Shown here in pieces: positions 1 to 64,000 of a DNA stretch of 64,000 nt. Position 1 is the stretch's first letter. Every line of letters begins with the position of its first letter. Position numbers and translations under genes: made by a program. The notes under the pieces are model-generated. The model searched no databases. It saw nothing but the letters and a program-made list of their open reading frames with translations, and was not told the DNA's origin. The stretch is taken from positions 1,329,305 to 1,393,304 of the forward strand of contig OY770022.1 of NCBI GenBank assembly GCA_963669395.1, written 5' to 3'. The stretch comes from an uncultured Ruegeria sp. Its GTDB lineage: Bacteria > Pseudomonadota > Alphaproteobacteria > Rhodobacterales > Rhodobacteraceae.

Positions 1-1270
1 GGCCAACGATGAACAGGCCGACCGCGCTGCAATAGGCCAGAAACAGGCGATCAGCTTTCGGGTTCGGGGTTGGCTGATACGGCACCGACCGGGCCGACAG
101 CAACGCCACCTGTTTGGACTGAACCATGCGGTCGATCGCAAAAGCCAGGATCGCCGGAATCACCAGAACCACGGACACAACCGCGCCCATCTCAAAGTTC
201 TGCTGGCCGATCACCTGCTTGTAGATATCCACCGCAAGCACGTTGAATTGCCCGCCGATGACTTTAGGCAGGCCAAAATCGGTGATTACCAGATTGAACA
301 CAACAAAGGCTGCAGAGATCAGGCCGTACCTGGCACCCGGAACGGTCACCGTCCAGAACGTGCGCCATGGGGTTGACCGCAGGCTTGCCGCAGCCTCGTA
401 CAGCCGCGCATCCGAAATCGCCAGCGCCGTTGAGATGATCAGGAAGGCATGCGGAAAGGTGAAGAAGACCGAGCCTATCACAATGCCGATCGGACCATAG
501 ATGCTGGCGCCGAACAGCAGTTCTTTGATCATGCCCTGATTACCAAACAGGTATACCAAGGCGATACCCGGCAGCAGCGAGGGAACGAGAATTGGCGCCA
601 TTGCGATCAGGCGAAAGACACCTTTGAACCGCATGCAGCTGCGGTTGAGCGCGTAGGCAAACCAGAAGGCCAGCGTCACGGTGACGATCGTGCTGACAAC
701 CGAAATCCAAAGCGAATTCTTGATCGAATTGAACAGCGCGGGCGTGGAGAAGTAGTTTACAAAGTTATCCAATCCCCTGGACTGGACGGGCCGAAGTTGA
801 ACCCGCCGAAAGGTATTGGAATCCAGCTCGACCCAATCGGTTCCTTCCTGCAAAGTTGATCCGACCAGGAACCGACCGGTATCCGTCGTGTTCCGGATCT
901 GATACATGACCGGGCTGCGGAAACTGAAATCCGGGAAGAAACCTGTAACAGGCAAGCGCCCGTCCGAACCCGTCACAAGATCGGTGTCGGCAAATGCTCC
1001 GGTTTCGCGGTTCAGCGCATCGCCCGACAGGATCGTTCCATCAAAACTCCCTGCGTCATCGCTGACCTGAAACTCGTATTGGGACAGTTCCACCCGATAG
1101 GTGGAAAACGACTTTGAGAGCATCGTGTAAAGCGGCAGCGCCAGCGTCACGATCAGATACAGCACGATGACCATCATGCTTCCGCGCATCAGGATGTCGT
1201 CGCGGCTGAGCTTGGGTTTGATGATTGGGCCGGGGGGCAAAGTGTTACTGTTGGTAGAAGCGGTACTCAT
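1..1270 (-). CDS. 2-aminoethylphosphonate-type ABC transporter permease (partial; runs off the left edge)
   Basis: Manual translation from ATG at 1270 (MSTASTN...DDILMRGSMMVIVLYLIVTLALPLY...GLDNFVNYFSTPAL...DARLYEAAASL...TVPGARYGLISA). Contains an EAA loop and has an ATGA overlap with the ATPase gene. Not in the ORF track because there is no stop in the window. Confidence 0.88.
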   Translation of the reverse strand, partial: MSTASTNSNTLPPGPIIKPKLSRDDILMRGSMMVIVLYLIVTLALPLYTMLSKSFSTYRVELSQYEFQVSDDAGSFDGTILSGDALNRETGAFADTDLVTGSDGRLPVTGFFPDFSFRSPVMYQIRNTTDTGRFLVGSTLQEGTDWVELDSNTFRRVQLRPVQSRGLDNFVNYFSTPALFNSIKNSLWISVVSTIVTVTLAFWFAYALNRSCMRFKGVFRLIAMAPILVPSLLPGIALVYLFGNQGMIKELLFGASIYGPIGIVIGSVFFTFPHAFLIISTALAISDARLYEAAASLRSTPWRTFWTVTVPGARYGLISAAFVVFNLVITDFGLPKVIGGQFNVLAVDIYKQVIGQQNFEMGAVVSVVLVIPAILAFAIDRMVQSKQVALLSARSVPYQPTPNPKADRLFLAYCSAVGLFIVG

Positions 1271-2415
1271 GCCCCGGTCTCCGGTACGTCAAAGGCCATC
1301 AGGCGGTCTTCGGGAAGCTCGATCATCATCGTCCGCCCTTCTGCCAGCTCAAGGCGGCGTACGGCATTGATCGAGAAATCCGCGATCAGCTCCGAAGTGC
1401 CGAACCGCTCATTGCTCAGGCGGCACCGCCAGAACGAACCAAGGAACTCCATCTCGGTGATCAGCACTTCGAAGGCGTTTTCCGGGGTGGTAATTGTATC
1501 CGGCGCACCCGGAGACCGCGCACCTTCTCCATGTGGAATGACATCATCAGGTCGGACAGCAGCTATGACGCGGCTTCCTTTCTGATGCGAATGCCGCGTG
1601 CATTTCAGCACGGACCCGCCCAGTTCTATCGTCTGAGGGTCACCGGCAACTGCCGACAGCTGGTTCATCTCGCCAATGAAATCGGCGACAAACAAGTTCC
1701 TTGGATGGCGGTATATCTCGGTGGGCGATCCCACCTGTTCAATCACGCCATGGTTCATGACCACGATCCGGTCCGCCATGGCCAGGGCCTCTTCCTGGTC
1801 ATGCGTCACCATCACGGTGGTCACGCCCAGCTTGCGTTGCAACTCTTTGATTTCATGCCGCAAATGGACGCGTACTTTTGCATCAAGCGCCGAAAGGGGT
1901 TCGTCCAGAAGCAGCAGACCGGGCTTGGTTGCGATGGCGCGGGCCAAGGCAATCCTTTGCTGCTGCCCACCCGACAACTGTGCCGGATATTTTTTGCCCT
2001 GATCCGGCAGGCCGACGAGATTAAGCAACTCATTCACACGTACAGCGATTTCAGATTTGCTGTGGCCCGAGTTTTCCAGACCAAAGGCAATGTTCTTTTC
2101 AATCGTGAGGTTCGGAAACAGCGCATAGGACTGAAACACGATCCCGAAATCACGCTCGGACGGGGGCAGGTTGGACACGTCCTTGCCGTCCTGCATGACC
2201 GTCCCCTTGGTCTGCAAATCCAGACCGGCGATAGCGCGGAGCAGGGTCGTTTTCCCGCAACCCGACGGGCCCAGAAAACAAACGAATTCGCCATCGTTGA
2301 TTTCCAGCGAAATATCCTTGAGAGCGAGAAAGCTGCCGAACGCCTTCCACAAGTTCTGGATGCTGAGATACAGTTCACCGGGAGGTGTTTTCTGAAGCAC
2401 GGGGGAAGTCCTCAC
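1267..2415 (-). CDS. ABC transporter ATP-binding protein, 2-aminoethylphosphonate (PhnT2) type
   Basis: Walker A GPSGCGKT, signature LSGGQQQR, Walker B LLLDEP, C-terminal TOBE-like region; operon context. Confidence 0.92.
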   Translation of the reverse strand: MRTSPVLQKTPPGELYLSIQNLWKAFGSFLALKDISLEINDGEFVCFLGPSGCGKTTLLRAIAGLDLQTKGTVMQDGKDVSNLPPSERDFGIVFQSYALFPNLTIEKNIAFGLENSGHSKSEIAVRVNELLNLVGLPDQGKKYPAQLSGGQQQRIALARAIATKPGLLLLDEPLSALDAKVRVHLRHEIKELQRKLGVTTVMVTHDQEEALAMADRIVVMNHGVIEQVGSPTEIYRHPRNLFVADFIGEMNQLSAVAGDPQTIELGGSVLKCTRHSHQKGSRVIAAVRPDDVIPHGEGARSPGAPDTITTPENAFEVLITEMEFLGSFWRCRLSNERFGTSELIADFSINAVRRLELAEGRTMMIELPEDRLMAFDVPETGA

Positions 2416-2532
2416 ATCTGCACCTCGGGCATGGCTGATCCGGGCTGGGCATTGCCAGGTGCGCAGGTCACGTTTTTGGGAAAAAGAGAAGGGCGCGCAG
2501 GAGAGGCAAAAGCAACTCTCCTGCTATCGTGT

Positions 2533-3552
2533 TTATTTCGCTTCCGACTTTCCGTCATAGCGAGACTGCCATTCCTTCAGGATTGCCGCACGATTATTCG
2601 CGGCAAACTCAAAATCATTGTCAATCATGGCATCCAGAAGACCCTCTGGGAAGTGCTCAACCGGTTTTGCGATGCCGGGGTAGGCCACAACCGCATAGCC
2701 GGTGTTGTACATTTCGTTGGCTTCCTTGGTGACTGTGAAATCAACCAGTTTCTGAGCGGCTTCCAGATTTGCCGTTCCGGCGACAATTGCGGTGGCTTCC
2801 ATGTCCCAGCCTACGCCTTCGGACGGGACGATAATCTCAAGCGGTGCGCCATCCGCCTTGGACTTGGCACCGCGGAAGGCAAACGAGATACCGATCGGGA
2901 TTTCGCCCGCTGCCGCCAGCTTGCAGGGTTTGGACCCTGAATGCGTATAGCGCGCAATATTTTCGTGCAGCGCGTCCATGTACTCCCAGCCGCCTTCTTC
3001 ACCGAACATTTGCAGCCAGCTTGAAACGTCAAGGAACCCGGTGCCGGACGAGTTCGGGTTCGGCATGATAACCTGATCCTTGTACATCGGGTCAGTGAGG
3101 TCTTTCCACGAGGTGGGTGGCTTCAGCCCGGCCTTTTCGGCCTCGACCGTGTTGTAGCAGACGGATGCAACCCAGGCATCCATGCCAACCCATGCGGGTG
3201 GATTGTCGCCATCGACAAACTTGGGATCCAGGTTCTCGACGCCGGCGGGCGCGTAGGGTTCCAGCATGCCTTCCGATTTGAGAAGTAGCAGCGACGTAGC
3301 CGCCAGCCCCCATACGACGTCTGCCTGGGGGTTGTCCCGCTCAGCCAGCAGTTTGGCGGTGATGATCCCGGTCGAGTCGCGAACCCAGTTGATCTTGATG
3401 TCAGGGTTGCTTTGGTTGAACGTCTCGGCATAGCGAGCCAGATCTTCCGCCTCGACGGCGGTGTACACTGTCAATTCTGTTTCCGATGCCGCAACCGTCG
3501 CGGTCATTGCGCTGACGGCCAGAGCGGCAAGAAATGATGTCTGGTGTTTCAT
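2533..3552 (-). CDS. aepX: 2-aminoethylphosphonate-type ABC transporter substrate-binding protein (AepX/PhnS2-like)
   Basis: Signal peptide and motifs WVRDSTG, MPNPNSSGTG, YTHSGSKPC. Start placed at ATG 3552 behind a GAGG RBS. Confidence 0.82.
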   Translation of the reverse strand: MKHQTSFLAALAVSAMTATVAASETELTVYTAVEAEDLARYAETFNQSNPDIKINWVRDSTGIITAKLLAERDNPQADVVWGLAATSLLLLKSEGMLEPYAPAGVENLDPKFVDGDNPPAWVGMDAWVASVCYNTVEAEKAGLKPPTSWKDLTDPMYKDQVIMPNPNSSGTGFLDVSSWLQMFGEEGGWEYMDALHENIARYTHSGSKPCKLAAAGEIPIGISFAFRGAKSKADGAPLEIIVPSEGVGWDMEATAIVAGTANLEAAQKLVDFTVTKEANEMYNTGYAVVAYPGIAKPVEHFPEGLLDAMIDNDFEFAANNRAAILKEWQSRYDGKSEAK

Positions 3553-3606
3553 TGTTATCCTCTGTTGGTGATTTCTTGACGGGTTCGCCATTCTTGCGCG
3601 GCGTTC

Positions 3607-3635
3607 TATTCAGATTTGTATCAACAGTTTGACAG
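3607..3635 (-). promoter_or_regulatory. Pho-box-like 11-bp periodic repeat
   Basis: Minus strand reads CTGTCAA-ACTG-TTGATAC-AAAT-CTGAATA (7-4-7-4-7) upstream of the phosphonate-binding protein gene. Only the first unit matches CTGTCAT well. Confidence 0.4.
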
Positions 3636-3951
3636 ATAAAAACTTCAAGAAAAATCGATTATATCTTCAACATCATAAGTGCACCCTATGGCAAAGCAGC
3701 TGTGGATTGCCGACGGTTGCGATCAATTCCGGCAACGGAGCGGCAGGGCCTAACCGTTTGAAGCCGCTTATTTTGCATACTTTTGGTGCCGTCCAGTATT
3801 GTCGCCCCCGGCGCGGACCAGAGCCTGAACACAGGCGGGATCGGTATTGTTCCTGCGGCGGTCCGACATCCAGCCGGATCTATGATGAAGATCAGTACTT
3901 CTTTCATGCGTGTTTCCAGGTTCTGCGTCCGAAATCTGCCCTCAGATTTCG

Positions 3952-4791
3952 TTATCTCGCCGTTGCCAAAACCAAGATGCCGAGCGCCACGATTGTCGCC
4001 GCAAGAAGCCTGTTGGATTTGGGCCCTTCGCCAAACCACATGACGCCAATAATCGACGCAAAGATCACGGAACTTTCTCTGAGTGCTGACACCACGCCCA
4101 AAGGCGCAATCGTCTTGGCATACAGCACCAGTCCGTAGGCCAGGCCGGAAATGACGCCGCCCGCCAGACCTGCCCAGACAAAGCGACTGGGCAGTGCCAC
4201 AAGGCGCTGCCATCGGGTCGTGAAGATGAACCCAGCAACAATAATTTCGGCGACGAACAAGGCCGCGATGTATCCCAACGCGTTCTCAGACAGCCGAATG
4301 CCGATACCATCCACAATCGAATAGGACGCAATCATCAGGCCCGTGCCAAGCGCTGCCGCTATGGCGATCCAATTCGTTTGTCTGCCTAACCCGGCAAGGG
4401 ACAGGCACCCGATACCTGCCGAGATGCAGAGTATGCCGACCCATGCGACCATCGAAAGAAGCTCTCCTGCAAACAAAATTGCGCCCAGCGCGACCAGAAC
4501 AGGCGTGATCCCGCGAGAGATGGGGTAAACCATCGACAGGTCGCCATATTTATATGCGGTGTTCAGAAACCAGTAATACCCCCAGTGGATCAGGGTCGAG
4601 CCAACGATAAAGGGAAAAGCCGCCCAAACCGGCAGCCCGAAAAACGGCAACGCAAACAGCGCAGGGACCGCGTGGCCGAGTGATACCAGCCCCAAAACGA
4701 TTGCTTTGTCGGGCGCCCCTTTGACAACCGCATTCCAGAGCGCATGCAAAAAGGCAGCGGTCAAAACGATAAGAAGCGCCGAGGTCGTCAT
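3952..4791 (-). CDS. EamA/DMT family membrane protein (phosphonate-utilisation-associated type)
   Basis: About 10 TM segments; motifs AAFLHALWN, GDLSMVYPISRG, VSALRESSV. Confidence 0.88.
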   Translation of the reverse strand: MTTSALLIVLTAAFLHALWNAVVKGAPDKAIVLGLVSLGHAVPALFALPFFGLPVWAAFPFIVGSTLIHWGYYWFLNTAYKYGDLSMVYPISRGITPVLVALGAILFAGELLSMVAWVGILCISAGIGCLSLAGLGRQTNWIAIAAALGTGLMIASYSIVDGIGIRLSENALGYIAALFVAEIIVAGFIFTTRWQRLVALPSRFVWAGLAGGVISGLAYGLVLYAKTIAPLGVVSALRESSVIFASIIGVMWFGEGPKSNRLLAATIVALGILVLATAR

Positions 4792-5059
4792 TGCGAGCCG
4801 ATGAAATGGTTTGGTTTGTTGGCGTGCATCAGAACTCCGACCTCAATGCGCTGATACGCGCGCGCGTTTTTGCTTGCCAGCGCAAGTGCGTGGCACGCGA
4901 CCGACAGAACCGAACCGGAGGTCTGTTCGTCAAGGACAAGCTGGTCCAATGGCAAACTATCGCAACGCAGAAAGCCGAATTTGGAGGTTTGGTTAGCTTC
5001 GGGCCCGATAACCGAACGGTATTTCATCCAGGTTCATTTCGGCAGAGGCTCATCCAAGA

Positions 5060-7522
5060 CTAGCCGTCCATCTTCGGCCGCTCGCTTTTGGTATCGTACG
5101 GGGCTCGCATATAGGCTGTTGCCGACAACCGGGTTCCGGCAAGGTCGATTTCAAAGGTCCCGTCGCGGATAAAATCGGCCGTTACCGGCCGGGGCGCGTC
5201 CAGTTGGCAAAGTGCAACGGCCGCACCAAGCGTATGGCCATAGGCGGCCGAGCGGACCTCGCCGATTTCGACCCCGTCATACATCACGGCCTCACCACCC
5301 CACAGTTGTGCCGAGCCATCATCAAGCACCAGTTGCACGATGCGTGTTTCCAGGTGATCGGGGTCCTCTTTTGCCGCCAGCAGCGCGTCTTTTCCGATAA
5401 AGCCGCCGGGCTTTTCGAAATCGACCGCAAAACTCAACCCTGCCTGCAACGGTGTGATATCGGGCGTCAACTCTCGGCTCCAGGCGCGGAAACCCTTTTC
5501 CAGGCGCAACCCTTCCAGCGCGTAGTATCCCGCATCGCGGATGCCGAACTCGGCCCCGGCGCGCATCAGATCCTCGTATACGCCAACGGTGAATTCGACC
5601 GGCACCACCAGTTCCCAGCCCAGTTCACCCACATAGGTCATGCGGTTGGCCAGAACCGTGGCATAGCCCAGATCGATTTCCTGATGGGTGGCAAACGGGA
5701 AGGCCGCGTTGGACAGGTCGGCCTTGGTCAGTTTCTTCAGAACCGCGCGGGCTTTCGGCCCCATGACCGCCATAACCGACCAGGCGGCCGTGACATCGGT
5801 CAGGAACACGTGGGCATCCGCGTCGAAATTCTTGCGAATCCAGTCCGCATCATGCACCGCCTGGGCCGAGCCGGTGATCAGAAGGAACTCCTGCGCTTTC
5901 AGGCGCAGCACTGTCAGGTCGGATTCGTACCCGCCGCGTTCGTTCAGCAGACCGGTGTAGACCGTGCCTCCGATGGGGACGTCGACATTTGCCGCGCAAA
6001 TGCGGTTCAACTGTGCACAGGCATCCCGGCCCTGAACCAACAGCTTCGCGAACGAGCTTTGATCGAAGATCGACACGCCCTCGCGGGTGTTCTTGTGCTC
6101 GGCCGCAACTGCGTCATGCCAGTTCTGGCGGCCGAAACTGTATTGAATCTTGGGTGCTTCGCCTTCCGCCGCAAAGAAATTCACCCGCTCCCAGCCCATC
6201 TTTGATCCGAACACAGCATTTTTTGCCGCCAGGCGGTCGTAAAGGGCCGAGCGGCGGAACGGGCGCGCGGTGTCCAGTTCGCGATTGGGCCAGGGCATGG
6301 CATAGTGAAGCCCCAGCGTTTCCTTGACCCGATCGTGCAGCCACGTCGGGTTGTTGTTGAAGTTTGCGAACCGCCGGATATCGACAGCAAACAAGTCCGA
6401 AGTCGGAGCCCCCTCGACAATCCATTCAGCCAAAGCAAGCCCCGCCCCACCAGCGCTGGCAATTCCCATCGAGTTGAACCCGGCCCCCACAAAGAAGTTC
6501 TTCAGTTCGGGTGCCTCGCCCAGAAGGTAGTTGTTGTCGGGGGTGAAGCTTTCAGGCCCGTTATAGAATTTGCGCACGCCGGCGCCGGCCATCTGCGGAA
6601 CCCGGATCAGCGCGTTTTCCAGCAGGATTTCAAACTGGTCCCAATCATCGGGCAGAAGCTGGAAGAAGAACTTGTCGGGGATGCCGTCCATTGCCCATGG
6701 CTTGGCTTCGGGTTCGAACCCGCCCATCACCAGACCGCCGGTTTCCTCTTTGAAATAGATATAGCCGTCCGGGTCGCGCAGCACCGGCAGGCCAGGCTTC
6801 ACGCCTTCGATCTGTTCGGTCACGATGTACATATGCTCGGCCGAATGCAGCGGTACGTTGACGCCGCACATTTTGCCCAGTTGGCGCGCCCACTGACCGC
6901 CGCAGTTCACCACAATCTCGGCTTCGATGGTACCATGGTCGGTCACGACACCGCTGACTGCTCCGTCTTTGGTCAGAATATCGGTAACCTTGATACCTTC
7001 TATGACTTTGGCGCCGCCCACGCGCGCGCCCTTGGCCAGTGACTGTGTCAGATCGGTCGGGTTGGCCTTGCCGTCGCCGGGCATCCACAGCCCACCCTTG
7101 ACGTCATCAACCTGCATCACAGGCCATTTGTCCTGCGCCTCCTGCGGGGTGATGACCTGTACCTCGACCCCCTGCGCGCGGGCTGCGGCCGCCGTGCGCA
7201 GCAGCATTGTCATACGGTCCTCCGTGCGTGCCACGGTAACGGAACCGCATTCCATCCAGCCTGTGGCCAGCCCGGTCTCGGCCTCAAGTTGAGAATACAG
7301 CTCGGTCGAATAGCGGATCAGATTGGTCATGGCAGGCTGGCTGCGCAACTGACCAACCAGACCCGCCGCGTGCCAGGTGGTGCCGCAGTTCAGCTGTCCC
7401 TGTTCCAACACTACCACATCACGATGCCCCATCTTCGTCAGGTGATACGCGACCGAGCAGCCGACAATACCGCCCCCCACAATGACAGTTTGCGCGCTGT
7501 GCGGAAGTTGGGTGCTGGCCAT
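5060..7522 (-). CDS. FAD-dependent oxidoreductase with GcvT folate-binding domain (sarcosine/dimethylglycine dehydrogenase family)
   Basis: GGGIVG dinucleotide fold, TWHAAG covalent-FAD His motif, NGPESFTPD, YVGELGWEL, LRLEKG. Start at 7522 behind GGAG/GAGG. Confidence 0.93.
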   Translation of the reverse strand: MASTQLPHSAQTVIVGGGIVGCSVAYHLTKMGHRDVVVLEQGQLNCGTTWHAAGLVGQLRSQPAMTNLIRYSTELYSQLEAETGLATGWMECGSVTVARTEDRMTMLLRTAAAARAQGVEVQVITPQEAQDKWPVMQVDDVKGGLWMPGDGKANPTDLTQSLAKGARVGGAKVIEGIKVTDILTKDGAVSGVVTDHGTIEAEIVVNCGGQWARQLGKMCGVNVPLHSAEHMYIVTEQIEGVKPGLPVLRDPDGYIYFKEETGGLVMGGFEPEAKPWAMDGIPDKFFFQLLPDDWDQFEILLENALIRVPQMAGAGVRKFYNGPESFTPDNNYLLGEAPELKNFFVGAGFNSMGIASAGGAGLALAEWIVEGAPTSDLFAVDIRRFANFNNNPTWLHDRVKETLGLHYAMPWPNRELDTARPFRRSALYDRLAAKNAVFGSKMGWERVNFFAAEGEAPKIQYSFGRQNWHDAVAAEHKNTREGVSIFDQSSFAKLLVQGRDACAQLNRICAANVDVPIGGTVYTGLLNERGGYESDLTVLRLKAQEFLLITGSAQAVHDADWIRKNFDADAHVFLTDVTAAWSVMAVMGPKARAVLKKLTKADLSNAAFPFATHQEIDLGYATVLANRMTYVGELGWELVVPVEFTVGVYEDLMRAGAEFGIRDAGYYALEGLRLEKGFRAWSRELTPDITPLQAGLSFAVDFEKPGGFIGKDALLAAKEDPDHLETRIVQLVLDDGSAQLWGGEAVMYDGVEIGEVRSAAYGHTLGAAVALCQLDAPRPVTADFIRDGTFEIDLAGTRLSATAYMRAPYDTKSERPKMDG

Positions 7523-7572
7523 TGCCTCGCTCCGTGCAGAAGGAATCGGATCTGCACTCACCTTATCGTTAG

Positions 7573-7588
7573 TTTGCAAAACTTGGCA
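7573..7588. promoter_or_regulatory. Putative DeoR operator, copy 1 (TTTGCAAAACTTGGCA)
   Basis: 14/16 identical to the reverse complement of 8399-8414; lies upstream of the GcvT-family gene. Confidence 0.5.
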
Positions 7589-7608
7589 AATATATTCTTT
7601 TCTTTGCG

Positions 7609-8364
7609 TTATGCCCGTACAATATCCATTGGTTGGGTTTCCAGCGATTCGGAAATGTCCTTGGGCAGTTCACCGTCAACAACAAGGGTCACGTCAAAGG
7701 GCAAAGCTTTCATGGCGATCTGCCCAACCACCCCGAACTTGCTGCTGTCCGCCAAAAGGAAAGGGTGCTGTGCCCGTTCCATCATCATGTGGCGCAAGTT
7801 GGCGCCTTCCAGCGAGAAATAGGTGAGCAAGGCCCGCGCGCTGATCCCGCCAACCCCGACCAGCGCGTATTCCGCGTTATATCTGGAAAGGTGTTCCAGC
7901 GTATCCAGACCCATTGTTGCATTCTCGGAAAAATCCAGCCGTCCGCCCAGCAATGTGATCTCCGCCGCTGCAGGTGTCAGAACCGAGGCAATTGTTAAGT
8001 CATTTGTGTATATCGTTAATTCACGGCGGGTGGCCGCTAAAGCCTGAGCTGCGGCAAGCGTCGTCGACCCATTGTCAATGATCACGCTGGCCCCGTCCGG
8101 GATCGCGCTGGCGACATATGCACCAATACGCTCCTTGCCCACACGGTTGGTTTGGGTGCGATCAGCCATAGGAGGTTCATGCCTGCGCACTCTGGTTGCC
8201 CCGCCACGCACCTGGTTGAGCTTGTTTTCCTGGGCCAACTGCTCGATATCCTTGCGCACGGTTTCCCGTGATACGCCAAGCCGTTCAGTCAGAGAACGAA
8301 TAGAAACCGCAGGCTGGCGCGAAACTTCTTCGAGAATGATTGCATGACGTTCGGATGGCAGCAC
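7609..8364 (-). CDS. DeoR/GlpR family transcriptional regulator
   Basis: HTH VSRETVRKD, DNGSTT, LADSSKFG. Confidence 0.95.
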   Translation of the reverse strand: MLPSERHAIILEEVSRQPAVSIRSLTERLGVSRETVRKDIEQLAQENKLNQVRGGATRVRRHEPPMADRTQTNRVGKERIGAYVASAIPDGASVIIDNGSTTLAAAQALAATRRELTIYTNDLTIASVLTPAAAEITLLGGRLDFSENATMGLDTLEHLSRYNAEYALVGVGGISARALLTYFSLEGANLRHMMMERAQHPFLLADSSKFGVVGQIAMKALPFDVTLVVDGELPKDISESLETQPMDIVRA

Positions 8365-8398
8365 GAGAGACCCTCAATGATCGCATGGGGCTACAGAA

Positions 8399-8414
8399 TG
8401 CCAAATTTCGCAAA
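8399..8414. promoter_or_regulatory. Putative DeoR operator, copy 2 (TGCCAAATTTCGCAAA)
   Basis: Upstream of deoR; matches 7573-7588. Confidence 0.5.
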
Positions 8415-8669
8415 AAAATCCAGCCGGGAGTTGCAAAAGCGACTGCGCGATTTGTTAAAGGGCTTCGGGGTGCGGCGTTCGTGGATCCCGGATAGCTCTC
8501 TGCTGTTCATTGAAACGTGTCGCGATAAGTCAAACGTTCTGTCGCTTGTCACAGCAGTGCCCAGCCAGCCGCGCGGCCGCAACAGCGGACGGTCCCCGCC
8601 AATACGCTTCGTGCGCAATTGGGCGGTCTGACTTCCCTCAATTCAGGGAAAGCCTGCTATTCATGTGTT

Positions 8670-8771
8670 TCAAATACCCGAAATCAATGCGCTCGCTGCT
8701 CCAACAAATCCAGCGCCGGCCACGACGCTTGCGAGTACAATACAAAAAACTTCTAATGCGCTAAGTTTCAT
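8670..8771 (-). CDS. Candidate 33-aa single-TM small protein (MKLSALEVFCIVLASVVAGAGFVGAASALISGI)
   Basis: Manual translation; hydrophobic throughout; followed by hairpin TTCCCT-N6-AGGGAA. Confidence 0.4.
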   Translation of the reverse strand: MKLSALEVFCIVLASVVAGAGFVGAASALISGI

Positions 8772-9073
8772 TTTTCTGCCCTGCCCAAATGCCCCGCTCG
8801 ACTTAAAGCATCTCATGAGATTCAAAAAGAGAGCCTTTGTTGACGCGGCGGAATGCTGCTACAAGCGCGGCGTGTTTTCGCTCAGCAGTGAGTTTTGGTC
8901 ATTTGGATCGGATACCGTTGCGGGTGTCAGAAGCTTGATCTGTAGGGCGCGCGCATCACGACCGTTCGCCCGATTTGACGGATTCCGGCGCAATTTTGTG
9001 ACGCAATTTGCCCCCTGGAATCATGGTCCGGAGCGACGGGCTGGCTCAACCTTGATGCAAGTGATTGATCTTA

Positions 9074-9086
9074 GTGGTAGCGGAGG
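9074..9086 (+). repeat. att-like direct repeat GTGGTAGCGGAGG (displaced tRNA-Met 3' end)
   Basis: Identical to 26018-26030, which covers the tRNA-Met 3' end. Confidence 0.85.
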
Positions 9087-9272
9087 TCCGTCTTGGACAC
9101 AAACCCCACACATTAACCCTCTGTAAAATACGGGTGGCGCAACCTTTGAGCGGGAAACCGGAAGGTCAATTGTCGTAGCGGTACACTGACTGGCGAATTC
9201 GATCAAAAGAATTTGGCCTTCACCGCGTTGTCCTACGTTGAAGGCCGTCGCAATTGCGGCATGGGGAACGTC

Positions 9273-9935
9273 CTACATAGCCTCCAAGGTATGCTCGAGG
9301 CCATTTCGAATGTGATCTTCCAACAACTTCTTGGCCATATCCGCGTCTCTGGCCAATGCGGCATCGAACATGTGTTTGTGTTCTTTGGCTGCTACCTCAC
9401 CTCGATAGGTCAGTACGAGCATCTGGTAGCGAAGATACTTGTCATAGATGATTGAGTGAAGGGATAGAAGATTCTTGGAGTTGCAGGCTGCTATCATCGC
9501 TTGATGAAACTCCGAGTCGTACCTCTTCCAGGTTTCTTTCTCAGAGTCATCTCCTTTGAGAAGCCGTTGCTCCATCAAATGCAGCTTATGATGCGCGGCG
9601 ACCAGGTTCCCCTCCCAATCCGTGTCACCATTCTCGATGGATAACTCCAATGCATGGCACTCCAGCAGGACACGCAGCTCTGATATCTCGATCAGGTCTT
9701 CACGGGAGACCGGTGTAACCAGGAATCCCCGTTGCTCGGGAGCTTCGACAAATCCGTCGCTGGCGAGCCTGTTTAGCGTTTCACGAAGTGTCGAAAGGCT
9801 TGCCGAGTAGCGTTCCTTCAAGGCGTCCAGCTTCAGTTTGGAGCCGGGCTGCAGCTCTCCGAAGATGATGTCCCGCTTGATGCGCTGATAGGTGCTTGCA
9901 CCTATCGTGGACGGCTGTTTCGCCATGCGTTTCAC
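9273..9935 (-). CDS. GntR family (FCD domain) transcriptional regulator
   Basis: wHTH LSTLRETLNRL plus FCD (DSEFHQAM...EH...HI). Confidence 0.93.
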   Translation of the reverse strand: MKRMAKQPSTIGASTYQRIKRDIIFGELQPGSKLKLDALKERYSASLSTLRETLNRLASDGFVEAPEQRGFLVTPVSREDLIEISELRVLLECHALELSIENGDTDWEGNLVAAHHKLHLMEQRLLKGDDSEKETWKRYDSEFHQAMIAACNSKNLLSLHSIIYDKYLRYQMLVLTYRGEVAAKEHKHMFDAALARDADMAKKLLEDHIRNGLEHTLEAM

Positions 9936-10134
9936 CCGATATTATCAGTTTCCTCGTTCAATTAGCATTTTTTAGAGACATCAGCAATCCAAACTGATGT
10001 ATGGTAAAAATAAAAATATCATACATTATTGCGGAATCACGAAAACCCCAATACGGTCGTGGCCAAGTTGGGCATAGCAGCCTGATCGCAATCATCGGTT
10101 TCGGGATTTTCCGGACCCTCCGGAAGGAAGCAAA

Positions 10135-11217
10135 GTGTCTAAGAACTTTCGCATTGCCATTGTCGGCATTGGTCTTGTTGGACGACGCCACGCGGACGCT
10201 ATCCGAGCGTTGCGCCATGTTGATCTCGTCGCGGTGGTCGACCCCAGCGAAGAAGGTCGTGCTTACGCCGTTGAGCACGGGGTCGCATGTTACGAGACCC
10301 TCGAGGAAATGTTTGCAAATCAGTCGCCGGACGGAGCTGTTCTGGCGACCCCGACCACGCTTCATGTTGAACAAGGTCTCACGTGTGTTCGACATGGGTG
10401 TCCCGTTCTTGTCGAAAAACCGATCGCCGTAGAAGCCACTGCTGCACTTGAGCTTGTTCAAGCAGCGGAGAAGGCCAATGTGCCACTGATGGTCGGACAT
10501 CATCGTCGACACAATCCTCTGATCCGGTCGGCTAAGGAAGCCATTGTCGGTGGGAAGATTGGCGATGTGCGCGCTGTCCATGCGAATTGCTGGTTCTATA
10601 AGCCAGACGAGTATTTTGATGCTGCGCCCTGGCGAAAGAAACCCGGTGCAGGGCCCATCTCGGTCAATCTTGTCCACGATGTTGATCTGCTGCGGTACCT
10701 GGCCGGAGAAGTCATGACCGTACAGGCTCAGTCGGCTGCATCGCAGCGGGGTTACGACAACGAAGATGTTGCCGGTGCTCTGTTGACGTTCGAAAGCGGG
10801 GCGATAGGGACCATAAGTGTGTCCGACAGCATCGTTGCTCCATGGAGCTGGGAGATGACGTCTCAGGAATATCCAATCTATCCTTCAACCACTGAGAGTA
10901 GCTACATGATAGGTGGCTCTCATGGTTCGTTGTCCGTTCCCGATGTTCGGTTGTGGAGTTACCAGAGTGAGCAAAGGGACTGGTGGACGCCAATCTCATC
11001 AACTGCGCTGAAAAAGGGTGCGTCTGACCCCCTGGTCAATCAGCTTAGGCACTTTGTTGAAGTAGCTCAGCACGAAGCAGAACCGATTGTATCTGGATGG
11101 GAAGGTTTAAAAACACTTCAAGTTATTGAAGCTATTCAGAATTCCTGCAGAACAGGTGAGACGGTCAGGATCAAAAACTTACAAAAAACGCCAATGGTAG
11201 ATATGACGGCAGTATAA
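10135..11217 (+). CDS. Gfo/Idh/MocA family oxidoreductase
   Basis: GIGLVG, LVEKP, VGHHRRH, NLVHDVD. Confidence 0.92.
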   Translation: MSKNFRIAIVGIGLVGRRHADAIRALRHVDLVAVVDPSEEGRAYAVEHGVACYETLEEMFANQSPDGAVLATPTTLHVEQGLTCVRHGCPVLVEKPIAVEATAALELVQAAEKANVPLMVGHHRRHNPLIRSAKEAIVGGKIGDVRAVHANCWFYKPDEYFDAAPWRKKPGAGPISVNLVHDVDLLRYLAGEVMTVQAQSAASQRGYDNEDVAGALLTFESGAIGTISVSDSIVAPWSWEMTSQEYPIYPSTTESSYMIGGSHGSLSVPDVRLWSYQSEQRDWWTPISSTALKKGASDPLVNQLRHFVEVAQHEAEPIVSGWEGLKTLQVIEAIQNSCRTGETVRIKNLQKTPMVDMTAV

Positions 11218-11232
11218 AATATCAGATATTTT
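11216..11232. promoter_or_regulatory. Palindromic operator AAAATATC-A-GATATTTT
   Basis: Perfect inverted repeat upstream of dctP; identical copy at 20910-20926. Confidence 0.75.
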
Positions 11233-11317
11233 GTAAAAAATCTTGCAAAATATCCAAAATAGGTCAAAACTCTTAATCGCAAAAAAGAAGCATCATGATG
11301 TCTCAGGGAGGAGCAAA

Positions 11318-12328
11318 GTGATTACCAAACTTACCCGCCGGGCTGCTGTATCAGCCCTGGTCGCAACCGGTGTTCTGTTTAGCGCAACAAGTGGTGCGCT
11401 GGCGGAAGACAAAGTGCAACTTCGGCTCGCAACATCAGGATCGGAGACCGACCAGCGCTCGGTCGCCATGGCCGAGGTTTTCGCACCCATGGTCGCTGAT
11501 TTCGCAAGCTACGAGCCCAGCTACAATGGAACTATCTTCGCCCAAGGCACCGAGTTGGACGCCATCAGCCGGGGCAATCTGGAAATGTCGATCACCTCGG
11601 CGCAGGAACTGGCACAGTTCTTCCCCGAGTTTTCGATCTTTACCGCCGGATACGTTCATCAGGACGCGGCGCATCAGGTAGCGGTCTTCAACGATCCCCT
11701 GATGGATGCCTTCAAGCAAAAGGCCGAGGACGAATTGGGCGTCAAACTGCTGTCGGTCATGTATCTGGGCCGTCGACAGGTGAACCTGCGCCAGCCCAAG
11801 GATGAGCTGACTGTGTCTACACCTGCCGATCTGGAAGGTGTGAACCTGCGGATGCCGGGCACAGATGCGTGGCAGTTCCTTGGCAAAGCGCTGGGTGCCG
11901 CCCCGACACCAATGGCGTTCTCAGAGGTTTACACAGCTTTGTCGACCGGTGCCGTTGACGGTCAGGACAACCCGTTGCCGACCGTCGTTGACGCCAAGTT
12001 CTATGAAGTGACCAATCAAATCGTCCTGACGTCGCATCTGGTTGACCTGAACTATATCGCCATCGGCAAAGAGGTTTGGGACGGGCTGACACCGGAACAG
12101 CAGGAAAAAGTTCAGGCCGCAGCGGATGCAGCGGCTGAGTCGGGCCGCCAGAAACAGCTTCAGAAAGAAGAAGATCTGGTCAGCTTCCTCAAGGAGCAGG
12201 GCATGGAGGTCTACGAGCCCGACCTCGCGGCGTTCCGCGATCAGGTACAGTCGATGTATCTGGAAAGCGAGTTCGCCGGGTCATGGCCGGACGGTGTTCT
12301 GGAGCAGATCAACGCTCTGGGCAACTAA
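11318..12328 (+). CDS. dctP: TRAP transporter substrate-binding protein
   Basis: Signal peptide, LRMP (conserved carboxylate-binding Arg), EVYTALSTGAVDGQDNP. GTG start behind GGAGG. Confidence 0.92.
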   Translation: MITKLTRRAAVSALVATGVLFSATSGALAEDKVQLRLATSGSETDQRSVAMAEVFAPMVADFASYEPSYNGTIFAQGTELDAISRGNLEMSITSAQELAQFFPEFSIFTAGYVHQDAAHQVAVFNDPLMDAFKQKAEDELGVKLLSVMYLGRRQVNLRQPKDELTVSTPADLEGVNLRMPGTDAWQFLGKALGAAPTPMAFSEVYTALSTGAVDGQDNPLPTVVDAKFYEVTNQIVLTSHLVDLNYIAIGKEVWDGLTPEQQEKVQAAADAAAESGRQKQLQKEEDLVSFLKEQGMEVYEPDLAAFRDQVQSMYLESEFAGSWPDGVLEQINALGN

Positions 12329-12358
12329 GTTCGTCTACACAAGGGAGGGAGAACCACA

Positions 12359-12934
12359 ATGAAAGGCTTTCTAAAGGGGTTCTCCCGACTGACCGAAGCG
12401 ATTGCCGGCGGGATGCTGGCGGCAATCTTCCTGATCTTCCTTCTCCAAATTCTTCTGCGCTACTTCTTTACCCCCGCTGGCTGGACGCTTGAACTGATCG
12501 GCATCCTCTGGGTCTGGGTGATCTTTTTTAGCTGCGCCTTCATCGTGCGCGAGAGGGATCACGTGAAGTTCGACATCATCTACCTTTCGGTGCCGATGCG
12601 CGTGCGGCAGATCTTTGCGATGCTGGCGGCCGCGGCGATCGTGGTCGGGATGCTCTATAGTTTCCTGCCGACGTGGGACTACATCGACTGGATGAAAATC
12701 CGCAAAACCTCGACTGTGCGCAATCCGTTCTCCGGCGAGAAGATCCCGTTGCGCACAGTATTCTCGATTTACGCGGTATTCATGCTGGTCGTCGCAGCGC
12801 GGTACGCGTGGCTATTCTTCGACGTCATGCGCAATGGCCCACCAAAAGCCGAGCTGGAACTGGTCGTTGGGTACAACGTGGTTGACGATCATCCCCGCGT
12901 CGACGGTGAAGACGACGAGGAAGCTGACAAATGA
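12359..12934 (+). CDS. dctQ: TRAP transporter small permease
   Basis: 4 TM segments, RY...WTLEL, HVKFD. Confidence 0.9.
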   Translation: MKGFLKGFSRLTEAIAGGMLAAIFLIFLLQILLRYFFTPAGWTLELIGILWVWVIFFSCAFIVRERDHVKFDIIYLSVPMRVRQIFAMLAAAAIVVGMLYSFLPTWDYIDWMKIRKTSTVRNPFSGEKIPLRTVFSIYAVFMLVVAARYAWLFFDVMRNGPPKAELELVVGYNVVDDHPRVDGEDDEEADK

Positions 12935-14226
12935 GTTTTGAACTTCTTTCCTGCCTGCTCGCTCTCTTTGTTCTGGCAGGCATCGGGACACCTATCGGCT
13001 ATTCCATCCTTTTGGCCTCATTGGTGTATCTGGGCACAGCCGGACTGGACGTCGCACTCGCAGGCGAGAAGATCCTGCAAGGCTTCTACAAAAGCACGAT
13101 CCTGCTTGCCGTGCCTTTGTTCATCGTCGCCGCGAATATCATGAACGCTGGGTCGATCACGGACCGTCTGCTGAACTTCTGCGTCGCTGCGGTCGGGCGG
13201 TTCAAGGGCGGCCTCGGGCACGTCAACGTGGTAGCGTCTCTGATCTTTTCGGGTATGTCCGGGTCGGCTGTCGCGGATGCTGCGGGGATTGGTAAGATCA
13301 TCATTGAGATGATGACCAAGGATGGGCGCTATAGCCGAGGTTACGCAGCCGCAATCACGGCGGCGTCGGCGACGATTGGCCCGATCATTCCGCCCTCGAT
13401 CCCGATGGTTTTGTACGCGCTCGTTTCCAAGGCCTCCATCGGGTCTCTTTTCCTGGCCGGTATTTTGCCTGGCCTGATCATGGGCGTCGTTCTTATGGCG
13501 ATGAACTATTATCTGGCCGGGAAGCGGAACTTTGCATTGGAAGAACCTGTTCCGCTGCGCGAGTTGCCGGCCAAAACCGCCAACGCGTTCCCGGCGCTGC
13601 TGATGCCTGCAATCCTGCTTTACGGCATATATGGCGGCGTCACCACTCCGACCGAGGCTGCAGCCGTGGCTGCATTCTACGCCCTGCTACTGGCAGCATT
13701 GTTCTACCGCGCACTGACCTTCCGTGGACTTTATCAAGTGTTCGTCGACAGCGCGCGCTCTTCCGCAGCCGTCGGGGTGGTCATTGGGGGCGCGTTCATT
13801 CTGAACTTCATCGTTATTCAGGAGCAAATACCGCAGTCTATCTCGGCGCTGCTGGAGGGTTCTGATGTCAGCCCGATTGTGTTCCTGATCCTCGTAAACC
13901 TGCTGATCCTCGCGCTGGGATGCGTGTTAGACGCAACAACGATCATCCTGGTGATTGTGCCCCTGTTCATTCCAACCTGCGAAGCGCTTGGGATTGATCT
14001 GGTGCATTTCGGGGTGCTGGTCGTGGTGAACTCGATGATCGGTCTGATCACGCCGCCCTACGGCATTCTACTCTTTGTGATCAACGCCGTGACGGACATT
14101 CCGCTGCGCGAAATCATCTCGGAGATTTGGGCCTTCCTGGCGGTGCTCATCTTCGCCCTCGTGATCATGATGCTGATGCCTGATCTGGTCCTGTGGTTGC
14201 CGCGTATGTTTGGATATCAGGGATAA
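12931..14226 (+). CDS. dctM: TRAP transporter large permease
   Basis: SGSAVADAA, IIPPSIP, TPTEAAA, TPPYG. Confidence 0.95.
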   Translation: MSFELLSCLLALFVLAGIGTPIGYSILLASLVYLGTAGLDVALAGEKILQGFYKSTILLAVPLFIVAANIMNAGSITDRLLNFCVAAVGRFKGGLGHVNVVASLIFSGMSGSAVADAAGIGKIIIEMMTKDGRYSRGYAAAITAASATIGPIIPPSIPMVLYALVSKASIGSLFLAGILPGLIMGVVLMAMNYYLAGKRNFALEEPVPLRELPAKTANAFPALLMPAILLYGIYGGVTTPTEAAAVAAFYALLLAALFYRALTFRGLYQVFVDSARSSAAVGVVIGGAFILNFIVIQEQIPQSISALLEGSDVSPIVFLILVNLLILALGCVLDATTIILVIVPLFIPTCEALGIDLVHFGVLVVVNSMIGLITPPYGILLFVINAVTDIPLREIISEIWAFLAVLIFALVIMMLMPDLVLWLPRMFGYQG

Positions 14227-16112
14227 TGTGCCTCTCGGTTTCGACAACGTCGATCCCCGGTGATCTGGCCGAAAAACTGAGTGCTATCGCCGACGCGGGG
14301 TTCGGAGGTGTCGAATTACACGAACCGGATTTGACCGCTTTTGATGGGCCGCCATCGCAAATTCGGAACATTGTATCAGATCTCGGCCTGAAGATTTGCC
14401 TGTTACAACCCTTCCATAACCTTGAAGGCCAGGCCGACGCCGGACGGGAGCGCGTCTTTGATCGGCTGAAGCGCAAACTCGACCTGATGAGCGAGTTGGG
14501 TACTGATCTGCTGCTAATTGGGTCCGCGTTCGAGGTCGATGCCGCTGCGACCGGAGAACAGGTAATCGCAGATCTTGGCGAGGCGGCTGAGATCGCGAAA
14601 GAGATGGGATTGCGTCTGGCCTATATGGGCTTGCCTTGGTCGGATCTTATTCACTCGGATGAACAGGCGTTAGGCGTCGTTGATGCTGTCGACAGCCCTA
14701 ATCTGGGGTTGGCTTTGAATTCCTTCTTCTCGCTTGCCGACAGGTCCAAACCCGCCCGCCTTCGGGATATTCCCGGAGAGCGGCTGTTCCATGTGCAACT
14801 GTCCGATGCACCCCGGCTTGAGATGGATATCCGCAGGCTCAAGCGGCACTTCGGGCTTTTGCCCGGTCTTGGATCGCTGAACCTTGCGGGCTTCGTGCGG
14901 GTGTTGTCCCGCGCCGGATACAAGGGGCCTTGGTCCATTGCGCGCGTCAACGAAGCAGCTCCTCAACCCGGTGGCCCAACACTGGCCCGAGACAGCTACA
15001 GGTCGCTGGTGAACCTGTTAGATGAGGTTTCCCGGACCGAGCCCGGAACCGATTTCGGCATCCCGGACCTACCGGAACGCGTCTTTGCGTCCGGCTTCGA
15101 ATTCGTCGAATTTACAGCTGATGAGGTAAGCGGCGCGCAGCTGGCGGACATTCTGTCAGCAATGTGTTTTCGAATGGAGCGAAAGCATGTAAGCAAGTCC
15201 GTCGAGTTGTGGCGGCAGGGCGCGATAAACATCGTTGTGAATACCGAAAAGGAAGGTTTTGCACATTCGGCGTTCCTGGGCCACGGCCCTTCCGTTTGTG
15301 ACATGGGGTTGCGTGTCAAAGATGCGGATCAGACGGTTCAGCGAGCGACCGCGTTGGGCGCGCCGAATTTCTCACAGCCGGTAGGGACCGGGGAACTGGA
15401 CATCCCGGCCATCCGAGGTGTAGGTGGCAATGTTGTCCATTTCATAGATGAGAAATCCGATCTGCATCGGGTTTGGGACATCGAGTTCGAGCCAGTCGCC
15501 AAGACCAAAGCGATCCAGCCCGCCGGTCTGCGCCGCATCGACCATCTGGCACAGACGATGCGTAACGATGAGATGCAAAGCTGGCTGCTCTATTACATTT
15601 CGACTTTTGAGATGGCAAAATCCCCGATCGTGAACGTTGCCGACCCGTTGGGTGTTGTGCAAAGCCAAGCTATCGAAAGCCCCGAAGGCGAAGTGCGTTT
15701 AAACCTGAATGGTGCAGTTGGGCGTCGAACACTGGCGGCTTCATTCCTTGAAGACGGTTTTGGTGCCGGTGTTCAGCACATCGCCTTCCAGTCGGACGAC
15801 ATATTTGAAACCTCAGCCCAATTGCGGAAGTCCGGTTTTCCCAGCCTGTCCATCCCAGAAAACTACTACGCTGATCTGCAAGCGACATTCGGGTTAAGTG
15901 AAGACCTGATCGCCCAAATGCGCAGGGATAACATACTCTACGATCAGGCGGCGGGTGCCGAGTACTTTCAGATCTACAGTCGCCCCATTTTTAACGGCTT
16001 TTTCTTTGAAATTGTCGAGCGACGAACTGCTTACGCCGGCTATGGTGCGCGTAACGCTGCGTTTCGATTAGCGGCACAAACGCGACACCACGTGGCGGAA
16101 GGAACAACCTAA
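14226..16112 (+). CDS. QuiC1-type fusion: sugar-phosphate-isomerase TIM barrel plus HPPD-like (VOC) domain, with degenerate N-terminal site
   Basis: C-terminal RIDH/VQHIAF/FFEIVER metal triad intact; N-terminal dehydroshikimate dehydratase motifs altered. ATG at 14226 overlaps the dctM stop. Confidence 0.88.
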   Translation: MCLSVSTTSIPGDLAEKLSAIADAGFGGVELHEPDLTAFDGPPSQIRNIVSDLGLKICLLQPFHNLEGQADAGRERVFDRLKRKLDLMSELGTDLLLIGSAFEVDAAATGEQVIADLGEAAEIAKEMGLRLAYMGLPWSDLIHSDEQALGVVDAVDSPNLGLALNSFFSLADRSKPARLRDIPGERLFHVQLSDAPRLEMDIRRLKRHFGLLPGLGSLNLAGFVRVLSRAGYKGPWSIARVNEAAPQPGGPTLARDSYRSLVNLLDEVSRTEPGTDFGIPDLPERVFASGFEFVEFTADEVSGAQLADILSAMCFRMERKHVSKSVELWRQGAINIVVNTEKEGFAHSAFLGHGPSVCDMGLRVKDADQTVQRATALGAPNFSQPVGTGELDIPAIRGVGGNVVHFIDEKSDLHRVWDIEFEPVAKTKAIQPAGLRRIDHLAQTMRNDEMQSWLLYYISTFEMAKSPIVNVADPLGVVQSQAIESPEGEVRLNLNGAVGRRTLAASFLEDGFGAGVQHIAFQSDDIFETSAQLRKSGFPSLSIPENYYADLQATFGLSEDLIAQMRRDNILYDQAAGAEYFQIYSRPIFNGFFFEIVERRTAYAGYGARNAAFRLAAQTRHHVAEGTT

Positions 16113-16113
16113 T

Positions 16114-16986
16114 ATGAAGGCCGCACTAATCGGACAAGGGATTTCTGGCTCCATGACGCCTGAGATGCACGAGGCGGAGGGCCGGGCGCAGGGCATCGAT
16201 CTGAGCTACGGTAGGATCGACACTGCAAAAGAGCCATTTCGTGGAATGTCGGCCGCTGATTTACTGCATTATTCCGTTGAATTAGGCTGTGCGGCGGTCA
16301 ACGTGACACACCCCTACAAAGCGTCGGTCATTGATCATCTCGATGAGCTTTCCAAGACTGCTGAGGAGCTTCAAGCTGTCAACGCGGTGGTTTTTTGTGA
16401 CGACCGAATGGTTGGCCACAACACCGATTACATAGGTTTCCACAGTGCCTTCGGAGATTTTTTGGGATCATCGAAGACTGAAACGGTTCTCTTGTTTGGT
16501 GCTGGTGGCGCGGGCAGTGCAGTCTCTTTGGCTTTGCTTGATTCAGGTGTTCGAGATCTGGAGATCATCGATCCTGACTTCCACCGAGCGCAGGCGCTGG
16601 TCAGTCGACTAAAGGTCTTGCGCCCTTGTGCGAAGCTTCAGGGTTCCCCCTCGATTTCGTTGGAACGGGTCAAATTTGTGGACGGAGTGGTCAATGCAAC
16701 ACCGCTCGGGATGGATAAGTACCCCGGGTCGGTAATTGATCCATCATTGTTGCGGCCGGATGCTTGGGTGGCAGATATAGTATATTTCCCGCTCGAGACA
16801 CACCTTCTGAGCAGCGCCCGCACAACTGGGTTAAAAGTGATGAATGGTGCTGGAATGGCAGTTCATCAGGCTGCAGCGTCTTTTGAAATCTTCACCGGCT
16901 GCACCGCCTCAATCAGTCGTCTTCAAAACGTTTTCGATTCACTTCGTCAGCAGCGCATGCGCGAGTTTAGAGGTGCAACGGTATGA
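16114..16986 (+). CDS. Shikimate/quinate dehydrogenase family protein, probably NAD-dependent and catabolic
   Basis: SMTPEMH, NVTHPYK, AVN, GHNTD, GAGGAG; acidic DPD replaces the NADP-type NRT motif. Confidence 0.88.
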   Translation: MKAALIGQGISGSMTPEMHEAEGRAQGIDLSYGRIDTAKEPFRGMSAADLLHYSVELGCAAVNVTHPYKASVIDHLDELSKTAEELQAVNAVVFCDDRMVGHNTDYIGFHSAFGDFLGSSKTETVLLFGAGGAGSAVSLALLDSGVRDLEIIDPDFHRAQALVSRLKVLRPCAKLQGSPSISLERVKFVDGVVNATPLGMDKYPGSVIDPSLLRPDAWVADIVYFPLETHLLSSARTTGLKVMNGAGMAVHQAAASFEIFTGCTASISRLQNVFDSLRQQRMREFRGATV

Positions 16987-17798
16987 CAAACGACGAGCAA
17001 GCTATCCGCCAATGGTGGCGTACCTCCATCATCGACATGAAGCCCGGTCAGATCGCTTTTCGTGGCAACGCCATAGAGGACCTGATCGGGAACGTATCTT
17101 TCCCGCAGATGATCTGGCTGATGGTGCGGGGTGATCTGCCCAGCGGCGCACAAGCGCGCTTGTTCGAAGCTGCTTTGGTCGCAGGCGTGGATCACGGCCC
17201 ACAGGCTCCCTCAATCGCGGCTGCGCGTATGGCCGCCACCTGCGGGGTAGGTCTCAATAATGCGATGGCGACTGCGGTGAACATGCTGGGCGACGTGCAC
17301 GGCGGGGCAGGCGAGCAGTGTGCAGAGCTGTACTATGATATCGCAGTCCGTATGGATGCGGGAGCTTCGCTGAATGACGCTGTTCGGGATGGCTTGGACA
17401 GCTGGCGCGAGACGTATGGCAAGATCGTCTCGGGCTTTGGTCACAGGTTCCACAAACCCGTCGATCCACGCGCACCACGATTGATGCAACTTGTTCGAGA
17501 TGCGGCGGCAGAAGGCACAGTTTCTGGCCGGTTTGCCGATATCGGAGAAGAGGTTCAAGCCGATCTGGGTCGTCAACGCGGCGGTCGGTCAATTGCCATG
17601 AATATCGACGGCGCGACAGCTGTGATCTTCTGCGAGCTTGGCTTTCCTGCGCCCTTGTCGCGAGGGCTATTCTGCCTGTCCCGCTCGGTCGGAATACTTG
17701 CCCACGCTTGGGAGCAGATGGGTCAGGGCGGTCGAAACAAAGGGCCCATGCCCCCGAAATACTTACCCTTCTACGAAGACAGGAATGATGACACGTGA
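16983..17798 (+). CDS. Citryl-CoA lyase-like protein (short citrate synthase family)
   Basis: DHGPQAPS, HGGAGE, GFGHRFH, DPR, NIDG. Confidence 0.88.
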   Translation: MTNDEQAIRQWWRTSIIDMKPGQIAFRGNAIEDLIGNVSFPQMIWLMVRGDLPSGAQARLFEAALVAGVDHGPQAPSIAAARMAATCGVGLNNAMATAVNMLGDVHGGAGEQCAELYYDIAVRMDAGASLNDAVRDGLDSWRETYGKIVSGFGHRFHKPVDPRAPRLMQLVRDAAAEGTVSGRFADIGEEVQADLGRQRGGRSIAMNIDGATAVIFCELGFPAPLSRGLFCLSRSVGILAHAWEQMGQGGRNKGPMPPKYLPFYEDRNDDT

Positions 17799-18975
17799 GA
17801 CATCGAAACCCTTCCGGGTCGGCCTTATCGGCTGTGGTCGTATCAGCGATATCTATCTAAAAACACTGTCAAAATTTTCAAACGTCGAGGTCGTGGCTTG
17901 TGCAAGCCTTGATCCTTCGGAAAGCCGCGCCAAAGCGGATCAATACGGTGTCGCCCAGGCCTGCACGCCAGATGAAGTGTTTGACGATCAGACGATTGAC
18001 TGCGTTCTGAATCTGACAATACCGGCGGCGCATGCCGAAATCAGCCTGCGTGCGTTGGAGGCGGGCAAGCACGTCTATTCCGAGAAGCCGCTGGTTATGG
18101 ATCGAACGGATGGTAAGGCGATTCTGCACATGGCCTCTGAAAAGGGGCTACTGGTCGGTTGCGCACCCGACACGTTTCTGGGCGGTCGTTGGCAAACCGT
18201 TCGGCGCTTGATCGATGAGGGTGCCATTGGCAAACCGACAGGGGTTTTTGCCCATGTCGGTACCCACGGGACAGAACGCCACCATCCCAATCCGGATTTC
18301 TACTATAAGGCGGGTGGTGGGCCATTGCTGGACCTTGGGCCGTACTACCTGACCGCCATGATCTGCTGCCTTGGTCCCGTTGACCGGGTCGCCGGAATGG
18401 CGCGATGCACGTTCGACAAAAGGATGATCGAAAACGGCCCTCGCAACGGCGAATGGATAGATGTCGAGGTGGACACGCACTCCCTAAGCCTGCTTCAGTT
18501 CTCATCCGGAGCCATAGGGTCGATGACCATGAGCTTCGACGTCTGGGACAGCGAAACTCCGCGGTTCGAGATCTACGGTGAAAACGGCACCATCAGCATT
18601 TCTGATCCTGACCCGGTTCATGGTGCCAATATCTTTCAAGGGGATGTCTGGCTGAAAACGCGGGAGACCTCGCGCTGGTCTCATCAGCCTCGTCCAATCG
18701 GTCGCGAAAACTGGCAGGTGGTCGAAAACAAACATGGATTCAATGAAGACAGTCGCGGGCTCGGCCTTTTGGATCTGGCCCTGGCGGCACAAGAAGGACG
18801 CCAACCCCGTGCAAGTGGAACGCTCGCCTACCACGTTTTCGAGGTCATGGACGCGATCGAACGGGCACCGAAATTTGGCGCTTATCAGACGATAGAAAGC
18901 CGTTGCGCGGCTCCGGAGCCTTTGCCGGTCGATTTCCTGAACGATGAGAGGAAGGAGCTGGTCCATGCCGATTGA
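17785..18975 (+). CDS. Gfo/Idh/MocA family oxidoreductase
   Basis: GCGRIS, HVYSEKP, APDTFLG, HPNPDFYY, DLGPYY. Confidence 0.92.
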   Translation: MMTRETSKPFRVGLIGCGRISDIYLKTLSKFSNVEVVACASLDPSESRAKADQYGVAQACTPDEVFDDQTIDCVLNLTIPAAHAEISLRALEAGKHVYSEKPLVMDRTDGKAILHMASEKGLLVGCAPDTFLGGRWQTVRRLIDEGAIGKPTGVFAHVGTHGTERHHPNPDFYYKAGGGPLLDLGPYYLTAMICCLGPVDRVAGMARCTFDKRMIENGPRNGEWIDVEVDTHSLSLLQFSSGAIGSMTMSFDVWDSETPRFEIYGENGTISISDPDPVHGANIFQGDVWLKTRETSRWSHQPRPIGRENWQVVENKHGFNEDSRGLGLLDLALAAQEGRQPRASGTLAYHVFEVMDAIERAPKFGAYQTIESRCAAPEPLPVDFLNDERKELVHAD

Positions 18976-19639
18976 GACACTCGACTTTGCCCAGCCATTC
19001 TTTCGTGTCCAGCACATCACCGATGAAGACAGAATTTCTGTCGAGGGTCGCGCCATCGTTCTGAACCTCGGGGAGAGGGGCCTCTCTGTCGAGGATCAAA
19101 CCGTTGCACCGCTTTCCTCGGTGATCGTGCAAGACAGCACGCTTAGCGGCGTGGAACGTGCAGTCATTGTCCACGGTTTCGACGCCCATGCCGATGAAAA
19201 CGAGTTGTTCGCATGGGTGAAAGATACATGGCCATCTGCTTTTGATGTTCGCCAAGAGGAGCGTCTGCGCGGTGTCAGCCACTACATGTCGCCAAAGGTC
19301 TTCGTGGGTAACGTTGGACTGACCATGTACCATTCCGGTTCGGTCCCATTGAATGTCGGATTGCACAAGGATCATCCGTTCTGCCCGGTACCGGGGTTTC
19401 GCGAAGTGCATACGCAAATCGTAGGCTTAGGCAAAATGCAGCAATGCCGCGAACGGGACGTTGAAACCCTTTATCTCGAAGAATTCATGGCCCCGGGCAC
19501 GACGCACAAACCGATGTATGACGCTGAAGGCAACTACCCCTGGCATCAATACGAGACGATTACCCCCAGCATTTTTATGGCGGTTGAAATACTGCCCGAA
19601 GGCGCGTGGATTCCCGGAATGGAGGTTCAGAATGGCTGA
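18965..19639 (+). CDS. Hypothetical protein with C-terminal cupin resembling the aldos-2-ulose dehydratase/isomerase (AUDH) cupin domain
   Basis: HKDH...FREVHTQI..G.M...H.P...YPWHQY His/Glu metal-site pattern; translationally coupled on both sides. Confidence 0.65.
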   Translation: MPIETLDFAQPFFRVQHITDEDRISVEGRAIVLNLGERGLSVEDQTVAPLSSVIVQDSTLSGVERAVIVHGFDAHADENELFAWVKDTWPSAFDVRQEERLRGVSHYMSPKVFVGNVGLTMYHSGSVPLNVGLHKDHPFCPVPGFREVHTQIVGLGKMQQCRERDVETLYLEEFMAPGTTHKPMYDAEGNYPWHQYETITPSIFMAVEILPEGAWIPGMEVQNG

Positions 19640-20822
19640 GAGACTTTTACCCGAAAACCTGAATTTTGACGGTCCATTCCCTCGCCTGTCTCGCCGTTTG
19701 CGGCTAGGCGTTGTTGGCGGTGGACGTATCTCAGTCACGCAAGCAACTGCTGCGCGGATGACCGACCGGTGGGAGGTCGCCGCAGGCGCGCTCAGTTCTG
19801 ACGCTGCGCGCAGCAAGGCGCGCGGGGCTGAGTGGTTCTTGCCATCAGGCCGGTGCTATGCGTCATTCGACGAGATGGCAAAAGCCGAGGCGGCGCGCCC
19901 GGATGGCGTGGATGCCGTAATGATCACTACCCCGAACCACGTTCATTTTGAAGCGGCCAAAGCGTTTCTTGAGGCGGGCATTGACGTACTGTGCGACAAA
20001 CCCCTGACCAACGAAGTCGCCGAGGCCGAGGGGCTAGAGGAGATCACTGCGCGCACGGGGCAGGTCTTTGCGGTCGGCTATGCGATGTCGTGCTTTCCGG
20101 TGATCCGGCAGGCGAAACAGAATTTGGCCGATGGCGGTATCGGCAAGATCAACCAAATCCATGTCGAGTTCATGCAAGACTGGATGACGCCCGACGATGT
20201 GGCTGATGCGCCCCATGTCAAATGGCGGCTGGACCCAAAGATTTCTGGCCCGACCAGCTGTGTCGGCGATATCGGTACGCATGCCGCGCATCTCGCCAGC
20301 TTTGTTTCGGGCCTGCCCTTGACCGACCTACGGGCCGAGTTTCATGTCTGCGGCGCGCCAAAGCCTTTGGAAGACACGGTGTTCATGTTCACCCGCTATC
20401 GAAACGAGGTTCCGGGAACCCTGATGGCAACGCGTCTTGCCCCCGGAAATCGGGGTGGATTGCGGTTGCGGGTATTCGGCAGCGAAGGCGGCCTCGAGTG
20501 GGATTTGGAGAACTCGGAACAGCTGAAGTTCAATCGGTTCGGTGAGCCGGATCGTATCATCAGCCGAGGTCACGGGCATGGTATCGGACCCGGTGCGGAA
20601 CGACTGATCCGTACCGCGCGCGGCTTCCCCGAAGGGATTATCGAAGCCTGGGCCAACCTCTATACGGAGTTTGCAATGGCCGTGGCCGCGCGCCGGGATG
20701 GCGTTATTGTTCCGGCCGATTGGCTTACTTATCCCAGTGTCGAACAAGGTGCAGACGGTGTCCGATTCATTGACGCCTCTGTGCGCTCTCACCAGTCCGG
20801 AGGGGAATGGGTCACTCTCTAA
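19632..20822 (+). CDS. Gfo/Idh/MocA family oxidoreductase
   Basis: GVVGGG, ITTPNHVH, CDKP, KWRLDP, GDIGTHA. Confidence 0.92.
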   Translation: MAERLLPENLNFDGPFPRLSRRLRLGVVGGGRISVTQATAARMTDRWEVAAGALSSDAARSKARGAEWFLPSGRCYASFDEMAKAEAARPDGVDAVMITTPNHVHFEAAKAFLEAGIDVLCDKPLTNEVAEAEGLEEITARTGQVFAVGYAMSCFPVIRQAKQNLADGGIGKINQIHVEFMQDWMTPDDVADAPHVKWRLDPKISGPTSCVGDIGTHAAHLASFVSGLPLTDLRAEFHVCGAPKPLEDTVFMFTRYRNEVPGTLMATRLAPGNRGGLRLRVFGSEGGLEWDLENSEQLKFNRFGEPDRIISRGHGHGIGPGAERLIRTARGFPEGIIEAWANLYTEFAMAVAARRDGVIVPADWLTYPSVEQGADGVRFIDASVRSHQSGGEWVTL

Positions 20823-20848
20823 GGCTCTGCCAACACGAATCTAAAACA

Positions 20849-20874
20849 CGCCCGGGCCATTGCCCGGGCGTTTT
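20849..20874 (+). terminator. Rho-independent terminator
   Basis: CGCCCGGGC-CATT-GCCCGGGCG followed by TTTT. Confidence 0.7.
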
Positions 20875-20909
20875 CCTTTCCTATCTGGCATTGAGAGTTG
20901 ATATTTTAA

Positions 20910-20926
20910 AAAATATCAGATATTTT
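20910..20926. promoter_or_regulatory. Palindromic operator AAAATATC-A-GATATTTT (second copy)
   Basis: Identical to 11216-11232; upstream of the TIM barrel-ALDH-ThDP operon. Confidence 0.75.
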
Positions 20927-20976
20927 TGACTACGTGTGATGAATTTGAGATTCGCTGACACGTGGAGCTGTCGTTC

Positions 20977-21891
20977 ATGGTGAAACCCGAAGAGGCTGGC
21001 GCATGCCCCTCTCTCTATTCCTTGGCGCATCTGACGCTGATTGGCTGTACGCCGCCCGAGCTGGTCTATATCGCCGCGCGGGCAGGTTACGATGCCGTCA
21101 GCCCCCGGTTCATTCCGATGCATGTGCCCGGCGAATTCACCCAGTCCCCGATCGACAAGGCTCAGGTGCAGGCTACCAAAACTGCGCTTTCCACAACCGG
21201 TTTGAAAGTCCTTGATGTCGAGCTGGCGCGCATCACGGAAGATGTCGATCCGCGCAGTTTTGAGCCTTCTCTTGAGATCGGTGGGGAATTGGGCGCTAAA
21301 CGCATGATCATGAGCGCGTGGACCAATACCCGCGATGATCGTGACTTCCTGATCGACGTCTATTCTGAAACTTGCGAACTGGCCGCGCGCTACGGGCTAA
21401 CAGTGGACCTGGAGTTCCCAAGTTTTTCACGCCTGCGCACTCTGGATGAGGCATTGGATATTGTCCGTGCCTCCGATCAGCCGAATGGCGGTATTCTTGT
21501 CGATACGCTCTACTTGCACCTCAGTCGCGTTGATCTCGGAGAGCTTCTACACGTCCCCTCGGAGTTGTTTCACTTCCTGCATATCTCCGATTGCCTGCCC
21601 GGGATCGCCGATACGCGCGAGGGCATGATCCAGCTGGCGCGCGATGCGCGGCTATATCCTGGCGAAGGTTGGATCGATTTCACCGGCATCATCGAACGGA
21701 TGCCACCCGTCGACTATTCCATCGAACTGCCCAACCAAAGCCGCGTTGCCGAGTTGGGATATGAAGAACACGCGCGCCGCTGTCTCAGCCACGCCAAGCG
21801 AACATTCGGCCAGGCGCGGTCACAGCGTCGTATGCCCGATGCTGCAATTCCAAAACACCAAGAGGATCATCATGGGCAAAGAGCTCACTGA
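20977..21891 (+). CDS. Sugar phosphate isomerase/epimerase (xylose-isomerase-like TIM barrel)
   Basis: VDLEF, LVDTL, HISD, RLYPGEG, SIELP. Confidence 0.85.
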   Translation: MVKPEEAGACPSLYSLAHLTLIGCTPPELVYIAARAGYDAVSPRFIPMHVPGEFTQSPIDKAQVQATKTALSTTGLKVLDVELARITEDVDPRSFEPSLEIGGELGAKRMIMSAWTNTRDDRDFLIDVYSETCELAARYGLTVDLEFPSFSRLRTLDEALDIVRASDQPNGGILVDTLYLHLSRVDLGELLHVPSELFHFLHISDCLPGIADTREGMIQLARDARLYPGEGWIDFTGIIERMPPVDYSIELPNQSRVAELGYEEHARRCLSHAKRTFGQARSQRRMPDAAIPKHQEDHHGQRAH

Positions 21892-23281
21892 AAACGACCG
21901 CAACATGGCGGCCGATATGCTGGCACGCGCCCGCGCTGCCATGGCCGAGATCGAGGATTGGGATCAGGACAAGCTGGACCGCCTGGCTCAGGCCATTGCA
22001 TGGTACGCAGGGAACGAGAAAACCTTCACCCGTCTGGCGCAGCAAGGCGTGGACGAAAGCGGTATCGGAGATCGCGAAGGGCGTCCTGCGAAGCGATTCA
22101 AGATTCACATGGTGCTGCGAGATGTCTTGCGTACGCCCTCGACGGGGATCGTCGAAGTCGACGAAGAAAAGGGGCTCGTGAAATACGCCAAACCTGCTGG
22201 TGTCATCGCATCCCTGATCCCGATGACCAATCCAGCAATGACGCCACCGGTGACAGGTGTATCCGCCGCAAACGCACGGAATGCGGTCATCTTCAGCCCG
22301 CATCCGCGAACCGCCCATACCACCTTCGAAATGGTCGAGGTCATGCGTGCAGCTTGTAGTGCCGCAGGTGCCCCCGAGGACTTGTTTCAATCTATTCGCA
22401 AACCGTCGATTCCATTGACGCAACATCTGATGGAGATCTGCGACCTGACTCTGGCAACGGGTGGCAAGCCGATGGTCAAAGCGGCCTACAGTTCTGGGCG
22501 CCCGGCCTATGGTGTCGGCGCGGGCAATTCGTCCATCGTCATCGATGAAACCGCCGACTTGGACATTGCCGCACAGAATACACGCATTTCGAAGACGTCC
22601 GACTTTGGGTCGGGCTGCTCGGCCGACGGCAACATCATCATCCAGAGCTCAGTTTACGACGATATGGTCAAGGCGCTTCAAGCCGAGGGCGGCTACCTGT
22701 GTTCGGATGAAGAGAAGGCCATGCTCGAAGCGGCCATGTGGGATGAAAAGGGAAACCGCACGTTTCCGACCATCGCCTGTCCGCCGCAGCAAACGGCCAA
22801 GGTCGCCGGTTTTAGCATCCCCGAAGACCGCAAGTTTCTGATGGTTGAAAATCAGGGGCAAATCGGCCCGCAGCATAAGTTCTCAAAGGAAAAACTGACT
22901 ACTCTGATGGCGCTTTATCACTTCGATACATTCGATGACGCGCTGGATACGGTCAGTCAGATCTATAACACGGGCGGCAAAGGCCATTCCTGCGGCATCT
23001 ACAGCCACAATGACGATCATATCGACCGGCTGGCGCGTCTGGCTCCGGTTAGCCGCATGATGGTGCGACAACCTCAGTCCAAGGCCAATGCTGGTGCCTG
23101 GACCAATGGCATGCCTATGACCAGCAGCCTGGGCTGCGGCATCTGGGGCGGCAACATCACCAATGAAAACGTCACCATGAAACACATGATGAACTACACC
23201 TGGGTCAGCCGTCCGATCCCCGAGGATCGCCCCTCGGAGCCGGACCTGTTCGGTGAATTCTACGGACAGGAGGTCGCGTGA
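21872..23281 (+). CDS. Acylating (CoA-dependent) aldehyde dehydrogenase, SauS/AdhE-N-like
   Basis: PMTNP, ATGG..MVKAAYSSGRPAYGVGAGN, catalytic Cys (GSGCS), EKL, LGCGIWGGN. Confidence 0.88.
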   Translation: MGKELTENDRNMAADMLARARAAMAEIEDWDQDKLDRLAQAIAWYAGNEKTFTRLAQQGVDESGIGDREGRPAKRFKIHMVLRDVLRTPSTGIVEVDEEKGLVKYAKPAGVIASLIPMTNPAMTPPVTGVSAANARNAVIFSPHPRTAHTTFEMVEVMRAACSAAGAPEDLFQSIRKPSIPLTQHLMEICDLTLATGGKPMVKAAYSSGRPAYGVGAGNSSIVIDETADLDIAAQNTRISKTSDFGSGCSADGNIIIQSSVYDDMVKALQAEGGYLCSDEEKAMLEAAMWDEKGNRTFPTIACPPQQTAKVAGFSIPEDRKFLMVENQGQIGPQHKFSKEKLTTLMALYHFDTFDDALDTVSQIYNTGGKGHSCGIYSHNDDHIDRLARLAPVSRMMVRQPQSKANAGAWTNGMPMTSSLGCGIWGGNITNENVTMKHMMNYTWVSRPIPEDRPSEPDLFGEFYGQEVA

Positions 23282-25062
23282 TGGACGCAAGCAAACTGGA
23301 CGGTAAAACCGTCGCCGAACACATCGTTGATTTCCTGGAACGTCGTGAGGTCAAACATGTGTTCGGCCTGTGCGGCCACACGAACATCGCGGTTCTGGCT
23401 GCGCTGGCGGAAAGCCCCATCGATTTCGTCACCGTGCGTCACGAACAAATAGCCAGCCACGCGGCAGACGCTTATGCCCGCGTGACGGGCAAGGCCTCGG
23501 TGGTATTGTCCCATCTCTCCCCGGGACTGACCAATTGCGCCACCGGGGTCGCCAACGCCGCACTGGACTGTATCCCGATGGTGGTGATTGCGGGCGATAT
23601 TCCCACGCACTACTACGGTAAACACCCGCATCAGGAGGTGAACCTGCACGCGGACGCAGCCCAATGGGAAATATATCGACCCTTCGTAAAACGCGCCTGG
23701 CGGGTCGACCGCGCAGATTTAATGGCCGAGATTCTTGAAAAGGCGTTCCATCTGGCTGAAAGCGGCCAGCCCGGGCCGGTACTGGTCAATGTCCCCATGG
23801 ACATCTTTTCAGAGGTGATCCCCTTGGACAGTTTCGACCGCATTCGCGACAACACGCGCGCGCTCAAGAAACCGTCGATTGACGACGAGACAGCGGGAGA
23901 GATTGTCGAAGCGTTGGCTAAAGCCGAAAACCCAGTCGCTTATGTCGGAGGTGGTATTCTTCTGGCACAGGCCAGCGAGGAGTTGCGAGAATTTGTTGAA
24001 CATATGGGGTTGCCAGTCGCGCATTCCCTGATGGGTAAAGGCGCGTTGCGGGACGACCACCCGCTTGTGCTGGGAATGACCGGGTTTTGGGGCACCGAAT
24101 TGGTTAACCAGTCCTGCTTGAATGCGGACTACATCTTTGCAGTGGGAACACGGTTCAAAGAGGCCGATTGCTCCAGCTGGTACCCTGGCTATACGTTCAA
24201 CATTCCCGGTTCTAAGGTCATTCATATCGACATCGAGCCGCAGGAGATCGGTCGGAACTATCCCACTGAGATCGGAGTCGTTGCTGACGCCAAGGCCGCA
24301 TTGCGCGTCCTCAACCGGGTCGCCCGCGAGATGTATCCGGACGGCTTCAAACGCCCCACGCTGGAGAAGAAGATCGCTGGCTTCCGGACGGACTTCAAAG
24401 CGCGCAACGTGGAAATGGCGACTTCATCGGCCTTTCCAATGATGCCCGAGCGTATTCTGGCAGATACCCGCAAGGCACTGCCCGAGGATGCCATCATCAC
24501 CACGGACGTTGGGTGGAACAAGAACGGTGTCGGGCAACAGTTCGACATTTTGACGCCGGGTTCAATCCTGACCCCGGGCGGGTTCGCGACGATGGGATTC
24601 GGCCCTCCGGGCGCGATCGGCGCGAAACTGGCGGCACCTGATCGCGTTGTCCTCAGTCTGGTCGGTGATGGTGGTTTCGGTCAAAACCCGTCGATGCTTG
24701 CGACTGCGGTCGAACTTGATCTGGGCATTATCTGGCTGGTCATGAACAACAACGCCTTCGGCACCATCGCGGGCCTTCAAAAGGCACATTACGGTCTGAC
24801 CTACGGGACGACCTTCCCCGGGTCAGCCGAGGCGCCCGCAAACGGGCCGGGTTATGCAAGCATTGCAAGAGCTTATGGCGCGGAAGGGCACAGGCTCAGC
24901 GCTGCTGACGAATTGTTGCCCGCATTAAAAGCTGCAATAGCTAGCGGCAAACCAACTGTCCTAGATGTCCCAATGATTAACAACCCGACGCCAACTACCG
25001 GACATTGGAACATCCTGGACATCTATTCGCCGGACAAGGACGTTTCTCACGTCGCGACCTGA
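23278..25062 (+). CDS. Thiamine diphosphate-dependent enzyme (acetolactate synthase-like)
   Basis: RHEQ, PGPV, ThDP motif GDGGF...NN. Confidence 0.92.
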   Translation: MMDASKLDGKTVAEHIVDFLERREVKHVFGLCGHTNIAVLAALAESPIDFVTVRHEQIASHAADAYARVTGKASVVLSHLSPGLTNCATGVANAALDCIPMVVIAGDIPTHYYGKHPHQEVNLHADAAQWEIYRPFVKRAWRVDRADLMAEILEKAFHLAESGQPGPVLVNVPMDIFSEVIPLDSFDRIRDNTRALKKPSIDDETAGEIVEALAKAENPVAYVGGGILLAQASEELREFVEHMGLPVAHSLMGKGALRDDHPLVLGMTGFWGTELVNQSCLNADYIFAVGTRFKEADCSSWYPGYTFNIPGSKVIHIDIEPQEIGRNYPTEIGVVADAKAALRVLNRVAREMYPDGFKRPTLEKKIAGFRTDFKARNVEMATSSAFPMMPERILADTRKALPEDAIITTDVGWNKNGVGQQFDILTPGSILTPGGFATMGFGPPGAIGAKLAAPDRVVLSLVGDGGFGQNPSMLATAVELDLGIIWLVMNNNAFGTIAGLQKAHYGLTYGTTFPGSAEAPANGPGYASIARAYGAEGHRLSAADELLPALKAAIASGKPTVLDVPMINNPTPTTGHWNILDIYSPDKDVSHVAT

Positions 25063-25166
25063 CGATACTGCGCGCGGTAAGCCGCGCCAGTCTATTAATT
25101 TCAATTGGCCCGTTTCAGCCAACCCTTCTGAGAGCCTGTAGCACCCTAAAGGAGATCAAATTGGTT

Positions 25167-25390
25167 TTATAGCCCTAACAGCGCTCGATCGGATTCGCGT
25201 GAGACACGCTCGTGCAGCAGCTTGAGCAATCGATCCGCTTTATCTCTCTCGATTTCCTCGAGAAGGTTCAAAACAGCCGCGCCATAGGTAATCTTTTCGC
25301 GTTTCATCGCGACGCTGTTGCTTGCTCGCCCGGGCCTGGAGGTCCCTGAGTCTCGCGCGCGCCTGCCGCGGGCTTTTTTGTGCGGAGTTC
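25167..25390 (-). pseudogene. Frameshifted MobC/MobS-like mobilisation accessory protein
   Basis: QARARLRDLQARASKQQRRDETR [frameshift] KITYGAAVL...VSRESDRALLGL*, matching the DTRRKI.GA...DRALFGL pattern; divergent from the mobA remnant. 5' end approximate. Confidence 0.65.
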
Positions 25391-25414
25391 GGGTTGGGGC
25401 CCGATGTCCTTTAC

Positions 25415-25774
25415 ATGATACACCCCGCCAGCAGACTCGAAGTCATCCTGCATTCTCGTGCCGACGGTCGCTCCGCCGTCAAATCCGCCGCTTACACCGC
25501 GCGCACCACCTTCCGGGATGCGCGGGTTGGACGACGGTTTTCGCCGGGCAGAAAGGGTGGCCTCCTGTCTCATGAATTGATCAACTGGACAGGAAACACA
25601 GAAGCGCCCTGGAACGCTGCCGAGCGTTCGGAACGCCGAAAGAATGCAAGAGTCATCCGCGAAATGCGCCCATCCCTGCCGCGCGAGCTACCGCTTCCCG
25701 AGCAGGTCCGGCTTGTCCGCAGCTTCTGCCTCTGGCTTCGCGATAAATACGGTGTTGCCGTTGGCGAGCTTTGA
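25415..25774 (+). pseudogene. mobA: Truncated MobA/MobL (MOBQ) relaxase
   Basis: SAVKSAAY, WNAAERSERRKNARVIRE, LPREL, YGVAV; ends just before the His-containing catalytic motif. Confidence 0.85.
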
Positions 25775-26062
25775 CGAGAAGGAGCAGGCGTTCGAGTTCA
25801 ATCCGGCGACAGCTTCCAAGTATGTCACGGCACTGGATGAAATGATCTCTTATATGCAAGCACATGACGTCAATCCGAACCCAAAGGCACTTGACGCGGT
25901 ACGCGGCTTGATTTCAGAAATCGTTGTGTCTCCGAGCTAGGAAGACGGCGTGCCGGTCGAGGTGAAGGGCCGTCTTAGTGTCTTGATTTCAAACCGTTCC
26001 AAAAAGGTGGGGGTTTGGTGGTAGCGGAGGAGGGACTTGAACCCCCGACACGCGGATTATGA
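25761..26062 (+). pseudogene. C-terminal remnant of a large serine recombinase reading into the antisense tRNA
   Basis: FNPATASKY...AVRGLISEIVVSPS*EDGVPVEVKGRLSVL [frameshift] VVAEEGLEPPTRGL*; in-frame TAG at 25938-25940. Confidence 0.7.
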
Positions 26063-26095
26063 TTCCGCTGCTCTAACCAACTGAGCTACTCCGCC
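26019..26095 (-). tRNA. tRNA-Met (CAT), probably elongator
   Basis: GGCGGAGTAGCTCAGTTGGTTAGAGCAGCGGAATCATAATCCGCGTGTCGGGGGTTCAAGTCCCTCCTCCGCTACCA; cloverleaf, 77 nt, encoded CCA. Confidence 0.96.
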
Positions 26096-26108
26096 ACGAG
26101 TGACAGGC

Positions 26109-26137
26109 GATTTAAGGGAGGGGTCCGGCAGGGTCAA
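26109..26137 (-). promoter_or_regulatory. sigma70-like promoter of tRNA-Met
   Basis: TTGACC-N17-TAAATC. Confidence 0.55.
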
Positions 26138-26167
26138 GAGGGAAATGGCGGTCCGTGGCGGAATCTT

Positions 26168-27148
26168 TCACTCTTTGGGCTGACCTGCCGATTCCAATCG
26201 GGATGAGCGGCAATTATCGGCAATCTTTCGGATGAACGATGCGCAAATTTCCGGGATGGTGATGAGGATCATATGGCCGTGCTTGCCAGTTTCCTCGTAG
26301 GTCAGGCCGAATTCTGTCATCGGAGGGCCGTGCTGCGCGGCTGAGAGGATAGCGTCCTGAGCGCCGTAAAGAATACCGCCCGGCACTTGCAGTTCCGGGT
26401 AGCGGAGGCATTGGTCCCCGATGCTGGCATCCACTCCGACCACGTCCTGCGAGGCTGTGATGAAGGCCGATGGGCGCAGCCCCAGGGCGCCGCCCGCCCG
26501 GTCCAGGAAATCCGCCGGGGCGGGCTCGGGCTCAAAAACGGCGCTCAAAACATGGGGCGCTGTCTTTGCCGCCAGCGGCACCGCGATGGTATTGCCGATC
26601 AGGTTGCGCAGCCAGGCAGTCCGGATTTCCAGTGGTTTGAAAACCTGTGGCGGCGCGGGCATTTGTTGTGTCAGCGGGGCCAGCAACGCGAGCCCCGCAA
26701 TCCTGTCGGGATATTCAAGTGCCATCGCCAGCGACACCGCCCCGCCCAGAGAATGCCCGACCAGAATGACGTCGGTGACCGATTTTTGGTCCAGAAACTC
26801 CTGTATCATCCGGGCCTGCTCCGGAAGGGTGCCCAAGGACGGATTGTCCCGGGTTGAATACCCGCAGCCGGGGCGATCAAGGGCAATGACGTGGAAATCG
26901 TCCGTCAATTCGTCCATCAGCGCATAGGTGTAATGCTGCAACTGCCCCGAAAGACCGTGGATCATCACGATGGTCTGTTTGGCGGGATCTCCACGCTCGA
27001 CATAGTGGATGCTTCCGCCATCAACCGCGACCACCTGACCCGGTTGAGGCACCCTTTCAAAACCCTTTTTGGTCAGCCGCCGCGTCCAAAGGTTCATGGC
27101 CAGCAGAAAAAGGCCCAGTGCGCCCAGCAAGATCAGGATAGTCGTCAT
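26168..27148 (-). CDS. Alpha/beta hydrolase (esterase/lactonase) with N-terminal anchor
   Basis: HG oxyanion motif, DRPGCG, GHSLG nucleophile elbow, Asp/His. Confidence 0.9.
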   Translation of the reverse strand: MTTILILLGALGLFLLAMNLWTRRLTKKGFERVPQPGQVVAVDGGSIHYVERGDPAKQTIVMIHGLSGQLQHYTYALMDELTDDFHVIALDRPGCGYSTRDNPSLGTLPEQARMIQEFLDQKSVTDVILVGHSLGGAVSLAMALEYPDRIAGLALLAPLTQQMPAPPQVFKPLEIRTAWLRNLIGNTIAVPLAAKTAPHVLSAVFEPEPAPADFLDRAGGALGLRPSAFITASQDVVGVDASIGDQCLRYPELQVPGGILYGAQDAILSAAQHGPPMTEFGLTYEETGKHGHMILITIPEICASFIRKIADNCRSSRLESAGQPKE

Positions 27149-28621
27149 CTACAATTCTCCATTCGGCGTGGGCACTGGACGGTATTGTTCCAAACCCGCC
27201 TGCGCCATCCTCTTTTCGTACTCCGCTACGGTGCCGGGCCACAGCGTGGTGTTGCGCCCTTGCGCATCCTGATACCACGATGTGCAGCCGCCAGTCTGCC
27301 AGACGCTGTCGGTGTGCCGTTCGCGCATCTCGCGTGTGAACTCATCCTGTTTCGCGGCATCCGGCATGATGGCCTTCAGCCCTCTTTTCTTCATCTGCGC
27401 CAGAACGCGGCCAATGTGTTTCACTTGGGCTTCAATCATCAGAACAACCGAGTTGTGCCCCAGCCCGGTATGCGGCCCCAGCAATATGAAGAAGTTCGGG
27501 AAACCGGCGATCGCGGTGCCCAGATTGGCCTGCATTCCGTCGCCCCAAGCTTTGTGCAGTGTAATTTCGTTGACGCCCGAGATGTCCAGTCGTTGCACCA
27601 CATCCGTGACGTGAAAGCCGGTCCCCCAGATTAGAACGTCAGCCTGAACCGTGCTGCCATCTGCTGCGATTATCCGGTCGGACTCAATGGATGCCACCCC
27701 TTGCGGAACCAGGTGGACGTTGTCGCGGGCCAGTGCCGGGTACCAGTCGTTCGAGCTCAGGATACGTTTGCACCCGATCCGATAACCGGGCGTCAGCATC
27801 TTCTGCTTGGTAGGATCCGGGATCGCGCCAGTCAGTGATTTACGCCACATTTTCATTGCGAAATTCACCATGCGCGCCTCGCCGCGAAATACTTTGTGGC
27901 GGTACTCAAAAATCATGTAGATCAGCTTGCGCCGCAGGCGTGGCAGCAGGGGGACGTGACGGTAGAGGCGACGTACCCATGGTGCAATTGGGCCGTCAGG
28001 GCGCGGCAGGACATAAGGCGGGCTGCGCTGGAAAACGGTGACGTCCGCCGCGGATTTGGCGATCTCGGGCACGAACTGAACCGCGGATGCGCCAGTGCCC
28101 ACAACCGCGACGCGTTTGCCGGCCAATGGGACGTCGTGATCCCATTTGGCGGAATGAAAGCAAGGGCCGGGAAAGCTCTCGGCGCCGGGGATATCCGGAA
28201 TGTTCGGCACATGCAGCGCACCAATTGCCGAGACCAGAAAGCTTGCGGTCCAGTGCTGGCCTTCATGTGTTTCGACTTGCCAGTTTGTGCCGTCCCATCT
28301 GGCAGATTTCAGGCTTTGGTGAAAATGGCACAGATCGTGCAGGCCCTCGTCGCGGGTGATCTTCTGCAGATAGGACTGAATCTCGGCACCGCCCGCATAG
28401 GCCCGACTCCAGTCTGGGTTCGGGTGGGTGGCCATTGAATAGAGATGCGAGGGGATATCACACGCAACGCCGGGATAAGTATTCTCGCGCCAGGTCCCGC
28501 CGATATCGCCTGCTTTTTCAAGGATGGCGATGTTGGCAACGCCGCGTTTTCGCGCCTCCAGCGCCATGGTCAGCCCGGAAAACCCGGCGCCGACGATCAG
28601 CATGTCAGTCACGTTTTCCAA
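27149..28621 (-). CDS. Baeyer-Villiger-type flavin monooxygenase
   Basis: GAGFSG, GGTWRENTYPG, BVMO fingerprint FPGPCFHSAKW, GTGASA. Confidence 0.93.
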   Translation of the reverse strand: MENVTDMLIVGAGFSGLTMALEARKRGVANIAILEKAGDIGGTWRENTYPGVACDIPSHLYSMATHPNPDWSRAYAGGAEIQSYLQKITRDEGLHDLCHFHQSLKSARWDGTNWQVETHEGQHWTASFLVSAIGALHVPNIPDIPGAESFPGPCFHSAKWDHDVPLAGKRVAVVGTGASAVQFVPEIAKSAADVTVFQRSPPYVLPRPDGPIAPWVRRLYRHVPLLPRLRRKLIYMIFEYRHKVFRGEARMVNFAMKMWRKSLTGAIPDPTKQKMLTPGYRIGCKRILSSNDWYPALARDNVHLVPQGVASIESDRIIAADGSTVQADVLIWGTGFHVTDVVQRLDISGVNEITLHKAWGDGMQANLGTAIAGFPNFFILLGPHTGLGHNSVVLMIEAQVKHIGRVLAQMKKRGLKAIMPDAAKQDEFTREMRERHTDSVWQTGGCTSWYQDAQGRNTTLWPGTVAEYEKRMAQAGLEQYRPVPTPNGEL

Positions 28622-28743
28622 CGTTTGCCCCTCCGGTGACGGTCCGATTGAAGCCCCGGGCAGGATAGAAGTTTTATCGCGCGTGTGAACAGGGCGACGT
28701 TAGGGCAGTGTAACGGCGGGGCACGTTACCGTCGACGGTTGGC

Positions 28744-29004
28744 TTAAAACTCCAGCCGTTCCGTGCGCCCGTATTCAAACAGCCGGTAGTTCAGAACATC
28801 GGCTTCGGGCACGCCGGCTTCCAGCGCAAAGACAAAGGCATGGGTCAGATAGAAGCAGGCCGCGTCCAGGTCGCGAACGGCTTCACGCTCGTCCGCGGCC
28901 TGTGTGTAATAGCGGACAAGGTCTACGTGGTCGCCTCGGGAATGTGCATCCAGCAGCAGCCGATCCAGCGTAGCCCATTGATCTTGTTCTGTCCGAACCT
29001 TCAC
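28744..29004 (-). CDS. Small helical hypothetical protein downstream of the Rieske oxygenase
   Basis: LLLDAH...Y.QAAD...ACFYLTHAFVFALEAG; GTG start behind GAGG. Confidence 0.7.
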   Translation of the reverse strand: MKVRTEQDQWATLDRLLLDAHSRGDHVDLVRYYTQAADEREAVRDLDAACFYLTHAFVFALEAGVPEADVLNYRLFEYGRTERLEF

Positions 29005-29015
29005 CCGGCCGTTCC

Positions 29016-30170
29016 TCAGACTGTCCGGCCGTTTTCGATCTGCGTGGCCACCCAGTGGTGGAAGCAATGGGTCGGTCCGTCCATCGCCGGCGAAAACCGC
29101 CCGCCGTCAAACAGAACACCGTGCCGACCTTTCTGCATACCTTCCACGACGAAAACATCCTCTTCGAAAACGGTTTTCCAGAGCTGCGCGTTCGAGGCGC
29201 GCAACCCGTCATGCTCGGGCGTTTCGGCTTCGCTTTTGGCGTAATACAGCTCGATATGTTCCACCGTGTTCTCCTGATCGACAGGCTCGAGAACGATGGC
29301 AAAGGTGTGGTCGCGCTGGACGCCCAACAGCACGTTGGGATACAGCGCGACATATTCCGCGCCCTCATCCCACTTGTCGCTCAGGCCGGCAAAATCCTGC
29401 AGCGTGGCACCGTCCTGATCTGTCAGTTGACGGTAAACCAGCGTTCCCTGGCCCGAGTAGTGGTTGCGCGCTTCGATATTATAGTGATCTTCCAGACGGG
29501 AATAGCTGTTGAGACCGGGATGCACCCACGGCAAATGATAGCTTTCGCAATAGTTCTCGACTGCGAGCTTCCAGTTGGACTTGACCTCAAGCTTGAAGGA
29601 CGATGTCTCTCCGCCATGAAAGATCGGCTGTTCAAATTCGCCCCAGCGTTCCATCAGCGGGCCGTGAACCTCTTCGAAATCGGGTGCGTTGCCGCTGACA
29701 TTGACGAAGATCACGTCACGCCAGACGTAAGACCGAATCCGAACCAGCCCCAGATCGTCCTTGTCGATGTCTTCATGCTTGTTCTGTCCCGGCCCCCCCA
29801 CATGAGGCGTCGCGTGCAGCTTGCCTTTCAGGCTGTAGCACCAGCTGTGATAGGGACAGCGGATGGCACCGCCGATTTTTCTGGGCGTATCCACCAGGAT
29901 CATTCCGCGATGCCGGCAGGTGTTCTGAAACACGCCGATCTCGCCGTCGCGGTCGCGCACGATCAACAGAGGCATACCCAGAAAGTCCACTGGTTTGGCG
30001 TCTCCTTCCTCGGGGACGTCCTTGCCAAACCCGATACCAGACCAATTCGAAAACAGGACCGACTGTTTTTCTTCGGCAAAAACCACTGGGTCGATATAAT
30101 GTTCGTTCGGCAGGCCGTTTGCGATATTCACATCGTTCAGAACGGATGACAGAACACTATGCTTGTTCAT
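29016..30170 (-). CDS. Rieske non-heme iron oxygenase, quaternary-amine (choline monooxygenase/CntA/Stc2-like) type
   Basis: CRH...CPYH Rieske motif; ENYCESYH...VH iron site with bridging Glu; C-terminal EED. Confidence 0.9.
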   Translation of the reverse strand: MNKHSVLSSVLNDVNIANGLPNEHYIDPVVFAEEKQSVLFSNWSGIGFGKDVPEEGDAKPVDFLGMPLLIVRDRDGEIGVFQNTCRHRGMILVDTPRKIGGAIRCPYHSWCYSLKGKLHATPHVGGPGQNKHEDIDKDDLGLVRIRSYVWRDVIFVNVSGNAPDFEEVHGPLMERWGEFEQPIFHGGETSSFKLEVKSNWKLAVENYCESYHLPWVHPGLNSYSRLEDHYNIEARNHYSGQGTLVYRQLTDQDGATLQDFAGLSDKWDEGAEYVALYPNVLLGVQRDHTFAIVLEPVDQENTVEHIELYYAKSEAETPEHDGLRASNAQLWKTVFEEDVFVVEGMQKGRHGVLFDGGRFSPAMDGPTHCFHHWVATQIENGRTV

Positions 30171-30269
30171 CGGGCTCTCCTGACTCTTGGCTGGATGCAT
30201 TTCAATCGTTTTGACGGAACCGCCGCCCCCGCTTCAATATCAGAAATCCTCATCACAGCTTGACCTGAT

Positions 30270-31175
30270 CTAATCCGAATTCTGACGCACCTCCTGAATG
30301 ATCCAGTTCTTGAGCGCGCGAGCATTCTCGGTCAGTTCCTCTTCCGGTCGGCCGACCAGGTAGAACTGGTTGGGGGCCGTCAGGCGATGCGGGCCGATCG
30401 GAACCAGTTTCCCGGATTGCAACATAGGCCTGATCAGGCGTTGCCATCCAAGCGCCAGTCCTGCGCCCTTGCGCGCAAGCTGCAAGGCCACCGAGTAGCT
30501 GTTGACGCGTGTTTCCACCGGGATGTTTCCTGAATAACCCAGAATTTGAAACCAGTCCGGCCATGTCGTCCAGGTCTGATCCTCTGAATCCAGATGAATA
30601 AGCCGCTGGGCGGCCAATTGTTCCAAATCCGCACCCGCAAGTCTTTCGGCCATGTCCGGGCTGCCGACCGCGATCAGCTGATCTCGGTACAGCGGGGTAT
30701 GCGACAGCGTACGGTCATTGTCCTTGCCGTATCGGATGAAGAAATCAATCTCGGGCCGGTTCCTGAAAGGACGATCCTGCGAGATCTGATCGACATTGAC
30801 TTCAGGCGTTTCCCGCCAGAACCGGATGATGGAGGGTGACAGCCACAATGCGGCCACTGCCGTTGTTGACCCGACGGTCACCTTGCCGCCCGACGTGCGG
30901 TCGCGGATCGTCGCCAGCGTCTTTGAGATGCGCCCGAAGGACGTGGACAATGCCTCGTACAATGCCCTTCCGTCCTCGGTCAGGTCCACACCGCGATGCT
31001 TGCGTTGAAAAAGCGCTGTATCCAGATCGCCTTCCAGCGCCTTGATCTGATGGCTGACTGCGCCGGGTGTGACTGACAATTCCTCGGCGGCGTTCTTGAA
31101 GCTCAGATGCCGTGCTGCTGCCTCGAAGGCGGAAAGGGTGGTCAAAGGCGGCAGTTTATAATGGCGTCTGGACAT
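30270..31175 (-). CDS. LysR family regulator (GcvA-like)
   Basis: LPPL..L.AFEAAARHLSF..AAEEL.VT.GAVSHQIK.LE. Confidence 0.95.
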   Translation of the reverse strand: MSRRHYKLPPLTTLSAFEAAARHLSFKNAAEELSVTPGAVSHQIKALEGDLDTALFQRKHRGVDLTEDGRALYEALSTSFGRISKTLATIRDRTSGGKVTVGSTTAVAALWLSPSIIRFWRETPEVNVDQISQDRPFRNRPEIDFFIRYGKDNDRTLSHTPLYRDQLIAVGSPDMAERLAGADLEQLAAQRLIHLDSEDQTWTTWPDWFQILGYSGNIPVETRVNSYSVALQLARKGAGLALGWQRLIRPMLQSGKLVPIGPHRLTAPNQFYLVGRPEEELTENARALKNWIIQEVRQNSD

Positions 31176-31496
31176 GCGTAATCAGTACTCGGTTTAGGAT
31201 CATTCAAGTGAATAATAGAATTTTCTCGGTTGTAGAACTGATTTTGTTAAATAATAGGTGCATCTGTCAGTCACAAATGGCGGCTGGGGTCGGCAATGGG
31301 TCGGATAGTGTCGGTAAACGCCGAATACGACCGAAATCGACCTTGTATGCAGACGAACCAATGAGGGTCGAGTACAATGGGCTGCAAAAAACGCCGTTGA
31401 ACAGGTCCGCAGACAGTTTCGGGTTCCGTGCCAATTCTGGGCGTCACCCGTATGAAAAAACTGGAAGGCTAGGGCGCAGCACGTGTTTTCGGACCA

Positions 31497-31630
31497 GGTT
31501 GCGCTGAAAATTGTGCGTATGGGAGCGCGCGTTGGCACTTCCCGGGGTTGAAAGGGTTTCATGTGTACCCCGGCCGCATGCACGGCCGTCAGCAACGGCA
31601 GGACGTCGGCGCGAAGGCGCATACGCAACC
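31497..31630 (+). ncRNA. Candidate structured 5' leader (cis-regulatory RNA) of the BCCT gene
   Basis: Nested helices 31514-21/31620-27, 31528-36/31605-13 (3 G-U pairs), 31542-48/31567-73, plus two small hairpins. Confidence 0.35.
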
Positions 31631-31673
31631 ACGCAGACCCCCAAAATAATGACATCGCCATGGAGGAGAGAAT

Positions 31674-33497
31674 ATGTCAGTACCCGAACCGTTCACGGAT
31701 CTTGAGATAGAAACGGCGGATGCCGGTTTCTACGAGAACTACAGCGTCCCGATCGCCCTGATCAGCAAAGGGATCATGGTCGCGCTCGTACTTTGGGCGC
31801 TGGTGTTCCCGGCCAATGCGAACAGCACGCTCGGCAGCTGGAACGGCAGGCTGCTTGAAGTATTCAACAGCTTCTACGTTATCATCGTCGGGCTGTTCTT
31901 CTTCTTCCTTGCCATCGTTGCGATCCTGCCATCCACCGGCCGGCGGATCATGGGTACACCGGGTGAGAAGCCGGAATTCTCGAATTTCTCGTGGTTCTCG
32001 ATGATGTTCGGCGCGGGTCTGGGTGTTGGCCTGATGGTGTTTGCCACCGCTGAACCTCTGGGTCTATGGGGCTCGAACCCCGTGGTGGTCTCGGGCGCGG
32101 TCGAGGGCAACTCGCCAGAGGCGCTGCAATCCGCATATCGCTTCACATACCTGCACTACGGGTTCCACGCCTGGGCAATCTACGTGGTAACCGGGCTGTC
32201 GCTGGCGTATTACGCCTATACGCGCAACATGCCCCTGACGATCCGCTCGGCGCTGACGCCTCTGTTTGGCCGCCTGATGAACGGGTTTCTGGGCCACACC
32301 GTGGACGTTCTGGGTGTTGTGGCGACTATTCTGGGTGTCTCGGTCACCATTGGCTACGGCGTCAGCCAGTTCATCGACGGTCTTTATGCCATCACCGGCA
32401 TGCAGTGGATCATGGATATGGGCGGCGAGGTGCCGACCCCCAGCAAGGTCGGTCTGATTTCGGGCCTGGTCGTTATCATGGGCCTGTCGATCATTTCGGC
32501 GGTTTCCGGTGTTGGCCGGGGCGTCAAGTACCTGTCGAACCTGAACCTTGTGCTGTCGATCATCCTGCTGGGCACGTTCATCGTCTTCGGCTCATTCGTC
32601 TTTGCCATGACCACCTACGGCACGGCGATGGTGGACTACATCCTGCACTTCCTGTCGCTCAGCTTTAATGCCTATGGCCCGCTGTCTGCCGAAGCTTTTG
32701 CAGCAGCTTTGCCCGCCGAGGCGCAGGCGCATGCGGCTGACCTGATGGGCGGCGCAACCAATGCCTGGGGCAGCTTTGACGGCTTCAAGGGCGGTCTGGA
32801 AGGTGCAGCCGCCGAGCTGGACGAAGCCACTCTGACTGCGGCCTATGCAGCAGGCGAGCAGGGCCGTCAGTTCGGCTGGCAGGCAGGCTGGACCACGTTC
32901 TACTGGGCCTGGTGGATCGCGTTCTCGCCCTTCGTGGGCCTGTTCCTGGCGCGCATCTCCAAGGGTCGCACCGTGCGGGAGTTTATCCTGGGTTGCGTCT
33001 TCGCACCGGCACTGGTCTGCTTTGCATGGATGACCGTTCTGGGCGGCACCGCGATCGATCTGGAACTGGCAGGCGCGGCGGAAGGCGCGATCATCGGGGC
33101 GTCGAATACGAACAAACTGTTCGTGACGCTGTCCTACATGATCGACGGCGGGCTGCTGTCCATGCTGAACGTCATGTGCGTGATCCTGATCATGACCTTC
33201 CTGGTGACCTCTGCGGACTCGGGCATTCTGGTGATGAACACCATCATGTCGGGTGGCAGCCAGGAAACCGGTATCAAGCACCGCATCATCTGGGGTGTGA
33301 TCCTGACGGCCGTGATCGGCGCACTGGTCCTCGCTGCGGGTGAAAACAACCCAATGGATGCGCTGCGCAATGCGATGATTATCGGTGCACTGCCCTTTAC
33401 CATGGTGATGGGTCTGATGTGTATCGCGCTGGGCAAGGCGTTGTTCCGCGACGGACAGCGTGAAAAGCACGGTGTCTCAACCCAAGCTGCCGAATAA
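31674..33497 (+). CDS. BCCT family (betaine/carnitine/choline) transporter
   Basis: SWFSMMFGAGLGVGL, HYGFHAWAIY, WTTFYWAWWIAFSPFVG, TSADS. Confidence 0.95.
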   Translation: MSVPEPFTDLEIETADAGFYENYSVPIALISKGIMVALVLWALVFPANANSTLGSWNGRLLEVFNSFYVIIVGLFFFFLAIVAILPSTGRRIMGTPGEKPEFSNFSWFSMMFGAGLGVGLMVFATAEPLGLWGSNPVVVSGAVEGNSPEALQSAYRFTYLHYGFHAWAIYVVTGLSLAYYAYTRNMPLTIRSALTPLFGRLMNGFLGHTVDVLGVVATILGVSVTIGYGVSQFIDGLYAITGMQWIMDMGGEVPTPSKVGLISGLVVIMGLSIISAVSGVGRGVKYLSNLNLVLSIILLGTFIVFGSFVFAMTTYGTAMVDYILHFLSLSFNAYGPLSAEAFAAALPAEAQAHAADLMGGATNAWGSFDGFKGGLEGAAAELDEATLTAAYAAGEQGRQFGWQAGWTTFYWAWWIAFSPFVGLFLARISKGRTVREFILGCVFAPALVCFAWMTVLGGTAIDLELAGAAEGAIIGASNTNKLFVTLSYMIDGGLLSMLNVMCVILIMTFLVTSADSGILVMNTIMSGGSQETGIKHRIIWGVILTAVIGALVLAAGENNPMDALRNAMIIGALPFTMVMGLMCIALGKALFRDGQREKHGVSTQAAE

Positions 33498-33523
33498 TCG
33501 GATTGCGACAGACAAGATCAGGT

Positions 33524-33549
33524 GCCGCCCCGACAGGGGCGGCGCTTTT
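33524..33549 (+). terminator. Rho-independent terminator
   Basis: GCCGCCCC-GACA-GGGGCGGC followed by GCTTTT. Confidence 0.65.
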
Positions 33550-33651
33550 GGTTTTGAAACGGTGTCGGTTCCTGCAATGAGATTTCGGAATCAGTGAGGT
33601 GCGCGACCTGCGAATCCCCCATTCTGTCTAACAAGATTGGAGGATTGCCCC

Positions 33652-35199
33652 ATGAACATTCGTACCGCAACGCGCTCGGGCGGACGCTCGGCCCGCCGCG
33701 CCAAGCGAACCGCGCCAAACTTTGAGATGTTGCCCGGACTGACCCGGGGCATCCCGCTATGCGAGGTGATGGACGGCGCCCAGGTTGAGCGCATCGACAA
33801 CGCCTCGATGGACATTCTGGAAAATGTCGGCGTGCAGTTCCGCGACCCCATTGCGCTGGAAGACTGGAAAAAGGCCGGTGCCAGGGTCGAGGGAGAGCTG
33901 GTCTATCTGGATCGCGGATTGGTTCGTGAACTGATTGCCACGATCCCTTCGGAATTCACCTACCATGCCCGCAACCCGCAAAAGAACGTGCGGCTGGGTG
34001 GCCGGCACTCGATCTTCGTGCCGATGACCGGCGCGCCGTTCCTGCGTGATCTCGACGACGTGCGCCGCAATCCGACGCTGGACGATCTGGCCATGTTCCA
34101 CAAGCTGAGCCACATGATGCCCGCGCTGCATTCGTCGGCCCATCATATCGTGGAACCCTACGATCACCCGATCAGTCAGCGCCACCTGCGCATCACCTAT
34201 TCGTCGATGAAACATTCGGACAAGACGTTCATGGGCATGACCACCAGCCTCAAGAACGCCGAGGATGTGATGGAGATGTGCGCAATCCTGTTCGGGGAAG
34301 AGTTCCTTGAGGATCACCCTGTCACCACCGGCAACTGCAACGGCAACTCGCCGCTGGTCTGGGACGAAACCATGCTGGGCGCGATGCGTGCCTTCTGCCG
34401 CCGCAAGCAGCCGGTACTGTGCTCGCCCTTCGTGTTGGGCGGTGCCAACACGCCCGCCAGCGTACCCGCGACCGTCGCGCAGTTGAACGCCGAGGCGCTG
34501 AGCGCGCTGGCCTACACACAGGTGATCCGCAAGGGCGCGCCCGCGATTTACGGCCACTACCTGTCGACCGTGTCGATGAAATCCGGCGCTCCGATGGCGG
34601 GCACGCCCGAAATCAGCCTGATGAATTTCATGATCGGTCAGATGGCGCGGTACTACGACGTGCCGTGGCGTACCTCAAACACGCTTGGCGGGGCCAAGAC
34701 TTTCGATGCGCAGGCCGGTTACGAATCTGCCACGACCTTGCAGGCTGTGATCCATGCCGGGGCCAATTACATCTGGCATTCGGCAGGCTGGAACGAGGCC
34801 GGGATGCACTGTTCGGTCGCCAAGTTCATCGTGGATGCTGAACAATGCGCCATGGCCTATCGCATGGCCGAAGGTCCGAAATGGCACGATTTCGATCAGG
34901 CTCTGGCTGCGGTGCCGGATGTGGGGCCGGGCGGTCACTATCTGGGTCATCCGCACACACAGGACAATTTTCAAACCGCGTTTTTCATGCCCGAAATGTT
35001 CGACAACAATTCGATCGAGCAATGGACGGCTGAGGGCGAGGTTGAGATCACCGAACGCGCCCTGAACCACGCCCGCAAGCTGCTGGCCGAATATCAGGAG
35101 CCTACGCTGGATCTGGCTAAGAACGAGGAACTGCTGGATTACATCGCGCGCCGCGAGCGGGAAATACCGGCAGCGGACGAACTGAATCAGACGTATTGA
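33652..35199 (+). CDS. Trimethylamine methyltransferase (MttB) family protein, non-pyrrolysine
   Basis: NSPL.WD, MKSGAP..GTPE, AKTFDAQAGYES, VGPGGHYLG; no in-frame UAG. Confidence 0.93.
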   Translation: MNIRTATRSGGRSARRAKRTAPNFEMLPGLTRGIPLCEVMDGAQVERIDNASMDILENVGVQFRDPIALEDWKKAGARVEGELVYLDRGLVRELIATIPSEFTYHARNPQKNVRLGGRHSIFVPMTGAPFLRDLDDVRRNPTLDDLAMFHKLSHMMPALHSSAHHIVEPYDHPISQRHLRITYSSMKHSDKTFMGMTTSLKNAEDVMEMCAILFGEEFLEDHPVTTGNCNGNSPLVWDETMLGAMRAFCRRKQPVLCSPFVLGGANTPASVPATVAQLNAEALSALAYTQVIRKGAPAIYGHYLSTVSMKSGAPMAGTPEISLMNFMIGQMARYYDVPWRTSNTLGGAKTFDAQAGYESATTLQAVIHAGANYIWHSAGWNEAGMHCSVAKFIVDAEQCAMAYRMAEGPKWHDFDQALAAVPDVGPGGHYLGHPHTQDNFQTAFFMPEMFDNNSIEQWTAEGEVEITERALNHARKLLAEYQEPTLDLAKNEELLDYIARREREIPAADELNQTY

Positions 35200-35216
35200 T
35201 CATCTCTCCCCCCACT

Positions 35217-35246
35217 GGCCCGCCTGAAATCGGCGGGTCTTTTTTT
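35217..35246 (+). terminator. Rho-independent terminator
   Basis: GGCCCGCC-TGAAATC-GGCGGGTC followed by T7. Confidence 0.65.
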
Positions 35247-35261
35247 GATCGGGAAATTGAA

Positions 35262-35993
35262 ATGGAAATGAATGGAAGAAAGGCGCTGGTTACTGGCGCT
35301 GCCGGAGGGATCGGCGCAGCAATTGTCCGCCAATTGCGGCAGGCCGGCGCGCATGTTGCCGTGGCGGACAGATCAGTTGGCGGGATCGAGGCCGAAGCGC
35401 ACCTGCCCGGTGATCTAAGGGACGCTTCGTACAGCGACGCGCTTCCCCAAGGGGCCGCGGACCTTCTGGGCGGGCTGGACATCGTGATCAACAATGCGGG
35501 TGTGATAACGCGGGGCACCGTCACCGAAACCACGAATGATGACTGGTCACTGTCCCTGGGTGTCAACGTCGAAGCGCCCTTTAGAATCTGCCGGGCCGCG
35601 ATTCCGATCCTGGCCCAATCGGGGGGCGGGGCAATCGTCAATACGGCGTCTTGCTGGGGCTTGCGGCCGGGGCGAAACCATGCGGTTTATTGTATGACCA
35701 AGGCGGCCATCGCCTCGCTGACGCAGTGCATGGGAATGGACCACGCGCATCAGGGCATTCGCATCAACGCGGTGTGCCCGAATGAAGTGAACACGCCCAT
35801 GCTGCGGTCCGGTTTTACAAAACGCGGGTTCGATCCGGATACTGCCGTGGCCGAATTGGGGGCGACTGTCCCCCTGGGACGGATTGCCGAGCCTGATGAC
35901 ATCGCAGATGTCGTTCTGTTTCTTGTCTCGGACGCGGCGCGTTATGTCTGCGGCACATTGGTTGAGGTCAACGGAGGTAAGCCAGTCACATGA
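35262..35993 (+). CDS. SDR family oxidoreductase
   Basis: [17 protein letters not shown]. Confidence 0.92.
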
Positions 35994-36727
35994 ACCGATT
36001 CCAAGGCAAGGTTGCCCTCGTCACCGGCGGCCGCAGCGGTATCGGCCGTGCTATCGCGGTCAGGCTGCAGCAAGATGGCGCGCGCGTCTTCACGGCCCAG
36101 CGTGGGGCGGACACCGAATTTGAAGGCATCGCCGCGGACTTTACCAGACCTGACAGTCCGGCGCAGGTGATCGATGAACTGATTGCGAAGGCCGGGCGCC
36201 TTGATGTTTTGGTCAACAATGCAGGAATGATGCAGGAAGCCTCGGTCGAGGACATGAGCCTGGACGACTGGCAGCGAACCCTGGCGGTCAACCTGACGGC
36301 ACCGTTTCTCATGATCAAGGCCGCCTTGCCGCACCTGCGTGAAAGGCGCGGCAATATCGTCAATACCGGTTCGATCGAAGGTCTGGGCAGCAACCCCGGA
36401 CATGCGGCCTATGGGGCCTCCAAGGCCGGACTACACGGGCTGACTCGCTCGGTCGCGGTCGATCACGGGTCCGAAGGCATCCGCTGCAACGCAGTCGCGC
36501 CGGGTTGGATCGACACGGACCTGAACGAGGATTTCATCGCCTCGATGCCGGATCCCGAAGCATTTCGCCGGAATATCGGGCGCATCCACCCCGTGTTCAG
36601 AACCGGAGCACCGGAAGAGGTTGCGGCCCTTGTCGCATTTCTGGCATCAGACGACGCGGCTTTTGTCACCGGACAGGTCTATACAGTCGACGGCGGACGA
36701 ATGGCAAAGCTCAGCCTGCCGGGATAG
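35990..36727 (+). CDS. SDR family oxidoreductase
   Basis: [17 protein letters not shown]. Confidence 0.93.
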
Positions 36728-36733
36728 GGCGGA

Positions 36734-38074
36734 TCATTCCTTGCCCGACCGCCATTCCTTCCACATCAGGTAGGTGTTGGCGCCCAGCGAGGCGAAGGGC
36801 TCGGGCGGCAGGCGCGGCAGCTCCGGTTGGGCCAGAAAATGACCGGCAATGTCCGACCCGCCCTGCAGGATCAGCTCGGCAATGCCCATTCCCTGCAATG
36901 TCCCGCGGGCAATGCCCAGGCCGTTTTGGCAACAGGCGGAATAGACCCCGTCGTCCAGTTCGCCAAAAGCGGCCGCGCCATTGCGGCTGAGGCACAGCAT
37001 TCCGGCCCAGCGGTGTTCCATTTTCACGTACGGCAAATGCGGAAATCTCTCGCGGAACTTGCGGTCATGCACCCAGCCCGCATTGCGCAGGCGCATGTTT
37101 GTCGTCTCGATCGAAGGATGAAAGCTGGAACAGGTCCGGATCAGGATCCGGTCGCCATAACTGCCCGAGATGCGCCGCACGGATGTTCCCATCGGATCTG
37201 CCGGTGTCACCGACCAGCGAGATTGCCCACCCAGCGTTTTGATCTGAGCGTCGGTCAGAGGCGCTGACAGTGACGCGTAAAGGCAAATATGCATCAGCCG
37301 ACGTTGGTAGAACCCAAAGCTTTCGACATGCCCATTGTTGGCCAGCACAATCCGTCCGGTCGTCACCCGGGCTTTTGGGGTCGTGACAACCCAGCCGTTT
37401 CCCTGTTTTTCGAAGCCTGTAACCGGTGAGTTTTCGAACACATCAACCTGCCCGGCCAGATGTGCTGACAATGCCCGGATATAGGCTGCGGGCTGGACCA
37501 TGACAGTCCCCGGCGCAAACAGGCCCGAGGTGTAATGTGGACTGCCCGTGAGATCCTGCATCTGTTGCTGATCGTAAAGGTTGCAGGGTTCGCCCAGCCG
37601 TTCCAGATGCGCGGCATATTCGCGGTTGTGCAGATCGCCTGACGGGGTGGCAGCGGCGTTGAATTTGCCGCAGGGATCGAACACCTCATCGGACAGGACA
37701 CAGTCCTCGGCCACCTGCCGCGCAAAAGCGATGGCCTTTCGGTTCAGCGCGATGGTGGCCCTGTCGGCCTCAAGCCCGTCGCCCGCGTAATTGTCCGAGG
37801 CCAGATCATGCGGCAAATCGATCATGAAGCCCGAATTCCGCCCGGCTGACCCTTCCGCGAACCGCCCGGCCTCAAGCACGGCAATCTTCAGGGAAGGATC
37901 AAGCTGGTGCAGGCGTCGCGCCGTGCTGAGGCCCGCAAATCCGCCGCCAACGATGGTGATGTCGGCGCTCAGGTCCTGCTGCAGCTCAGGGTGCGGTGTC
38001 TGAGCGGGCAGAATGGCGTTCCACCCCGCCGCGCCGGTTTGGCGCGGCAGCCGTTTTGCTTCGTACCGGCTCAA
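36734..38074 (-). CDS. FAD-dependent amine/amino-acid oxidoreductase (DAO/PuuB-like)
   Basis: GGGFAG, SAGRNSGF, NGLG..RGT; TTG start overlaps the ALDH stop. Confidence 0.88.
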   Translation of the reverse strand: MSRYEAKRLPRQTGAAGWNAILPAQTPHPELQQDLSADITIVGGGFAGLSTARRLHQLDPSLKIAVLEAGRFAEGSAGRNSGFMIDLPHDLASDNYAGDGLEADRATIALNRKAIAFARQVAEDCVLSDEVFDPCGKFNAAATPSGDLHNREYAAHLERLGEPCNLYDQQQMQDLTGSPHYTSGLFAPGTVMVQPAAYIRALSAHLAGQVDVFENSPVTGFEKQGNGWVVTTPKARVTTGRIVLANNGHVESFGFYQRRLMHICLYASLSAPLTDAQIKTLGGQSRWSVTPADPMGTSVRRISGSYGDRILIRTCSSFHPSIETTNMRLRNAGWVHDRKFRERFPHLPYVKMEHRWAGMLCLSRNGAAAFGELDDGVYSACCQNGLGIARGTLQGMGIAELILQGGSDIAGHFLAQPELPRLPPEPFASLGANTYLMWKEWRSGKE

Positions 38075-39567
38075 ACCACTGCCTCGTCCGCATCGTCGGC
38101 CAGATCGATCCAGATTGTTTTTAACTGGGTGTACTGGTCGTGTGCGTGGACCGAGTTGTCGCGGCCACCAAAGCCCGACTGCTTGTATCCCCCGAATGGT
38201 GTGGTGATGTCGCCTTCGCCAAAGCTGTTCACCGTGACTGTTCCCGCCCGGATTGCCCGCGCGCCACGAATGGCGCGTTTGGCATTGGCCGTGAAGATCG
38301 AGGCGCACAGACCATAATCGGTGTCGTTGGCGATCTTGATGGCCTCATCAAAGCCCGACACTTCGATTACCGACAGAACCGGGCCAAAGATTTCTTCCCG
38401 TGCCAGGGTGGCGTCGTTGCCGGGGACTTCGACGACCGTGGCTTCGACAAAACCCTTGTCCGCCTTGCCGCCAATCACGACGCTATCGGCCTGATCCAGA
38501 TAGCTGCAAACCTTGTTGTAATGGCCTTCGCTGACCAGCGCACCCATGCGGGTTTCCGGGTCCAGCGGGTCGCCGATGTTCCATTGTTTGGCGTGATGGG
38601 CGATGCGCTCCAGCAGCTCGGCCTTCACATCCTTGTGCACGATCAGACGTGACGATGCCGAGCAGTTCTCGCCCATATTCCAGAACGCGCCATTGACCAC
38701 GTGCGCCGCCACGCGGTCGAGGTTTTCGGCATCCTCCATCACGATAGCGGGGTTTTTGCCGCCCATCTCCAGCACCACTTCCTTGGCGTTGCTTTCGGCC
38801 GAATAAGTCAGGAACCGCTTGCCGGTGGCGGTGGAGCCGGTGAAAGACACCATGTCGATATCCATATGCCGCCCGATGGGCTCGCCCACGTCGGCGCCAC
38901 CACCCGGAACGATGTTCAGAACACCGCGTGGCAGTCCGGCCTCCATCGCCAGTTCGGCCAGGTGCAGCGCGGTCAGCGTGGTTTCTACCGCCGGTTTCAC
39001 CACGACCGAACAGCCCGCCGCCAAAGCAGGCCCGATCTTCCACGCCAACATCAGCAGCGGGAAGTTCCACGGCAGCACCAAGCCCACAACACCGATCGGC
39101 TCACGCACGACCATGGCAATGTGATCGTCGCTGGCAGGGCTGACCTGATCGTAAATCTTGTCGATCGCCTCGGCATGCCATTTCAGGCAGTGGATGGTTT
39201 CAGGCACGTCCACGGTTTCGCAGTCATAGATGGTCTTGCCGCTGTCGATGCTCTCCATCACCGCCAGTTCGCGGGCGTTGCGCGTCATCAGCTTGCAAAG
39301 CCGGATCAGCACGTCCTTGCGCTGGGAAGGGTGCAGTTTCGACCAGCGCCCATCGTCAAACGCCTCGCGCGCCTTTTCGACGGCAAAATCCACGTCCGCG
39401 GTTCCGCAGGCCGCGATATCGGTCAGCTTTTCGCCGGTGGCCGGGTTTGCGGTCTCAAACGTCTTGCCGGAAATCGCCGGGCGGAATGCGCCATCTATGA
39501 ACGCGCCGGTCGGCAGCTCCAGATTGGCAGCAATGGATTTGTATTCGTCCCTAGTGAGCAATCCCAT
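38071..39567 (-). CDS. NAD-dependent aldehyde dehydrogenase (PuuC-like)
   Basis: PWNFP, FTGS, LEMGGK, GENCS, EEIFGP. Confidence 0.95.
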   Translation of the reverse strand: MGLLTRDEYKSIAANLELPTGAFIDGAFRPAISGKTFETANPATGEKLTDIAACGTADVDFAVEKAREAFDDGRWSKLHPSQRKDVLIRLCKLMTRNARELAVMESIDSGKTIYDCETVDVPETIHCLKWHAEAIDKIYDQVSPASDDHIAMVVREPIGVVGLVLPWNFPLLMLAWKIGPALAAGCSVVVKPAVETTLTALHLAELAMEAGLPRGVLNIVPGGGADVGEPIGRHMDIDMVSFTGSTATGKRFLTYSAESNAKEVVLEMGGKNPAIVMEDAENLDRVAAHVVNGAFWNMGENCSASSRLIVHKDVKAELLERIAHHAKQWNIGDPLDPETRMGALVSEGHYNKVCSYLDQADSVVIGGKADKGFVEATVVEVPGNDATLAREEIFGPVLSVIEVSGFDEAIKIANDTDYGLCASIFTANAKRAIRGARAIRAGTVTVNSFGEGDITTPFGGYKQSGFGGRDNSVHAHDQYTQLKTIWIDLADDADEAVV

Positions 39568-39570
39568 GTC

Positions 39571-40488
39571 TTAACCCTCCGCCACAATGTCTGCGATTTT
39601 TTGTCTGAGAACACGCGTCACCTGTTCCAGCGCGCGCTTGTCGTCCTTGTTGAGCCCCTTCAGCGGAGGCCGCATCGCGCCCGCGTCGATCCCGTTCATG
39701 GTCACGCCATGCTTGATGGTCTGGATAAACTTGCCGCCCTGTTCCAGCACCCGCATCAGCGGCATCATCGCGGACATGATCCGGCGGCCCTTGGCAAAGT
39801 TGCCTTCGATCACACAGGCGTTGTAGAGCGCCACATGCTCGGCAGGCAGGAAATTCGACCCACCACAGACCCAGAACGGTGCACCCCAGGCAAAAAACTC
39901 GAGCGCCTGATCGTCCATGCCGCATCCCAGCTGGATATGCGGATAGTCCCGCGCCAGCAGGTGGACCCGGTTGATATCGCCCGAGCTTTCCTTAATGCCG
40001 CAGAAATTCCGGCTGCGGCCGACGCGGTCGAGGAACTCTTCGCCCATCGTCGTGCCGGTGCGGTGCGGATAGTTGTACAGCATCACCGGCAGGTCTGCCG
40101 CCTTGTCGATGGCCAGTGCGTTCAGCGCGTTTTCGCGGTCGGTCGGTACCGAATAGGGCGGGCTGGCCAGCAGGATGGCATCGGCGCAAATCTCGCGCGC
40201 GCCCGCGGCCAACGCAATGGAATCCGGTGTCAGCATCGCACCGGTGCCGACCACAAGCGGCAACCGGCCTTTCAACTGCTCATGCGTGAACTTCGCCAGC
40301 TCAAGACGCTCGTCAACGGTCTGTGCATAGTTCTCGCCGGTCGAGCCGCCCGAGATCAGCCCGTGCACACCATGTGCGATCAGGTATTCGATCACGTCGG
40401 ACAGGGCGTCCCAGTTGACCCGGCCATCTGCGTGGTAGGGGGTTACGACAGGGGTGTAGATCCCCTCAAATCTGAAAATCGGGTTCAT
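39571..40488 (-). CDS. Dihydrodipicolinate synthase/N-acetylneuraminate lyase family protein
   Basis: GSTGE, LYNYP, Schiff-base Lys in GIKES. Confidence 0.92.
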   Translation of the reverse strand: MNPIFRFEGIYTPVVTPYHADGRVNWDALSDVIEYLIAHGVHGLISGGSTGENYAQTVDERLELAKFTHEQLKGRLPLVVGTGAMLTPDSIALAAGAREICADAILLASPPYSVPTDRENALNALAIDKAADLPVMLYNYPHRTGTTMGEEFLDRVGRSRNFCGIKESSGDINRVHLLARDYPHIQLGCGMDDQALEFFAWGAPFWVCGGSNFLPAEHVALYNACVIEGNFAKGRRIMSAMMPLMRVLEQGGKFIQTIKHGVTMNGIDAGAMRPPLKGLNKDDKRALEQVTRVLRQKIADIVAEG

Positions 40489-40495
40489 TCCGTCC

Positions 40496-41206
40496 TCATG
40501 CAGGTTTCGACAGGGGCGGGGCACCCATCGGGACATTCAGCGCCTCAGGCATCACAAACAGTGCGATCTGATCGCGCGACAGGTTCCAGTGATCGGTCGC
40601 CAGCTGCGAAGCCGCTGCCTCATCGCGCGCTTCGATGGCGGCGATGATGGCGTCATGCTGGCGGCTCGCCTCGGACAGGTTTTCGGTCATTTCAACGCTT
40701 TGGGGGCGATAAAAGGTCATACCGATGCGGGCGTGATCGATCAGCAGCCGGTTGAACGACGGCAGCAGATAGACATTCGCCGACATCTCGCCGGTCACTT
40801 CGTGAAAGCGGTTGTTGGCCAAGGCACGATCCTCGGGCGACCCGGTCCGCAATGCCTCTTTGAACTTTTGCTGCGCCACCTTTAGGTCATCGATCTGCCG
40901 GGGCGTTGCGTTCAGGGCCGCCAGACGCAGAATTGCCCCATAGACCATCGGCGCGGCCAGAAAGAAGTCGCGCAGGGTGGTATAGGACATCTCGGACACG
41001 CGCGCGCTGCGGTTGGTGCGCAGATCCAGATACCCTTCGCCCGCCAATTGCCTGAACACCTCGCGCAGCGGGGTCCGGGACAGACCAAAGGCATCCGACA
41101 GATGCGCCTCGTCCAGATCGGCACCGGGACACAGGCGCAGGGTCAGAATGGACACCTTCAGGTGCTCCCTCAGGTCTGCCTTGCGTGATTTGCCGTCTTC
41201 TTTCAT
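40496..41206 (-). CDS. GntR family (FCD) regulator
   Basis: LSRTPLRE; N..FH...H FCD site. Confidence 0.93.
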   Translation of the reverse strand: MKEDGKSRKADLREHLKVSILTLRLCPGADLDEAHLSDAFGLSRTPLREVFRQLAGEGYLDLRTNRSARVSEMSYTTLRDFFLAAPMVYGAILRLAALNATPRQIDDLKVAQQKFKEALRTGSPEDRALANNRFHEVTGEMSANVYLLPSFNRLLIDHARIGMTFYRPQSVEMTENLSEASRQHDAIIAAIEARDEAAASQLATDHWNLSRDQIALFVMPEALNVPMGAPPLSKPA

Positions 41207-41274
41207 CCCAAATCCTTTGCCAAGCCCCAATGCATACCCTTGCGAATCGCGTGGGCGCCGAGTAGCTGACCGAT

Positions 41275-41306
41275 TTGTATTCGATAAAAATACAACTTGT
41301 ATACAG
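41275..41306. promoter_or_regulatory. GntR-type operator(s): TTGTAT-N9-ATACAA and TGTATACA
   Basis: Inverted repeats in the divergent gntR/glxA intergenic region. Confidence 0.5.
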
Positions 41307-41378
41307 TAAAAAATAGTGCAGCATCACCTAAACTTCGCCACGGGGTCGCAGGCCGACGCCCAGCAAACGGAAACCGAC

Positions 41379-42329
41379 ATGCAGCAGACGCAGCACATCA
41401 CCTTCATATTGGTTGAGGAATTTTCGCATCTGGCGTTTTCATGTGCCGTCGAGCCGCTGAGAATCGCCAATCTGGAAAGCGGGAAAGACCTGTACGAATG
41501 GTCCTTTGCATCGGAACATGGCGAACAGGCGGTATGTTCAAACGGGTCGGTGACGCTGGTCCATTCCGGGCTGGATAAACTGCCCAAGACTGATCAGTTG
41601 TTCGTCTTGTCCGGTATTCACATGCGCAAACACGTCACGCTCCCGTTGCTGGCTGCATTGCGTCGCGAGCGTGCCCGGGGAACGCGGATCGGCGCGCTGT
41701 GTTCAGGCGCCTGGGTGCTGGCCGAGGCCGGATTCCTGGACGGAATGCAGGCCGCCATTCACTGGGAATACCACGACGCGTTCATGGAAGCCTTTCCCGA
41801 GGTGAATCTGGTGCGCAGCGTGTTTACGGCTGACGAAAAGCACATCACGGCATCGGGTGGCACCGCCACTGCGGACCTGATGCTGCACCTGATCGAAAAG
41901 GAACATGGCCGGGAACTGTCAGTCGCCGTTGCCGATCAGATGGTCTACAACGCAGTGCGTAATGCCACCGCAAGACAGCGCGTCTCGCTCCAGTCGCGCA
42001 ACGGGATGCGAAACGCCCATCTGGCCAGGGCGATCCGGATCATGCGCGACAGTATCGACGCACCGGTTTCGCCCTCGCAAATCGCCGGAGAAATCGGGAT
42101 TTCCGCACGCCAGTTGGAGCGGTTGTTTGGTAAATACCTGAACACGTCCCCCAAGAAGTACTACATGGAGCTGCGCCTGGAACGGGCCCAGAACCTGCTG
42201 CTTCAGACCGAGGCCTCGGTCACCGAGGTTGCGCTAGCCTGCGGGTTCGAAAGCCCCGGGCATTTTTCGCGCGTGTACCGATCCAGTTTTGGCGTAACCC
42301 CGCATATGCAAAAGACAAAAATCAACTGA
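41379..42329 (+). CDS. GlxA/GbdR-type AraC regulator (amidase-like domain plus AraC HTH)
   Basis: EPLRIAN, LCSGA, IHW, RQLERLF, ACGF.S..HFSR.Y. Confidence 0.94.
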   Translation: MQQTQHITFILVEEFSHLAFSCAVEPLRIANLESGKDLYEWSFASEHGEQAVCSNGSVTLVHSGLDKLPKTDQLFVLSGIHMRKHVTLPLLAALRRERARGTRIGALCSGAWVLAEAGFLDGMQAAIHWEYHDAFMEAFPEVNLVRSVFTADEKHITASGGTATADLMLHLIEKEHGRELSVAVADQMVYNAVRNATARQRVSLQSRNGMRNAHLARAIRIMRDSIDAPVSPSQIAGEIGISARQLERLFGKYLNTSPKKYYMELRLERAQNLLLQTEASVTEVALACGFESPGHFSRVYRSSFGVTPHMQKTKIN

Positions 42330-42344
42330 TTACAAACAACGGCA

Positions 42345-42485
42345 GGTGCGCCTCGGACGGAATGGAGAGGATAATTGGGCGGGGGGAGCCTCATGACCAG
42401 ATGACAATCAGACCGGTCAGGCGCTCACCCCCTGACCCTGCCCAGTTACCCCCTCGTTAAAACTGTACTGGTCAAATGGCAGGCA
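42345..42485 (-). ncRNA. Rod-shaped structured ncRNA candidate (6S RNA-like?)
   Basis: Long irregular hairpin (42365-80 pairs with 42440-55, plus inner helices); promoter-like TTGCGC-N17-AACAAT at 42520-42492 on the minus strand. Confidence 0.55.
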
Positions 42486-42651
42486 GGATTGATTGTTTTT
42501 GTCTCAGGAAAGGGGCGCAACTATTGCCAGATCGTGTCAGTTCCATGTAATTTTTTGTCGTATTTCTTCGAACTGTGGCATCCTCTTAAGAAATGCAGTC
42601 AGAAATTGAATAAATGGCCTTCGTTTCGTGCAAGCAGTTGGGCGAGACGGG

Positions 42652-43467
42652 TCACTCCGCTTCAGAATCGCCACTCTTGGATTTGCTGTAGCTCTCCCAG
42701 ATTTCCGGACGCCTATCCCGGGTCAACTTCTCGGCCATGCTGTGACGCCATTCAGCGATTCGGCCATGGTGTCCGGACATCAGAACGTCGGGGATCGGCC
42801 GCCCCTTCCATTCGGCGGGGCGGGTATATTGTGGATGTTCCAGCAGCCCCGACGAAAAACTCTCATCCTCGGTCGAAGCCTGATTGCCCAGCACGCCGGG
42901 GATAAGCCGGACAGTCGCGTCAATCAGGGCCTGTGCTGCAATCTCGCCCCCGGTCATGACGAAATCACCAAGCGAAACCTCCTGAACGCCGTAATGCTCC
43001 AGCACCCGTTCATCGACACCTTCGAAGCGGCCACACAGCAAGGTCATGCCGTCACATCGCGCCAGCGACTGCATCATGGCCTGGTTCATCGGCCGGCCGC
43101 GCGGACTGAGGTATATCAGGGGCCAGTTGCCCTGAACGCTCGCCATCGCGTGTTCAATCGCCTCGCCCAGAACATCCGGGCGCAGGACCATTCCGGCCCC
43201 GCCGCCGGCCGGCGTGTCATCGACATTGCGGTGCTTGCCGACCCCAAATCGGCGCAGATCGATCGTTTCCAACTGCCACAACCCCTCTTGCAGGGCTTTG
43301 CCGGTCAAGCTTTCGCCCAACACGCCGGGGAAGGCCGACGGGAACAGCGTGATGATCCTGGCCTTCCATACGCCATGCAGATCGGGTGTCGGCGTTATCA
43401 ATTCGCGCGGTTTCAGCGTGGGCCGGATCGCCTTGCGACCATGGGATTTGTTGGGCTTGTCAGTCAT
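42652..43467 (-). CDS. trmD: tRNA (guanine37-N1)-methyltransferase
   Basis: VDDTPAGGGAGMV, LCGRFEGVDER, GDFVMTGGE, LLEHPQYTRP. Confidence 0.97.
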   Translation of the reverse strand: MTDKPNKSHGRKAIRPTLKPRELITPTPDLHGVWKARIITLFPSAFPGVLGESLTGKALQEGLWQLETIDLRRFGVGKHRNVDDTPAGGGAGMVLRPDVLGEAIEHAMASVQGNWPLIYLSPRGRPMNQAMMQSLARCDGMTLLCGRFEGVDERVLEHYGVQEVSLGDFVMTGGEIAAQALIDATVRLIPGVLGNQASTEDESFSSGLLEHPQYTRPAEWKGRPIPDVLMSGHHGRIAEWRHSMAEKLTRDRRPEIWESYSKSKSGDSEAE

Positions 43468-44279
43468 GGGGTCCCGTAGATCTCGTCCTGCACAGATTGG
43501 ATGATCGCTGCTTTCTGACGGGTCAGCGCGGCTTCTTCCAGTCGTGACCGGTTCAACGCCAGAAGCTCGGTCAATGTGTCTTCCGGCAGGCTGGGATTGA
43601 CCTTGTTCGGCGGTACAATCCGGGCGGTTTTGTCTCGTGACAACCTGAGAAACTCTGCAAATGGCGCACCGGGGCCAAAACGGCGCTGTAGCATGTCTTC
43701 TAGCCATTCCGACTGCACGGTGACCGATGGCAGCTTGTCCCGAATGCTGTTCACCGTGTCCTCAAGCGAAGGCAGTTGATCAAGGTTGGCACGGAAGGTT
43801 TCGAAATCCTGCACCATCCGCGTGCGTTGCAAATCATGCGCCCACAGGCTGCGCAGCCACGCGCCGCGCTGGCGCAACGATAGGTAGAGCGTTATGTCCA
43901 GATCCTCTCCGACCAGCCGCTGTCGGATCGAATCGACGATACACGCGGCCAGATCCGGGGCCGCGGCGTAGCCCTGGCTCAGGTTGCGACTGGGGCGCAG
44001 GCCGCTGAAGTTCTCTTCACTCAGGATCAGCCCGCGTTTGGTTCCGAATTCCAAAGTATCCAGAAACTCGCGCATCTGGCCGCCAAACTCGGCCAGCGTT
44101 CCCACTGTCCCATAGACCGAGTGACGGGTGGCCGCACCGGACAGCCCTGTCTTGCGGGTCTTGTAAGGCAGCACCAGCGCGAAATGGGGCCAGATCAACT
44201 CGCGGTTTTCATACAGGAAGGACTGCGCCGCAGTGGTGCCTGTTTTGTGCAGGCCCAGATGCAGCATTATCCGCCGCAT
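43464..44279 (-). CDS. Hypothetical protein with sulfotransferase-like N-terminal motif
   Basis: HLGLHKTGTT, ILSEENF, R...WLRS; coupled to rimM and trmD. Confidence 0.75.
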   Translation of the reverse strand: MRRIMLHLGLHKTGTTAAQSFLYENRELIWPHFALVLPYKTRKTGLSGAATRHSVYGTVGTLAEFGGQMREFLDTLEFGTKRGLILSEENFSGLRPSRNLSQGYAAAPDLAACIVDSIRQRLVGEDLDITLYLSLRQRGAWLRSLWAHDLQRTRMVQDFETFRANLDQLPSLEDTVNSIRDKLPSVTVQSEWLEDMLQRRFGPGAPFAEFLRLSRDKTARIVPPNKVNPSLPEDTLTELLALNRSRLEEAALTRQKAAIIQSVQDEIYGTP

Positions 44280-44782
44280 TACAGCAGACCCTCCGGCGGG
44301 TCGGCGATGATACGCCCCTGATCCAGATCGACCGTCGGCACGACCTCAAGCGTGAAGGGCAGCAGAACAGTGGTGTTCATCCCCGACCCCTGCAGTTCCA
44401 ACAGGTCTGCCGCGCCATGGTTCTGCACCGATTTCACCCGGCCCAGAAGCGTGCCGCCGGTGTCATAGACCTCAAGCCCGATCAGGTCCGTATGATAAAA
44501 CTCGTCATCCGGCAGCGAGGGCAACTGGTCACGCCGCGCAAACAGGCGCAGACCCTTGATCGCATCCGCCTGCTCCTTGGTTTCAATTCCGCCCAGCCGC
44601 GCGGCAAAGCCGTTCTTGATCGTCCGGGTCAGCACAAGCGGATACCGTTCCGCGCCGCTTTCGTCGGTCAGCGGAGAATATGATTCGATGTCTTCGGGGG
44701 TCGCGCAGTAGCTTTTCAGCCGCACTTCGCCCCGCACGCCGTAAGACCCGGCGATACTGCCTACACAGATCAGATCAGTCAT
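44279..44782 (-). CDS. rimM: Ribosome maturation factor RimM
   Basis: [29 protein letters not shown]. Confidence 0.97.
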
Positions 44783-44924
44783 TGGACCCTTCCACCATCA
44801 CACAAACTCCGTCCTGCCAGTCTCCGCGCGTGGCACAGGCGTCGCGCTGATTGCTGCGTTCGAAAAACACGCCGACAATAAAAGCGATCATCAGCAGGAT
44901 GGGAAGCCGCATCAGCCCAAACAT
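44775..44924 (-). CDS. 49-aa small membrane protein with two Cys
   Basis: Manual translation [49 protein letters not shown]; fills the bluB-rimM gap and overlaps the rimM start. Confidence 0.65.
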
Positions 44925-44928
44925 AAGT

Positions 44929-45564
44929 CTATCGCACCTCGACGGTCAGACTGTCCTGACGATTTTCCCAACCGGCACGCTCCAGTTCCGGCGTGTCTGA
45001 CAACGCCTCGGGCCAGCCGATGCAGAAATACCCGATCAGGCGCCAGCTGTCCGGCACTTTCAGGTCCTGCGTCAACCGGTCGGGGTCCAGAATGGACACC
45101 CATCCCAGCCCCAGCCCTTCGGCCCGCAGGGACAACCAGAACAAGGTGATCGCGGTGACGACGGAATAGCGGCGCATTTCGGGCATCGTGCCTGCGCCCA
45201 GCCCCAGACCCTTGTCCGTGGCATCGTCGCAGAAGACAGCCAGTTGCACAGGGGCCTCGCGCATGCCCGACAACTTGAGGCTGCTGTAAAGCTGCGCCTT
45301 CTCGCCGGAATATCCGGCAAGGGCCTCGGCATTCGCGGTCTGGAAATTCTCAAGCGCCGCAGTGCGGGCTTTATCGCTTTCGACGCGGATCACGCGCCAG
45401 GGTTCGCTCAGCCCCACCGATGGGGCTAGCCGAAACGTGTCGAGGCAGCGCGTCAGCACTGCCTCGTCCACGGCATCGGTGCGGAACCGGCGCACATCGC
45501 GCCGGAGCCGCATCAGCAGATCGAACTGCGTGCGGAAATCATCACTGAAGGTCTGATCCTGCAC
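44929..45564 (-). CDS. bluB: 5,6-dimethylbenzimidazole synthase
   Basis: RRDVRRF, APSVGLSEPW, LKLSG, TMPE, GWVSILDP. Confidence 0.93.
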   Translation of the reverse strand: MQDQTFSDDFRTQFDLLMRLRRDVRRFRTDAVDEAVLTRCLDTFRLAPSVGLSEPWRVIRVESDKARTAALENFQTANAEALAGYSGEKAQLYSSLKLSGMREAPVQLAVFCDDATDKGLGLGAGTMPEMRRYSVVTAITLFWLSLRAEGLGLGWVSILDPDRLTQDLKVPDSWRLIGYFCIGWPEALSDTPELERAGWENRQDSLTVEVR

Positions 45565-45577
45565 GCGCCCGCCTTGC

Positions 45578-45967
45578 TTATTCTTCAGCAGCAGCTTCTT
45601 CAGCCGGTGCGGCAGCGGCTTCGGCAGCTTCAGCAGCCTTTGCAGCTTTCTCTTCCGCGCGCTCCTGGGCTTTCTTGCCCGGGGTACCCTTATTGGGGTT
45701 GTTGCGCTCGGCCTTGTCACGTGCGCCGGCTGCTTCCAGCATGCGTGCGATACGGTCGGTGGGCTGAGCACCCTGGTCCAGCCAGTACTGAATGCGCTCC
45801 ATGTCCATTTTCACGCGCTCTTCGCTGTCTTTCGGCAGCAGCGGGTTATAGGTGCCCAGTTTCTCGATGAAACGGCCGTCGCGGGGCATGCGGCTGTCAG
45901 CAGCCACGATGCGGTAGAAAGGACGCTTTTTCGAGCCGCCGCGGGCGAGACGAATTTTCATTGCCAT
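45578..45967 (-). CDS. rpsP: 30S ribosomal protein S16
   Basis: [39 protein letters not shown]. Confidence 0.98.
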
Positions 45968-46033
45968 GGTGGTATCTCCTTTGAATGGCATCACGCCAAA
46001 GGCGTGTCTTGTGAAAGCCGGGACAATCCCGGT

Positions 46034-46330
46034 TTAGTTCTGGTGTTTCTTATGGTGTCGGATGACTTCCTGAATGATGAAGTTCAGGAAAGCCTTGGCG
46101 AAATCGGGGTCCAGATCGGCCTCTTTCGCCAGGTCTTCTAACCGTGCGATCTGCGCAGCCTCGCGCGAGGGATCGGACGGGGGAAGGTCGTGTGCGGCTT
46201 TGAGCTTGCCAACGGCCTGCGTGTGCTTGAACCGCTCGCCCAGCGTATAGACAAGGATCGCGTCCAGCCGGTCGATGCTCTCGCGGTGATCCTTCAGCAA
46301 CGCAGCAGCCTGTGTCACGGGGTTGGTCAT
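46034..46330 (-). CDS. Chorismate mutase (AroQ type II)
   Basis: RESIDRLD...ERF...VG.LK...DPSRE. Confidence 0.92.
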   Translation of the reverse strand: MTNPVTQAAALLKDHRESIDRLDAILVYTLGERFKHTQAVGKLKAAHDLPPSDPSREAAQIARLEDLAKEADLDPDFAKAFLNFIIQEVIRHHKKHQN

Positions 46331-46866
46331 TGGCCGGTCCTTTCGGAGGTCATTGGGTCAATCTGCGGGTGGCGCCAGATCTGGGCCTTTTTGCCCAGCA
46401 ATTCACCGTCGCGCTCGTAGGTGGCCCCAAGCCGCCCGGCCAGGGCGCGCGAGCGGTCGTTCGCGTGGGCAATGTACGAAATGACGCCGTTCAGGCCCTG
46501 GTGCCGCGCCGCATAGGCACGGGCCGCGTTCGCAGCCTCATAACCCAGACCTTTGCCTTCGGCCTCGGCCATCAAGGTCCAACCCAGTTCGGGTTCGGCC
46601 CAGCCGGGGACATCGATCATACCGGCCCATCCCACGAAGGCGCCACTGGCCTTTTCGGTCAGATGCCACAGGCCATAGCCTCTCAGTGCCCAGTGCCCCA
46701 GCCGGTGTGCTAATGAGCTCCAGCAGGCAAACTCATCCTTGGGTCCGCCAACCATATGGCTGCGTTCGGTCGCAAAGAATGCGGTCATTGCGGGCAAATC
46801 ACCCAATTCGGGCGCCCGCAGGATCAGGCGCTCGGTTTCAATCGATGGGATGGTGAATGTCGTCAT
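46327..46866 (-). CDS. GNAT (RimJ/RimL-like) acetyltransferase
   Basis: ETERLILR, PELGW, EGKGLGYEA. Confidence 0.92.
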   Translation of the reverse strand: MTTFTIPSIETERLILRAPELGDLPAMTAFFATERSHMVGGPKDEFACWSSLAHRLGHWALRGYGLWHLTEKASGAFVGWAGMIDVPGWAEPELGWTLMAEAEGKGLGYEAANAARAYAARHQGLNGVISYIAHANDRSRALAGRLGATYERDGELLGKKAQIWRHPQIDPMTSERTGQ

Positions 46867-47399
46867 GCGAGCCCCTCCGAAATCTGGTCGGGGCCGGGAT
46901 GGCGGTACACCAGTTCGGTGCCGTGCGAGACGTTTTCGAAACTGCGCTCGTACTGCGCGCCCAGCCGTTCGGCCAGTGCGATCGAGCGCTCGTTACCCGG
47001 AAAGATGTTCGAGCTCAGCGTTTCGAACCCCAGAACCTCATAGGCATAGAGGCGCGCCTCTTGAGCGGCCTCACGGGCATAGCCTTTGCCTTCGCTTCCG
47101 GCGAACATGACCCAGCCCAGTTCCGGCTCGGGCCAGCCTTCCGGCGACCACAGCCCGACAAAGCCCTCGGGCTGGCCGTCATGCGTTTCAACGGTCCAGA
47201 AGCCATAGCCGTGCAGAACCCAATGGCCGATCATGCTGGCAAACCAGCGCCACGCCTGATTGCGGTCCAGCGGGCCGCCAAAGCCCCAGCTGCGGTCCTT
47301 GTCGGCAAAGAAATCCGCGACATTGTCGAAATCCCGTGCTTCTGGTCCGCGCAGGATCAGGCGTTCGGTTTTCAGGGTAGGAATGCAGAGGTCTATCAT
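46863..47399 (-). CDS. GNAT (RimJ/RimL-like) acetyltransferase
   Basis: TERLILR, WPEPELGW, EGKGYAREA. Confidence 0.92.
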   Translation of the reverse strand: MIDLCIPTLKTERLILRGPEARDFDNVADFFADKDRSWGFGGPLDRNQAWRWFASMIGHWVLHGYGFWTVETHDGQPEGFVGLWSPEGWPEPELGWVMFAGSEGKGYAREAAQEARLYAYEVLGFETLSSNIFPGNERSIALAERLGAQYERSFENVSHGTELVYRHPGPDQISEGLA

Positions 47400-47947
47400 G
47401 CGTAGGCCTCCATCCCGCCATTCACCAGATCAGCCGGGGCAGGGTGCCGCCAGATTTCGGTTTTGCCGAACTTGGGGTGGTCATAGTGATATTCGAACTG
47501 CGCCCCCAGACGCTGGGCCACCGCCTTGCTGGCGTGATTGTCCAGATCGATCAGCGAAATCGCCGTTTCCCACCCCAGCACGTCATAGGCATATGCCCGT
47601 GCGGTCAGCGCGGCTTCGGTCGCATAGCCCTTGCCGGTGGCGTGGTTCATCAGCGTCCAGCCGACCTCGGGCTCGGGCCAGCCTTCCGGACACCAAAGAC
47701 CGATACGCCCGACATAGGTGCCGGAGTCCTTTTCATCGACACTCCAGTACCCGTAGCCGCGCAACGCCCAATGGCCCAGAAGCGAGGCGACCAGACGCCA
47801 TGTCTCATCCCGGCGCAGCGGACCGCCGACATATCGCGCGGCATCGCTGGCGAAGAACGCTGTATCGGCGTCAAGATCCGCTTCCGACGGCGCACGCATA
47901 ATCAGGCGCTCAGTCTCAAGGGTGGGTATGGCCAACGCAAGTGTCAT
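47396..47947 (-). CDS. GNAT (RimJ/RimL-like) acetyltransferase
   Basis: ETERLIMR, WPEPEVGW, GKGYATEA. Confidence 0.92.
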   Translation of the reverse strand: MTLALAIPTLETERLIMRAPSEADLDADTAFFASDAARYVGGPLRRDETWRLVASLLGHWALRGYGYWSVDEKDSGTYVGRIGLWCPEGWPEPEVGWTLMNHATGKGYATEAALTARAYAYDVLGWETAISLIDLDNHASKAVAQRLGAQFEYHYDHPKFGKTEIWRHPAPADLVNGGMEAYA

Positions 47948-48501
47948 GCCTGCACCTCGCCATAACGCCAGACATGCTGATCCGCGCCAAACGCGTTCTC
48001 TGCATTCACGTCCCGCACAGCGCCCAGCCGTTTGGCAAGTGCATTTGATCGGGTGTTGGATGCCGACACATTGCTAACGAAGCAACCCGATCCGAGAAGA
48101 TCAAAGCCGAAATCGCGAACCGCGGCACAAGCTTCGGTCGCATAGCCCTGCATGCGATGATCGGCTGAAAACAGATAGCCAAGCTCGGGTTCCTGATCGT
48201 CCCATTCGAGACCCAGAACAACAAAGCCAATGGCCACTTCCTGATCTCTCAATGCGGCCGTGAACAGGCCATGGCCATGCAGCAGCCAACCGGATGAATA
48301 GTACGAGAACTCGGTCCAGGCTTCCTGATCGGTATCGCCAAAGCTTTCCTTGCAGACCGCTGTCCATACCGGCAGATCATTCAGGGTAGGAGCACGCAGA
48401 ACCAGCCGCCGGGTCTCAAGGACCGGCAGAGCCGCGCGATACTGCGCTGCTGCCATCGCCGCCTTTCCGGACGGGGGCTGGGTGCAGCGTGCTGGCGTCA
48501 C
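47944..48501 (-). CDS. GNAT (RimJ/RimL-like) acetyltransferase
   Basis: ETRRLVLR, EPELGY, QGYATEA. Confidence 0.9.
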   Translation of the reverse strand: MTPARCTQPPSGKAAMAAAQYRAALPVLETRRLVLRAPTLNDLPVWTAVCKESFGDTDQEAWTEFSYYSSGWLLHGHGLFTAALRDQEVAIGFVVLGLEWDDQEPELGYLFSADHRMQGYATEACAAVRDFGFDLLGSGCFVSNVSASNTRSNALAKRLGAVRDVNAENAFGADQHVWRYGEVQA

Positions 48502-50003
48502 TTTTTCTTTCCGAACCCGCTCAGGCCCGGAGGCAAAGCCATGCCGCCACCCATTCCAGGCATTCCGGGCATCTTGCCGCCCATTGCCTTGGCGGCCTGT
48601 TCCAGCGCCTTGGGGTCCATGCCAGCGGCCATTTCTTCGGGTGAGGGGCCACCTTTGCCGAACATGCCCTTCATGGCCTGTTTCAGCATCTTGCCTTTGC
48701 CCATCTTGCCCATCTTCTTCATCATGTCCGACATCTGCCGATGCATCTTGAGCAGTTTGTTGAGGTCGCTGACCTCCATCCCCGAACCGGCGGCGATGCG
48801 TTTTTTGCGGCTGGCCTGCAGTAATTGCGGGTTGGCGCGTTCGCGTTTGGTCATCGACTGGATCATGGCGATCTGCTGGCGCAGGATCTTGTCGTCCAGA
48901 CCGGCCTGATCCATCTGCTTGGCCATCTTGCCCATGCCCGGCATCATGCCCATCATGCCCTGCATGCCGCCCATCTGGATCATCTGTTCCAGCTGCATCT
49001 TCAGGTCGTTCATATTGAACTGACCTTTGACCATGCGCTTCATCATGCGCTCGGTCTGTTCCATCTCCATCGTTTCCTGGGCCTTTTCGACCAGGGCAAC
49101 GATGTCGCCCATGCCCAGAATACGACCTGCGATCCGGTCCGGCTCGAAAGTTTCGAGCGCGTCCATCTTTTCGCCCAGACCGACAAAGCGGATCGGCTTG
49201 CCCGTGACCGCGCGCATCGACAGGGCTGCGCCGCCGCGCCCGTCGCCGTCCATCCGGGTCAGGACCACGCCCGAGATGCCGACCTTGGCGTCGAATTCCT
49301 CAGCAACCTCGACGGCGACCTGACCAGTCAGGCCGTCGACAACCAGCAGGGTCTCACGCGGGTCGACAACGTTGCGCACCTGCTCGACCTCGTCCATCAG
49401 CACTTCGTCGATATGCAGACGGCCCGCGGTGTCGAGCATGTAGACATCATAGCCGCCCAGCGTCGCCTGCTGCTTGGCGCGCTTGGCGATATCGACGGGT
49501 TTCTGCCCGGGAACGATCGGCAGGGTGTCCACGCCGACCTGCGTGCCCAGAACCGCAAGCTGATCCATCGCCGCCGGGCGATAGACGTCCAGCGAGGCCA
49601 TCAGGACCTTCTTGCCCTCTTTCTCTTTCAGGCGTTTGGCGAGCTTACCGGAGGTGGTCGTTTTACCCGAGCCCTGCAGACCGACCATCAGGATCGGGGC
49701 AGGCGGGTTGTCGATCTTCAGCTTGCCGGGGTCTTCCTCGCCGCGCAAGGTATCGACCAGCGCGTCATGCACGATCTTGACGACCTGCTGACCGGGCGTG
49801 ATCGACTTGGTCACGGCCTGCCCGGTCGCCTGCTCCTGAACCTTCTTGACGAATTCGCGGGCCACCGGCAGCGAGACGTCGGCCTCAAGCAGCGCAACTC
49901 GGACCTCACGCAGGGCGGTCTTGACGTCTTCTTCGGACAGAGCACCCTGTTTCGTCAGCCGATCAAAGACGCCAGAGAGGCGTTCGGATAGATTTTCAAA
50001 CAT
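48498..50003 (-). CDS. ffh: Signal recognition particle protein
   Basis: MFENLSERL, GLQGSGKTT, DTAGR, Met-rich M domain. Confidence 0.98.
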   Translation of the reverse strand: MFENLSERLSGVFDRLTKQGALSEEDVKTALREVRVALLEADVSLPVAREFVKKVQEQATGQAVTKSITPGQQVVKIVHDALVDTLRGEEDPGKLKIDNPPAPILMVGLQGSGKTTTSGKLAKRLKEKEGKKVLMASLDVYRPAAMDQLAVLGTQVGVDTLPIVPGQKPVDIAKRAKQQATLGGYDVYMLDTAGRLHIDEVLMDEVEQVRNVVDPRETLLVVDGLTGQVAVEVAEEFDAKVGISGVVLTRMDGDGRGGAALSMRAVTGKPIRFVGLGEKMDALETFEPDRIAGRILGMGDIVALVEKAQETMEMEQTERMMKRMVKGQFNMNDLKMQLEQMIQMGGMQGMMGMMPGMGKMAKQMDQAGLDDKILRQQIAMIQSMTKRERANPQLLQASRKKRIAAGSGMEVSDLNKLLKMHRQMSDMMKKMGKMGKGKMLKQAMKGMFGKGGPSPEEMAAGMDPKALEQAAKAMGGKMPGMPGMGGGMALPPGLSGFGKKK

Positions 50004-50117
50004 GCCTTCGGCCTCCTTAGCCGGTTATCTGGTGGCGTCTCCTAGATAGGATGCGCCGGTTAAATGCACAAACGCCCCCTCCCACTGAATTAGACGTGGG
50101 GGTCATGCCAAATGGCA

Positions 50118-50160
50118 TTGCCCCCACGGGCGAAACTCGCTGGTGGGGGGCGATCCCTGA
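50118..50160 (-). ncRNA. ffh leader RNA motif (alphaproteobacterial)
   Basis: GCCCCCCACCAGCGAGTTTCGCCCGTGGGGGCA hairpin upstream of ffh; recognised from memory of the Rfam ffh motif. Confidence 0.6.
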
Positions 50161-50209
50161 ACGACTCAAGGGACCGGAAGATCAGACGCTTCCGGATGTT
50201 TGCGGCGAT

Positions 50210-50728
50210 TTAGGCCGATTGGCTGTCAGAGTCAACCTTGCGGGTCGGCAACCAGTCGTTAACGGCGTCAACCATTCGGTGTGGTCCGCGCCCGCTGGCA
50301 TAGACTTCGACAATCGGGTGGCGTCCAGCGCTCATTCCTTGGTTCAAAATCAGTGCCGGTCGGTGAAGGTTGGAAGACCCGTATTTGCCGGATGATCGCG
50401 TGGTTTCGATCTCTGCGTGGGACAGGTCCGACAGCTTGTGCTCGACAGTGTCATAGCCAAAGACGGACTGACGGCGGATCAGGATACTGTTGGTGCGGCG
50501 GTCCAGTATGACCTGTACGCGGCGGACAAACGCGCAAAAGGCACCGAACCCCATCCCGCCACCGAACAGGGCGAAGAAGATACCAAATATAATCCCCTCG
50601 CCGCCTTCGCTGACCATGAACAGGCCGACACCGACAAAGACGAGGATGAAGAAGACCAGAGAGATGCCAATAAACCAGGGCGTGTTGGACAGGATCAATT
50701 GGTCCGGGGTATTGCGCGTCACCTTCAT
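50210..50728 (-). CDS. Hypothetical 2-TM membrane protein
   Basis: Two hydrophobic helices followed by a soluble domain; typical codon usage. Confidence 0.75.
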   Translation of the reverse strand: MKVTRNTPDQLILSNTPWFIGISLVFFILVFVGVGLFMVSEGGEGIIFGIFFALFGGGMGFGAFCAFVRRVQVILDRRTNSILIRRQSVFGYDTVEHKLSDLSHAEIETTRSSGKYGSSNLHRPALILNQGMSAGRHPIVEVYASGRGPHRMVDAVNDWLPTRKVDSDSQSA

Positions 50729-50816
50729 GGCGCCACGCTAACACCGAATTCTGGCACTGTCGTGGCTTGAATTCATCGCCATGTTGCGCCAAGAGCGCGC
50801 CAAACAGGAGGTCCCC

Positions 50817-51347
50817 ATGGACGCATCATCCGCCTTTCAGGACACGCTACCGCTCAGCTCTGACGCGTTGCTGGCGCAGTTGGATGATTGGGGGCTGTCC
50901 TATCGCCTGCATAACCACGTGCCACTGCGCACGGTCGAGGAGGCTCAGGCGGTCGAGGACCAGTTCATGATGCCGGGTGAAAATGCACTGCGGCTCAAAA
51001 ACCTCTATCTGCGCGACAAGAAAAAGCGGAACTATCTGGTGACGCTGGAACAAAGCCGCGAGATTGATCTCAAGGCGCTGGGCGCCGAACTTGGCATCGG
51101 GAACCTGTCCTTTGGCTCGGCGGATCGCCTGATGCAGAACCTTGGCATCCGCCCCGGCGCGGTCAGCCCGCTGGCGATGATCAATGGCGTTCATAACAAC
51201 GTTCGGTTTTTCATGGATGGCGCCGCGCAGCAGGCCGATGTGATCTACCTGCACCCGCTGGTGAACGACCGGACTGTGGCCATGGCGCGCGCCGACCTGA
51301 TGGCGTTCTTCGACAGGATCGGCTGCCAGGTCACCTGGCTGCCCTGA
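50817..51347 (+). CDS. YbaK/ProX-like aminoacyl-tRNA deacylase
   Basis: KNLYLRDKK, LSFGS, LGIRPGAVSP, HPLVN. Confidence 0.9.
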   Translation: MDASSAFQDTLPLSSDALLAQLDDWGLSYRLHNHVPLRTVEEAQAVEDQFMMPGENALRLKNLYLRDKKKRNYLVTLEQSREIDLKALGAELGIGNLSFGSADRLMQNLGIRPGAVSPLAMINGVHNNVRFFMDGAAQQADVIYLHPLVNDRTVAMARADLMAFFDRIGCQVTWLP

Positions 51348-51507
51348 GCGCAGGCCCGACGGCGCGGGCTTCCGGCAAAGGAACTAAGGAACAGAAAAAG
51401 CTAAGGGCTCCTTGCGGCGGGCTCGCGGTTTCTGCCCATCAAAAAATGTCCGGCCTAAGCTTTTTGGACGAAGGCCGGACGTCTCGTTTGCGGCGGGCGA
51501 CGGCCGG

Positions 51508-52089
51508 TCAGGCTGCCAGTTCTTGAACCGCCTTGTGGGCGTTGCTAAGCGATGTTTCGGCGTCCAGAGCCAGTTGGTCGGCAGCAACGACGTCGACGTC
51601 GTGGATGCCGACAAAGCCCAGCACATGCTTTGCGTAGTCGGTGGCAAAGTCGATCTCGGAGCCGACGGCAGTACCGCCCGAAGCAATGGCCAAAATGGCG
51701 CGCTTACCGTCCAGCAGGCCTTTGGGACCGTTTTCGGAATACGAGAAAGTAAGCCCGGCTCTGGCAACCAGATCGATCCAGGCTTTGAAAGCGGCCGGAA
51801 CCGAAAAGTTGTAGATCGGCAGGCCAATCACGATGATGTCGGACTGCTGAAGTTCGTTCACCAGTTCGTCCGACAGGGCCAGTTGGTCACGCTGGACCGC
51901 GTCACGCTGATCGGCGGGAGTGAAGTTGGCATTGATCCAGTCTTCGGTCAGCAGCGGCAGCGGCGAGGCCAGGTCGCGGCGGATGATGCGGCCGGCCTTC
52001 AGGTGGTTGACGATCCGGTTTGACAGGTCGCGGGTGGCGGATCCTTCGCGGCGGGCCGAGGCGTCGATATGCAGGATGGTCTTGGTCAT
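51508..52089 (-). CDS. azoR: FMN-dependent NADH-azoreductase
   Basis: IDASAR, PIYNFSVPA..KAWID, TFSYSENGPKGL, ASGG. Confidence 0.93.
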   Translation of the reverse strand: MTKTILHIDASARREGSATRDLSNRIVNHLKAGRIIRRDLASPLPLLTEDWINANFTPADQRDAVQRDQLALSDELVNELQQSDIIVIGLPIYNFSVPAAFKAWIDLVARAGLTFSYSENGPKGLLDGKRAILAIASGGTAVGSEIDFATDYAKHVLGFVGIHDVDVVAADQLALDAETSLSNAHKAVQELAA

Positions 52090-52208
52090 GTCAGGGTGTC
52101 CTATTGATGTGGAATTCGCGTCTGCCGCCAATATGAGCGTTGCGTGGGTGAACAAAACTCTGATAAGCCAACAGTCATTGTTGGAATTTGCACAGTGGAT
52201 TTGATGCA

Positions 52209-53087
52209 GTGGACAATTGGGACGAAGTCAGAACCGCCTATCAGGTGGCACGCATGGGCACGGTCAGTGGCGCGGCCGAAGTTTTGGGTGTGCATCATGC
52301 AACCGTCATCCGTCACATCGACGCGATCGAGGCACGGCTGGGTGTAAAACTGTTCCAGCGTCACGCGCGCGGCTATACGGCAACGGATGCGGGCGAGGAT
52401 CTTCTGCGCGTCGCACAGGCGACCGAAGATCAGTTCAATCAGCTGGTCGGGCGGATGAAGGGGCGTGGCGACGACGTATCGGGCGAACTGGTGGTGACGT
52501 CGCTGGCCTCGCTGGCGCCGCTGGTCGTTCCCGCCTTGACCGAGTTTCAGACTGCGCATCCGGGCCTGATCGTGCGTTACCTCACCGGCGACCGGCTGTT
52601 TCGGCTGGAATACGGCGAAGCGCATGTGGCCATTCGTGCCGGCGCCGCCCCGGATCAGCCGGACAATGTGGTGCAGCCCTTCATAACGCAGGAGGTGGGG
52701 CTTTATGCCAGCAAGTCCTACGTAGAGCGGCATGGCAAACCGGCAGGTATCGAGGATTTCGCTGACCACTTTTTTGTCAGCACCGACGATGAAAACAGCC
52801 GTGCTCCGTTTTCGAAATGGTTGCGCGCGACAGCTCCGGCGCAGGCGATAACCTTTCGCTGCACCAACAACTTCTGCATGCGCGAGGCGGTTCTGTCCGG
52901 TGCCGGTATCGGCTTTATGGCCCGGTGGGAAGCTTCGCGCGATCCGGAACTGGTCGAAGTTATGGAACCGCTGCCCGAATGGTCGGGCAAGCTGTGGCTG
53001 GTCACGCATGTCGACCTGCATCGCACAACGAAAGTTCAGGCGTTTTTGTCCTTCCTCAAGGAGCAGGCCAAAGGCTGGCAGCCGTGA
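52209..53087 (+). CDS. LysR family regulator
   Basis: NWDE..., AA.VLGVHHATV.R.I..LE; divergent from azoR. Confidence 0.93.
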   Translation: MDNWDEVRTAYQVARMGTVSGAAEVLGVHHATVIRHIDAIEARLGVKLFQRHARGYTATDAGEDLLRVAQATEDQFNQLVGRMKGRGDDVSGELVVTSLASLAPLVVPALTEFQTAHPGLIVRYLTGDRLFRLEYGEAHVAIRAGAAPDQPDNVVQPFITQEVGLYASKSYVERHGKPAGIEDFADHFFVSTDDENSRAPFSKWLRATAPAQAITFRCTNNFCMREAVLSGAGIGFMARWEASRDPELVEVMEPLPEWSGKLWLVTHVDLHRTTKVQAFLSFLKEQAKGWQP

Positions 53088-54022
53088 CGTTTCAGGTCCG
53101 CGGCCATCTGGCGATGCTTGTGTTTTCCATGCTGGTGGCCGGCAGTTTCTCGCTGGGCTCACTCATAGCAAACCAGATTGCGCCTTCGGCGATCACGGCG
53201 GCCAGGTTCGCCATTGCGGCACTGGTGATCGGTGCCGTGGCGATGGCGACAACCGGCCTGCCACGCAGCGCCGCGCGCGCACCCTGGCGGTATTTCGTGC
53301 TGGGCGGGCTGTTCGCCACCTATTTCGTGCTGATGTTTTACGGCCTGAAAACCGCACCGCCGGTCAGCGCTGCTGCGGTGTTCACCCTGACACCAGTATT
53401 GTCCGCCATCGCGGGTTGGTTTCTGTTGCGCCAGATCACCACGCCCCGCATGGCGCTGGCCCTGGCGGTTGGGGCCGTCGGGGCGCTTTGGGTGATTTTC
53501 CGGGCTGACTGGCAGGCGTTCAGGGCCTTCGAGATCGGCGGCGGAGAGATCATCTATTTCTGGGGCTGTGTCGCACATGCGGTTTACACCCCGATGATAC
53601 GCCGCCTCAACAGGGGTGAACCTGCCGTGGTCTTCACCTTTGGCACCCTTGTTGCGGGTTGCCTGATCCTGACGATCTACGGCTGGTCCGACATACGGGC
53701 GACGGATTGGGCAAACCTGCCTGCCATTGTGTGGATCGGGTTGCTCTATGTCTCGCTTTTTGCCACTGCCGCCAGTTTTGTGCTGGTGCAGTTTGCCACG
53801 CTGCATCTGCCCTCGGCCAAGGTGATGGCCTATACTTATCTGACACCCAGCTGGGTCATCCTGTGGGAGATCGCGCTGGGCAACGGCACCCCAGTTGCAC
53901 TGATCCTTGTGGGCGTGGTTATGACATGTGTCGCGCTTTTGATGTTGCTGAGGCCGGAAGAACCCGCCGGCGCGGTGCCTGCGACGGACACGGACGCAAA
54001 TCCGGGCAAAACCGGCCCTTGA
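53084..54022 (+). CDS. DMT/EamA transporter
   Basis: About 10 TM segments; GTGA overlap with lysR. Confidence 0.88.
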   Translation: MTFQVRGHLAMLVFSMLVAGSFSLGSLIANQIAPSAITAARFAIAALVIGAVAMATTGLPRSAARAPWRYFVLGGLFATYFVLMFYGLKTAPPVSAAAVFTLTPVLSAIAGWFLLRQITTPRMALALAVGAVGALWVIFRADWQAFRAFEIGGGEIIYFWGCVAHAVYTPMIRRLNRGEPAVVFTFGTLVAGCLILTIYGWSDIRATDWANLPAIVWIGLLYVSLFATAASFVLVQFATLHLPSAKVMAYTYLTPSWVILWEIALGNGTPVALILVGVVMTCVALLMLLRPEEPAGAVPATDTDANPGKTGP

Positions 54023-54082
54023 GGCAGATCAAGGTACATATATTCAAATTTCCCCATGCTTTTGGGCAAGGAGGAAATCATC

Positions 54083-54496
54083 ATGTACAACCACATCATG
54101 TTCCCCGTCGATCTGCATCTGCCGCCCGAGGTCCGCAAGGCAGCTGACGTCGCCGCGCAGGTCGCCCAATGGCAAGGGGCCAAAATCACCATCGTCAGCG
54201 TGACAGGAACCCAACCGGGCGAACCCGGTCAGTCCGAGGCGGCCATCAATCAGGACCTGCAGGATTTTGCCAGTCAGTTGGCCGAGAAAAGCGGTGCCGA
54301 AGTGGCGTTCCGCAATATTCATTCCGTTGATGTCGGCGCTGAACTGGACGGTGATCTGACCCGTGCAGCCGACGAGATCGGCGCGGACCTGATTGTGGTG
54401 GGCACCCATGCCCCCCGGATCATGGACTATATCTTTTCAAGCCACGCCGGCTATCTGGCAAAACATGCCAGCGTGTCGGTGTTTGTCGTCCGGTAA
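54083..54496 (+). CDS. Universal stress protein
   Basis: MYNHIMFPVD, ADLIVVGTH, SVFVVR. Confidence 0.92.
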   Translation: MYNHIMFPVDLHLPPEVRKAADVAAQVAQWQGAKITIVSVTGTQPGEPGQSEAAINQDLQDFASQLAEKSGAEVAFRNIHSVDVGAELDGDLTRAADEIGADLIVVGTHAPRIMDYIFSSHAGYLAKHASVSVFVVR

Positions 54497-54502
54497 GCTG
54501 GT

Positions 54503-54835
54503 TTAGTCCTCGGGCGTGGGCAGTTCAATCTCCAGAAATCGTTCGAACGCATCCAGGTTGACCGGTTCGAACTGCCCGAAACCCTGCATCCAGACGGATG
54601 CCGCCCGCAGCGCATCGGGTTCCAGCTTGCACCATTTCACGCGGCCCCGTTTCTCCTGCGAAATAAGCCCGGCCCTGGTCAGGATGACCAGATGCTTCGA
54701 GATCGCGGCCAGCGACATCTCGAACGGTTCGGCCACGTCTGTGACCGCCATATCATCCTCCAGAAGCATCGCCAGAATGGCGCGCCTGGTCGGGTCGGCG
54801 AGGGCAGCAAATACGGTGTCGAGTTGGTCGGACAT
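54503..54835 (-). CDS. ArsR/SmtB family regulator
   Basis: FAALADPTRRAIL, SKHL..L..AGL. Confidence 0.92.
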   Translation of the reverse strand: MSDQLDTVFAALADPTRRAILAMLLEDDMAVTDVAEPFEMSLAAISKHLVILTRAGLISQEKRGRVKWCKLEPDALRAASVWMQGFGQFEPVNLDAFERFLEIELPTPED

Positions 54836-54918
54836 TTGTCTTTCCTAATACGCCGCATCCGGTTTGACAATTTCCGCCAAACCGTCACTGTGCCCCGGCG
54901 ACCGGACGGGGGAATGCA

Positions 54919-55830
54919 ATGGCGCTCAGATACTGGCTGGTGATCAGCATCCTTGGCATCGGCTGGGGCATGTCCTTCATGTTCAACGCCATATTGCTGC
55001 GGGAACTGGGGCCGCTTTCGGTGTCGATGGGCCGGGTCGCCTTCGGTGCGCTGGGGTGCTGGGTTTACGTCGCGGGCGCCCGCCTGCCGGTGCATCTGAC
55101 CGCAAGGAGGGCGCTTGGGCTGTTGGGCTTTGGTGCGCTCAGCTATGCCGGACCATTCGCGTTTTACGCACTGGCGCAACAGCATATCGCCTCAGGCGTT
55201 GCCGGGATCGTCAACGCGACGACACCTGCCTTTGCGGTCATCGTCTCGCATTACTGGCCGGGTGGTGAACGCGCGACATGGCTGAAATCTCTCGGGGTCG
55301 TCTGCGGCTTTTCTGGCATTGTGCTGCTGTCATTGCCTGTACTGCGCGCCGGGGCGACGTCCGAGTTCTGGGCCATCCTGCTGACCGTTTGCGCCCCGAT
55401 CTGTTATGCGTTCTCCTTCAATCTCGCTCGGGCTTTCCGCGACATGCAACCCGTGGTGCTGGTTGCGCTGGCCCTGACAGGTGCGACGCTGGCCATCACA
55501 CCGCTTGCGCTGTGGCAGGAAGGGCTGCCACATGTGACGCGGACCGAGACATGGCTGTCGATGATGATGATCGGATTTGTTCTGACCTCGGCCGCCTTTA
55601 TTGCCTTCTACTGGCTGTTGCCCAAGGTCGGACCCACCAACATGTCGACCGTGACGCTGGTTGCACCGGTCTCGGCGCTGGTGCTGGGAACTTGGGTGCT
55701 GGGAGAGGTGCTGCTGCCCGAACATCTGATGGGCATGGCGGCGATCCTGCTGGGCCTGTTGCTGATCGACGGGCGTATTGTTAGGCGCTGGCGGTCCGGG
55801 GTGCAGGACAAAGATCAACCAACAGGTTGA
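54919..55830 (+). CDS. DMT/EamA transporter
   Basis: WGMSF, NATTP, about 10 TM segments. Confidence 0.9.
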   Translation: MALRYWLVISILGIGWGMSFMFNAILLRELGPLSVSMGRVAFGALGCWVYVAGARLPVHLTARRALGLLGFGALSYAGPFAFYALAQQHIASGVAGIVNATTPAFAVIVSHYWPGGERATWLKSLGVVCGFSGIVLLSLPVLRAGATSEFWAILLTVCAPICYAFSFNLARAFRDMQPVVLVALALTGATLAITPLALWQEGLPHVTRTETWLSMMMIGFVLTSAAFIAFYWLLPKVGPTNMSTVTLVAPVSALVLGTWVLGEVLLPEHLMGMAAILLGLLLIDGRIVRRWRSGVQDKDQPTG

Positions 55831-56014
55831 ATATGCGGAATCCGGCATTTTGCCGGGGATTGGGCAATTCGCGACGATCATGCGGGATTCTAATTTGAAA
55901 ATATTATTAATAATAACAGTAACTTGAGTGGCAAAATGCTGACCCTTCAAGATCGTTGACTCTGCGCCCCGTGCGCCTTAGCACCATGCCCAAGACTGTG
56001 CGAGGAAAACGCCC

Positions 56015-56347
56015 GTGACCGATGACGACCAAAAGCAGCGTATGGCGCAGCTGGAGGCCAAGATCGATGCGGCGAAAAAGGCCAAACAGCCAAAGGCCCG
56101 CGCAGATGCTGACATCTCCGGGGGCGAGCTTGCCTGGAGGATGGTCATCGAAATGGTATCCGGTCTGGGGATCGGATTTGGCATCGGATACGGGCTGGAC
56201 AGCCTGCTCGGGACGATCCCGATCTTTCTGGTGCTGTTCACATTGCTGGGCCTTGTCGCGGGCGTGAAGGTTATGCTCCGCAGCGCGAAAGAGGCTCAAG
56301 AGAAACAAGCGGCGGCGACGGCTGCCGAGAAGGACGAGAGGGACTAA
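56015..56347 (+). CDS. atpI: ATP synthase protein I (AtpZ/AtpI)
   Basis: AWRMVIE.V.G...G.G.GY.LD; first gene of the Fo operon. Confidence 0.9.
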
Positions 56348-56349
56348 AC

Positions 56350-57108
56350 GTGGCGACTGAGACCACCGCAGCAGAAGGCAGCAGCCTGGTATTCCACCCG
56401 ATGGACCAGTTCATCGTCAAGCCGTTGTTCGGCGACGGTGCGGTCGGCATGTTCACAGTCACCAACGTGACCCTTTGGCTGTTCTTCGCTGTGCTGGCTG
56501 TTGCGGCTCTGCTGGTTCTGCCCACATCCAAACGCGCGATTGTGCCCAGCCGGATGCAGTCGATCGCCGAGCTGACCTACGGCTTCATCTACAAGATGCT
56601 GGAAGACATTTGCGGCAAGGAAGGCGTCAAGTTCTTCCCCTATGTCATGACCTTGTTCATGTTCATCGTCTCCGCGAACTTCCTGGGCCTGATCCCGACC
56701 TCGTTTACAACCACGTCGCACTTCGCGGTCACCATCCCGCTGGCGCTGGCCGTGTTCCTGACCGTGACCATTCTGGGTTTCGTCAAGAACGGTGCCGGTT
56801 TCCTGGGCCTGTTCTGGGTCTCGAGCGCGCCACTGGCGCTGCGCCCCATTCTGGCGATCATCGAGCTGATTTCGTACTTCGTGCGCCCCGTCAGCCACTC
56901 CATTCGTCTTGCCGGTAACGTCATGGCCGGCCACGCGGTTATCAAGGTGTTCGCGGGCTTTGCCGCGGTTGCCGTGATCTCGCCCGTGTCCGTTCTGGCG
57001 ATCACCGCAATGTACGGCCTCGAGGTCCTGGTGGCCTTCATCCAGGCCTACGTATTCACCATTCTGACCTGTGTTTATCTGAAAGATGCGCTGCATCCTT
57101 CGCACTAA
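56350..57108 (+). CDS. atpB: ATP synthase Fo subunit a
   Basis: [19 protein letters not shown]. Confidence 0.97.
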
Positions 57109-57156
57109 GGTCCGATACCCCAACATCGAAACTTCCAATTCGTAAGGAGATACATC

Positions 57157-57381
57157 ATGGAAGGCGATCTCGCACACATCGGCGCAGGCCTGGCAGCAAT
57201 CGGTTCCGGCGCAGCCGCAATCGGGGTGGGCAACGTTGCAGGCAACTTCCTGGCCGGCGCCCTGCGCAACCCTTCGGCGGCTGCATCGCAGACCGCAACC
57301 CTGTTCATCGGTATCGCATTCGCAGAAGCCCTGGGGATCTTCGCATTCCTGGTCTCGCTGCTGCTGATGTTCGCCGTCTAA
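57157..57381 (+). CDS. atpE: ATP synthase Fo subunit c
   Basis: RNP loop and conserved Glu in FAEAL. Confidence 0.97.
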
Positions 57382-57467
57382 TCTGCGGAACCTGATCCTT
57401 ACGCGCAGGTGGGTCCAAGCCATAGCGGCCCACCTGTTGTAAAGACAACGTTCCGACGGAGGACATC

Positions 57468-58019
57468 ATGGCGACTGAACCCATTAGCGAAGAAGTAGTT
57501 GGCTCGTGCGTCGACTCCTATGGCTCAGCCATCGGGATGCCGCAGCTCTGCTTCGATTGGTTCCCCAACCAGATTTTCTGGCTGGTCATTACGCTGGTCG
57601 TCATCTTTCTGGTCCTGTCCCGCGTGGCCTTGCCGCGCATCGCGGCAATCCTGGCTGAACGCCAGGGGACCATTACAAATGACCTGGCTGCGGCCGAAGA
57701 TCTGAAGGCCAAAGCGGTCGAGGCTGAAGAGGCCTATAACAAGGCGCTGGCCGATGCCCGTGCCGAAGCGCAGCGTATCGCTGCCGAAGCACGCGCCGAA
57801 ATCCAGGCCGATCTGGATGACGCGATTGCCAAGGCAGACGCAGAAATCGCTGCAAAGGCGGCTGAATCGGAAAAGGCAATTGCCGATATCCGTGCCGGTG
57901 CGCTGGAAAGCATTCAAGTGGTTGCCAAGGATACGGCAGCTGAACTGGTTACCGCACTGGGCGGCGAGGCGGATGCCAAAGCCATCGACGGTGCAGTTGA
58001 CGCACAGATGAAAGGATAA
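57468..58019 (+). CDS. ATP synthase Fo subunit b'
   Basis: MPQL...NQIFWL, LPRI, coiled coil. Confidence 0.95.
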
Positions 58020-58024
58020 GTGAC

Positions 58025-58585
58025 ATGCGCAACACTCTTGCTCTTATCCTGACCCTCGGTGCCGCCAGCCCGGCTCTGGCCGCAAGTGGCCCGTTCTTCT
58101 CGCTTGGCAATACCGACTTTGTCGTCCTTCTGGGCTTTATCGTCTTCATTGCGGTCCTGTTCTACTTCAAGGTTCCCGGCCTGATCGGCGGTGCCCTGGA
58201 CAAAAGGGCCGAAGGTATTAAGTCGGAGCTCGACGAAGCCCGCGCCCTGCACGAAGAAGCCCGCAGCCTGCTGGCCTCGTACGAGCGCAAGCAGCGCGAG
58301 GTGCAGACTCAGGCAGACGCGATTGTGGCGGCTGCGAAAGACGATGCGGCACTGGCGGCGGAACAGGCCAAGGTCGATCTGGAGAAATCCATTGCACGCC
58401 GTCTGGCGGCTGCACAGGATCAGATCGCATCGGCCGAAGCTTCGGCCGTGAAGGAAGTCCGTGATCAGGCCATTACGATTGCGGTATCCGCCGCGAACGC
58501 CGTTCTGGCCAAGCAGATGACTGCGACGCAGGCCAACAAGCTGATCGACGCATCCATTGCCGACGTTGGTGAAAAGCTTCACTAA
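58025..58585 (+). CDS. atpF: ATP synthase Fo subunit b
   Basis: TM segment plus LDKRA.I..EL.EA coiled coil. Confidence 0.95.
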   Translation: MRNTLALILTLGAASPALAASGPFFSLGNTDFVVLLGFIVFIAVLFYFKVPGLIGGALDKRAEGIKSELDEARALHEEARSLLASYERKQREVQTQADAIVAAAKDDAALAAEQAKVDLEKSIARRLAAAQDQIASAEASAVKEVRDQAITIAVSAANAVLAKQMTATQANKLIDASIADVGEKLH

Positions 58586-58607
58586 CCGTATCACATTGTG
58601 ATCAAGG

Positions 58608-58640
58608 AAAACCCGAAAGCCGCTGGCCTTCGGGTTTTTT
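58608..58640. terminator. Bidirectional terminator
   Basis: AAAACCCGAA...TTCGGGTTTTTT between convergent genes. Confidence 0.75.
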
Positions 58641-58667
58641 GTTTCCGTACAGTCCCGAGTTAAGCCC

Positions 58668-59438
58668 TCAGGGCTTGCCGGTTTCATGCTCCAGTCGCTG
58701 TTGGGCGATTGCCTCGTTCCGCAGCGCTTTCTGCTGATCCGCCAGACATTGTTCAACAAAGCTCAGATGCTGCTCGACCGCCTGCCGCGCCCCCTGCGGA
58801 TCGCGGTCCTGCAGGGCGGTATTGATGGCGCGGTGCTGTTCCAGAATGGCCTCTCGGTTGGTGCGTTGCTGAAACATCACCTGTCGGTTGTAGAAGACGC
58901 CCTGACGCAGCAGATCGTACATCGACCGCATCATGTGCAGCATGACCACGTTGTGGCTGGCTTCGATGATCGCCATGTGGAACTGCGCGTCCAGGATTGC
59001 CTCTTCCTCGGCGGCGTTGCGGGCATGGGCGGCTTCCATCTTGTCGATGATCGCCTGCACCACCTTCAGATCGCTTTCTGATCCCAACCGGGCCGCGCGC
59101 TCGGCCGCCAGACCCTCCATATCCCGCCGAAACGACAGATAGTCGAACACGGCCTCGTCATGGCTGCCGAACAGACGGATCAGACCCGGCGAGAAGGCCG
59201 AGCCCAGAACATCGGCAACATAAATGCCAGATCCCGCTTTGGCCGTCAGCAACCCCTGATCCTGCAATTCCGATATCGCGTCACGCAAAGACGGGCGCGA
59301 GACACCCATCCGGTCGGCCAATTCCCTTTCGGCCGGCAGGCGCTCTCCGGGGCGCAGAATCCCGCGCAATATCAGCAATTCGATCTGCCGGACCACGGCC
59401 AGAGACAGCTTTTCGCTTTGAACTTTGTGAAAGGGCAT
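58668..59438 (-). CDS. FadR/GntR (PdhR/LldR/GlcC-like) regulator
   Basis: LPAEREL, VSRPSLR, D..FH..I..ASHN. Confidence 0.94.
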   Translation of the reverse strand: MPFHKVQSEKLSLAVVRQIELLILRGILRPGERLPAERELADRMGVSRPSLRDAISELQDQGLLTAKAGSGIYVADVLGSAFSPGLIRLFGSHDEAVFDYLSFRRDMEGLAAERAARLGSESDLKVVQAIIDKMEAAHARNAAEEEAILDAQFHMAIIEASHNVVMLHMMRSMYDLLRQGVFYNRQVMFQQRTNREAILEQHRAINTALQDRDPQGARQAVEQHLSFVEQCLADQQKALRNEAIAQQRLEHETGKP

Positions 59439-59455
59439 CGGTCATCACGTGAAAT

Positions 59456-59542
59456 TGGTCAACTAACATGACCACGTATTCGGCCCATGTGCAAGAATGT
59501 GCCATCACGATGATTGAAATAATAGGTCAGCAATATTGACCT
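59456..59542. promoter_or_regulatory. Two FadR-type operators, TGGTCA-N7-TGACCA and AGGTCA-N7-TGACCT
   Basis: Palindromes at 59456-59474 and 59524-59542 between the regulator and the aminotransferase. Confidence 0.65.
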
Positions 59543-59596
59543 TAATGCAAACGTGAATAGCGTGCCGCCGTAACAGGGCTGAGGAGGTCGATTGCC

Positions 59597-60790
59597 ATGG
59601 ACAAGCTTTATGCCACCCGCGCATCCCGGATGAAGGCATCCGAGATCCGCGAATTGCTGAAACTGCTGGATCAGCCGGACATCATTTCCTTTGCCGGCGG
59701 CATACCGGACCCGGCGCTGTTCCCGGCGGACGCCTTTGCACAAGCCTTTCAGGCAGCGTTGTCCCCCGCACAAAGGGCGCAGGCCCTGCAGTATTCGGTC
59801 AGCGAAGGCTACGTGCCGCTGCGCCAGTGGCTGGCGGATCATATGCGTGCAATCGGGGTCGAATGCGGCATCGACAACATCCTGATCACCTCGGGGTCGC
59901 AGCAGGCGCTGGATTATCTGGGTAAGCTGTTCCTGTCGCCCGGGGATGCGGCCCTCGTCGGGTGGCCCACCTATCTGGGCGCGCTGGCGGCCTTTAATGC
60001 CTACGAGCCGCGTTTTGACCAACTCAGCATCAATGGCAACCGCGGGGCCGACGAATATGCCGCGGCAGCAGGTCAGGGCGCGGTCAAGTTTGCCTACCTG
60101 TCCCCGGATTTTGCCAACCCCACCGGCGAAACGGTCGACCTGCGTGGGCGCGAAACCCTGCTGGATCTGGCCGAGGATCTGGACTGCGCGATAATCGAGG
60201 ACGGCGCCTATCAGGCCCTGCGCTATGACGGCGATCCGATCCCGCCCGTTCTGGCGCTGGAACTGGCCCGCAAAAGGTCGATCGAAGCGTGCCGCACCAT
60301 CTATTGCGGAAGCTTCTCAAAAACCCTGTCGCCGGGCCTGCGCATGGGCTGGGTGGTGGCGGCAAAGCCGGTGATTTCCCGGCTGGTGCTGATGAAACAG
60401 GCCGCCGATCTGCATTCGGCCACGATCAACCAGATGGCGGTGCACCAGGTGGCACAAGCCTGTTTCGACACGCATATCCCAATGTTGCGCCGCGTCTATG
60501 GCGCGCGTCGCGATGCGATGCTGGCGGCGCTGAAGGAGCACATGCCTGAGGGTGTCGCATGGACCCGCCCCGAAGGCGGCATGTTCATCTGGCTAACCCT
60601 GCCGAAAGAGATCAACGGCGCCGACCTGCTGGCGCGGGCATTGGAGACGGTGAAGGTTGCCTTTGTGCCGGGGCACGCGTTTTTCCCCGACGGCTCTGGC
60701 ACAAACACCATCCGCCTCAGCTTCTCGAACTCGGACGAAGAGACCATCCGTGAAGGCGTACGCCGGTTGGGCGAGGCCCTGCGCGCCTGA
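59597..60790 (+). CDS. PLP-dependent aminotransferase class I/II (LysN-like)
   Basis: SFAGGIP, GSQQALD, NPTG, SFSKTLSPGLRMGW. Confidence 0.93.
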   Translation: MDKLYATRASRMKASEIRELLKLLDQPDIISFAGGIPDPALFPADAFAQAFQAALSPAQRAQALQYSVSEGYVPLRQWLADHMRAIGVECGIDNILITSGSQQALDYLGKLFLSPGDAALVGWPTYLGALAAFNAYEPRFDQLSINGNRGADEYAAAAGQGAVKFAYLSPDFANPTGETVDLRGRETLLDLAEDLDCAIIEDGAYQALRYDGDPIPPVLALELARKRSIEACRTIYCGSFSKTLSPGLRMGWVVAAKPVISRLVLMKQAADLHSATINQMAVHQVAQACFDTHIPMLRRVYGARRDAMLAALKEHMPEGVAWTRPEGGMFIWLTLPKEINGADLLARALETVKVAFVPGHAFFPDGSGTNTIRLSFSNSDEETIREGVRRLGEALRA

Positions 60791-60832
60791 TCCGGAAAGG
60801 AAACGTTAACCAGATTGCCGCAAGACTGCGGC

Positions 60833-61219
60833 ATGATCCGTTTGCTTGCCCTGTTGCTGCTGGCGGCCTGTTCGGCTGGCACGCCCTATTTTCGCAACCT
60901 CCCGGCCACCCGTGTTGCCGTCAATGGCAGCGTGTTCGATGTGCGTGTGCGCAACGAACTGGCCGAAGCGGTGCGGGTGAACACGCAATACGCCCCGCGT
61001 CTGGGACTGATCCGCGATCGCGCGGCGCTGGCCATGGCGCAGGTATCGGGCTGCCCGATCCTGGACGTGCTGGGCGATGCCGCAGTGACGGTCGGCGTTC
61101 TGGGCTGCGACCGGGAAATGGGCGAGCGGCTATTGCTGACGGCGATCTCGCGTCCGAACTATGAGTGTATCAGCTATGGGGGATTCGACTATGCGGTGTA
61201 TGAATGCACCCCTTATTGA
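60833..61219 (+). CDS. Hypothetical lipoprotein
   Basis: Lipobox LLAAC; Cys-rich C-terminus. Confidence 0.75.
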   Translation: MIRLLALLLLAACSAGTPYFRNLPATRVAVNGSVFDVRVRNELAEAVRVNTQYAPRLGLIRDRAALAMAQVSGCPILDVLGDAAVTVGVLGCDREMGERLLLTAISRPNYECISYGGFDYAVYECTPY

Positions 61220-61360
61220 AACGCGCGGATTGTTGCGAGATTTGGCAAGATATTGTGGATAACTCGGATCATTGGTCCATATACTGCGTATCTCCGTTGA
61301 CACCTCCCCCTTCGGTTGCGCAGACTTCCTACTCATAGGAATCACGGGACCCAGCGGCCA

Positions 61361-64000
61361 TTGCGCTTTAGCAAACTCAAACTGACCGGCTTCAAAAGCT
61401 TTGTTGATCCGACCGATCTGATCATCGCGGACGGGTTGACCGGTGTTGTGGGTCCGAATGGATGCGGCAAGTCCAATCTGCTCGAGGCGCTGCGCTGGGT
61501 CATGGGGGAAAACCGCCCGAAATCCATGCGCGGCGGCGCTATGGAGGATGTGATTTTTGCCGGCGCTGCCACGCGCCCCGCCCGCAATTTCGCCGAAGTG
61601 GTCCTGACCATGGACAACTCGGAACGTCTGGCGCCATCCGGGTTCAACGAGAGCGACCAGCTTGAGATCGTCCGCCGCATCACCCGCGATGTGGGCAGCG
61701 CCTACAAGACCAACGGCAAGGACGTGCGCGCCCGTGACGTGCAGATGCTGTTCGCCGATGCCTCGACCGGTGCACATTCACCGGCGCTGGTCGGCCAAAA
61801 CCGCATCGCCGAACTGATCAACGCCAAACCCCGCGCGCGCCGCCGCATTCTTGAAGAGGCGGCGGGTATCTCGGGCCTGTATCAGCGCCGGCACGAGGCC
61901 GAGCTGAAATTGAAAGGCACCGAAGCCAACCTGACCCGAGTCGATGATGTGCTGGAACAATTGGGCACCCAACTGGCGCAACTCGCCCGTCAGGCCCGCC
62001 AGGCCGCCCGCTATCGCGAGATCGGCGAACAACTGCGGCAGGCTGAAGGGATGTTGCTGTATCGTCGTTGGAAAGAGGCCGACATGGCCCGCCAGCAGGC
62101 CGAGGAAAAACTGCGCGACCGCATCACCGAAGCCTCGCGCGCCGAGGCCGAAGCCCGCGCGGCTGCCGCCAAACGCGCCGAGATCGAAGAAACCCTGCCA
62201 CCGCTGCGCGAGGAAGAAGCCATCGCCGCCGCCGTCCTGCAGCGCCAGCAGGTTCAGCGCGACCAGCTTTCCGATCAGGAATCCCGCGCACGCCAAACCA
62301 TCGAAACCCTGACCAACCGCATCAAGCAACTTGGCAACGATATCGAACGCGAAGCCGGGCTGAACCGCGACGCGGGCGAGATGATCGAGCGTCTGGAATG
62401 GGAAGCCCGTGAGCTGGCCAAAGCGGCCGAAGGTCATGACGACAAAGTCTCCGAGGCTGCCGAAATCGCGCGCGAAGCCGCATCCGTGCTGCAGGACCGC
62501 GAGGATCACCTGTCGCAGGAAACCGAGGACATGGCCCGCCTCGTCGCCCGCCACCAGTCGGCGCAGCGGCTGGTCGAGGACAGCCGCAAGACCCTGTCCC
62601 GCTCTGAGGCCGAAGAAGACAAGGCGCGCGCCGCCGTGGATGAGGCCAAAGCTGCCCTGACCCGTGCCAGCGAAGCCTTTGAGGCCGCGCAAGACGGTGA
62701 GGAAGAAGCCCGCGAAGCCGCCGAAGCCGCCGAGGAAGCTCTGGCCTCCGCTGACGAGCTGCGCAACGACACGCAGGCCCGCGAAGCGGAAGCCCGCGCG
62801 CAAAGGTCCGAAGCCGAAGGGGAGTTGGGGGCCATTCGCGCGGAAACCATGGCGCTGGCCAAACTGGTCGAACGGGATACGGCCGAAGGCGGGCAGGTGC
62901 TTGATCTGCTGCGTGTGGCGCCGGGCTATGAAAAGGCGCTGGGGGCTGCGTTGGCCGACGATCTGCGCGCGCCCCTGGTCGAAGGCGACGGTCCTTCCGG
63001 CTGGGTTCAGGTTGCGGGATATGACAATGATCAGCCCTTGCCCGACGGTGCGGAACCGCTGGCGCTGCATGTCTCGGGGCCGGATCGCCTCAGCCGCCGG
63101 ATTGCGCAAATCGGGTTGGTGGATGCCGATCTGGGCGCGCGACTGCAAGCTTCTCTGAAGCCCGGCCAGCGGTTGGTGTCGCGGTCCGGCGATTTGTGGC
63201 GCTGGGACGGTTTCAGGGCCTGGGCCGAGGATGCGCCAAGCGCGGCGGCCCTGCGGCTTGAACAGCTCAACAAGCTGGAAGCGCTTAAGCAGGAACTGAC
63301 CCGTACCGAAGCGCAGGCCGATGGTGCCCGCGCCGCGCACGAGGCGCTGTCTCGGAAACTGGCGGACGTGACCGAAGCCGATCGCCGCGCGCGCGAAGCC
63401 CGCCGTGCCGCCGATCAGCGCATGGCCGAAACCGCCCGCCTGCTGAGCCGGGCGGAGGCCGACCGCAACCTGGCGCAGGGCAAGCTGGAAACCCTGTCCC
63501 TTGCAGTGGATCGCCATAAGGAGGACGCCATGTCCGCCCGGGTCCAGTTGCGCGAGGCCGAAGGCGCATTGAGCGGTCTGGGCGACCTCGACAGTGCCCG
63601 AGCGCAGGTCGAGGACATCAAGCAGACGGTCGAGGCGGCGCGGATCACCATGCTGACCCACCGCTCGACCCATGACGAATTGCGCCGCGAGGGCGAGGCG
63701 CGGACCCGGCGCTCGCAAGAAGTGACCAAAGACCTCAGCGGCTGGAAGCACCGTCTGGAGACGGCGGAAAGGCGTATCTCGGAACTGGCTGAACGCAAGG
63801 AAAGCTCGGAAGAGGAACTGTCCGATGCTATGGCCGCCCCCGGCGAGATTGCCGAGGCCCGCGAGGAGTTAAACGAACTGATCGAAGCGGCCGAGGCCCG
63901 CCGGGCTGAGGCCGCCGACAAACTGGCTGAGGCCGAGACCCAGCAGCGCGAGATGGTCCTGGCCGAGCGCGAGGCGGAACGCCATGCATCGGAGGCCCGG
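61361..64000 (+). CDS. smc: Chromosome segregation protein SMC (partial; runs off the right edge)
   Basis: TTG start; MRFSKLKLTGFKSF...GPNGCGKSN...MEDVIFAG, coiled coils and hinge region. Confidence 0.97.
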   Translation, partial: MRFSKLKLTGFKSFVDPTDLIIADGLTGVVGPNGCGKSNLLEALRWVMGENRPKSMRGGAMEDVIFAGAATRPARNFAEVVLTMDNSERLAPSGFNESDQLEIVRRITRDVGSAYKTNGKDVRARDVQMLFADASTGAHSPALVGQNRIAELINAKPRARRRILEEAAGISGLYQRRHEAELKLKGTEANLTRVDDVLEQLGTQLAQLARQARQAARYREIGEQLRQAEGMLLYRRWKEADMARQQAEEKLRDRITEASRAEAEARAAAAKRAEIEETLPPLREEEAIAAAVLQRQQVQRDQLSDQESRARQTIETLTNRIKQLGNDIEREAGLNRDAGEMIERLEWEARELAKAAEGHDDKVSEAAEIAREAASVLQDREDHLSQETEDMARLVARHQSAQRLVEDSRKTLSRSEAEEDKARAAVDEAKAALTRASEAFEAAQDGEEEAREAAEAAEEALASADELRNDTQAREAEARAQRSEAEGELGAIRAETMALAKLVERDTAEGGQVLDLLRVAPGYEKALGAALADDLRAPLVEGDGPSGWVQVAGYDNDQPLPDGAEPLALHVSGPDRLSRRIAQIGLVDADLGARLQASLKPGQRLVSRSGDLWRWDGFRAWAEDAPSAAALRLEQLNKLEALKQELTRTEAQADGARAAHEALSRKLADVTEADRRAREARRAADQRMAETARLLSRAEADRNLAQGKLETLSLAVDRHKEDAMSARVQLREAEGALSGLGDLDSARAQVEDIKQTVEAARITMLTHRSTHDELRREGEARTRRSQEVTKDLSGWKHRLETAERRISELAERKESSEEELSDAMAAPGEIAEAREELNELIEAAEARRAEAADKLAEAETQQREMVLAEREAERHASEAR

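Follow-up and report, generated by a model that had tools for sequence, protein, structure and literature searches.

The question raised by this locus is whether an amine dehydrogenase of the dimethylglycine-dehydrogenase (DMGDH) family, encoded beside an aminophosphonate transporter, takes part in phosphonate catabolism, and which reaction it would catalyse there. 2-Aminoethylphosphonate (AEP) and its N-methyl derivatives rank among the major phosphonates in nature; the lipids and glycans of marine invertebrates are rich in them, and the mineralisation of AEP is a large term of the ocean phosphorus cycle. The window, by which we mean the whole stretch of 64,000 nucleotides analysed, opens with deoR, the gene of an 839-aa enzyme with DAO, FAO_M, GCV_T and GCV_T_C domains, eamA and the genes of a PhnS2/T2/U2 (AepXVW-type) transporter, Table 1, and the co-orientation of regulator, demethylase-like gene, EamA and AepX-type transporter described by the initial annotation holds for all four, on the minus strand. 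These first 8.4 kb are the right-hand part of a ~17-kb AEP-catabolism block. It had been surmised that phn genes might sit past the left edge, and a look there had been proposed; within 9 kb of that edge we found a phn-type LysR regulator, phnW (556 bits), phnA (485 bits), phnY (757 bits), pbfA (683 bits, cut-off 525) and a Na/Pi transporter, with phnW, phnA, phnY and pbfA all scoring above their NCBIfam cut-offs. The block reads deoR, DAO/GcvT, eamA, aepX, aepV, aepW, lysR (divergent), phnW, phnA, phnY, pbfA, Na/Pi transporter, lysR being its sole gene off the minus strand. Besides the gap behind deoR given in Table 1, the intergenic distances are 268 bp (enzyme to EamA), 360 bp (EamA to binding protein) and 117 bp (binding protein to ATPase), and the ATPase and permease genes overlap by 4 bp.

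Table 1 Genes and promoter-like match at the left end of the window, in window positions
Feature	Position	Strand	Remarks
DeoR-family regulator	7609..8364	-	HTH_DeoR + DeoRC (Pfam); 29 bp from enzyme gene
Flavin/folate amine dehydrogenase, dimethylglycine-dehydrogenase family, 839 aa	5060..7579	-	DAO, FAO_M, GCV_T, GCV_T_C
EamA/DMT-family membrane protein	3952..4791	-	Pfam EamA
2-Aminoethylphosphonate periplasmic binding protein, PhnS2/AepX type	2533..3591	-	TIGR03261, 517 bits, cut-off 393
ABC transporter ATPase, PhnT2/AepV type	1267..2415	-	TIGR03265, 525 bits, cut-off 458
ABC transporter permease, PhnU2/AepW type	1..1270, 3' part past left edge	-	TIGR03262
Sigma-70-like promoter match just upstream of deoR	8377..8412	-	Overlaps palindrome

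The transporter is well defined. All three subunits exceed the NCBIfam equivalog cut-offs, the permease with 792 bits (cut-off 593) for its full ORF of 673 aa and with 381 bits for the in-window part alone, and phnWAY and lysR adjoin, which identifies the system as AepXVW/PhnS2T2U2 with the aepXVW-phnWAY layout that PMC8316502 reports from Alphaproteobacteria. In the marine loci that carry an ortholog of the enzyme, Labrenzia and Roseibium included, the counterparts of the binding protein are 80-95% identical, and the AepX of Stappia binds 2AEP with a Kd of 23 nM (PMC8316502). The phosphonate association that the initial annotation gave to the EamA protein stands only in part: the protein is an EamA by Pfam and recurs in AEP clusters, homologs of at least 45% identity occurring in 16 of 80 ortholog loci and mostly adjoining pbfA/phnY, but with 139 bits against a cut-off of 288 it falls outside TIGR03340, the 'phosphonate utilization associated membrane protein', and the label therefore rests on synteny and not on the model. 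Possible roles are the import or export of an aminophosphonate or of a product.

The four Pfam domains of the enzyme (DAO 246 bits, FAO_M 71, GCV_T 253, GCV_T_C 57) are all above cut-off and span residues 32-829, and its closest solved relatives are the rat and human dimethylglycine dehydrogenases (E 1e-150; ~38-40% identity over the alignments shown), an identity by which the fold can be taken as settled. When 74 orthologs were aligned, His70, the predicted covalent-FAD histidine in the (S/T)-W-H-A-A-G motif (here TTWHAAG), proved invariant (74/74) and to align with His48 of DMGO and with rat and human DMGDH. Equally invariant (74/74) are His249 and Tyr275, the equivalents of His225 and Tyr259 of DMGO, whose role as the catalytic dyad of the family we take from PMC5082570, and, in the folate domain, Asp506 of the D-x-S motif, YVGELGWE (649-656) and LRLEK (691-695). 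Judged by these residues, the tetrahydrofolate (THF) site of the GcvT domain is intact and the protein is a predicted covalent-flavin, tetrahydrofolate-dependent amine dehydrogenase; the full-length sarcosine/dimethylglycine-dehydrogenase-like gene first annotated is there, with four domains and with catalytic and folate motifs intact. In a tree the orthologs form a single clade (SH-aLRT 100), separated from a paralog present in most Ruegeria genomes searched, and 52 invariant positions are exclusive to this clade, K171 and the residues G272, I274 and F276 flanking the catalytic Tyr among them. An exact-sequence look-up of the enzyme with this start codon gave no match in the protein collection searched.

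Since the host genome encodes ~14 DAO/GcvT paralogs, a single adjacency is weak evidence by itself. The comparison of homolog neighbourhoods that the initial annotation had suggested, carried out on 80 loci from Rhodobacterales and Hyphomicrobiales whose orthologs are 70-89% identical to the enzyme, revealed phn/aep linkage in two orders and many gene orders: core AEP genes lie within 10 kb of the ortholog in 72 of the 80 loci, the linked loci show more than 20 different gene-arrangement patterns, and about 70 other species place the enzyme in a comparable AEP-cluster setting. The deoR gene is present at 76 of the 80 loci, and in 68 it stands directly upstream on the same strand, less than 400 bp away. 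Among 61 Ruegeria genomes searched, the host genome included, 20 carry phnA; the ortholog was found in 6 genomes, all of them phnA-positive and with the two genes 10-13 kb apart, and searches of the 60 genomes other than the host's gave no ortholog in 54. A sample of 301 Rhodobacterales genomes yielded 35 with phnA and 5, spanning 4 genera, with the ortholog, and all five are phnA-positive with the gene 4-10 kb from phnA, although only ~1 in 7 phnA-positive genomes of this sample carries it. From deoR to the Na/Pi transporter the block is collinear with that of Ruegeria haliotis while the flanks differ on both sides, and it thus behaves as a unit. On this comparison, the linkage between the enzyme and the AEP genes is not chance.

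A control is provided by a paralog operon that adjoins the AEP block on the left and encodes an MttB-like protein, a 262-aa ORF, two DAO/GcvT proteins and a class-III aminotransferase. In the 12 genomes with orthologs of this operon, phnA is either absent or distant, ~1-2 Mb along the same contig; one genome has it on a different contig. We considered the operon as an upstream trimethyl-to-amine chain for AEP and discarded the idea, because its second DAO/GcvT is not linked to phnA elsewhere, and the adjacency is accordingly treated as coincidental. A 55% homolog in genome G031, 35 bp downstream of the stop codon of the pbfA ORF (tblastn matches 5 bp apart), was considered as a member of the same clade and likewise set aside: the tree puts it with another lineage, so that it stands apart and adds nothing to the support for the clade. 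PbfB/C/D-like DAO-only genes were not found near the clusters, in the 80 flanks and five whole genomes, and the enzyme thus fills the slot that these FAD enzymes fill elsewhere. A Tateyamaria MAG has the lone DAO-only neighbour, and that protein is GlpD-like.

The likely task of the enzyme is to remove N-methyl groups from methylated aminophosphonates, where we infer both substrate and product. More specifically, we lean towards a THF-coupled N-demethylase that would supply PhnW with AEP made from N-methyl-AEP and perhaps from dimethyl-AEP. N-methyl-AEP occurs widely in nature, its abundance can approach that of AEP, and it is no substrate of PhnW (PMC10590968). In the proposed reaction the N-methyl C-H of N-methyl-AEP, possibly also of N,N-dimethyl-AEP or 1-hydroxy forms, would be oxidised, with ETF the probable electron acceptor by analogy with the DMGDH family; the iminium or formaldehyde carbon would pass through the internal cavity to THF on the GcvT domain and give 5,10-methylene-THF, and AEP would be released, open to transamination by PhnW, after which PhnY and PhnA would give acetate and phosphate. 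Whether the clade represents an undescribed activity, that of an AEP-forming, tetrahydrofolate-dependent N-methyl-aminoethylphosphonate demethylase, is in our estimate evenly balanced. No description of a GcvT fusion in AEP clusters was found in the literature searched, and PbfB/C/D are, as the initial annotation states, small FAD enzymes with no GcvT fusion (PMC10590968).

One could also suppose that the enzyme removes N-methyl groups, likewise with folate, from a non-phosphonate methylated amine that shares AEP's food source: N-methylethanolamine, free or phosphorylated, N-methyltaurine, sarcosine or some further piece of an invertebrate or algal lipid head group. The co-location would then arise from nutrient co-occurrence. 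Two loci with full flanks, L054 and L119, have no AEP gene within 10 kb, which counts against a phosphonate substrate; a BCCT (betaine/choline/carnitine-type) transporter and a PehA-like ester hydrolase are encoded at L054 instead, in favour of the non-phosphonate reading. In both genome samples, however, the ortholog occurs only with phnA and always within ~13 kb of it, and such a dependence, kept across two orders and many rearrangements, is tighter than shared diet alone would predict, which leaves this reading unlikely in our view, even with GbdR-like regulators accompanying the unit in 24 loci and with AepX reported to be highly specific for unmethylated 2AEP, among tried ligands that did not include N-methyl-AEP (PMC8316502). 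Nor do catabolic genes for ethanolamine or taurine, which such a demethylation would produce, recur across the ortholog loci; one Ensifer locus contains a single fused ethanolamine-lyase-like ORF.

A different reaction on a phosphonate, in which the enzyme would act like PbfC and PbfD, cutting AEP or N-methyl-AEP at the ethyl-side C-N bond and giving phosphonoacetaldehyde directly while the GcvT domain is idle or structural, appears improbable. An unused domain is hard to square with the invariance of Asp506, YVGELGWE and LRLEK, the characterised DAO/GcvT fusions compared all remove an N-methyl group, and with phnW in the clusters a deamination of AEP would be redundant; these points stand against the occupation by the enzyme of the position of PbfB/C/D, which are not found in the flanks, and against the precedent that the known FAD enzymes of AEP clusters all make phosphonoacetaldehyde (PMC10590968). 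Least likely of all, and in our judgement highly improbable, is that the enzyme serves choline/betaine catabolism as a common dimethylglycine or sarcosine dehydrogenase and stands beside AEP genes by accident, as the solved DMGDH relatives, the many paralogs of the genome and the coincidental neighbour operon might suggest, because the clade is separate, with its own residues around the catalytic Tyr, keeps its AEP linkage in most loci and was not found in most Ruegeria genomes searched, whereas another paralog (48% identical; G000, the host genome, 381753-384203) is matched at 47-49% in most of them and so fits a housekeeping role.

The deoR gene is probably co-transcribed with the enzyme gene, from which 29 bp separate it, and DeoR is likely to be the specific regulator of the demethylase unit. 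It would probably switch the unit on upon methylated phosphonate, apart from the LysR-controlled core genes. An imperfect palindrome of 14 bp (8399-8412) overlaps the promoter match upstream of deoR. That match is not significant alone, since 1 promoter-like site was seen in 1-9300 where 3.4 are expected by chance, and terminator and promoter scans gave counts no higher than shuffles. The palindrome could tentatively be a possible operator; as a conserved operator it was rejected, its exact pattern recurring in only one other locus, a Ruegeria one.

PbfA, PbfB/C/D, PbfF and PbfG are accessory enzymes, each of which lets the hydrolytic pathway accept further substrates, and to our knowledge none of them uses folate or regenerates AEP. 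If true, the demethylation proposed here would be a new reaction in phosphonate catabolism, tied to one-carbon metabolism, and would open to Roseobacter-group bacteria in the sea and to rhizobia in soil a second entry into the AEP pathway, in which the amine nitrogen stays on the phosphonate and the methyl carbon goes to the C1 pool. Both groups encode many DMGDH-like paralogs, and one clade of these would gain a function. The group behind PbfB/C/D has already made the methylated AEP substrates by synthesis (PMC10590968).

Among known systems, the TmpA/TmpB route likewise handles N-methylated AEP: in the summary given by PMC10590968, two iron-dependent oxygenases lead from N,N,N-trimethyl-AEP through C-P cleavage to glycine betaine, with no demethylation. 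Neither family is represented among the genes scanned in the AEP block. The stepwise demethylation of glycine betaine itself employs a GbcA-type Rieske oxygenase, followed by dimethylglycine and sarcosine demethylases, under GbdR. The same layout is found in Aminobacter and Shinella, where the unit's neighbours are a Rieske oxygenase that resembles GbcA, a regulator that resembles GbdR and one more DAO/GcvT; the AEP block of the present Ruegeria genome has none of the three. The betaine-like proteins of Aminobacter and Shinella score under the equivalog cut-offs (364 vs 670; 272 vs 480) and are thus relatives, not betaine enzymes; if the proposal is true, the enzyme would there catalyse the last step, after the Rieske oxygenase, in a chain with two DAO/GcvT enzymes from trimethyl-AEP to AEP, an alternative to TmpAB.

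DMGDH, SARDH and Arthrobacter DMGO (PDB 4PAA, 5L46, 1PJ5) have the same four-domain architecture as the enzyme, in a single chain of ~800-850 aa, and share with it the covalent-FAD His motif, the His/Tyr dyad and the folate-domain motifs. Presumably, by analogy, it also shares their chemistry, in which an N-methyl group is oxidised and its carbon handed to tetrahydrofolate. Unlike them, the enzyme has a DeoR partner, a place in or next to AEP clusters, a clade of its own and clade-only residues beside the catalytic ones, and its proposed substrate would bear a phosphonate where theirs are carboxylates. PbfB/C/D resemble it in setting: they are accessory PF01266 flavoenzymes in phnWX or phnWYA clusters that extend the pathway to N-methyl-AEP, the enzyme too sits inside a phnWYA-type cluster, and both are patchy and cluster-bound in distribution. 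PbfB/C/D are DAO-only proteins, with no FAO_M or GcvT and with non-covalent FAD, are only 20-31% identical to SarDH-type enzymes, and cut the ethyl-side C-N bond to give phosphonoacetaldehyde and methylamine, formaldehyde explicitly not being formed (PMC10590968). With its FAO_M and GcvT domains the enzyme is no single-domain protein and is set apart from PbfB/C/D by domains and description; unlike them, it would yield AEP and methylene-THF, retaining both the nitrogen and the C1 unit, so that PhnW would be needed downstream.

ORF listing and family scans of window positions 1-8364 returned six genes, all co-oriented on the minus strand, in agreement with the initial annotation, which had described a deoR, a full-length gene for a sarcosine/dimethylglycine-dehydrogenase-like enzyme, an EamA gene and an AepX-type transporter in a single orientation. 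In our genome (G000) the window spans C1:1329305-1393304, on one contig of 3.8 Mb. The transporter is of the PhnS2/PhnT2/PhnU2 type, named AepXVW by Murphy et al. 2021 (PMC8316502). The EamA membrane protein was likewise recovered; it reached 139 bits against the "phosphonate utilization associated" model, under the threshold of 288, so that its description as phosphonate-associated draws on synteny and not on the model. Within 20 kb beyond the window's left edge we found the phn genes that had been suspected there, accompanied by lysR, pbfA and a Na/Pi cotransporter-like gene; with phnW, phnA, phnY and pbfA all present, the PhnW-PhnY-PhnA plus PbfA cluster is complete, and the genes at 1-8364 form its right-hand end. 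This 2-aminoethylphosphonate (AEP) block, which extends from deoR as far as the Na/Pi gene, is collinear with its counterpart in Ruegeria haliotis B1Z28 (80-85% DNA identity), the sequence on either side being different, and it thus behaves as a unit, one of patchy distribution. The collinearity stops at about 8414, so that a 153-aa ORF at 8665-9126 (+), lying between deoR and a GntR gene and matching no Pfam or NCBIfam family, falls outside the conserved block.

Table. Genes of the AEP block and the MttB-type operon used as a control
Feature	Position	Strand	Evidence
deoR	7609-8364	-	ORF listing, family scan
839-aa enzyme	5060-7579	-	DAO, FAO_M, GCV_T, GCV_T_C domains
EamA membrane protein	3952-4791	-	family scan
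PhnS2 binding protein	2533-3591	-	above NCBIfam equivalog cut-off
PhnT2 ATPase	1267-2415	-	above NCBIfam equivalog cut-off
PhnU2 permease	runs off window's left edge	-	full-length ORF 792 bits, cut-off 593
LysR regulator, AEP-associated type, divergent	first leftward from window edge		
phnW	after lysR, leftward		556 bits
phnA	after phnW, leftward		485 bits
phnY	after phnA, leftward		757 bits
pbfA	after phnY, leftward		683 bits, cut-off 525
Na/Pi cotransporter-like gene	after pbfA, leftward		
MttB-type operon	L001:1291-10735 = G000:C1:1310595-1320039, left of window and of AEP block		

Since some 14 DAO/GcvT paralogs, each roughly 800 aa long, are encoded in the genome, a single case of adjacency between the enzyme and AEP genes proves little. 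A survey with one genome per species gave 80 ortholog loci (70-89% identical), from Rhodobacterales and relatives (Ruegeria, Shimia, Aliisedimentitalea, Litoreibacter, Sulfitobacter, Aliiroseovarius, Falsihalocynthiibacter, Thalassobium, Labrenzia/Roseibium) and from Hyphomicrobiales (Aminobacter, Mesorhizobium, Ensifer/Sinorhizobium, Shinella, Phyllobacterium, Pseudochrobactrum). Defining a core AEP gene as phnW, phnA, phnY, pbfA, aepX or aepW at 60% identity or more, and using the cluster's own proteins as tblastn queries, we found at least one such gene no more than 10 kb from the ortholog in 72 of the 80 loci, so that the phn/aep linkage for which the initial annotation wanted homolog neighbourhoods inspected is indeed widespread. 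The linked loci show more than 20 different upstream and downstream gene arrangements, and a DeoR gene directly precedes the ortholog in 68 of the 80. Among the eight loci lacking a core gene within 10 kb, three are cut by contig ends (L043, L056, L106) and three (L080, L066, L081) are of the Aminobacter type, in which a long insert separates the enzyme from lysR; the flanks of L054 and L119 are complete, and these two appear to be genuine exceptions. L054 (L054:7525-16301) holds a PehA-like hydrolase, deoR, the enzyme and, downstream, a BCCT transporter, with no AEP gene in the surrounding 10 kb, and of all the loci it speaks most strongly against a role of the enzyme confined to phosphonates.

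The presence of the enzyme is nested within that of phnA. The latter was found in 20 of 61 Ruegeria genomes searched, our genome included; six genomes carry the ortholog (at least 87% identity), all phnA-positive with the two genes 10-13 kb apart on one contig, eight phnA-positive genomes are without it, and it occurs in none of the 20 phnA-negative Ruegeria genomes among G001-G024. Among 301 Rhodobacterales genomes drawn evenly, 35 hold phnA and five the ortholog; these five represent four genera, none of them lacks phnA, and the distance between the two genes is 4-10 kb. As a negative control served an MttB-type operon, in which the stops and starts of successive genes overlap, comprising a divergent LysR regulator, a methyltransferase of the MttB family (659 bits), an ORF of 262 aa that matches no family, two DAO/GcvT genes whose products both have 792 aa, and a class-III aminotransferase; the operon has the look of a route by which some quaternary, trimethyl-ammonium compound would be taken to a primary amine and on to an aldehyde. 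Twelve sampled genomes hold an ortholog of the operon's second DAO/GcvT gene, and in none is it linked to phnA, which is either missing, some 1-2 Mb off on the same contig or, in a single instance, located on a different contig; the conserved linkage therefore belongs to the 839-aa enzyme and not to DAO/GcvT paralogs generally. The locus survey, the nesting within phnA and this control settle that the linkage is more than chance. Many of the marine carriers bear epithets (haliotis, scapharcae, ascidiaceicola, meonggei) that refer to phosphonolipid-rich invertebrates, which is circumstantial at most.

Among proteins of solved structure, the enzyme's best matches are the dimethylglycine dehydrogenases of rat and human (E 1e-150), followed by Arthrobacter dimethylglycine oxidase (DMGO; E 1e-100). 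Its covalent-flavin motif TTWHAAG places His70 opposite DMGO His48, His249 and Tyr275 align with the His225/Tyr259 dyad, and the folate-domain motifs, Asp506 among them, are present; these four residues and the folate-domain motifs are invariant in 74 aligned orthologs. In a maximum-likelihood tree the orthologs form one clade (SH-aLRT 100, stem 0.3), divided into marine and rhizobial subclades and separate from a 48% paralog matched in most Ruegeria genomes searched. There are 52 clade-invariant positions that are rare elsewhere, including K171 (Gln, His or Asp in other sequences), C238, S246 and A247 just ahead of His249, G272, I274 and F276 around Tyr275, and Y339, N349 and M371, which may be taken as leads only. 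In a genome from another family (G031:C90; L033:7732-11653), a true pbfA (672 bits) is followed, 35 bp past its stop codon, by the start of a DAO/GcvT gene whose product shares 55% identity with the enzyme, and the pair adjoins an Opp/Dpp-type ABC transporter. Tree placement excludes this protein from the clade, and recruitment of DMGDH-like enzymes to aminophosphonate genes may thus have occurred at least twice.

Other genes recur around the orthologs: a GbdR-like GlxA/AraC regulator in 24 of the 80 loci, a PbfF-like 2-hydroxyacid dehydrogenase in 10, and in eight a PehA-like hydrolase of the phosphonate-ester/sulfatase family, which may free aminophosphonates from ester-bound forms. R. haliotis has such a regulator between the enzyme and eamA and such a hydrolase between eamA and aepX (L032:11031-12038, L032:12933-14462), whereas the corresponding gaps in the window, 4792-5059 and 3592-3951, are short. 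In Aminobacter and Shinella (L067:1408-9100, L096:12554-16468), the deoR-enzyme unit has two further neighbours, a Rieske oxygenase resembling GbcA (364 bits, cut-off 670) and another DAO/GcvT, which falls in a separate clade; this gene set suggests a three-step demethylation of trimethyl-AEP. These neighbours belong to the vocabulary of methyl-ammonium catabolism and fit an N-methylated substrate for the enzyme. Genes like PbfB/C/D, the small DAO-only FAD enzymes of other AEP clusters, were found in none of the 80 flanks, nor near the cluster in five whole genomes (our Ruegeria, Ensifer adhaerens, Shinella kummerowiae, Litoreibacter meonggei, Aliisedimentitalea scapharcae). Just downstream of the enzyme in E. 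adhaerens, on the opposite strand, a 794-aa ORF with EutB and EutC domains encodes a fused ethanolamine ammonia-lyase (L085:12888-15272).

We conclude that deoR and the enzyme form a genuine accessory gene pair of AEP-degradation clusters, one that is conserved and has so far escaped description, and whose function we infer with moderate confidence. The most economical reading is that the clade probably represents an N-methyl-AEP demethylase, perhaps acting also on dimethyl-AEP or hydroxy analogues. The enzyme would strip the N-methyl group of N-methyl-AEP and the resulting AEP would pass to PhnW, with the DeoR protein as the unit's dedicated regulator. The main rival, in which the methylamine demethylated is not a phosphonate but is drawn from the same food source as AEP, appears considerably less likely; it is kept alive by L054 and L119 and by the reported specificity of AepX, which binds 2AEP at nanomolar level among ligands that did not include methylated AEP (Murphy et al. 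2021, PMC8316502). Deamination in the manner of PbfD is improbable, and a plain dimethylglycine dehydrogenase more improbable still, both being hard to square with the phylogeny, with the nested distribution and with the conservation of the folate domain.

In Alphaproteobacteria the arrangement on record is aepXVW-phnWAY, for which one LysR regulator is described (Murphy et al. 2021, PMC8316502), and later papers added the accessory enzymes PbfF and PbfG/PhpC. A literature search, in which thin coverage of subscription journals leaves absence unproven, brought up no enzyme of AEP catabolism that is dimethylglycine-dehydrogenase-like or of GcvT type. N-methyl-AEP, which PhnW does not accept as a substrate, occurs frequently in nature, and trimethyl-AEP has so far been found to be degraded only by two iron oxygenases (PMC10590968). 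Whereas PbfC and PbfD convert N-methyl-AEP to phosphonoacetaldehyde and methylamine, formaldehyde having been checked and not formed (Zangelmi et al. 2023, PMC10590968), the products proposed for the enzyme would be AEP and methylene-THF.

Follow-up and report, generated by a model that had tools for sequence, protein, structure and literature searches.

By sequence, the fusion gene analysed here is a member of a distinct and widespread offshoot of the two-domain 3-dehydroshikimate dehydratases (QuiC1/QsuB), in which the N-terminal TIM barrel has lost its dehydratase site and selection acts chiefly on the C-terminal VOC domain and its 2-His-1-Glu site. On balance, we favor a reading in which the dead dehydratase barrel is kept as a scaffold for a selected, probably catalytic VOC domain that works within a quinate-type operon. 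The window, by which we mean the whole 64,000-nucleotide stretch of DNA that was analyzed, contains the operon genes listed in Table 1.

Table 1. Positions of the fusion gene, its two domains and the neighboring genes in the window, with the basis of each assignment.
Feature	Position	Strand	Basis or remark
GntR/FCD regulator, divergent from the operon	9273..9935	-	syntenic in 55/80 loci
Gfo/Idh/MocA oxidoreductase (MocA1), core operon gene	10135..11217	+	homolog also in canonical qui cluster
TRAP transporter DctP/DctQ/DctM	11243..14226	+	DctP homology to quinate/shikimate clusters and PDB 4PF6
QuiC1-like fusion gene (628 aa)	14226..16112	+	full-length alignment to P. putida QuiC1; AF2 model
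Xylose-isomerase-like TIM barrel (aa 1-270), dehydratase site lost	14226..15035	+	PF01261, residue mapping
HPPD-like VOC domain (aa 288-620), His440/His518/Glu595	15087..16085	+	PF14696, PF00903, PF13669; 1CJX alignment
Shikimate/quinate dehydrogenase-like gene	16114..16986	+	accessory: missing from close Ruegeria relatives
Citryl-CoA-lyase-like short citrate-synthase-fold protein	16983..17798	+	NF004864, 433.6 bits vs cut-off 261; syntenic in 58 loci
Optional module: MocA2, 231-aa protein, MocA3	17800..20822	+	in ~39/58 syntenic loci
Stand-alone xylose-isomerase-like TIM barrel (TIM2)	20962..21891	+	intact Glu/Asp/His/His/Glu metal site, RxxRxxPGxG motif
Acylating (CoA-dependent) aldehyde dehydrogenase (ALDH), SauS/EutE type	21872..23281	+	syntenic
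ThDP enzyme, acetolactate-synthase/IolD/cyclohexanedione-hydrolase superfamily	23278..25062	+	superfamily match

The protein aligned end to end with P. putida QuiC1 (PDB 5HMQ; HMMER, E = 1.7e-143), the structural alignment gave 38-39% identity, and an AF2 model (pLDDT 79.8) matched 5HMQ over its full length with a TM score of 0.86. The two-domain QuiC/QsuB architecture, a TIM barrel followed by an HPPD-like domain, was found both by Pfam (PF01261 plus PF14696/PF00903) and by alignment to and fold of 5HMQ. The protein scored below the cut-off of the NCBIfam QuiC equivalog (NF042435, EC 4.2.1.118; 528.9 bits vs 1200). Its reading frame was unbroken and tightly coupled to its neighbors, with its own ATG overlapping the dctM stop (TAATG, 14224-14228) and its stop 1 nt before the ATG of the next gene.

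We then mapped the dehydratase active site, which in QuiC1 consists of R64, L97, E134, L136, D165, H168, Q191, S206, R210 and E239 (PMC7442255). The window protein carries H64, L97, M134, L136, N165, F168, Q191, K206, G210 and A239 at these positions. Three of the four metal ligands are therefore gone (M134, N165, A239), the general-base His168 has become F168 and the substrate-binding R64/S206/R210 have become H64/K206/G210, with L97, L136 and Q191 still present. The initial annotation had read a loss of the metal-binding Glu/Asp/Glu and the catalytic His/Arg from an intact ORF and had proposed the alignment to P. putida QuiC1; that alignment bore out the loss (M134, N165, A239, F168, G210), no metal ligand except Q191 being conserved, and each of the motif changes it had named was recovered by HMMER against 5HMQ (GYEALAW/AYMGLPW, LDSFH/LNSFF, SRHFR/KRHFG, SLEIFN/SIARVN and QPFRD/QPFHN). 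The N-domain matched PF01261 (108.9 bits, cut-off 31.1) and the usual Glu/Asp/His(Gln)/Glu metal site of that family was absent, so the barrel is a member by fold and descent, without the usual catalytic apparatus. Where the metal site and catalytic residues used to be, the barrel now carries a conserved set of mostly hydrophobic or neutral residues, and it appears to persist as a folded scaffold. QuiC1/QsuB dimers are built by N-C contacts and, by analogy, this scaffold probably serves oligomer assembly.

At least 67 sequences from marine Rhodobacteraceae, Roseibium and Hoeflea share the non-canonical pattern and form a clade. In a tree rooted at its midpoint, the window protein fell within a pure non-canonical clade of 67, and a wider group of 70 was sister (support 98) to 23 alphaproteobacterial QuiCs, nearly all of them canonical. 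Among 119 homologs with 61-94% identity, position 134 was L, I or M, and N165 (118/119), F168 (107), Q191 (119), G210 (108) and A239 (98) recurred. A search led by TIM2 and blind to the fusion gene agreed with this, as all eight genomes whose TIM2 ortholog was 78% identical or more carried the lost-site pattern. Canonical QuiC was absent from all six checked genomes carrying the clade gene. In the plasmid collection, all matches were below 60% identity, and beside several of them the annotation shows classical qui functions, namely type II dehydroquinase and shikimate dehydrogenase. Lineages L075, L084, P0124, L105 and L107 have gaps where the active site of the N-barrel used to be; in L075, L084 and P0124, which were examined closely, several gaps remove N-barrel loops and 20-22 of 22 C-domain hallmarks are kept. 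The operon was retained in L075 and, as far as recovered, in L084. The gene had been proposed as a natural experiment on the VOC domain, and this idea holds in a stronger form, because it now applies to an entire clade that has a conserved operon of its own and includes lineages with deleted N-barrel active-site loops; the event is not peculiar to the window genome.

The C-domain matched PF14696 (126 bits), PF13669 (27.5) and PF00903 (24.6), all at or above cut-offs, and its fold matches were HPPD and HMS structures, consistent with membership of the VOC (glyoxalase/bleomycin-resistance/dioxygenase) superfamily. H440, H518 and E595 (codons 15543-15545, 15777-15779 and 16008-16010) align to H161, H240 and E322 of 1CJX, completing a 2-His-1-Glu triad; alignment to 5HMQ likewise upheld the retention of this triad that had been claimed from the motifs RIDH, VQHIAF and FFEIVER. 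An intact triad is not peculiar to the window protein, since QuiC1 and most canonical relatives carry the same one. It was kept in 69/69 clade members and 119/119 close homologs and lost in 12/59 canonical representatives (50%-identity set), which argues that it is dispensable for dehydratase function and indispensable in the clade. The C-domain has gained 22 clade-specific invariants vs one position lost; several of the 22 adjoin triad residues (R436, R437, Q443, A514, Q517 and E528). The sole published attempt to assign an activity offered protocatechuate to QsuB and gave a negative result, and the HPPD-like domain of QuiC1/QsuB was suggested to have a solely structural role (PMC7442255); our literature searches found no published function for the QuiC1 C-domain beyond that work. 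In the clade, the VOC domain is most likely the catalytic part.

Per-domain dN/dS (omega), also proposed in the initial annotation, was 0.10 for the N-domain and 0.045 for the C-domain, so both are under purifying selection and neutral drift of both domains was not seen. Among canonical proteins, conservation was higher in the N-domain for 100% of 3160 pairs; in the clade, it was higher in the C-domain for 99% of 2346 pairs. Domain constraint is flipped in the clade relative to canonical proteins. The earlier view that selection here is on the orphan VOC domain is thus correct insofar as the C-domain is under the stronger constraint by omega, by pairwise conservation, by its 22 invariants and by its triad, but the N-domain is not free of selection. 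Its omega, together with a new conserved set at and around the former active-site positions (N165, F168, H189, Q191, K206, G210, A239), points to a retained scaffold or a remodeled site, not to decay.

A remodeled site would mean that the N-barrel changed job, with N165, H189, Q191, D194 and K206/R207/H208 forming a site that needs no metal or is ligated differently, such as that of an isomerase or tautomerase for a dehydroquinate-like ligand, and with both domains catalytic. We consider this possible but unlikely. The former active-site positions do exceed the average conservation of the N-domain in the close family; however, most replacements (L/I/M134, F168, G210 and A239) are hydrophobic or small, like a filled-in site. 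N165 and H189, new polar invariants or near-invariants of the clade beside the retained Q191 and D194, survive in the loop-deleted lineages, yet several lineages delete pocket-forming loops and still keep the operon. Although the substrate loop still has its RHF part, the AF2 model is least confident at residues 195-216 and 241-246, the loops of the former active site, and although the omega of the N-domain is far below neutral, this domain evolves about twice as fast as the C-domain. We therefore prefer a barrel retained as a scaffold.

The operon has a conserved order of GntR, MocA, TRAP, fusion gene, citryl-CoA-lyase-like gene, TIM-barrel metalloenzyme, acylating ALDH and ThDP enzyme, and its core was found in about 55 loci, down to 48% identity; the lyase-like gene normally lies directly 3' of the fusion gene. 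Literature searches found no published description of the clade or of the operon. Mature DctP shares 79-81% identity with its counterpart in canonical quinate/shikimate clusters and 74% with PDB 4PF6, its closest structure. The ligand of 4PF6 is presumably KDO, a hint that DctP may bind a quinate-like or 3-deoxy-ulosonate-like acid. By homology, the TRAP substrate would be of the quinate/shikimate type; KDO as the operon substrate was ranked lower because a near-identical transporter also serves a cluster with AroQ, shikimate dehydrogenase and canonical QuiC. Similarly, a role for MocA1 in aromatic meta-cleavage, as a LigC-like semialdehyde dehydrogenase, was ranked low because its homolog also occurs in the canonical cluster. 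"SiaP/sialic acid" and "Neu5Ac-binding" names on homologs of the binding protein may be wrong.

An intact stand-alone TIM-barrel metalloenzyme always accompanies the fusion gene, a link missing from the initial annotation. TIM2 and the fusion gene occurred together in 10/10 genomes found by the TIM2 search, and across 55 TIM2 orthologs E151, D181, H186, D210, R227, R230 and E255 were invariant and position 207 was His in 54. The IolE model gave no detection of TIM2, and the ThDP enzyme reached 237 bits against an IolD cut-off of 715; the true IolE and IolD of this genome lie elsewhere, and any iol analogy is valid at the superfamily level only.

If the VOC domain is catalytic, its divalent metal would chelate two neighboring oxygens of an intermediate derived from quinate, dehydroquinate or dehydroshikimate. 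The substrate would be an alpha-hydroxyketone, an enediol or an alpha-hydroxy/keto acid (candidates are 3-dehydroquinate, 3-dehydroshikimate, or their enediol/dione forms), on which the domain would then perform O2-dependent C-C cleavage or isomerization. The product would pass to the ThDP enzyme and on to an acyl-CoA, and a retro-Claisen step would release acetyl-CoA and an oxo-acid, bypassing protocatechuate; a ring-opened tricarboxylate, for instance, could be converted to citryl- or homocitryl-CoA and then to acetyl-CoA plus oxaloacetate or 2-oxoglutarate. In its most specific form, which we offer only tentatively, the proposal makes the VOC domain a new metal-dependent and probably O2-dependent C-C-cleaving enzyme acting on a non-aromatic quinate-derived intermediate, opening a protocatechuate-independent ring-opening route via the ThDP enzyme, ALDH and lyase. 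If true, the orphan domain of canonical QuiC1/QsuB would represent a second, unrecognized catalytic activity.

Two observations speak against catalysis by the VOC domain: the conserved triad could also bind a purely structural metal, and a chemically complete route from dehydroquinate to acetyl-CoA and 2-oxoglutarate can be drawn with the five other core enzymes alone, which leaves the fusion protein without an obligatory step. The whole protein could be a non-catalytic pseudoenzyme, its triad holding a structural metal, that acts as a scaffold, substrate-binding or channeling subunit, for example for the citryl-CoA-lyase-like protein whose gene comes directly after it in most genomes. We regard this as rather improbable. 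The gene is always adjacent to its neighbors and often translationally coupled with them, and across genera the fusion protein is less conserved (~62-73%) than the core catalytic enzymes TIM2, ALDH and ThDP enzyme (84-93%), but the omega of its C-domain is typical of an enzyme core. The lack of activity found for this domain type in QsuB (PMC7442255) is likewise set against a triad that decays when unneeded, as in canonical relatives, and that is universal in the clade alongside 22 additional polar or charged invariants.

That the protein is still a 3-dehydroshikimate dehydratase using alternative residues, and that its public names are right, we consider very improbable. At three of the four metal-ligand positions, at the general base and at three substrate-binding positions, the residues now present are unfit for those roles, the loop-deleted members are unable to form the site, and the equivalog score falls far short, despite the QuiC1-like fold and architecture. 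The shikimate-dehydrogenase-like gene that comes next in the window is accessory; the genome does have a protocatechuate 3,4-dioxygenase, but PcaH is missing in 4 of 11 cluster-carrying genomes, one of the four also being without a LigB-family match. The source names "3-dehydroshikimate dehydratase" and "4-hydroxyphenylpyruvate dioxygenase" on some clade members are likely wrong. An incipient pseudogene with both domains drifting neutrally is favored by the lost catalytic residues and nothing else, and is next to negligible given an ORF intact in 78 loci, the omega of both domains, the same substitutions conserved across genera and conserved synteny.

No function has been assigned to the HPPD-like domain of QuiC1/QsuB in the years since the 2017 structure. 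In the clade, the two domains come apart genetically: the dehydratase has been inactivated and, in some lineages, partly deleted, and constraint on the HPPD-like half exceeds that in any canonical relative. In the canonical relatives the decay runs the other way. This separation makes the function of the HPPD-like domain directly testable in culturable strains, such as Ruegeria lacuscaerulensis, R. arenilitoris, R. halocynthiae DSM 27839, Cognatishimia activa CECT 5113, Roseibium album CECT 5095 and Shimia abyssi DSM 100673. The operon is probably a new degradation route for quinate-type plant/algal cyclitol carboxylates in marine Rhodobacteraceae.

Among known systems, HPPD of P. fluorescens (1CJX) has the same fold as the C-domain (E = 1.8e-45) with the triad aligned, and shares Q517, which precedes the second His, and N610 of the C-terminal helix. 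The window protein nevertheless falls below the HPPD equivalog cut-off (TIGR01263, EC 1.13.11.27; 205.6 bits vs 277), and a separate true HPPD is encoded elsewhere in its genome. The HPPD Gln (Q225 in 1CJX) is L/F at the corresponding clade position 503, and position 611 is Ala in the clade but the Phe of the C-terminal GNF motif in the two of six genomic HPPDs that align there; presumably both are substrate-contact residues of HPPD. TIM2 has the Glu/Asp/His/Glu metal site in common with IolI/IolE-type and AsbF-type single-domain barrels, and its alignments to IolI (1I60) and the QuiC1 N-domain are weak. Unlike those types, it matches no curated family, and it is accompanied by a fusion protein whose own barrel is without the metal site.

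The nearest canonical relatives (~50% identity) are alphaproteobacterial QuiCs in TRAP-linked quinate/shikimate clusters (e.g. Roseibium L063), which keep the R64, E134, D165, H168, S206, R210 and E239 that the clade has lost. These clusters have GntR, MocA and TRAP genes homologous to those of the clade operon. Canonical QuiC clusters sit with AroQ (type II dehydroquinase) and shikimate dehydrogenase and are without TIM2, ALDH, ThDP or lyase genes within 10-kb flanks. QuiC1 (P. putida) and QsuB (Corynebacterium glutamicum) have the same order of barrel, linker and HPPD-like VOC domain as the window protein, and the same His/His/Glu triad; the window protein differs from them in 7 of 10 dehydratase active-site residues, in its inverted domain conservation and in its extra C-domain invariants. 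In place of a dehydroquinase and a working dehydratase, the clade operon carries a second TIM barrel, a ThDP enzyme, an acylating ALDH and a CoA-ester lyase.

The target gene encodes a QuiC1-like fusion of an N-terminal TIM barrel (N-domain) and a C-terminal HPPD-like VOC domain (C-domain), and it is tightly packed among its neighbors: its ATG overlaps, within TAATG, the stop codon of the TRAP permease gene upstream, and the next ATG begins after a 1-base gap from its own stop. Alignment to P. putida QuiC1 (5HMQ) covered target residues 3-620 (E 1.7e-143), the C-terminal half matched P. fluorescens HPPD (1CJX; E 1.8e-45), and the AlphaFold model of the target (pLDDT 79.8) superposed on 5HMQ with a TM of 0.86. 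The QuiC1 active site is formed by R64, L97, E134, L136, D165, H168, Q191, S206, R210 and E239 (PMC7442255, citing Peek et al. 2017). We found that the equivalent target residues, whose numbering coincides with that of QuiC1 by chance, are H64, L97, M134, L136, N165, F168, Q191, K206, G210 and A239; only one metal ligand of the four survives, and the general-base His is lost together with three residues that bind substrate. The motif changes quoted in the initial annotation were all real when aligned to P. putida QuiC1, and the target scored 529 bits against the NCBIfam QuiC equivalog (cut-off 1200). As shown by alignment, the residues on which QuiC1-type dehydration depends are absent from the target. 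The C-domain triad H440/H518/E595 corresponds to H161/H240/E322 of 1CJX.

Features of the target, its operon and the compared loci
Feature	Position	Strand	Remark
Target ORF	14226-16112	+	intact, 628 aa
Xylose-isomerase-like TIM barrel	aa 19-256		Pfam
HPPD-type VOC domain	aa 289-555		Pfam
DctP	11243-12328		in the window
231-aa protein	18944-19639		between two MocA genes
TIM2 (stand-alone barrel)	20962-21891
150-aa ORF	25322-25774		in the window, just downstream of the operon
IolE and IolD genes	G000:C1:450064-452744		outside the window, in the same genome
L077 locus (Tropicimonas isoalkanivorans)	2054-11896		possible evolutionary intermediate
Canonical triad losers	P0147, P0167, P0182, P0198, P0202, P0204, P0231, P0232, P0235, P0238, P0249, P0253		protein representatives

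The seemingly dead pattern proved to be a family signature. We searched 5.8 billion proteins and obtained at least 120 clusters sharing 61-94% identity with the target, which belong to Rhodobacteraceae/Paracoccaceae where named. Among 119 full-length members of this non-canonical clade, position 134 is L, I or M, the residues N165 (118), F168 (107), Q191 (119), G210 (108) and A239 (98) recur, and H189, D194, P137, W138 and the triad are invariant. The canonical QuiC/QsuB pattern among 50%-identity representatives is R64 D65 L97 E134 L136 D165 H168 [F/L]189 Q191 D194 S206 R210 E239. A scan of one genome per species yielded 80 loci with target homologues, those of Ruegeria spp. being 93-96% identical to the target, which places the source of the window in this genus, and further ones coming from Aliiroseovarius, Cognatishimia, Roseibium/Labrenzia, Hoeflea, Shimia, Tropicimonas and others. 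Clade members carry source names such as 'sugar phosphate isomerase/epimerase and 4-hydroxyphenylpyruvate domain-containing protein', 'TIM barrel protein', 'HPPD' and '3-dehydroshikimate dehydratase', and neither the clade nor the operon turned up in our literature searches.

In a 163-sequence tree, the target falls inside a pure non-canonical clade of 67, and a wider group of 70 is sister to 23 alphaproteobacterial QuiCs, nearly all of them canonical (support 98); the dehydratase site was independently lost in a few other lineages. When the tree is drawn with a midpoint root, the clade emerges next to and among canonical QuiCs, a topology that fits a single main loss of the site and is no proof of it by itself. 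A possible evolutionary intermediate was seen in L077 (Tropicimonas isoalkanivorans), and also in L106: the L077 QuiC-like gene keeps E134, D165, H168, R210 and E239, already has H189 and L136R, and adjoins homologs of TIM2 (49%), the acylating aldehyde dehydrogenase (ALDH; 66%) and the ThDP enzyme (72%).

The balance of constraint between the two domains is inverted in the clade. The N-domain was the more conserved in 100% of 3160 canonical pairs, and the C-domain in 99% of 2346 clade pairs; at 60-70% overall identity, the N- and C-domain values were 0.705 and 0.590 for canonical proteins and 0.562 and 0.711 for the clade. Seventeen N-domain residues invariant in canonical proteins are lost in the clade, and 22 C-domain residues variable in canonical proteins are at least 90% conserved in it (among them R316, E318, R319, D359, H405, H414, D418, R436, Q443, E487, E489, N493, E528 and S530). 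In five sequences (L075, L084, P0124, L105 and L107), positions of the former N-barrel active site fall in alignment gaps. Detailed alignment of three of them (L075, L084 and P0124) revealed several gaps that delete N-barrel loops, with the QPF(R/H)D and G(L/A)PW loops and the S206/R210-bearing loop among the affected stretches, and all three retain the triad and 20-22 of the 22 C-domain hallmarks; loop-deleted L075 keeps the full operon, and L084 keeps it as far as recovered. Of 59 canonical 50%-identity representatives, 12 have lost the triad (as HQE, HGE, GHE, HYS, SRE or EHG), versus 0 of 69 clade members, and these 12 miss one or more triad residues with an intact dehydratase site, the mirror image of the clade. 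From these constraint, deletion and triad comparisons, the two domains decay reciprocally in different lineages, which argues that each domain has, or had, a function of its own.

Both domains are under purifying selection, about twice as strong on the C-domain (Nei-Gojobori dN/dS among Ruegeria orthologs: N-domain 0.10, C-domain 0.045). The initial reading that selection here acts on the VOC domain is therefore largely supported by the greater constraint on the C-domain, but the N-domain is not the neutrally drifting remnant it implied. The N barrel is retained under moderate constraint and the triad-bearing VOC domain is the strongly constrained part. We read the N-domain as a pseudo-enzyme kept as a conserved scaffold, with remodelling of its site as a possible alternative. 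Neutral evolution of both domains, named in the initial annotation as one contrary outcome, is inconsistent with these ratios.

We then defined the operon core by tblastn of the window operon proteins against the 80 loci. Its conserved order is a divergent GntR gene, MocA1 (a Gfo/Idh/MocA oxidoreductase), the TRAP transporter DctPQM, the target, a citryl-CoA-lyase-like gene, an optional MocA2, 231-aa protein and MocA3, then TIM2, the acylating ALDH and the ThDP enzyme. About 55 loci have this core, including some whose target identity is as low as 48%, and the non-canonical signature occurs in all loci with it. Loci about 50% identical with the canonical signature occupy a classical cluster, in which MocA shares a strand with a type II dehydroquinase, and the opposite strand encodes GntR, DctPQM, shikimate dehydrogenase and QuiC. 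The 231-aa protein, which has no Pfam or NCBIfam match, and its two MocA neighbors form a three-gene module in about 39 of 58 syntenic loci. L077 has an HMG-CoA-lyase-family gene at the usual place of the citryl-CoA-lyase-like gene, and this non-orthologous replacement suggests retro-Claisen cleavage of a beta-hydroxyacyl-CoA as the reaction at this step. The shikimate-dehydrogenase-like gene after the target is accessory, being absent from Ruegeria relatives with targets 93-94% identical. When window positions 14226-16986 were compared with loci L005-L013 and L017, dS changed steeply from one half of the gene to the other in some Ruegeria pairs (window versus L010: N-domain 0.19, C-domain 0.74); the dS jump and the patchy occurrence of this downstream gene in close relatives suggest recombination with a breakpoint within the target or directly behind it. 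For the 150-aa ORF, matches are confined to the N-terminal portion of MobA/MobL and TraA relaxases.

No canonical QuiC was found in any of the six clade-gene genomes checked, PcaH was present in 7 of 11 genomes and absent from 4, and one of these 4 had no LigB-family match, counts that rest partly on draft genomes. On these counts, the cluster does not seem to need classical protocatechuate cleavage. Culturable carriers include Ruegeria lacuscaerulensis and Cognatishimia activa, the latter without PcaH. The window's own genome is a single 3.8-Mb contig with a marker-gene completeness of only 82%, and plasmids or a chromid may be missing, which qualifies absences from it. The operon is not the myo-inositol pathway, as the genome carries genuine IolE and IolD genes (402 and 907 bits) next to each other outside the window.

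Mature DctP is 79-81% identical between the non-canonical operon and the classical cluster, and this identity across both contexts makes it likely that the two transporters carry one acid or two closely similar ones. Among solved structures, 4PF6 (R. denitrificans RD1_0742; 74% identity), whose ligand we take to be KDO, is the nearest, followed by sialic-acid-binding SiaP proteins. KDO is a 3-deoxy-ulosonic acid, and quinate is its carbocyclic analogue. DctP homologs are abundant (7454 proteins at E ≤1e-60 among the candidates scored), and given the quinate/shikimate-type contexts, the names 'SiaP sialic acid-binding' and 'Neu5Ac-binding' that some sources attach to them are probably wrong.

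Across 55 orthologs, TIM2 retains its Glu/Asp/His/His/Glu metal site in full, as well as an RxxRxxPGxG motif resembling the one in QuiC1. As a check on circularity, 150 other genomes of the family were searched with TIM2 rather than the target: all 8 genomes with TIM2 at 78% identity or more have a non-canonical fusion within 1-7 kb, and two genomes with about 50% TIM2 have fusions keeping most of the canonical site; the L106 fusion has all five signature residues and that of L108 the same but for D165N. Together, these results show that an intact partner TIM barrel always accompanies the target.

By analogy with QsuB, the N barrel probably serves as an assembly scaffold; QsuB dimers are predicted to form via N-C contacts, and oligomers are abolished without the C-domain (PMC7442255). 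With Fe(II) or another divalent metal, the VOC domain would bind a quinate-derived intermediate by chelating two of its adjacent oxygens and then carry out C-C cleavage or isomerisation. At the level of the operon, two proposals fit the enzyme set. In scheme A, TIM2 would dehydrate dehydroquinate at C4/C5 to a 3,4-dione, with chemistry as in a dehydroshikimate dehydratase, the ThDP enzyme would open the ring by hydrolysis, much as IolD or cyclohexanedione hydrolase does, the acylating ALDH would turn the aldehyde into a CoA ester, and the lyase would yield acetyl-CoA and 2-oxoglutarate; this scheme would leave no obligatory step for the target. In scheme B, the VOC domain would use O2 to cleave an alpha-hydroxyketone or enediol, oxidation would give 4-carboxy-4-hydroxy-2-oxoadipate for decarboxylation by the ThDP enzyme, and ALDH would form citryl-CoA, which the lyase would split into acetyl-CoA and oxaloacetate; one dehydrogenase more than the core supplies would be required.

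This clade makes the long-open question of QuiC1 C-domain function directly testable. Among known systems, the ThDP enzyme and TIM2 fall outside the IolD and IolE families. The target resembles HPPD in fold and triad but scores below the HPPD cut-off and carries other residues where HPPD has its conserved Gln and Phe. While it belongs with QuiC1/QsuB by descent and fold, every catalytic comparison made here sets it apart from dehydroshikimate dehydratases.
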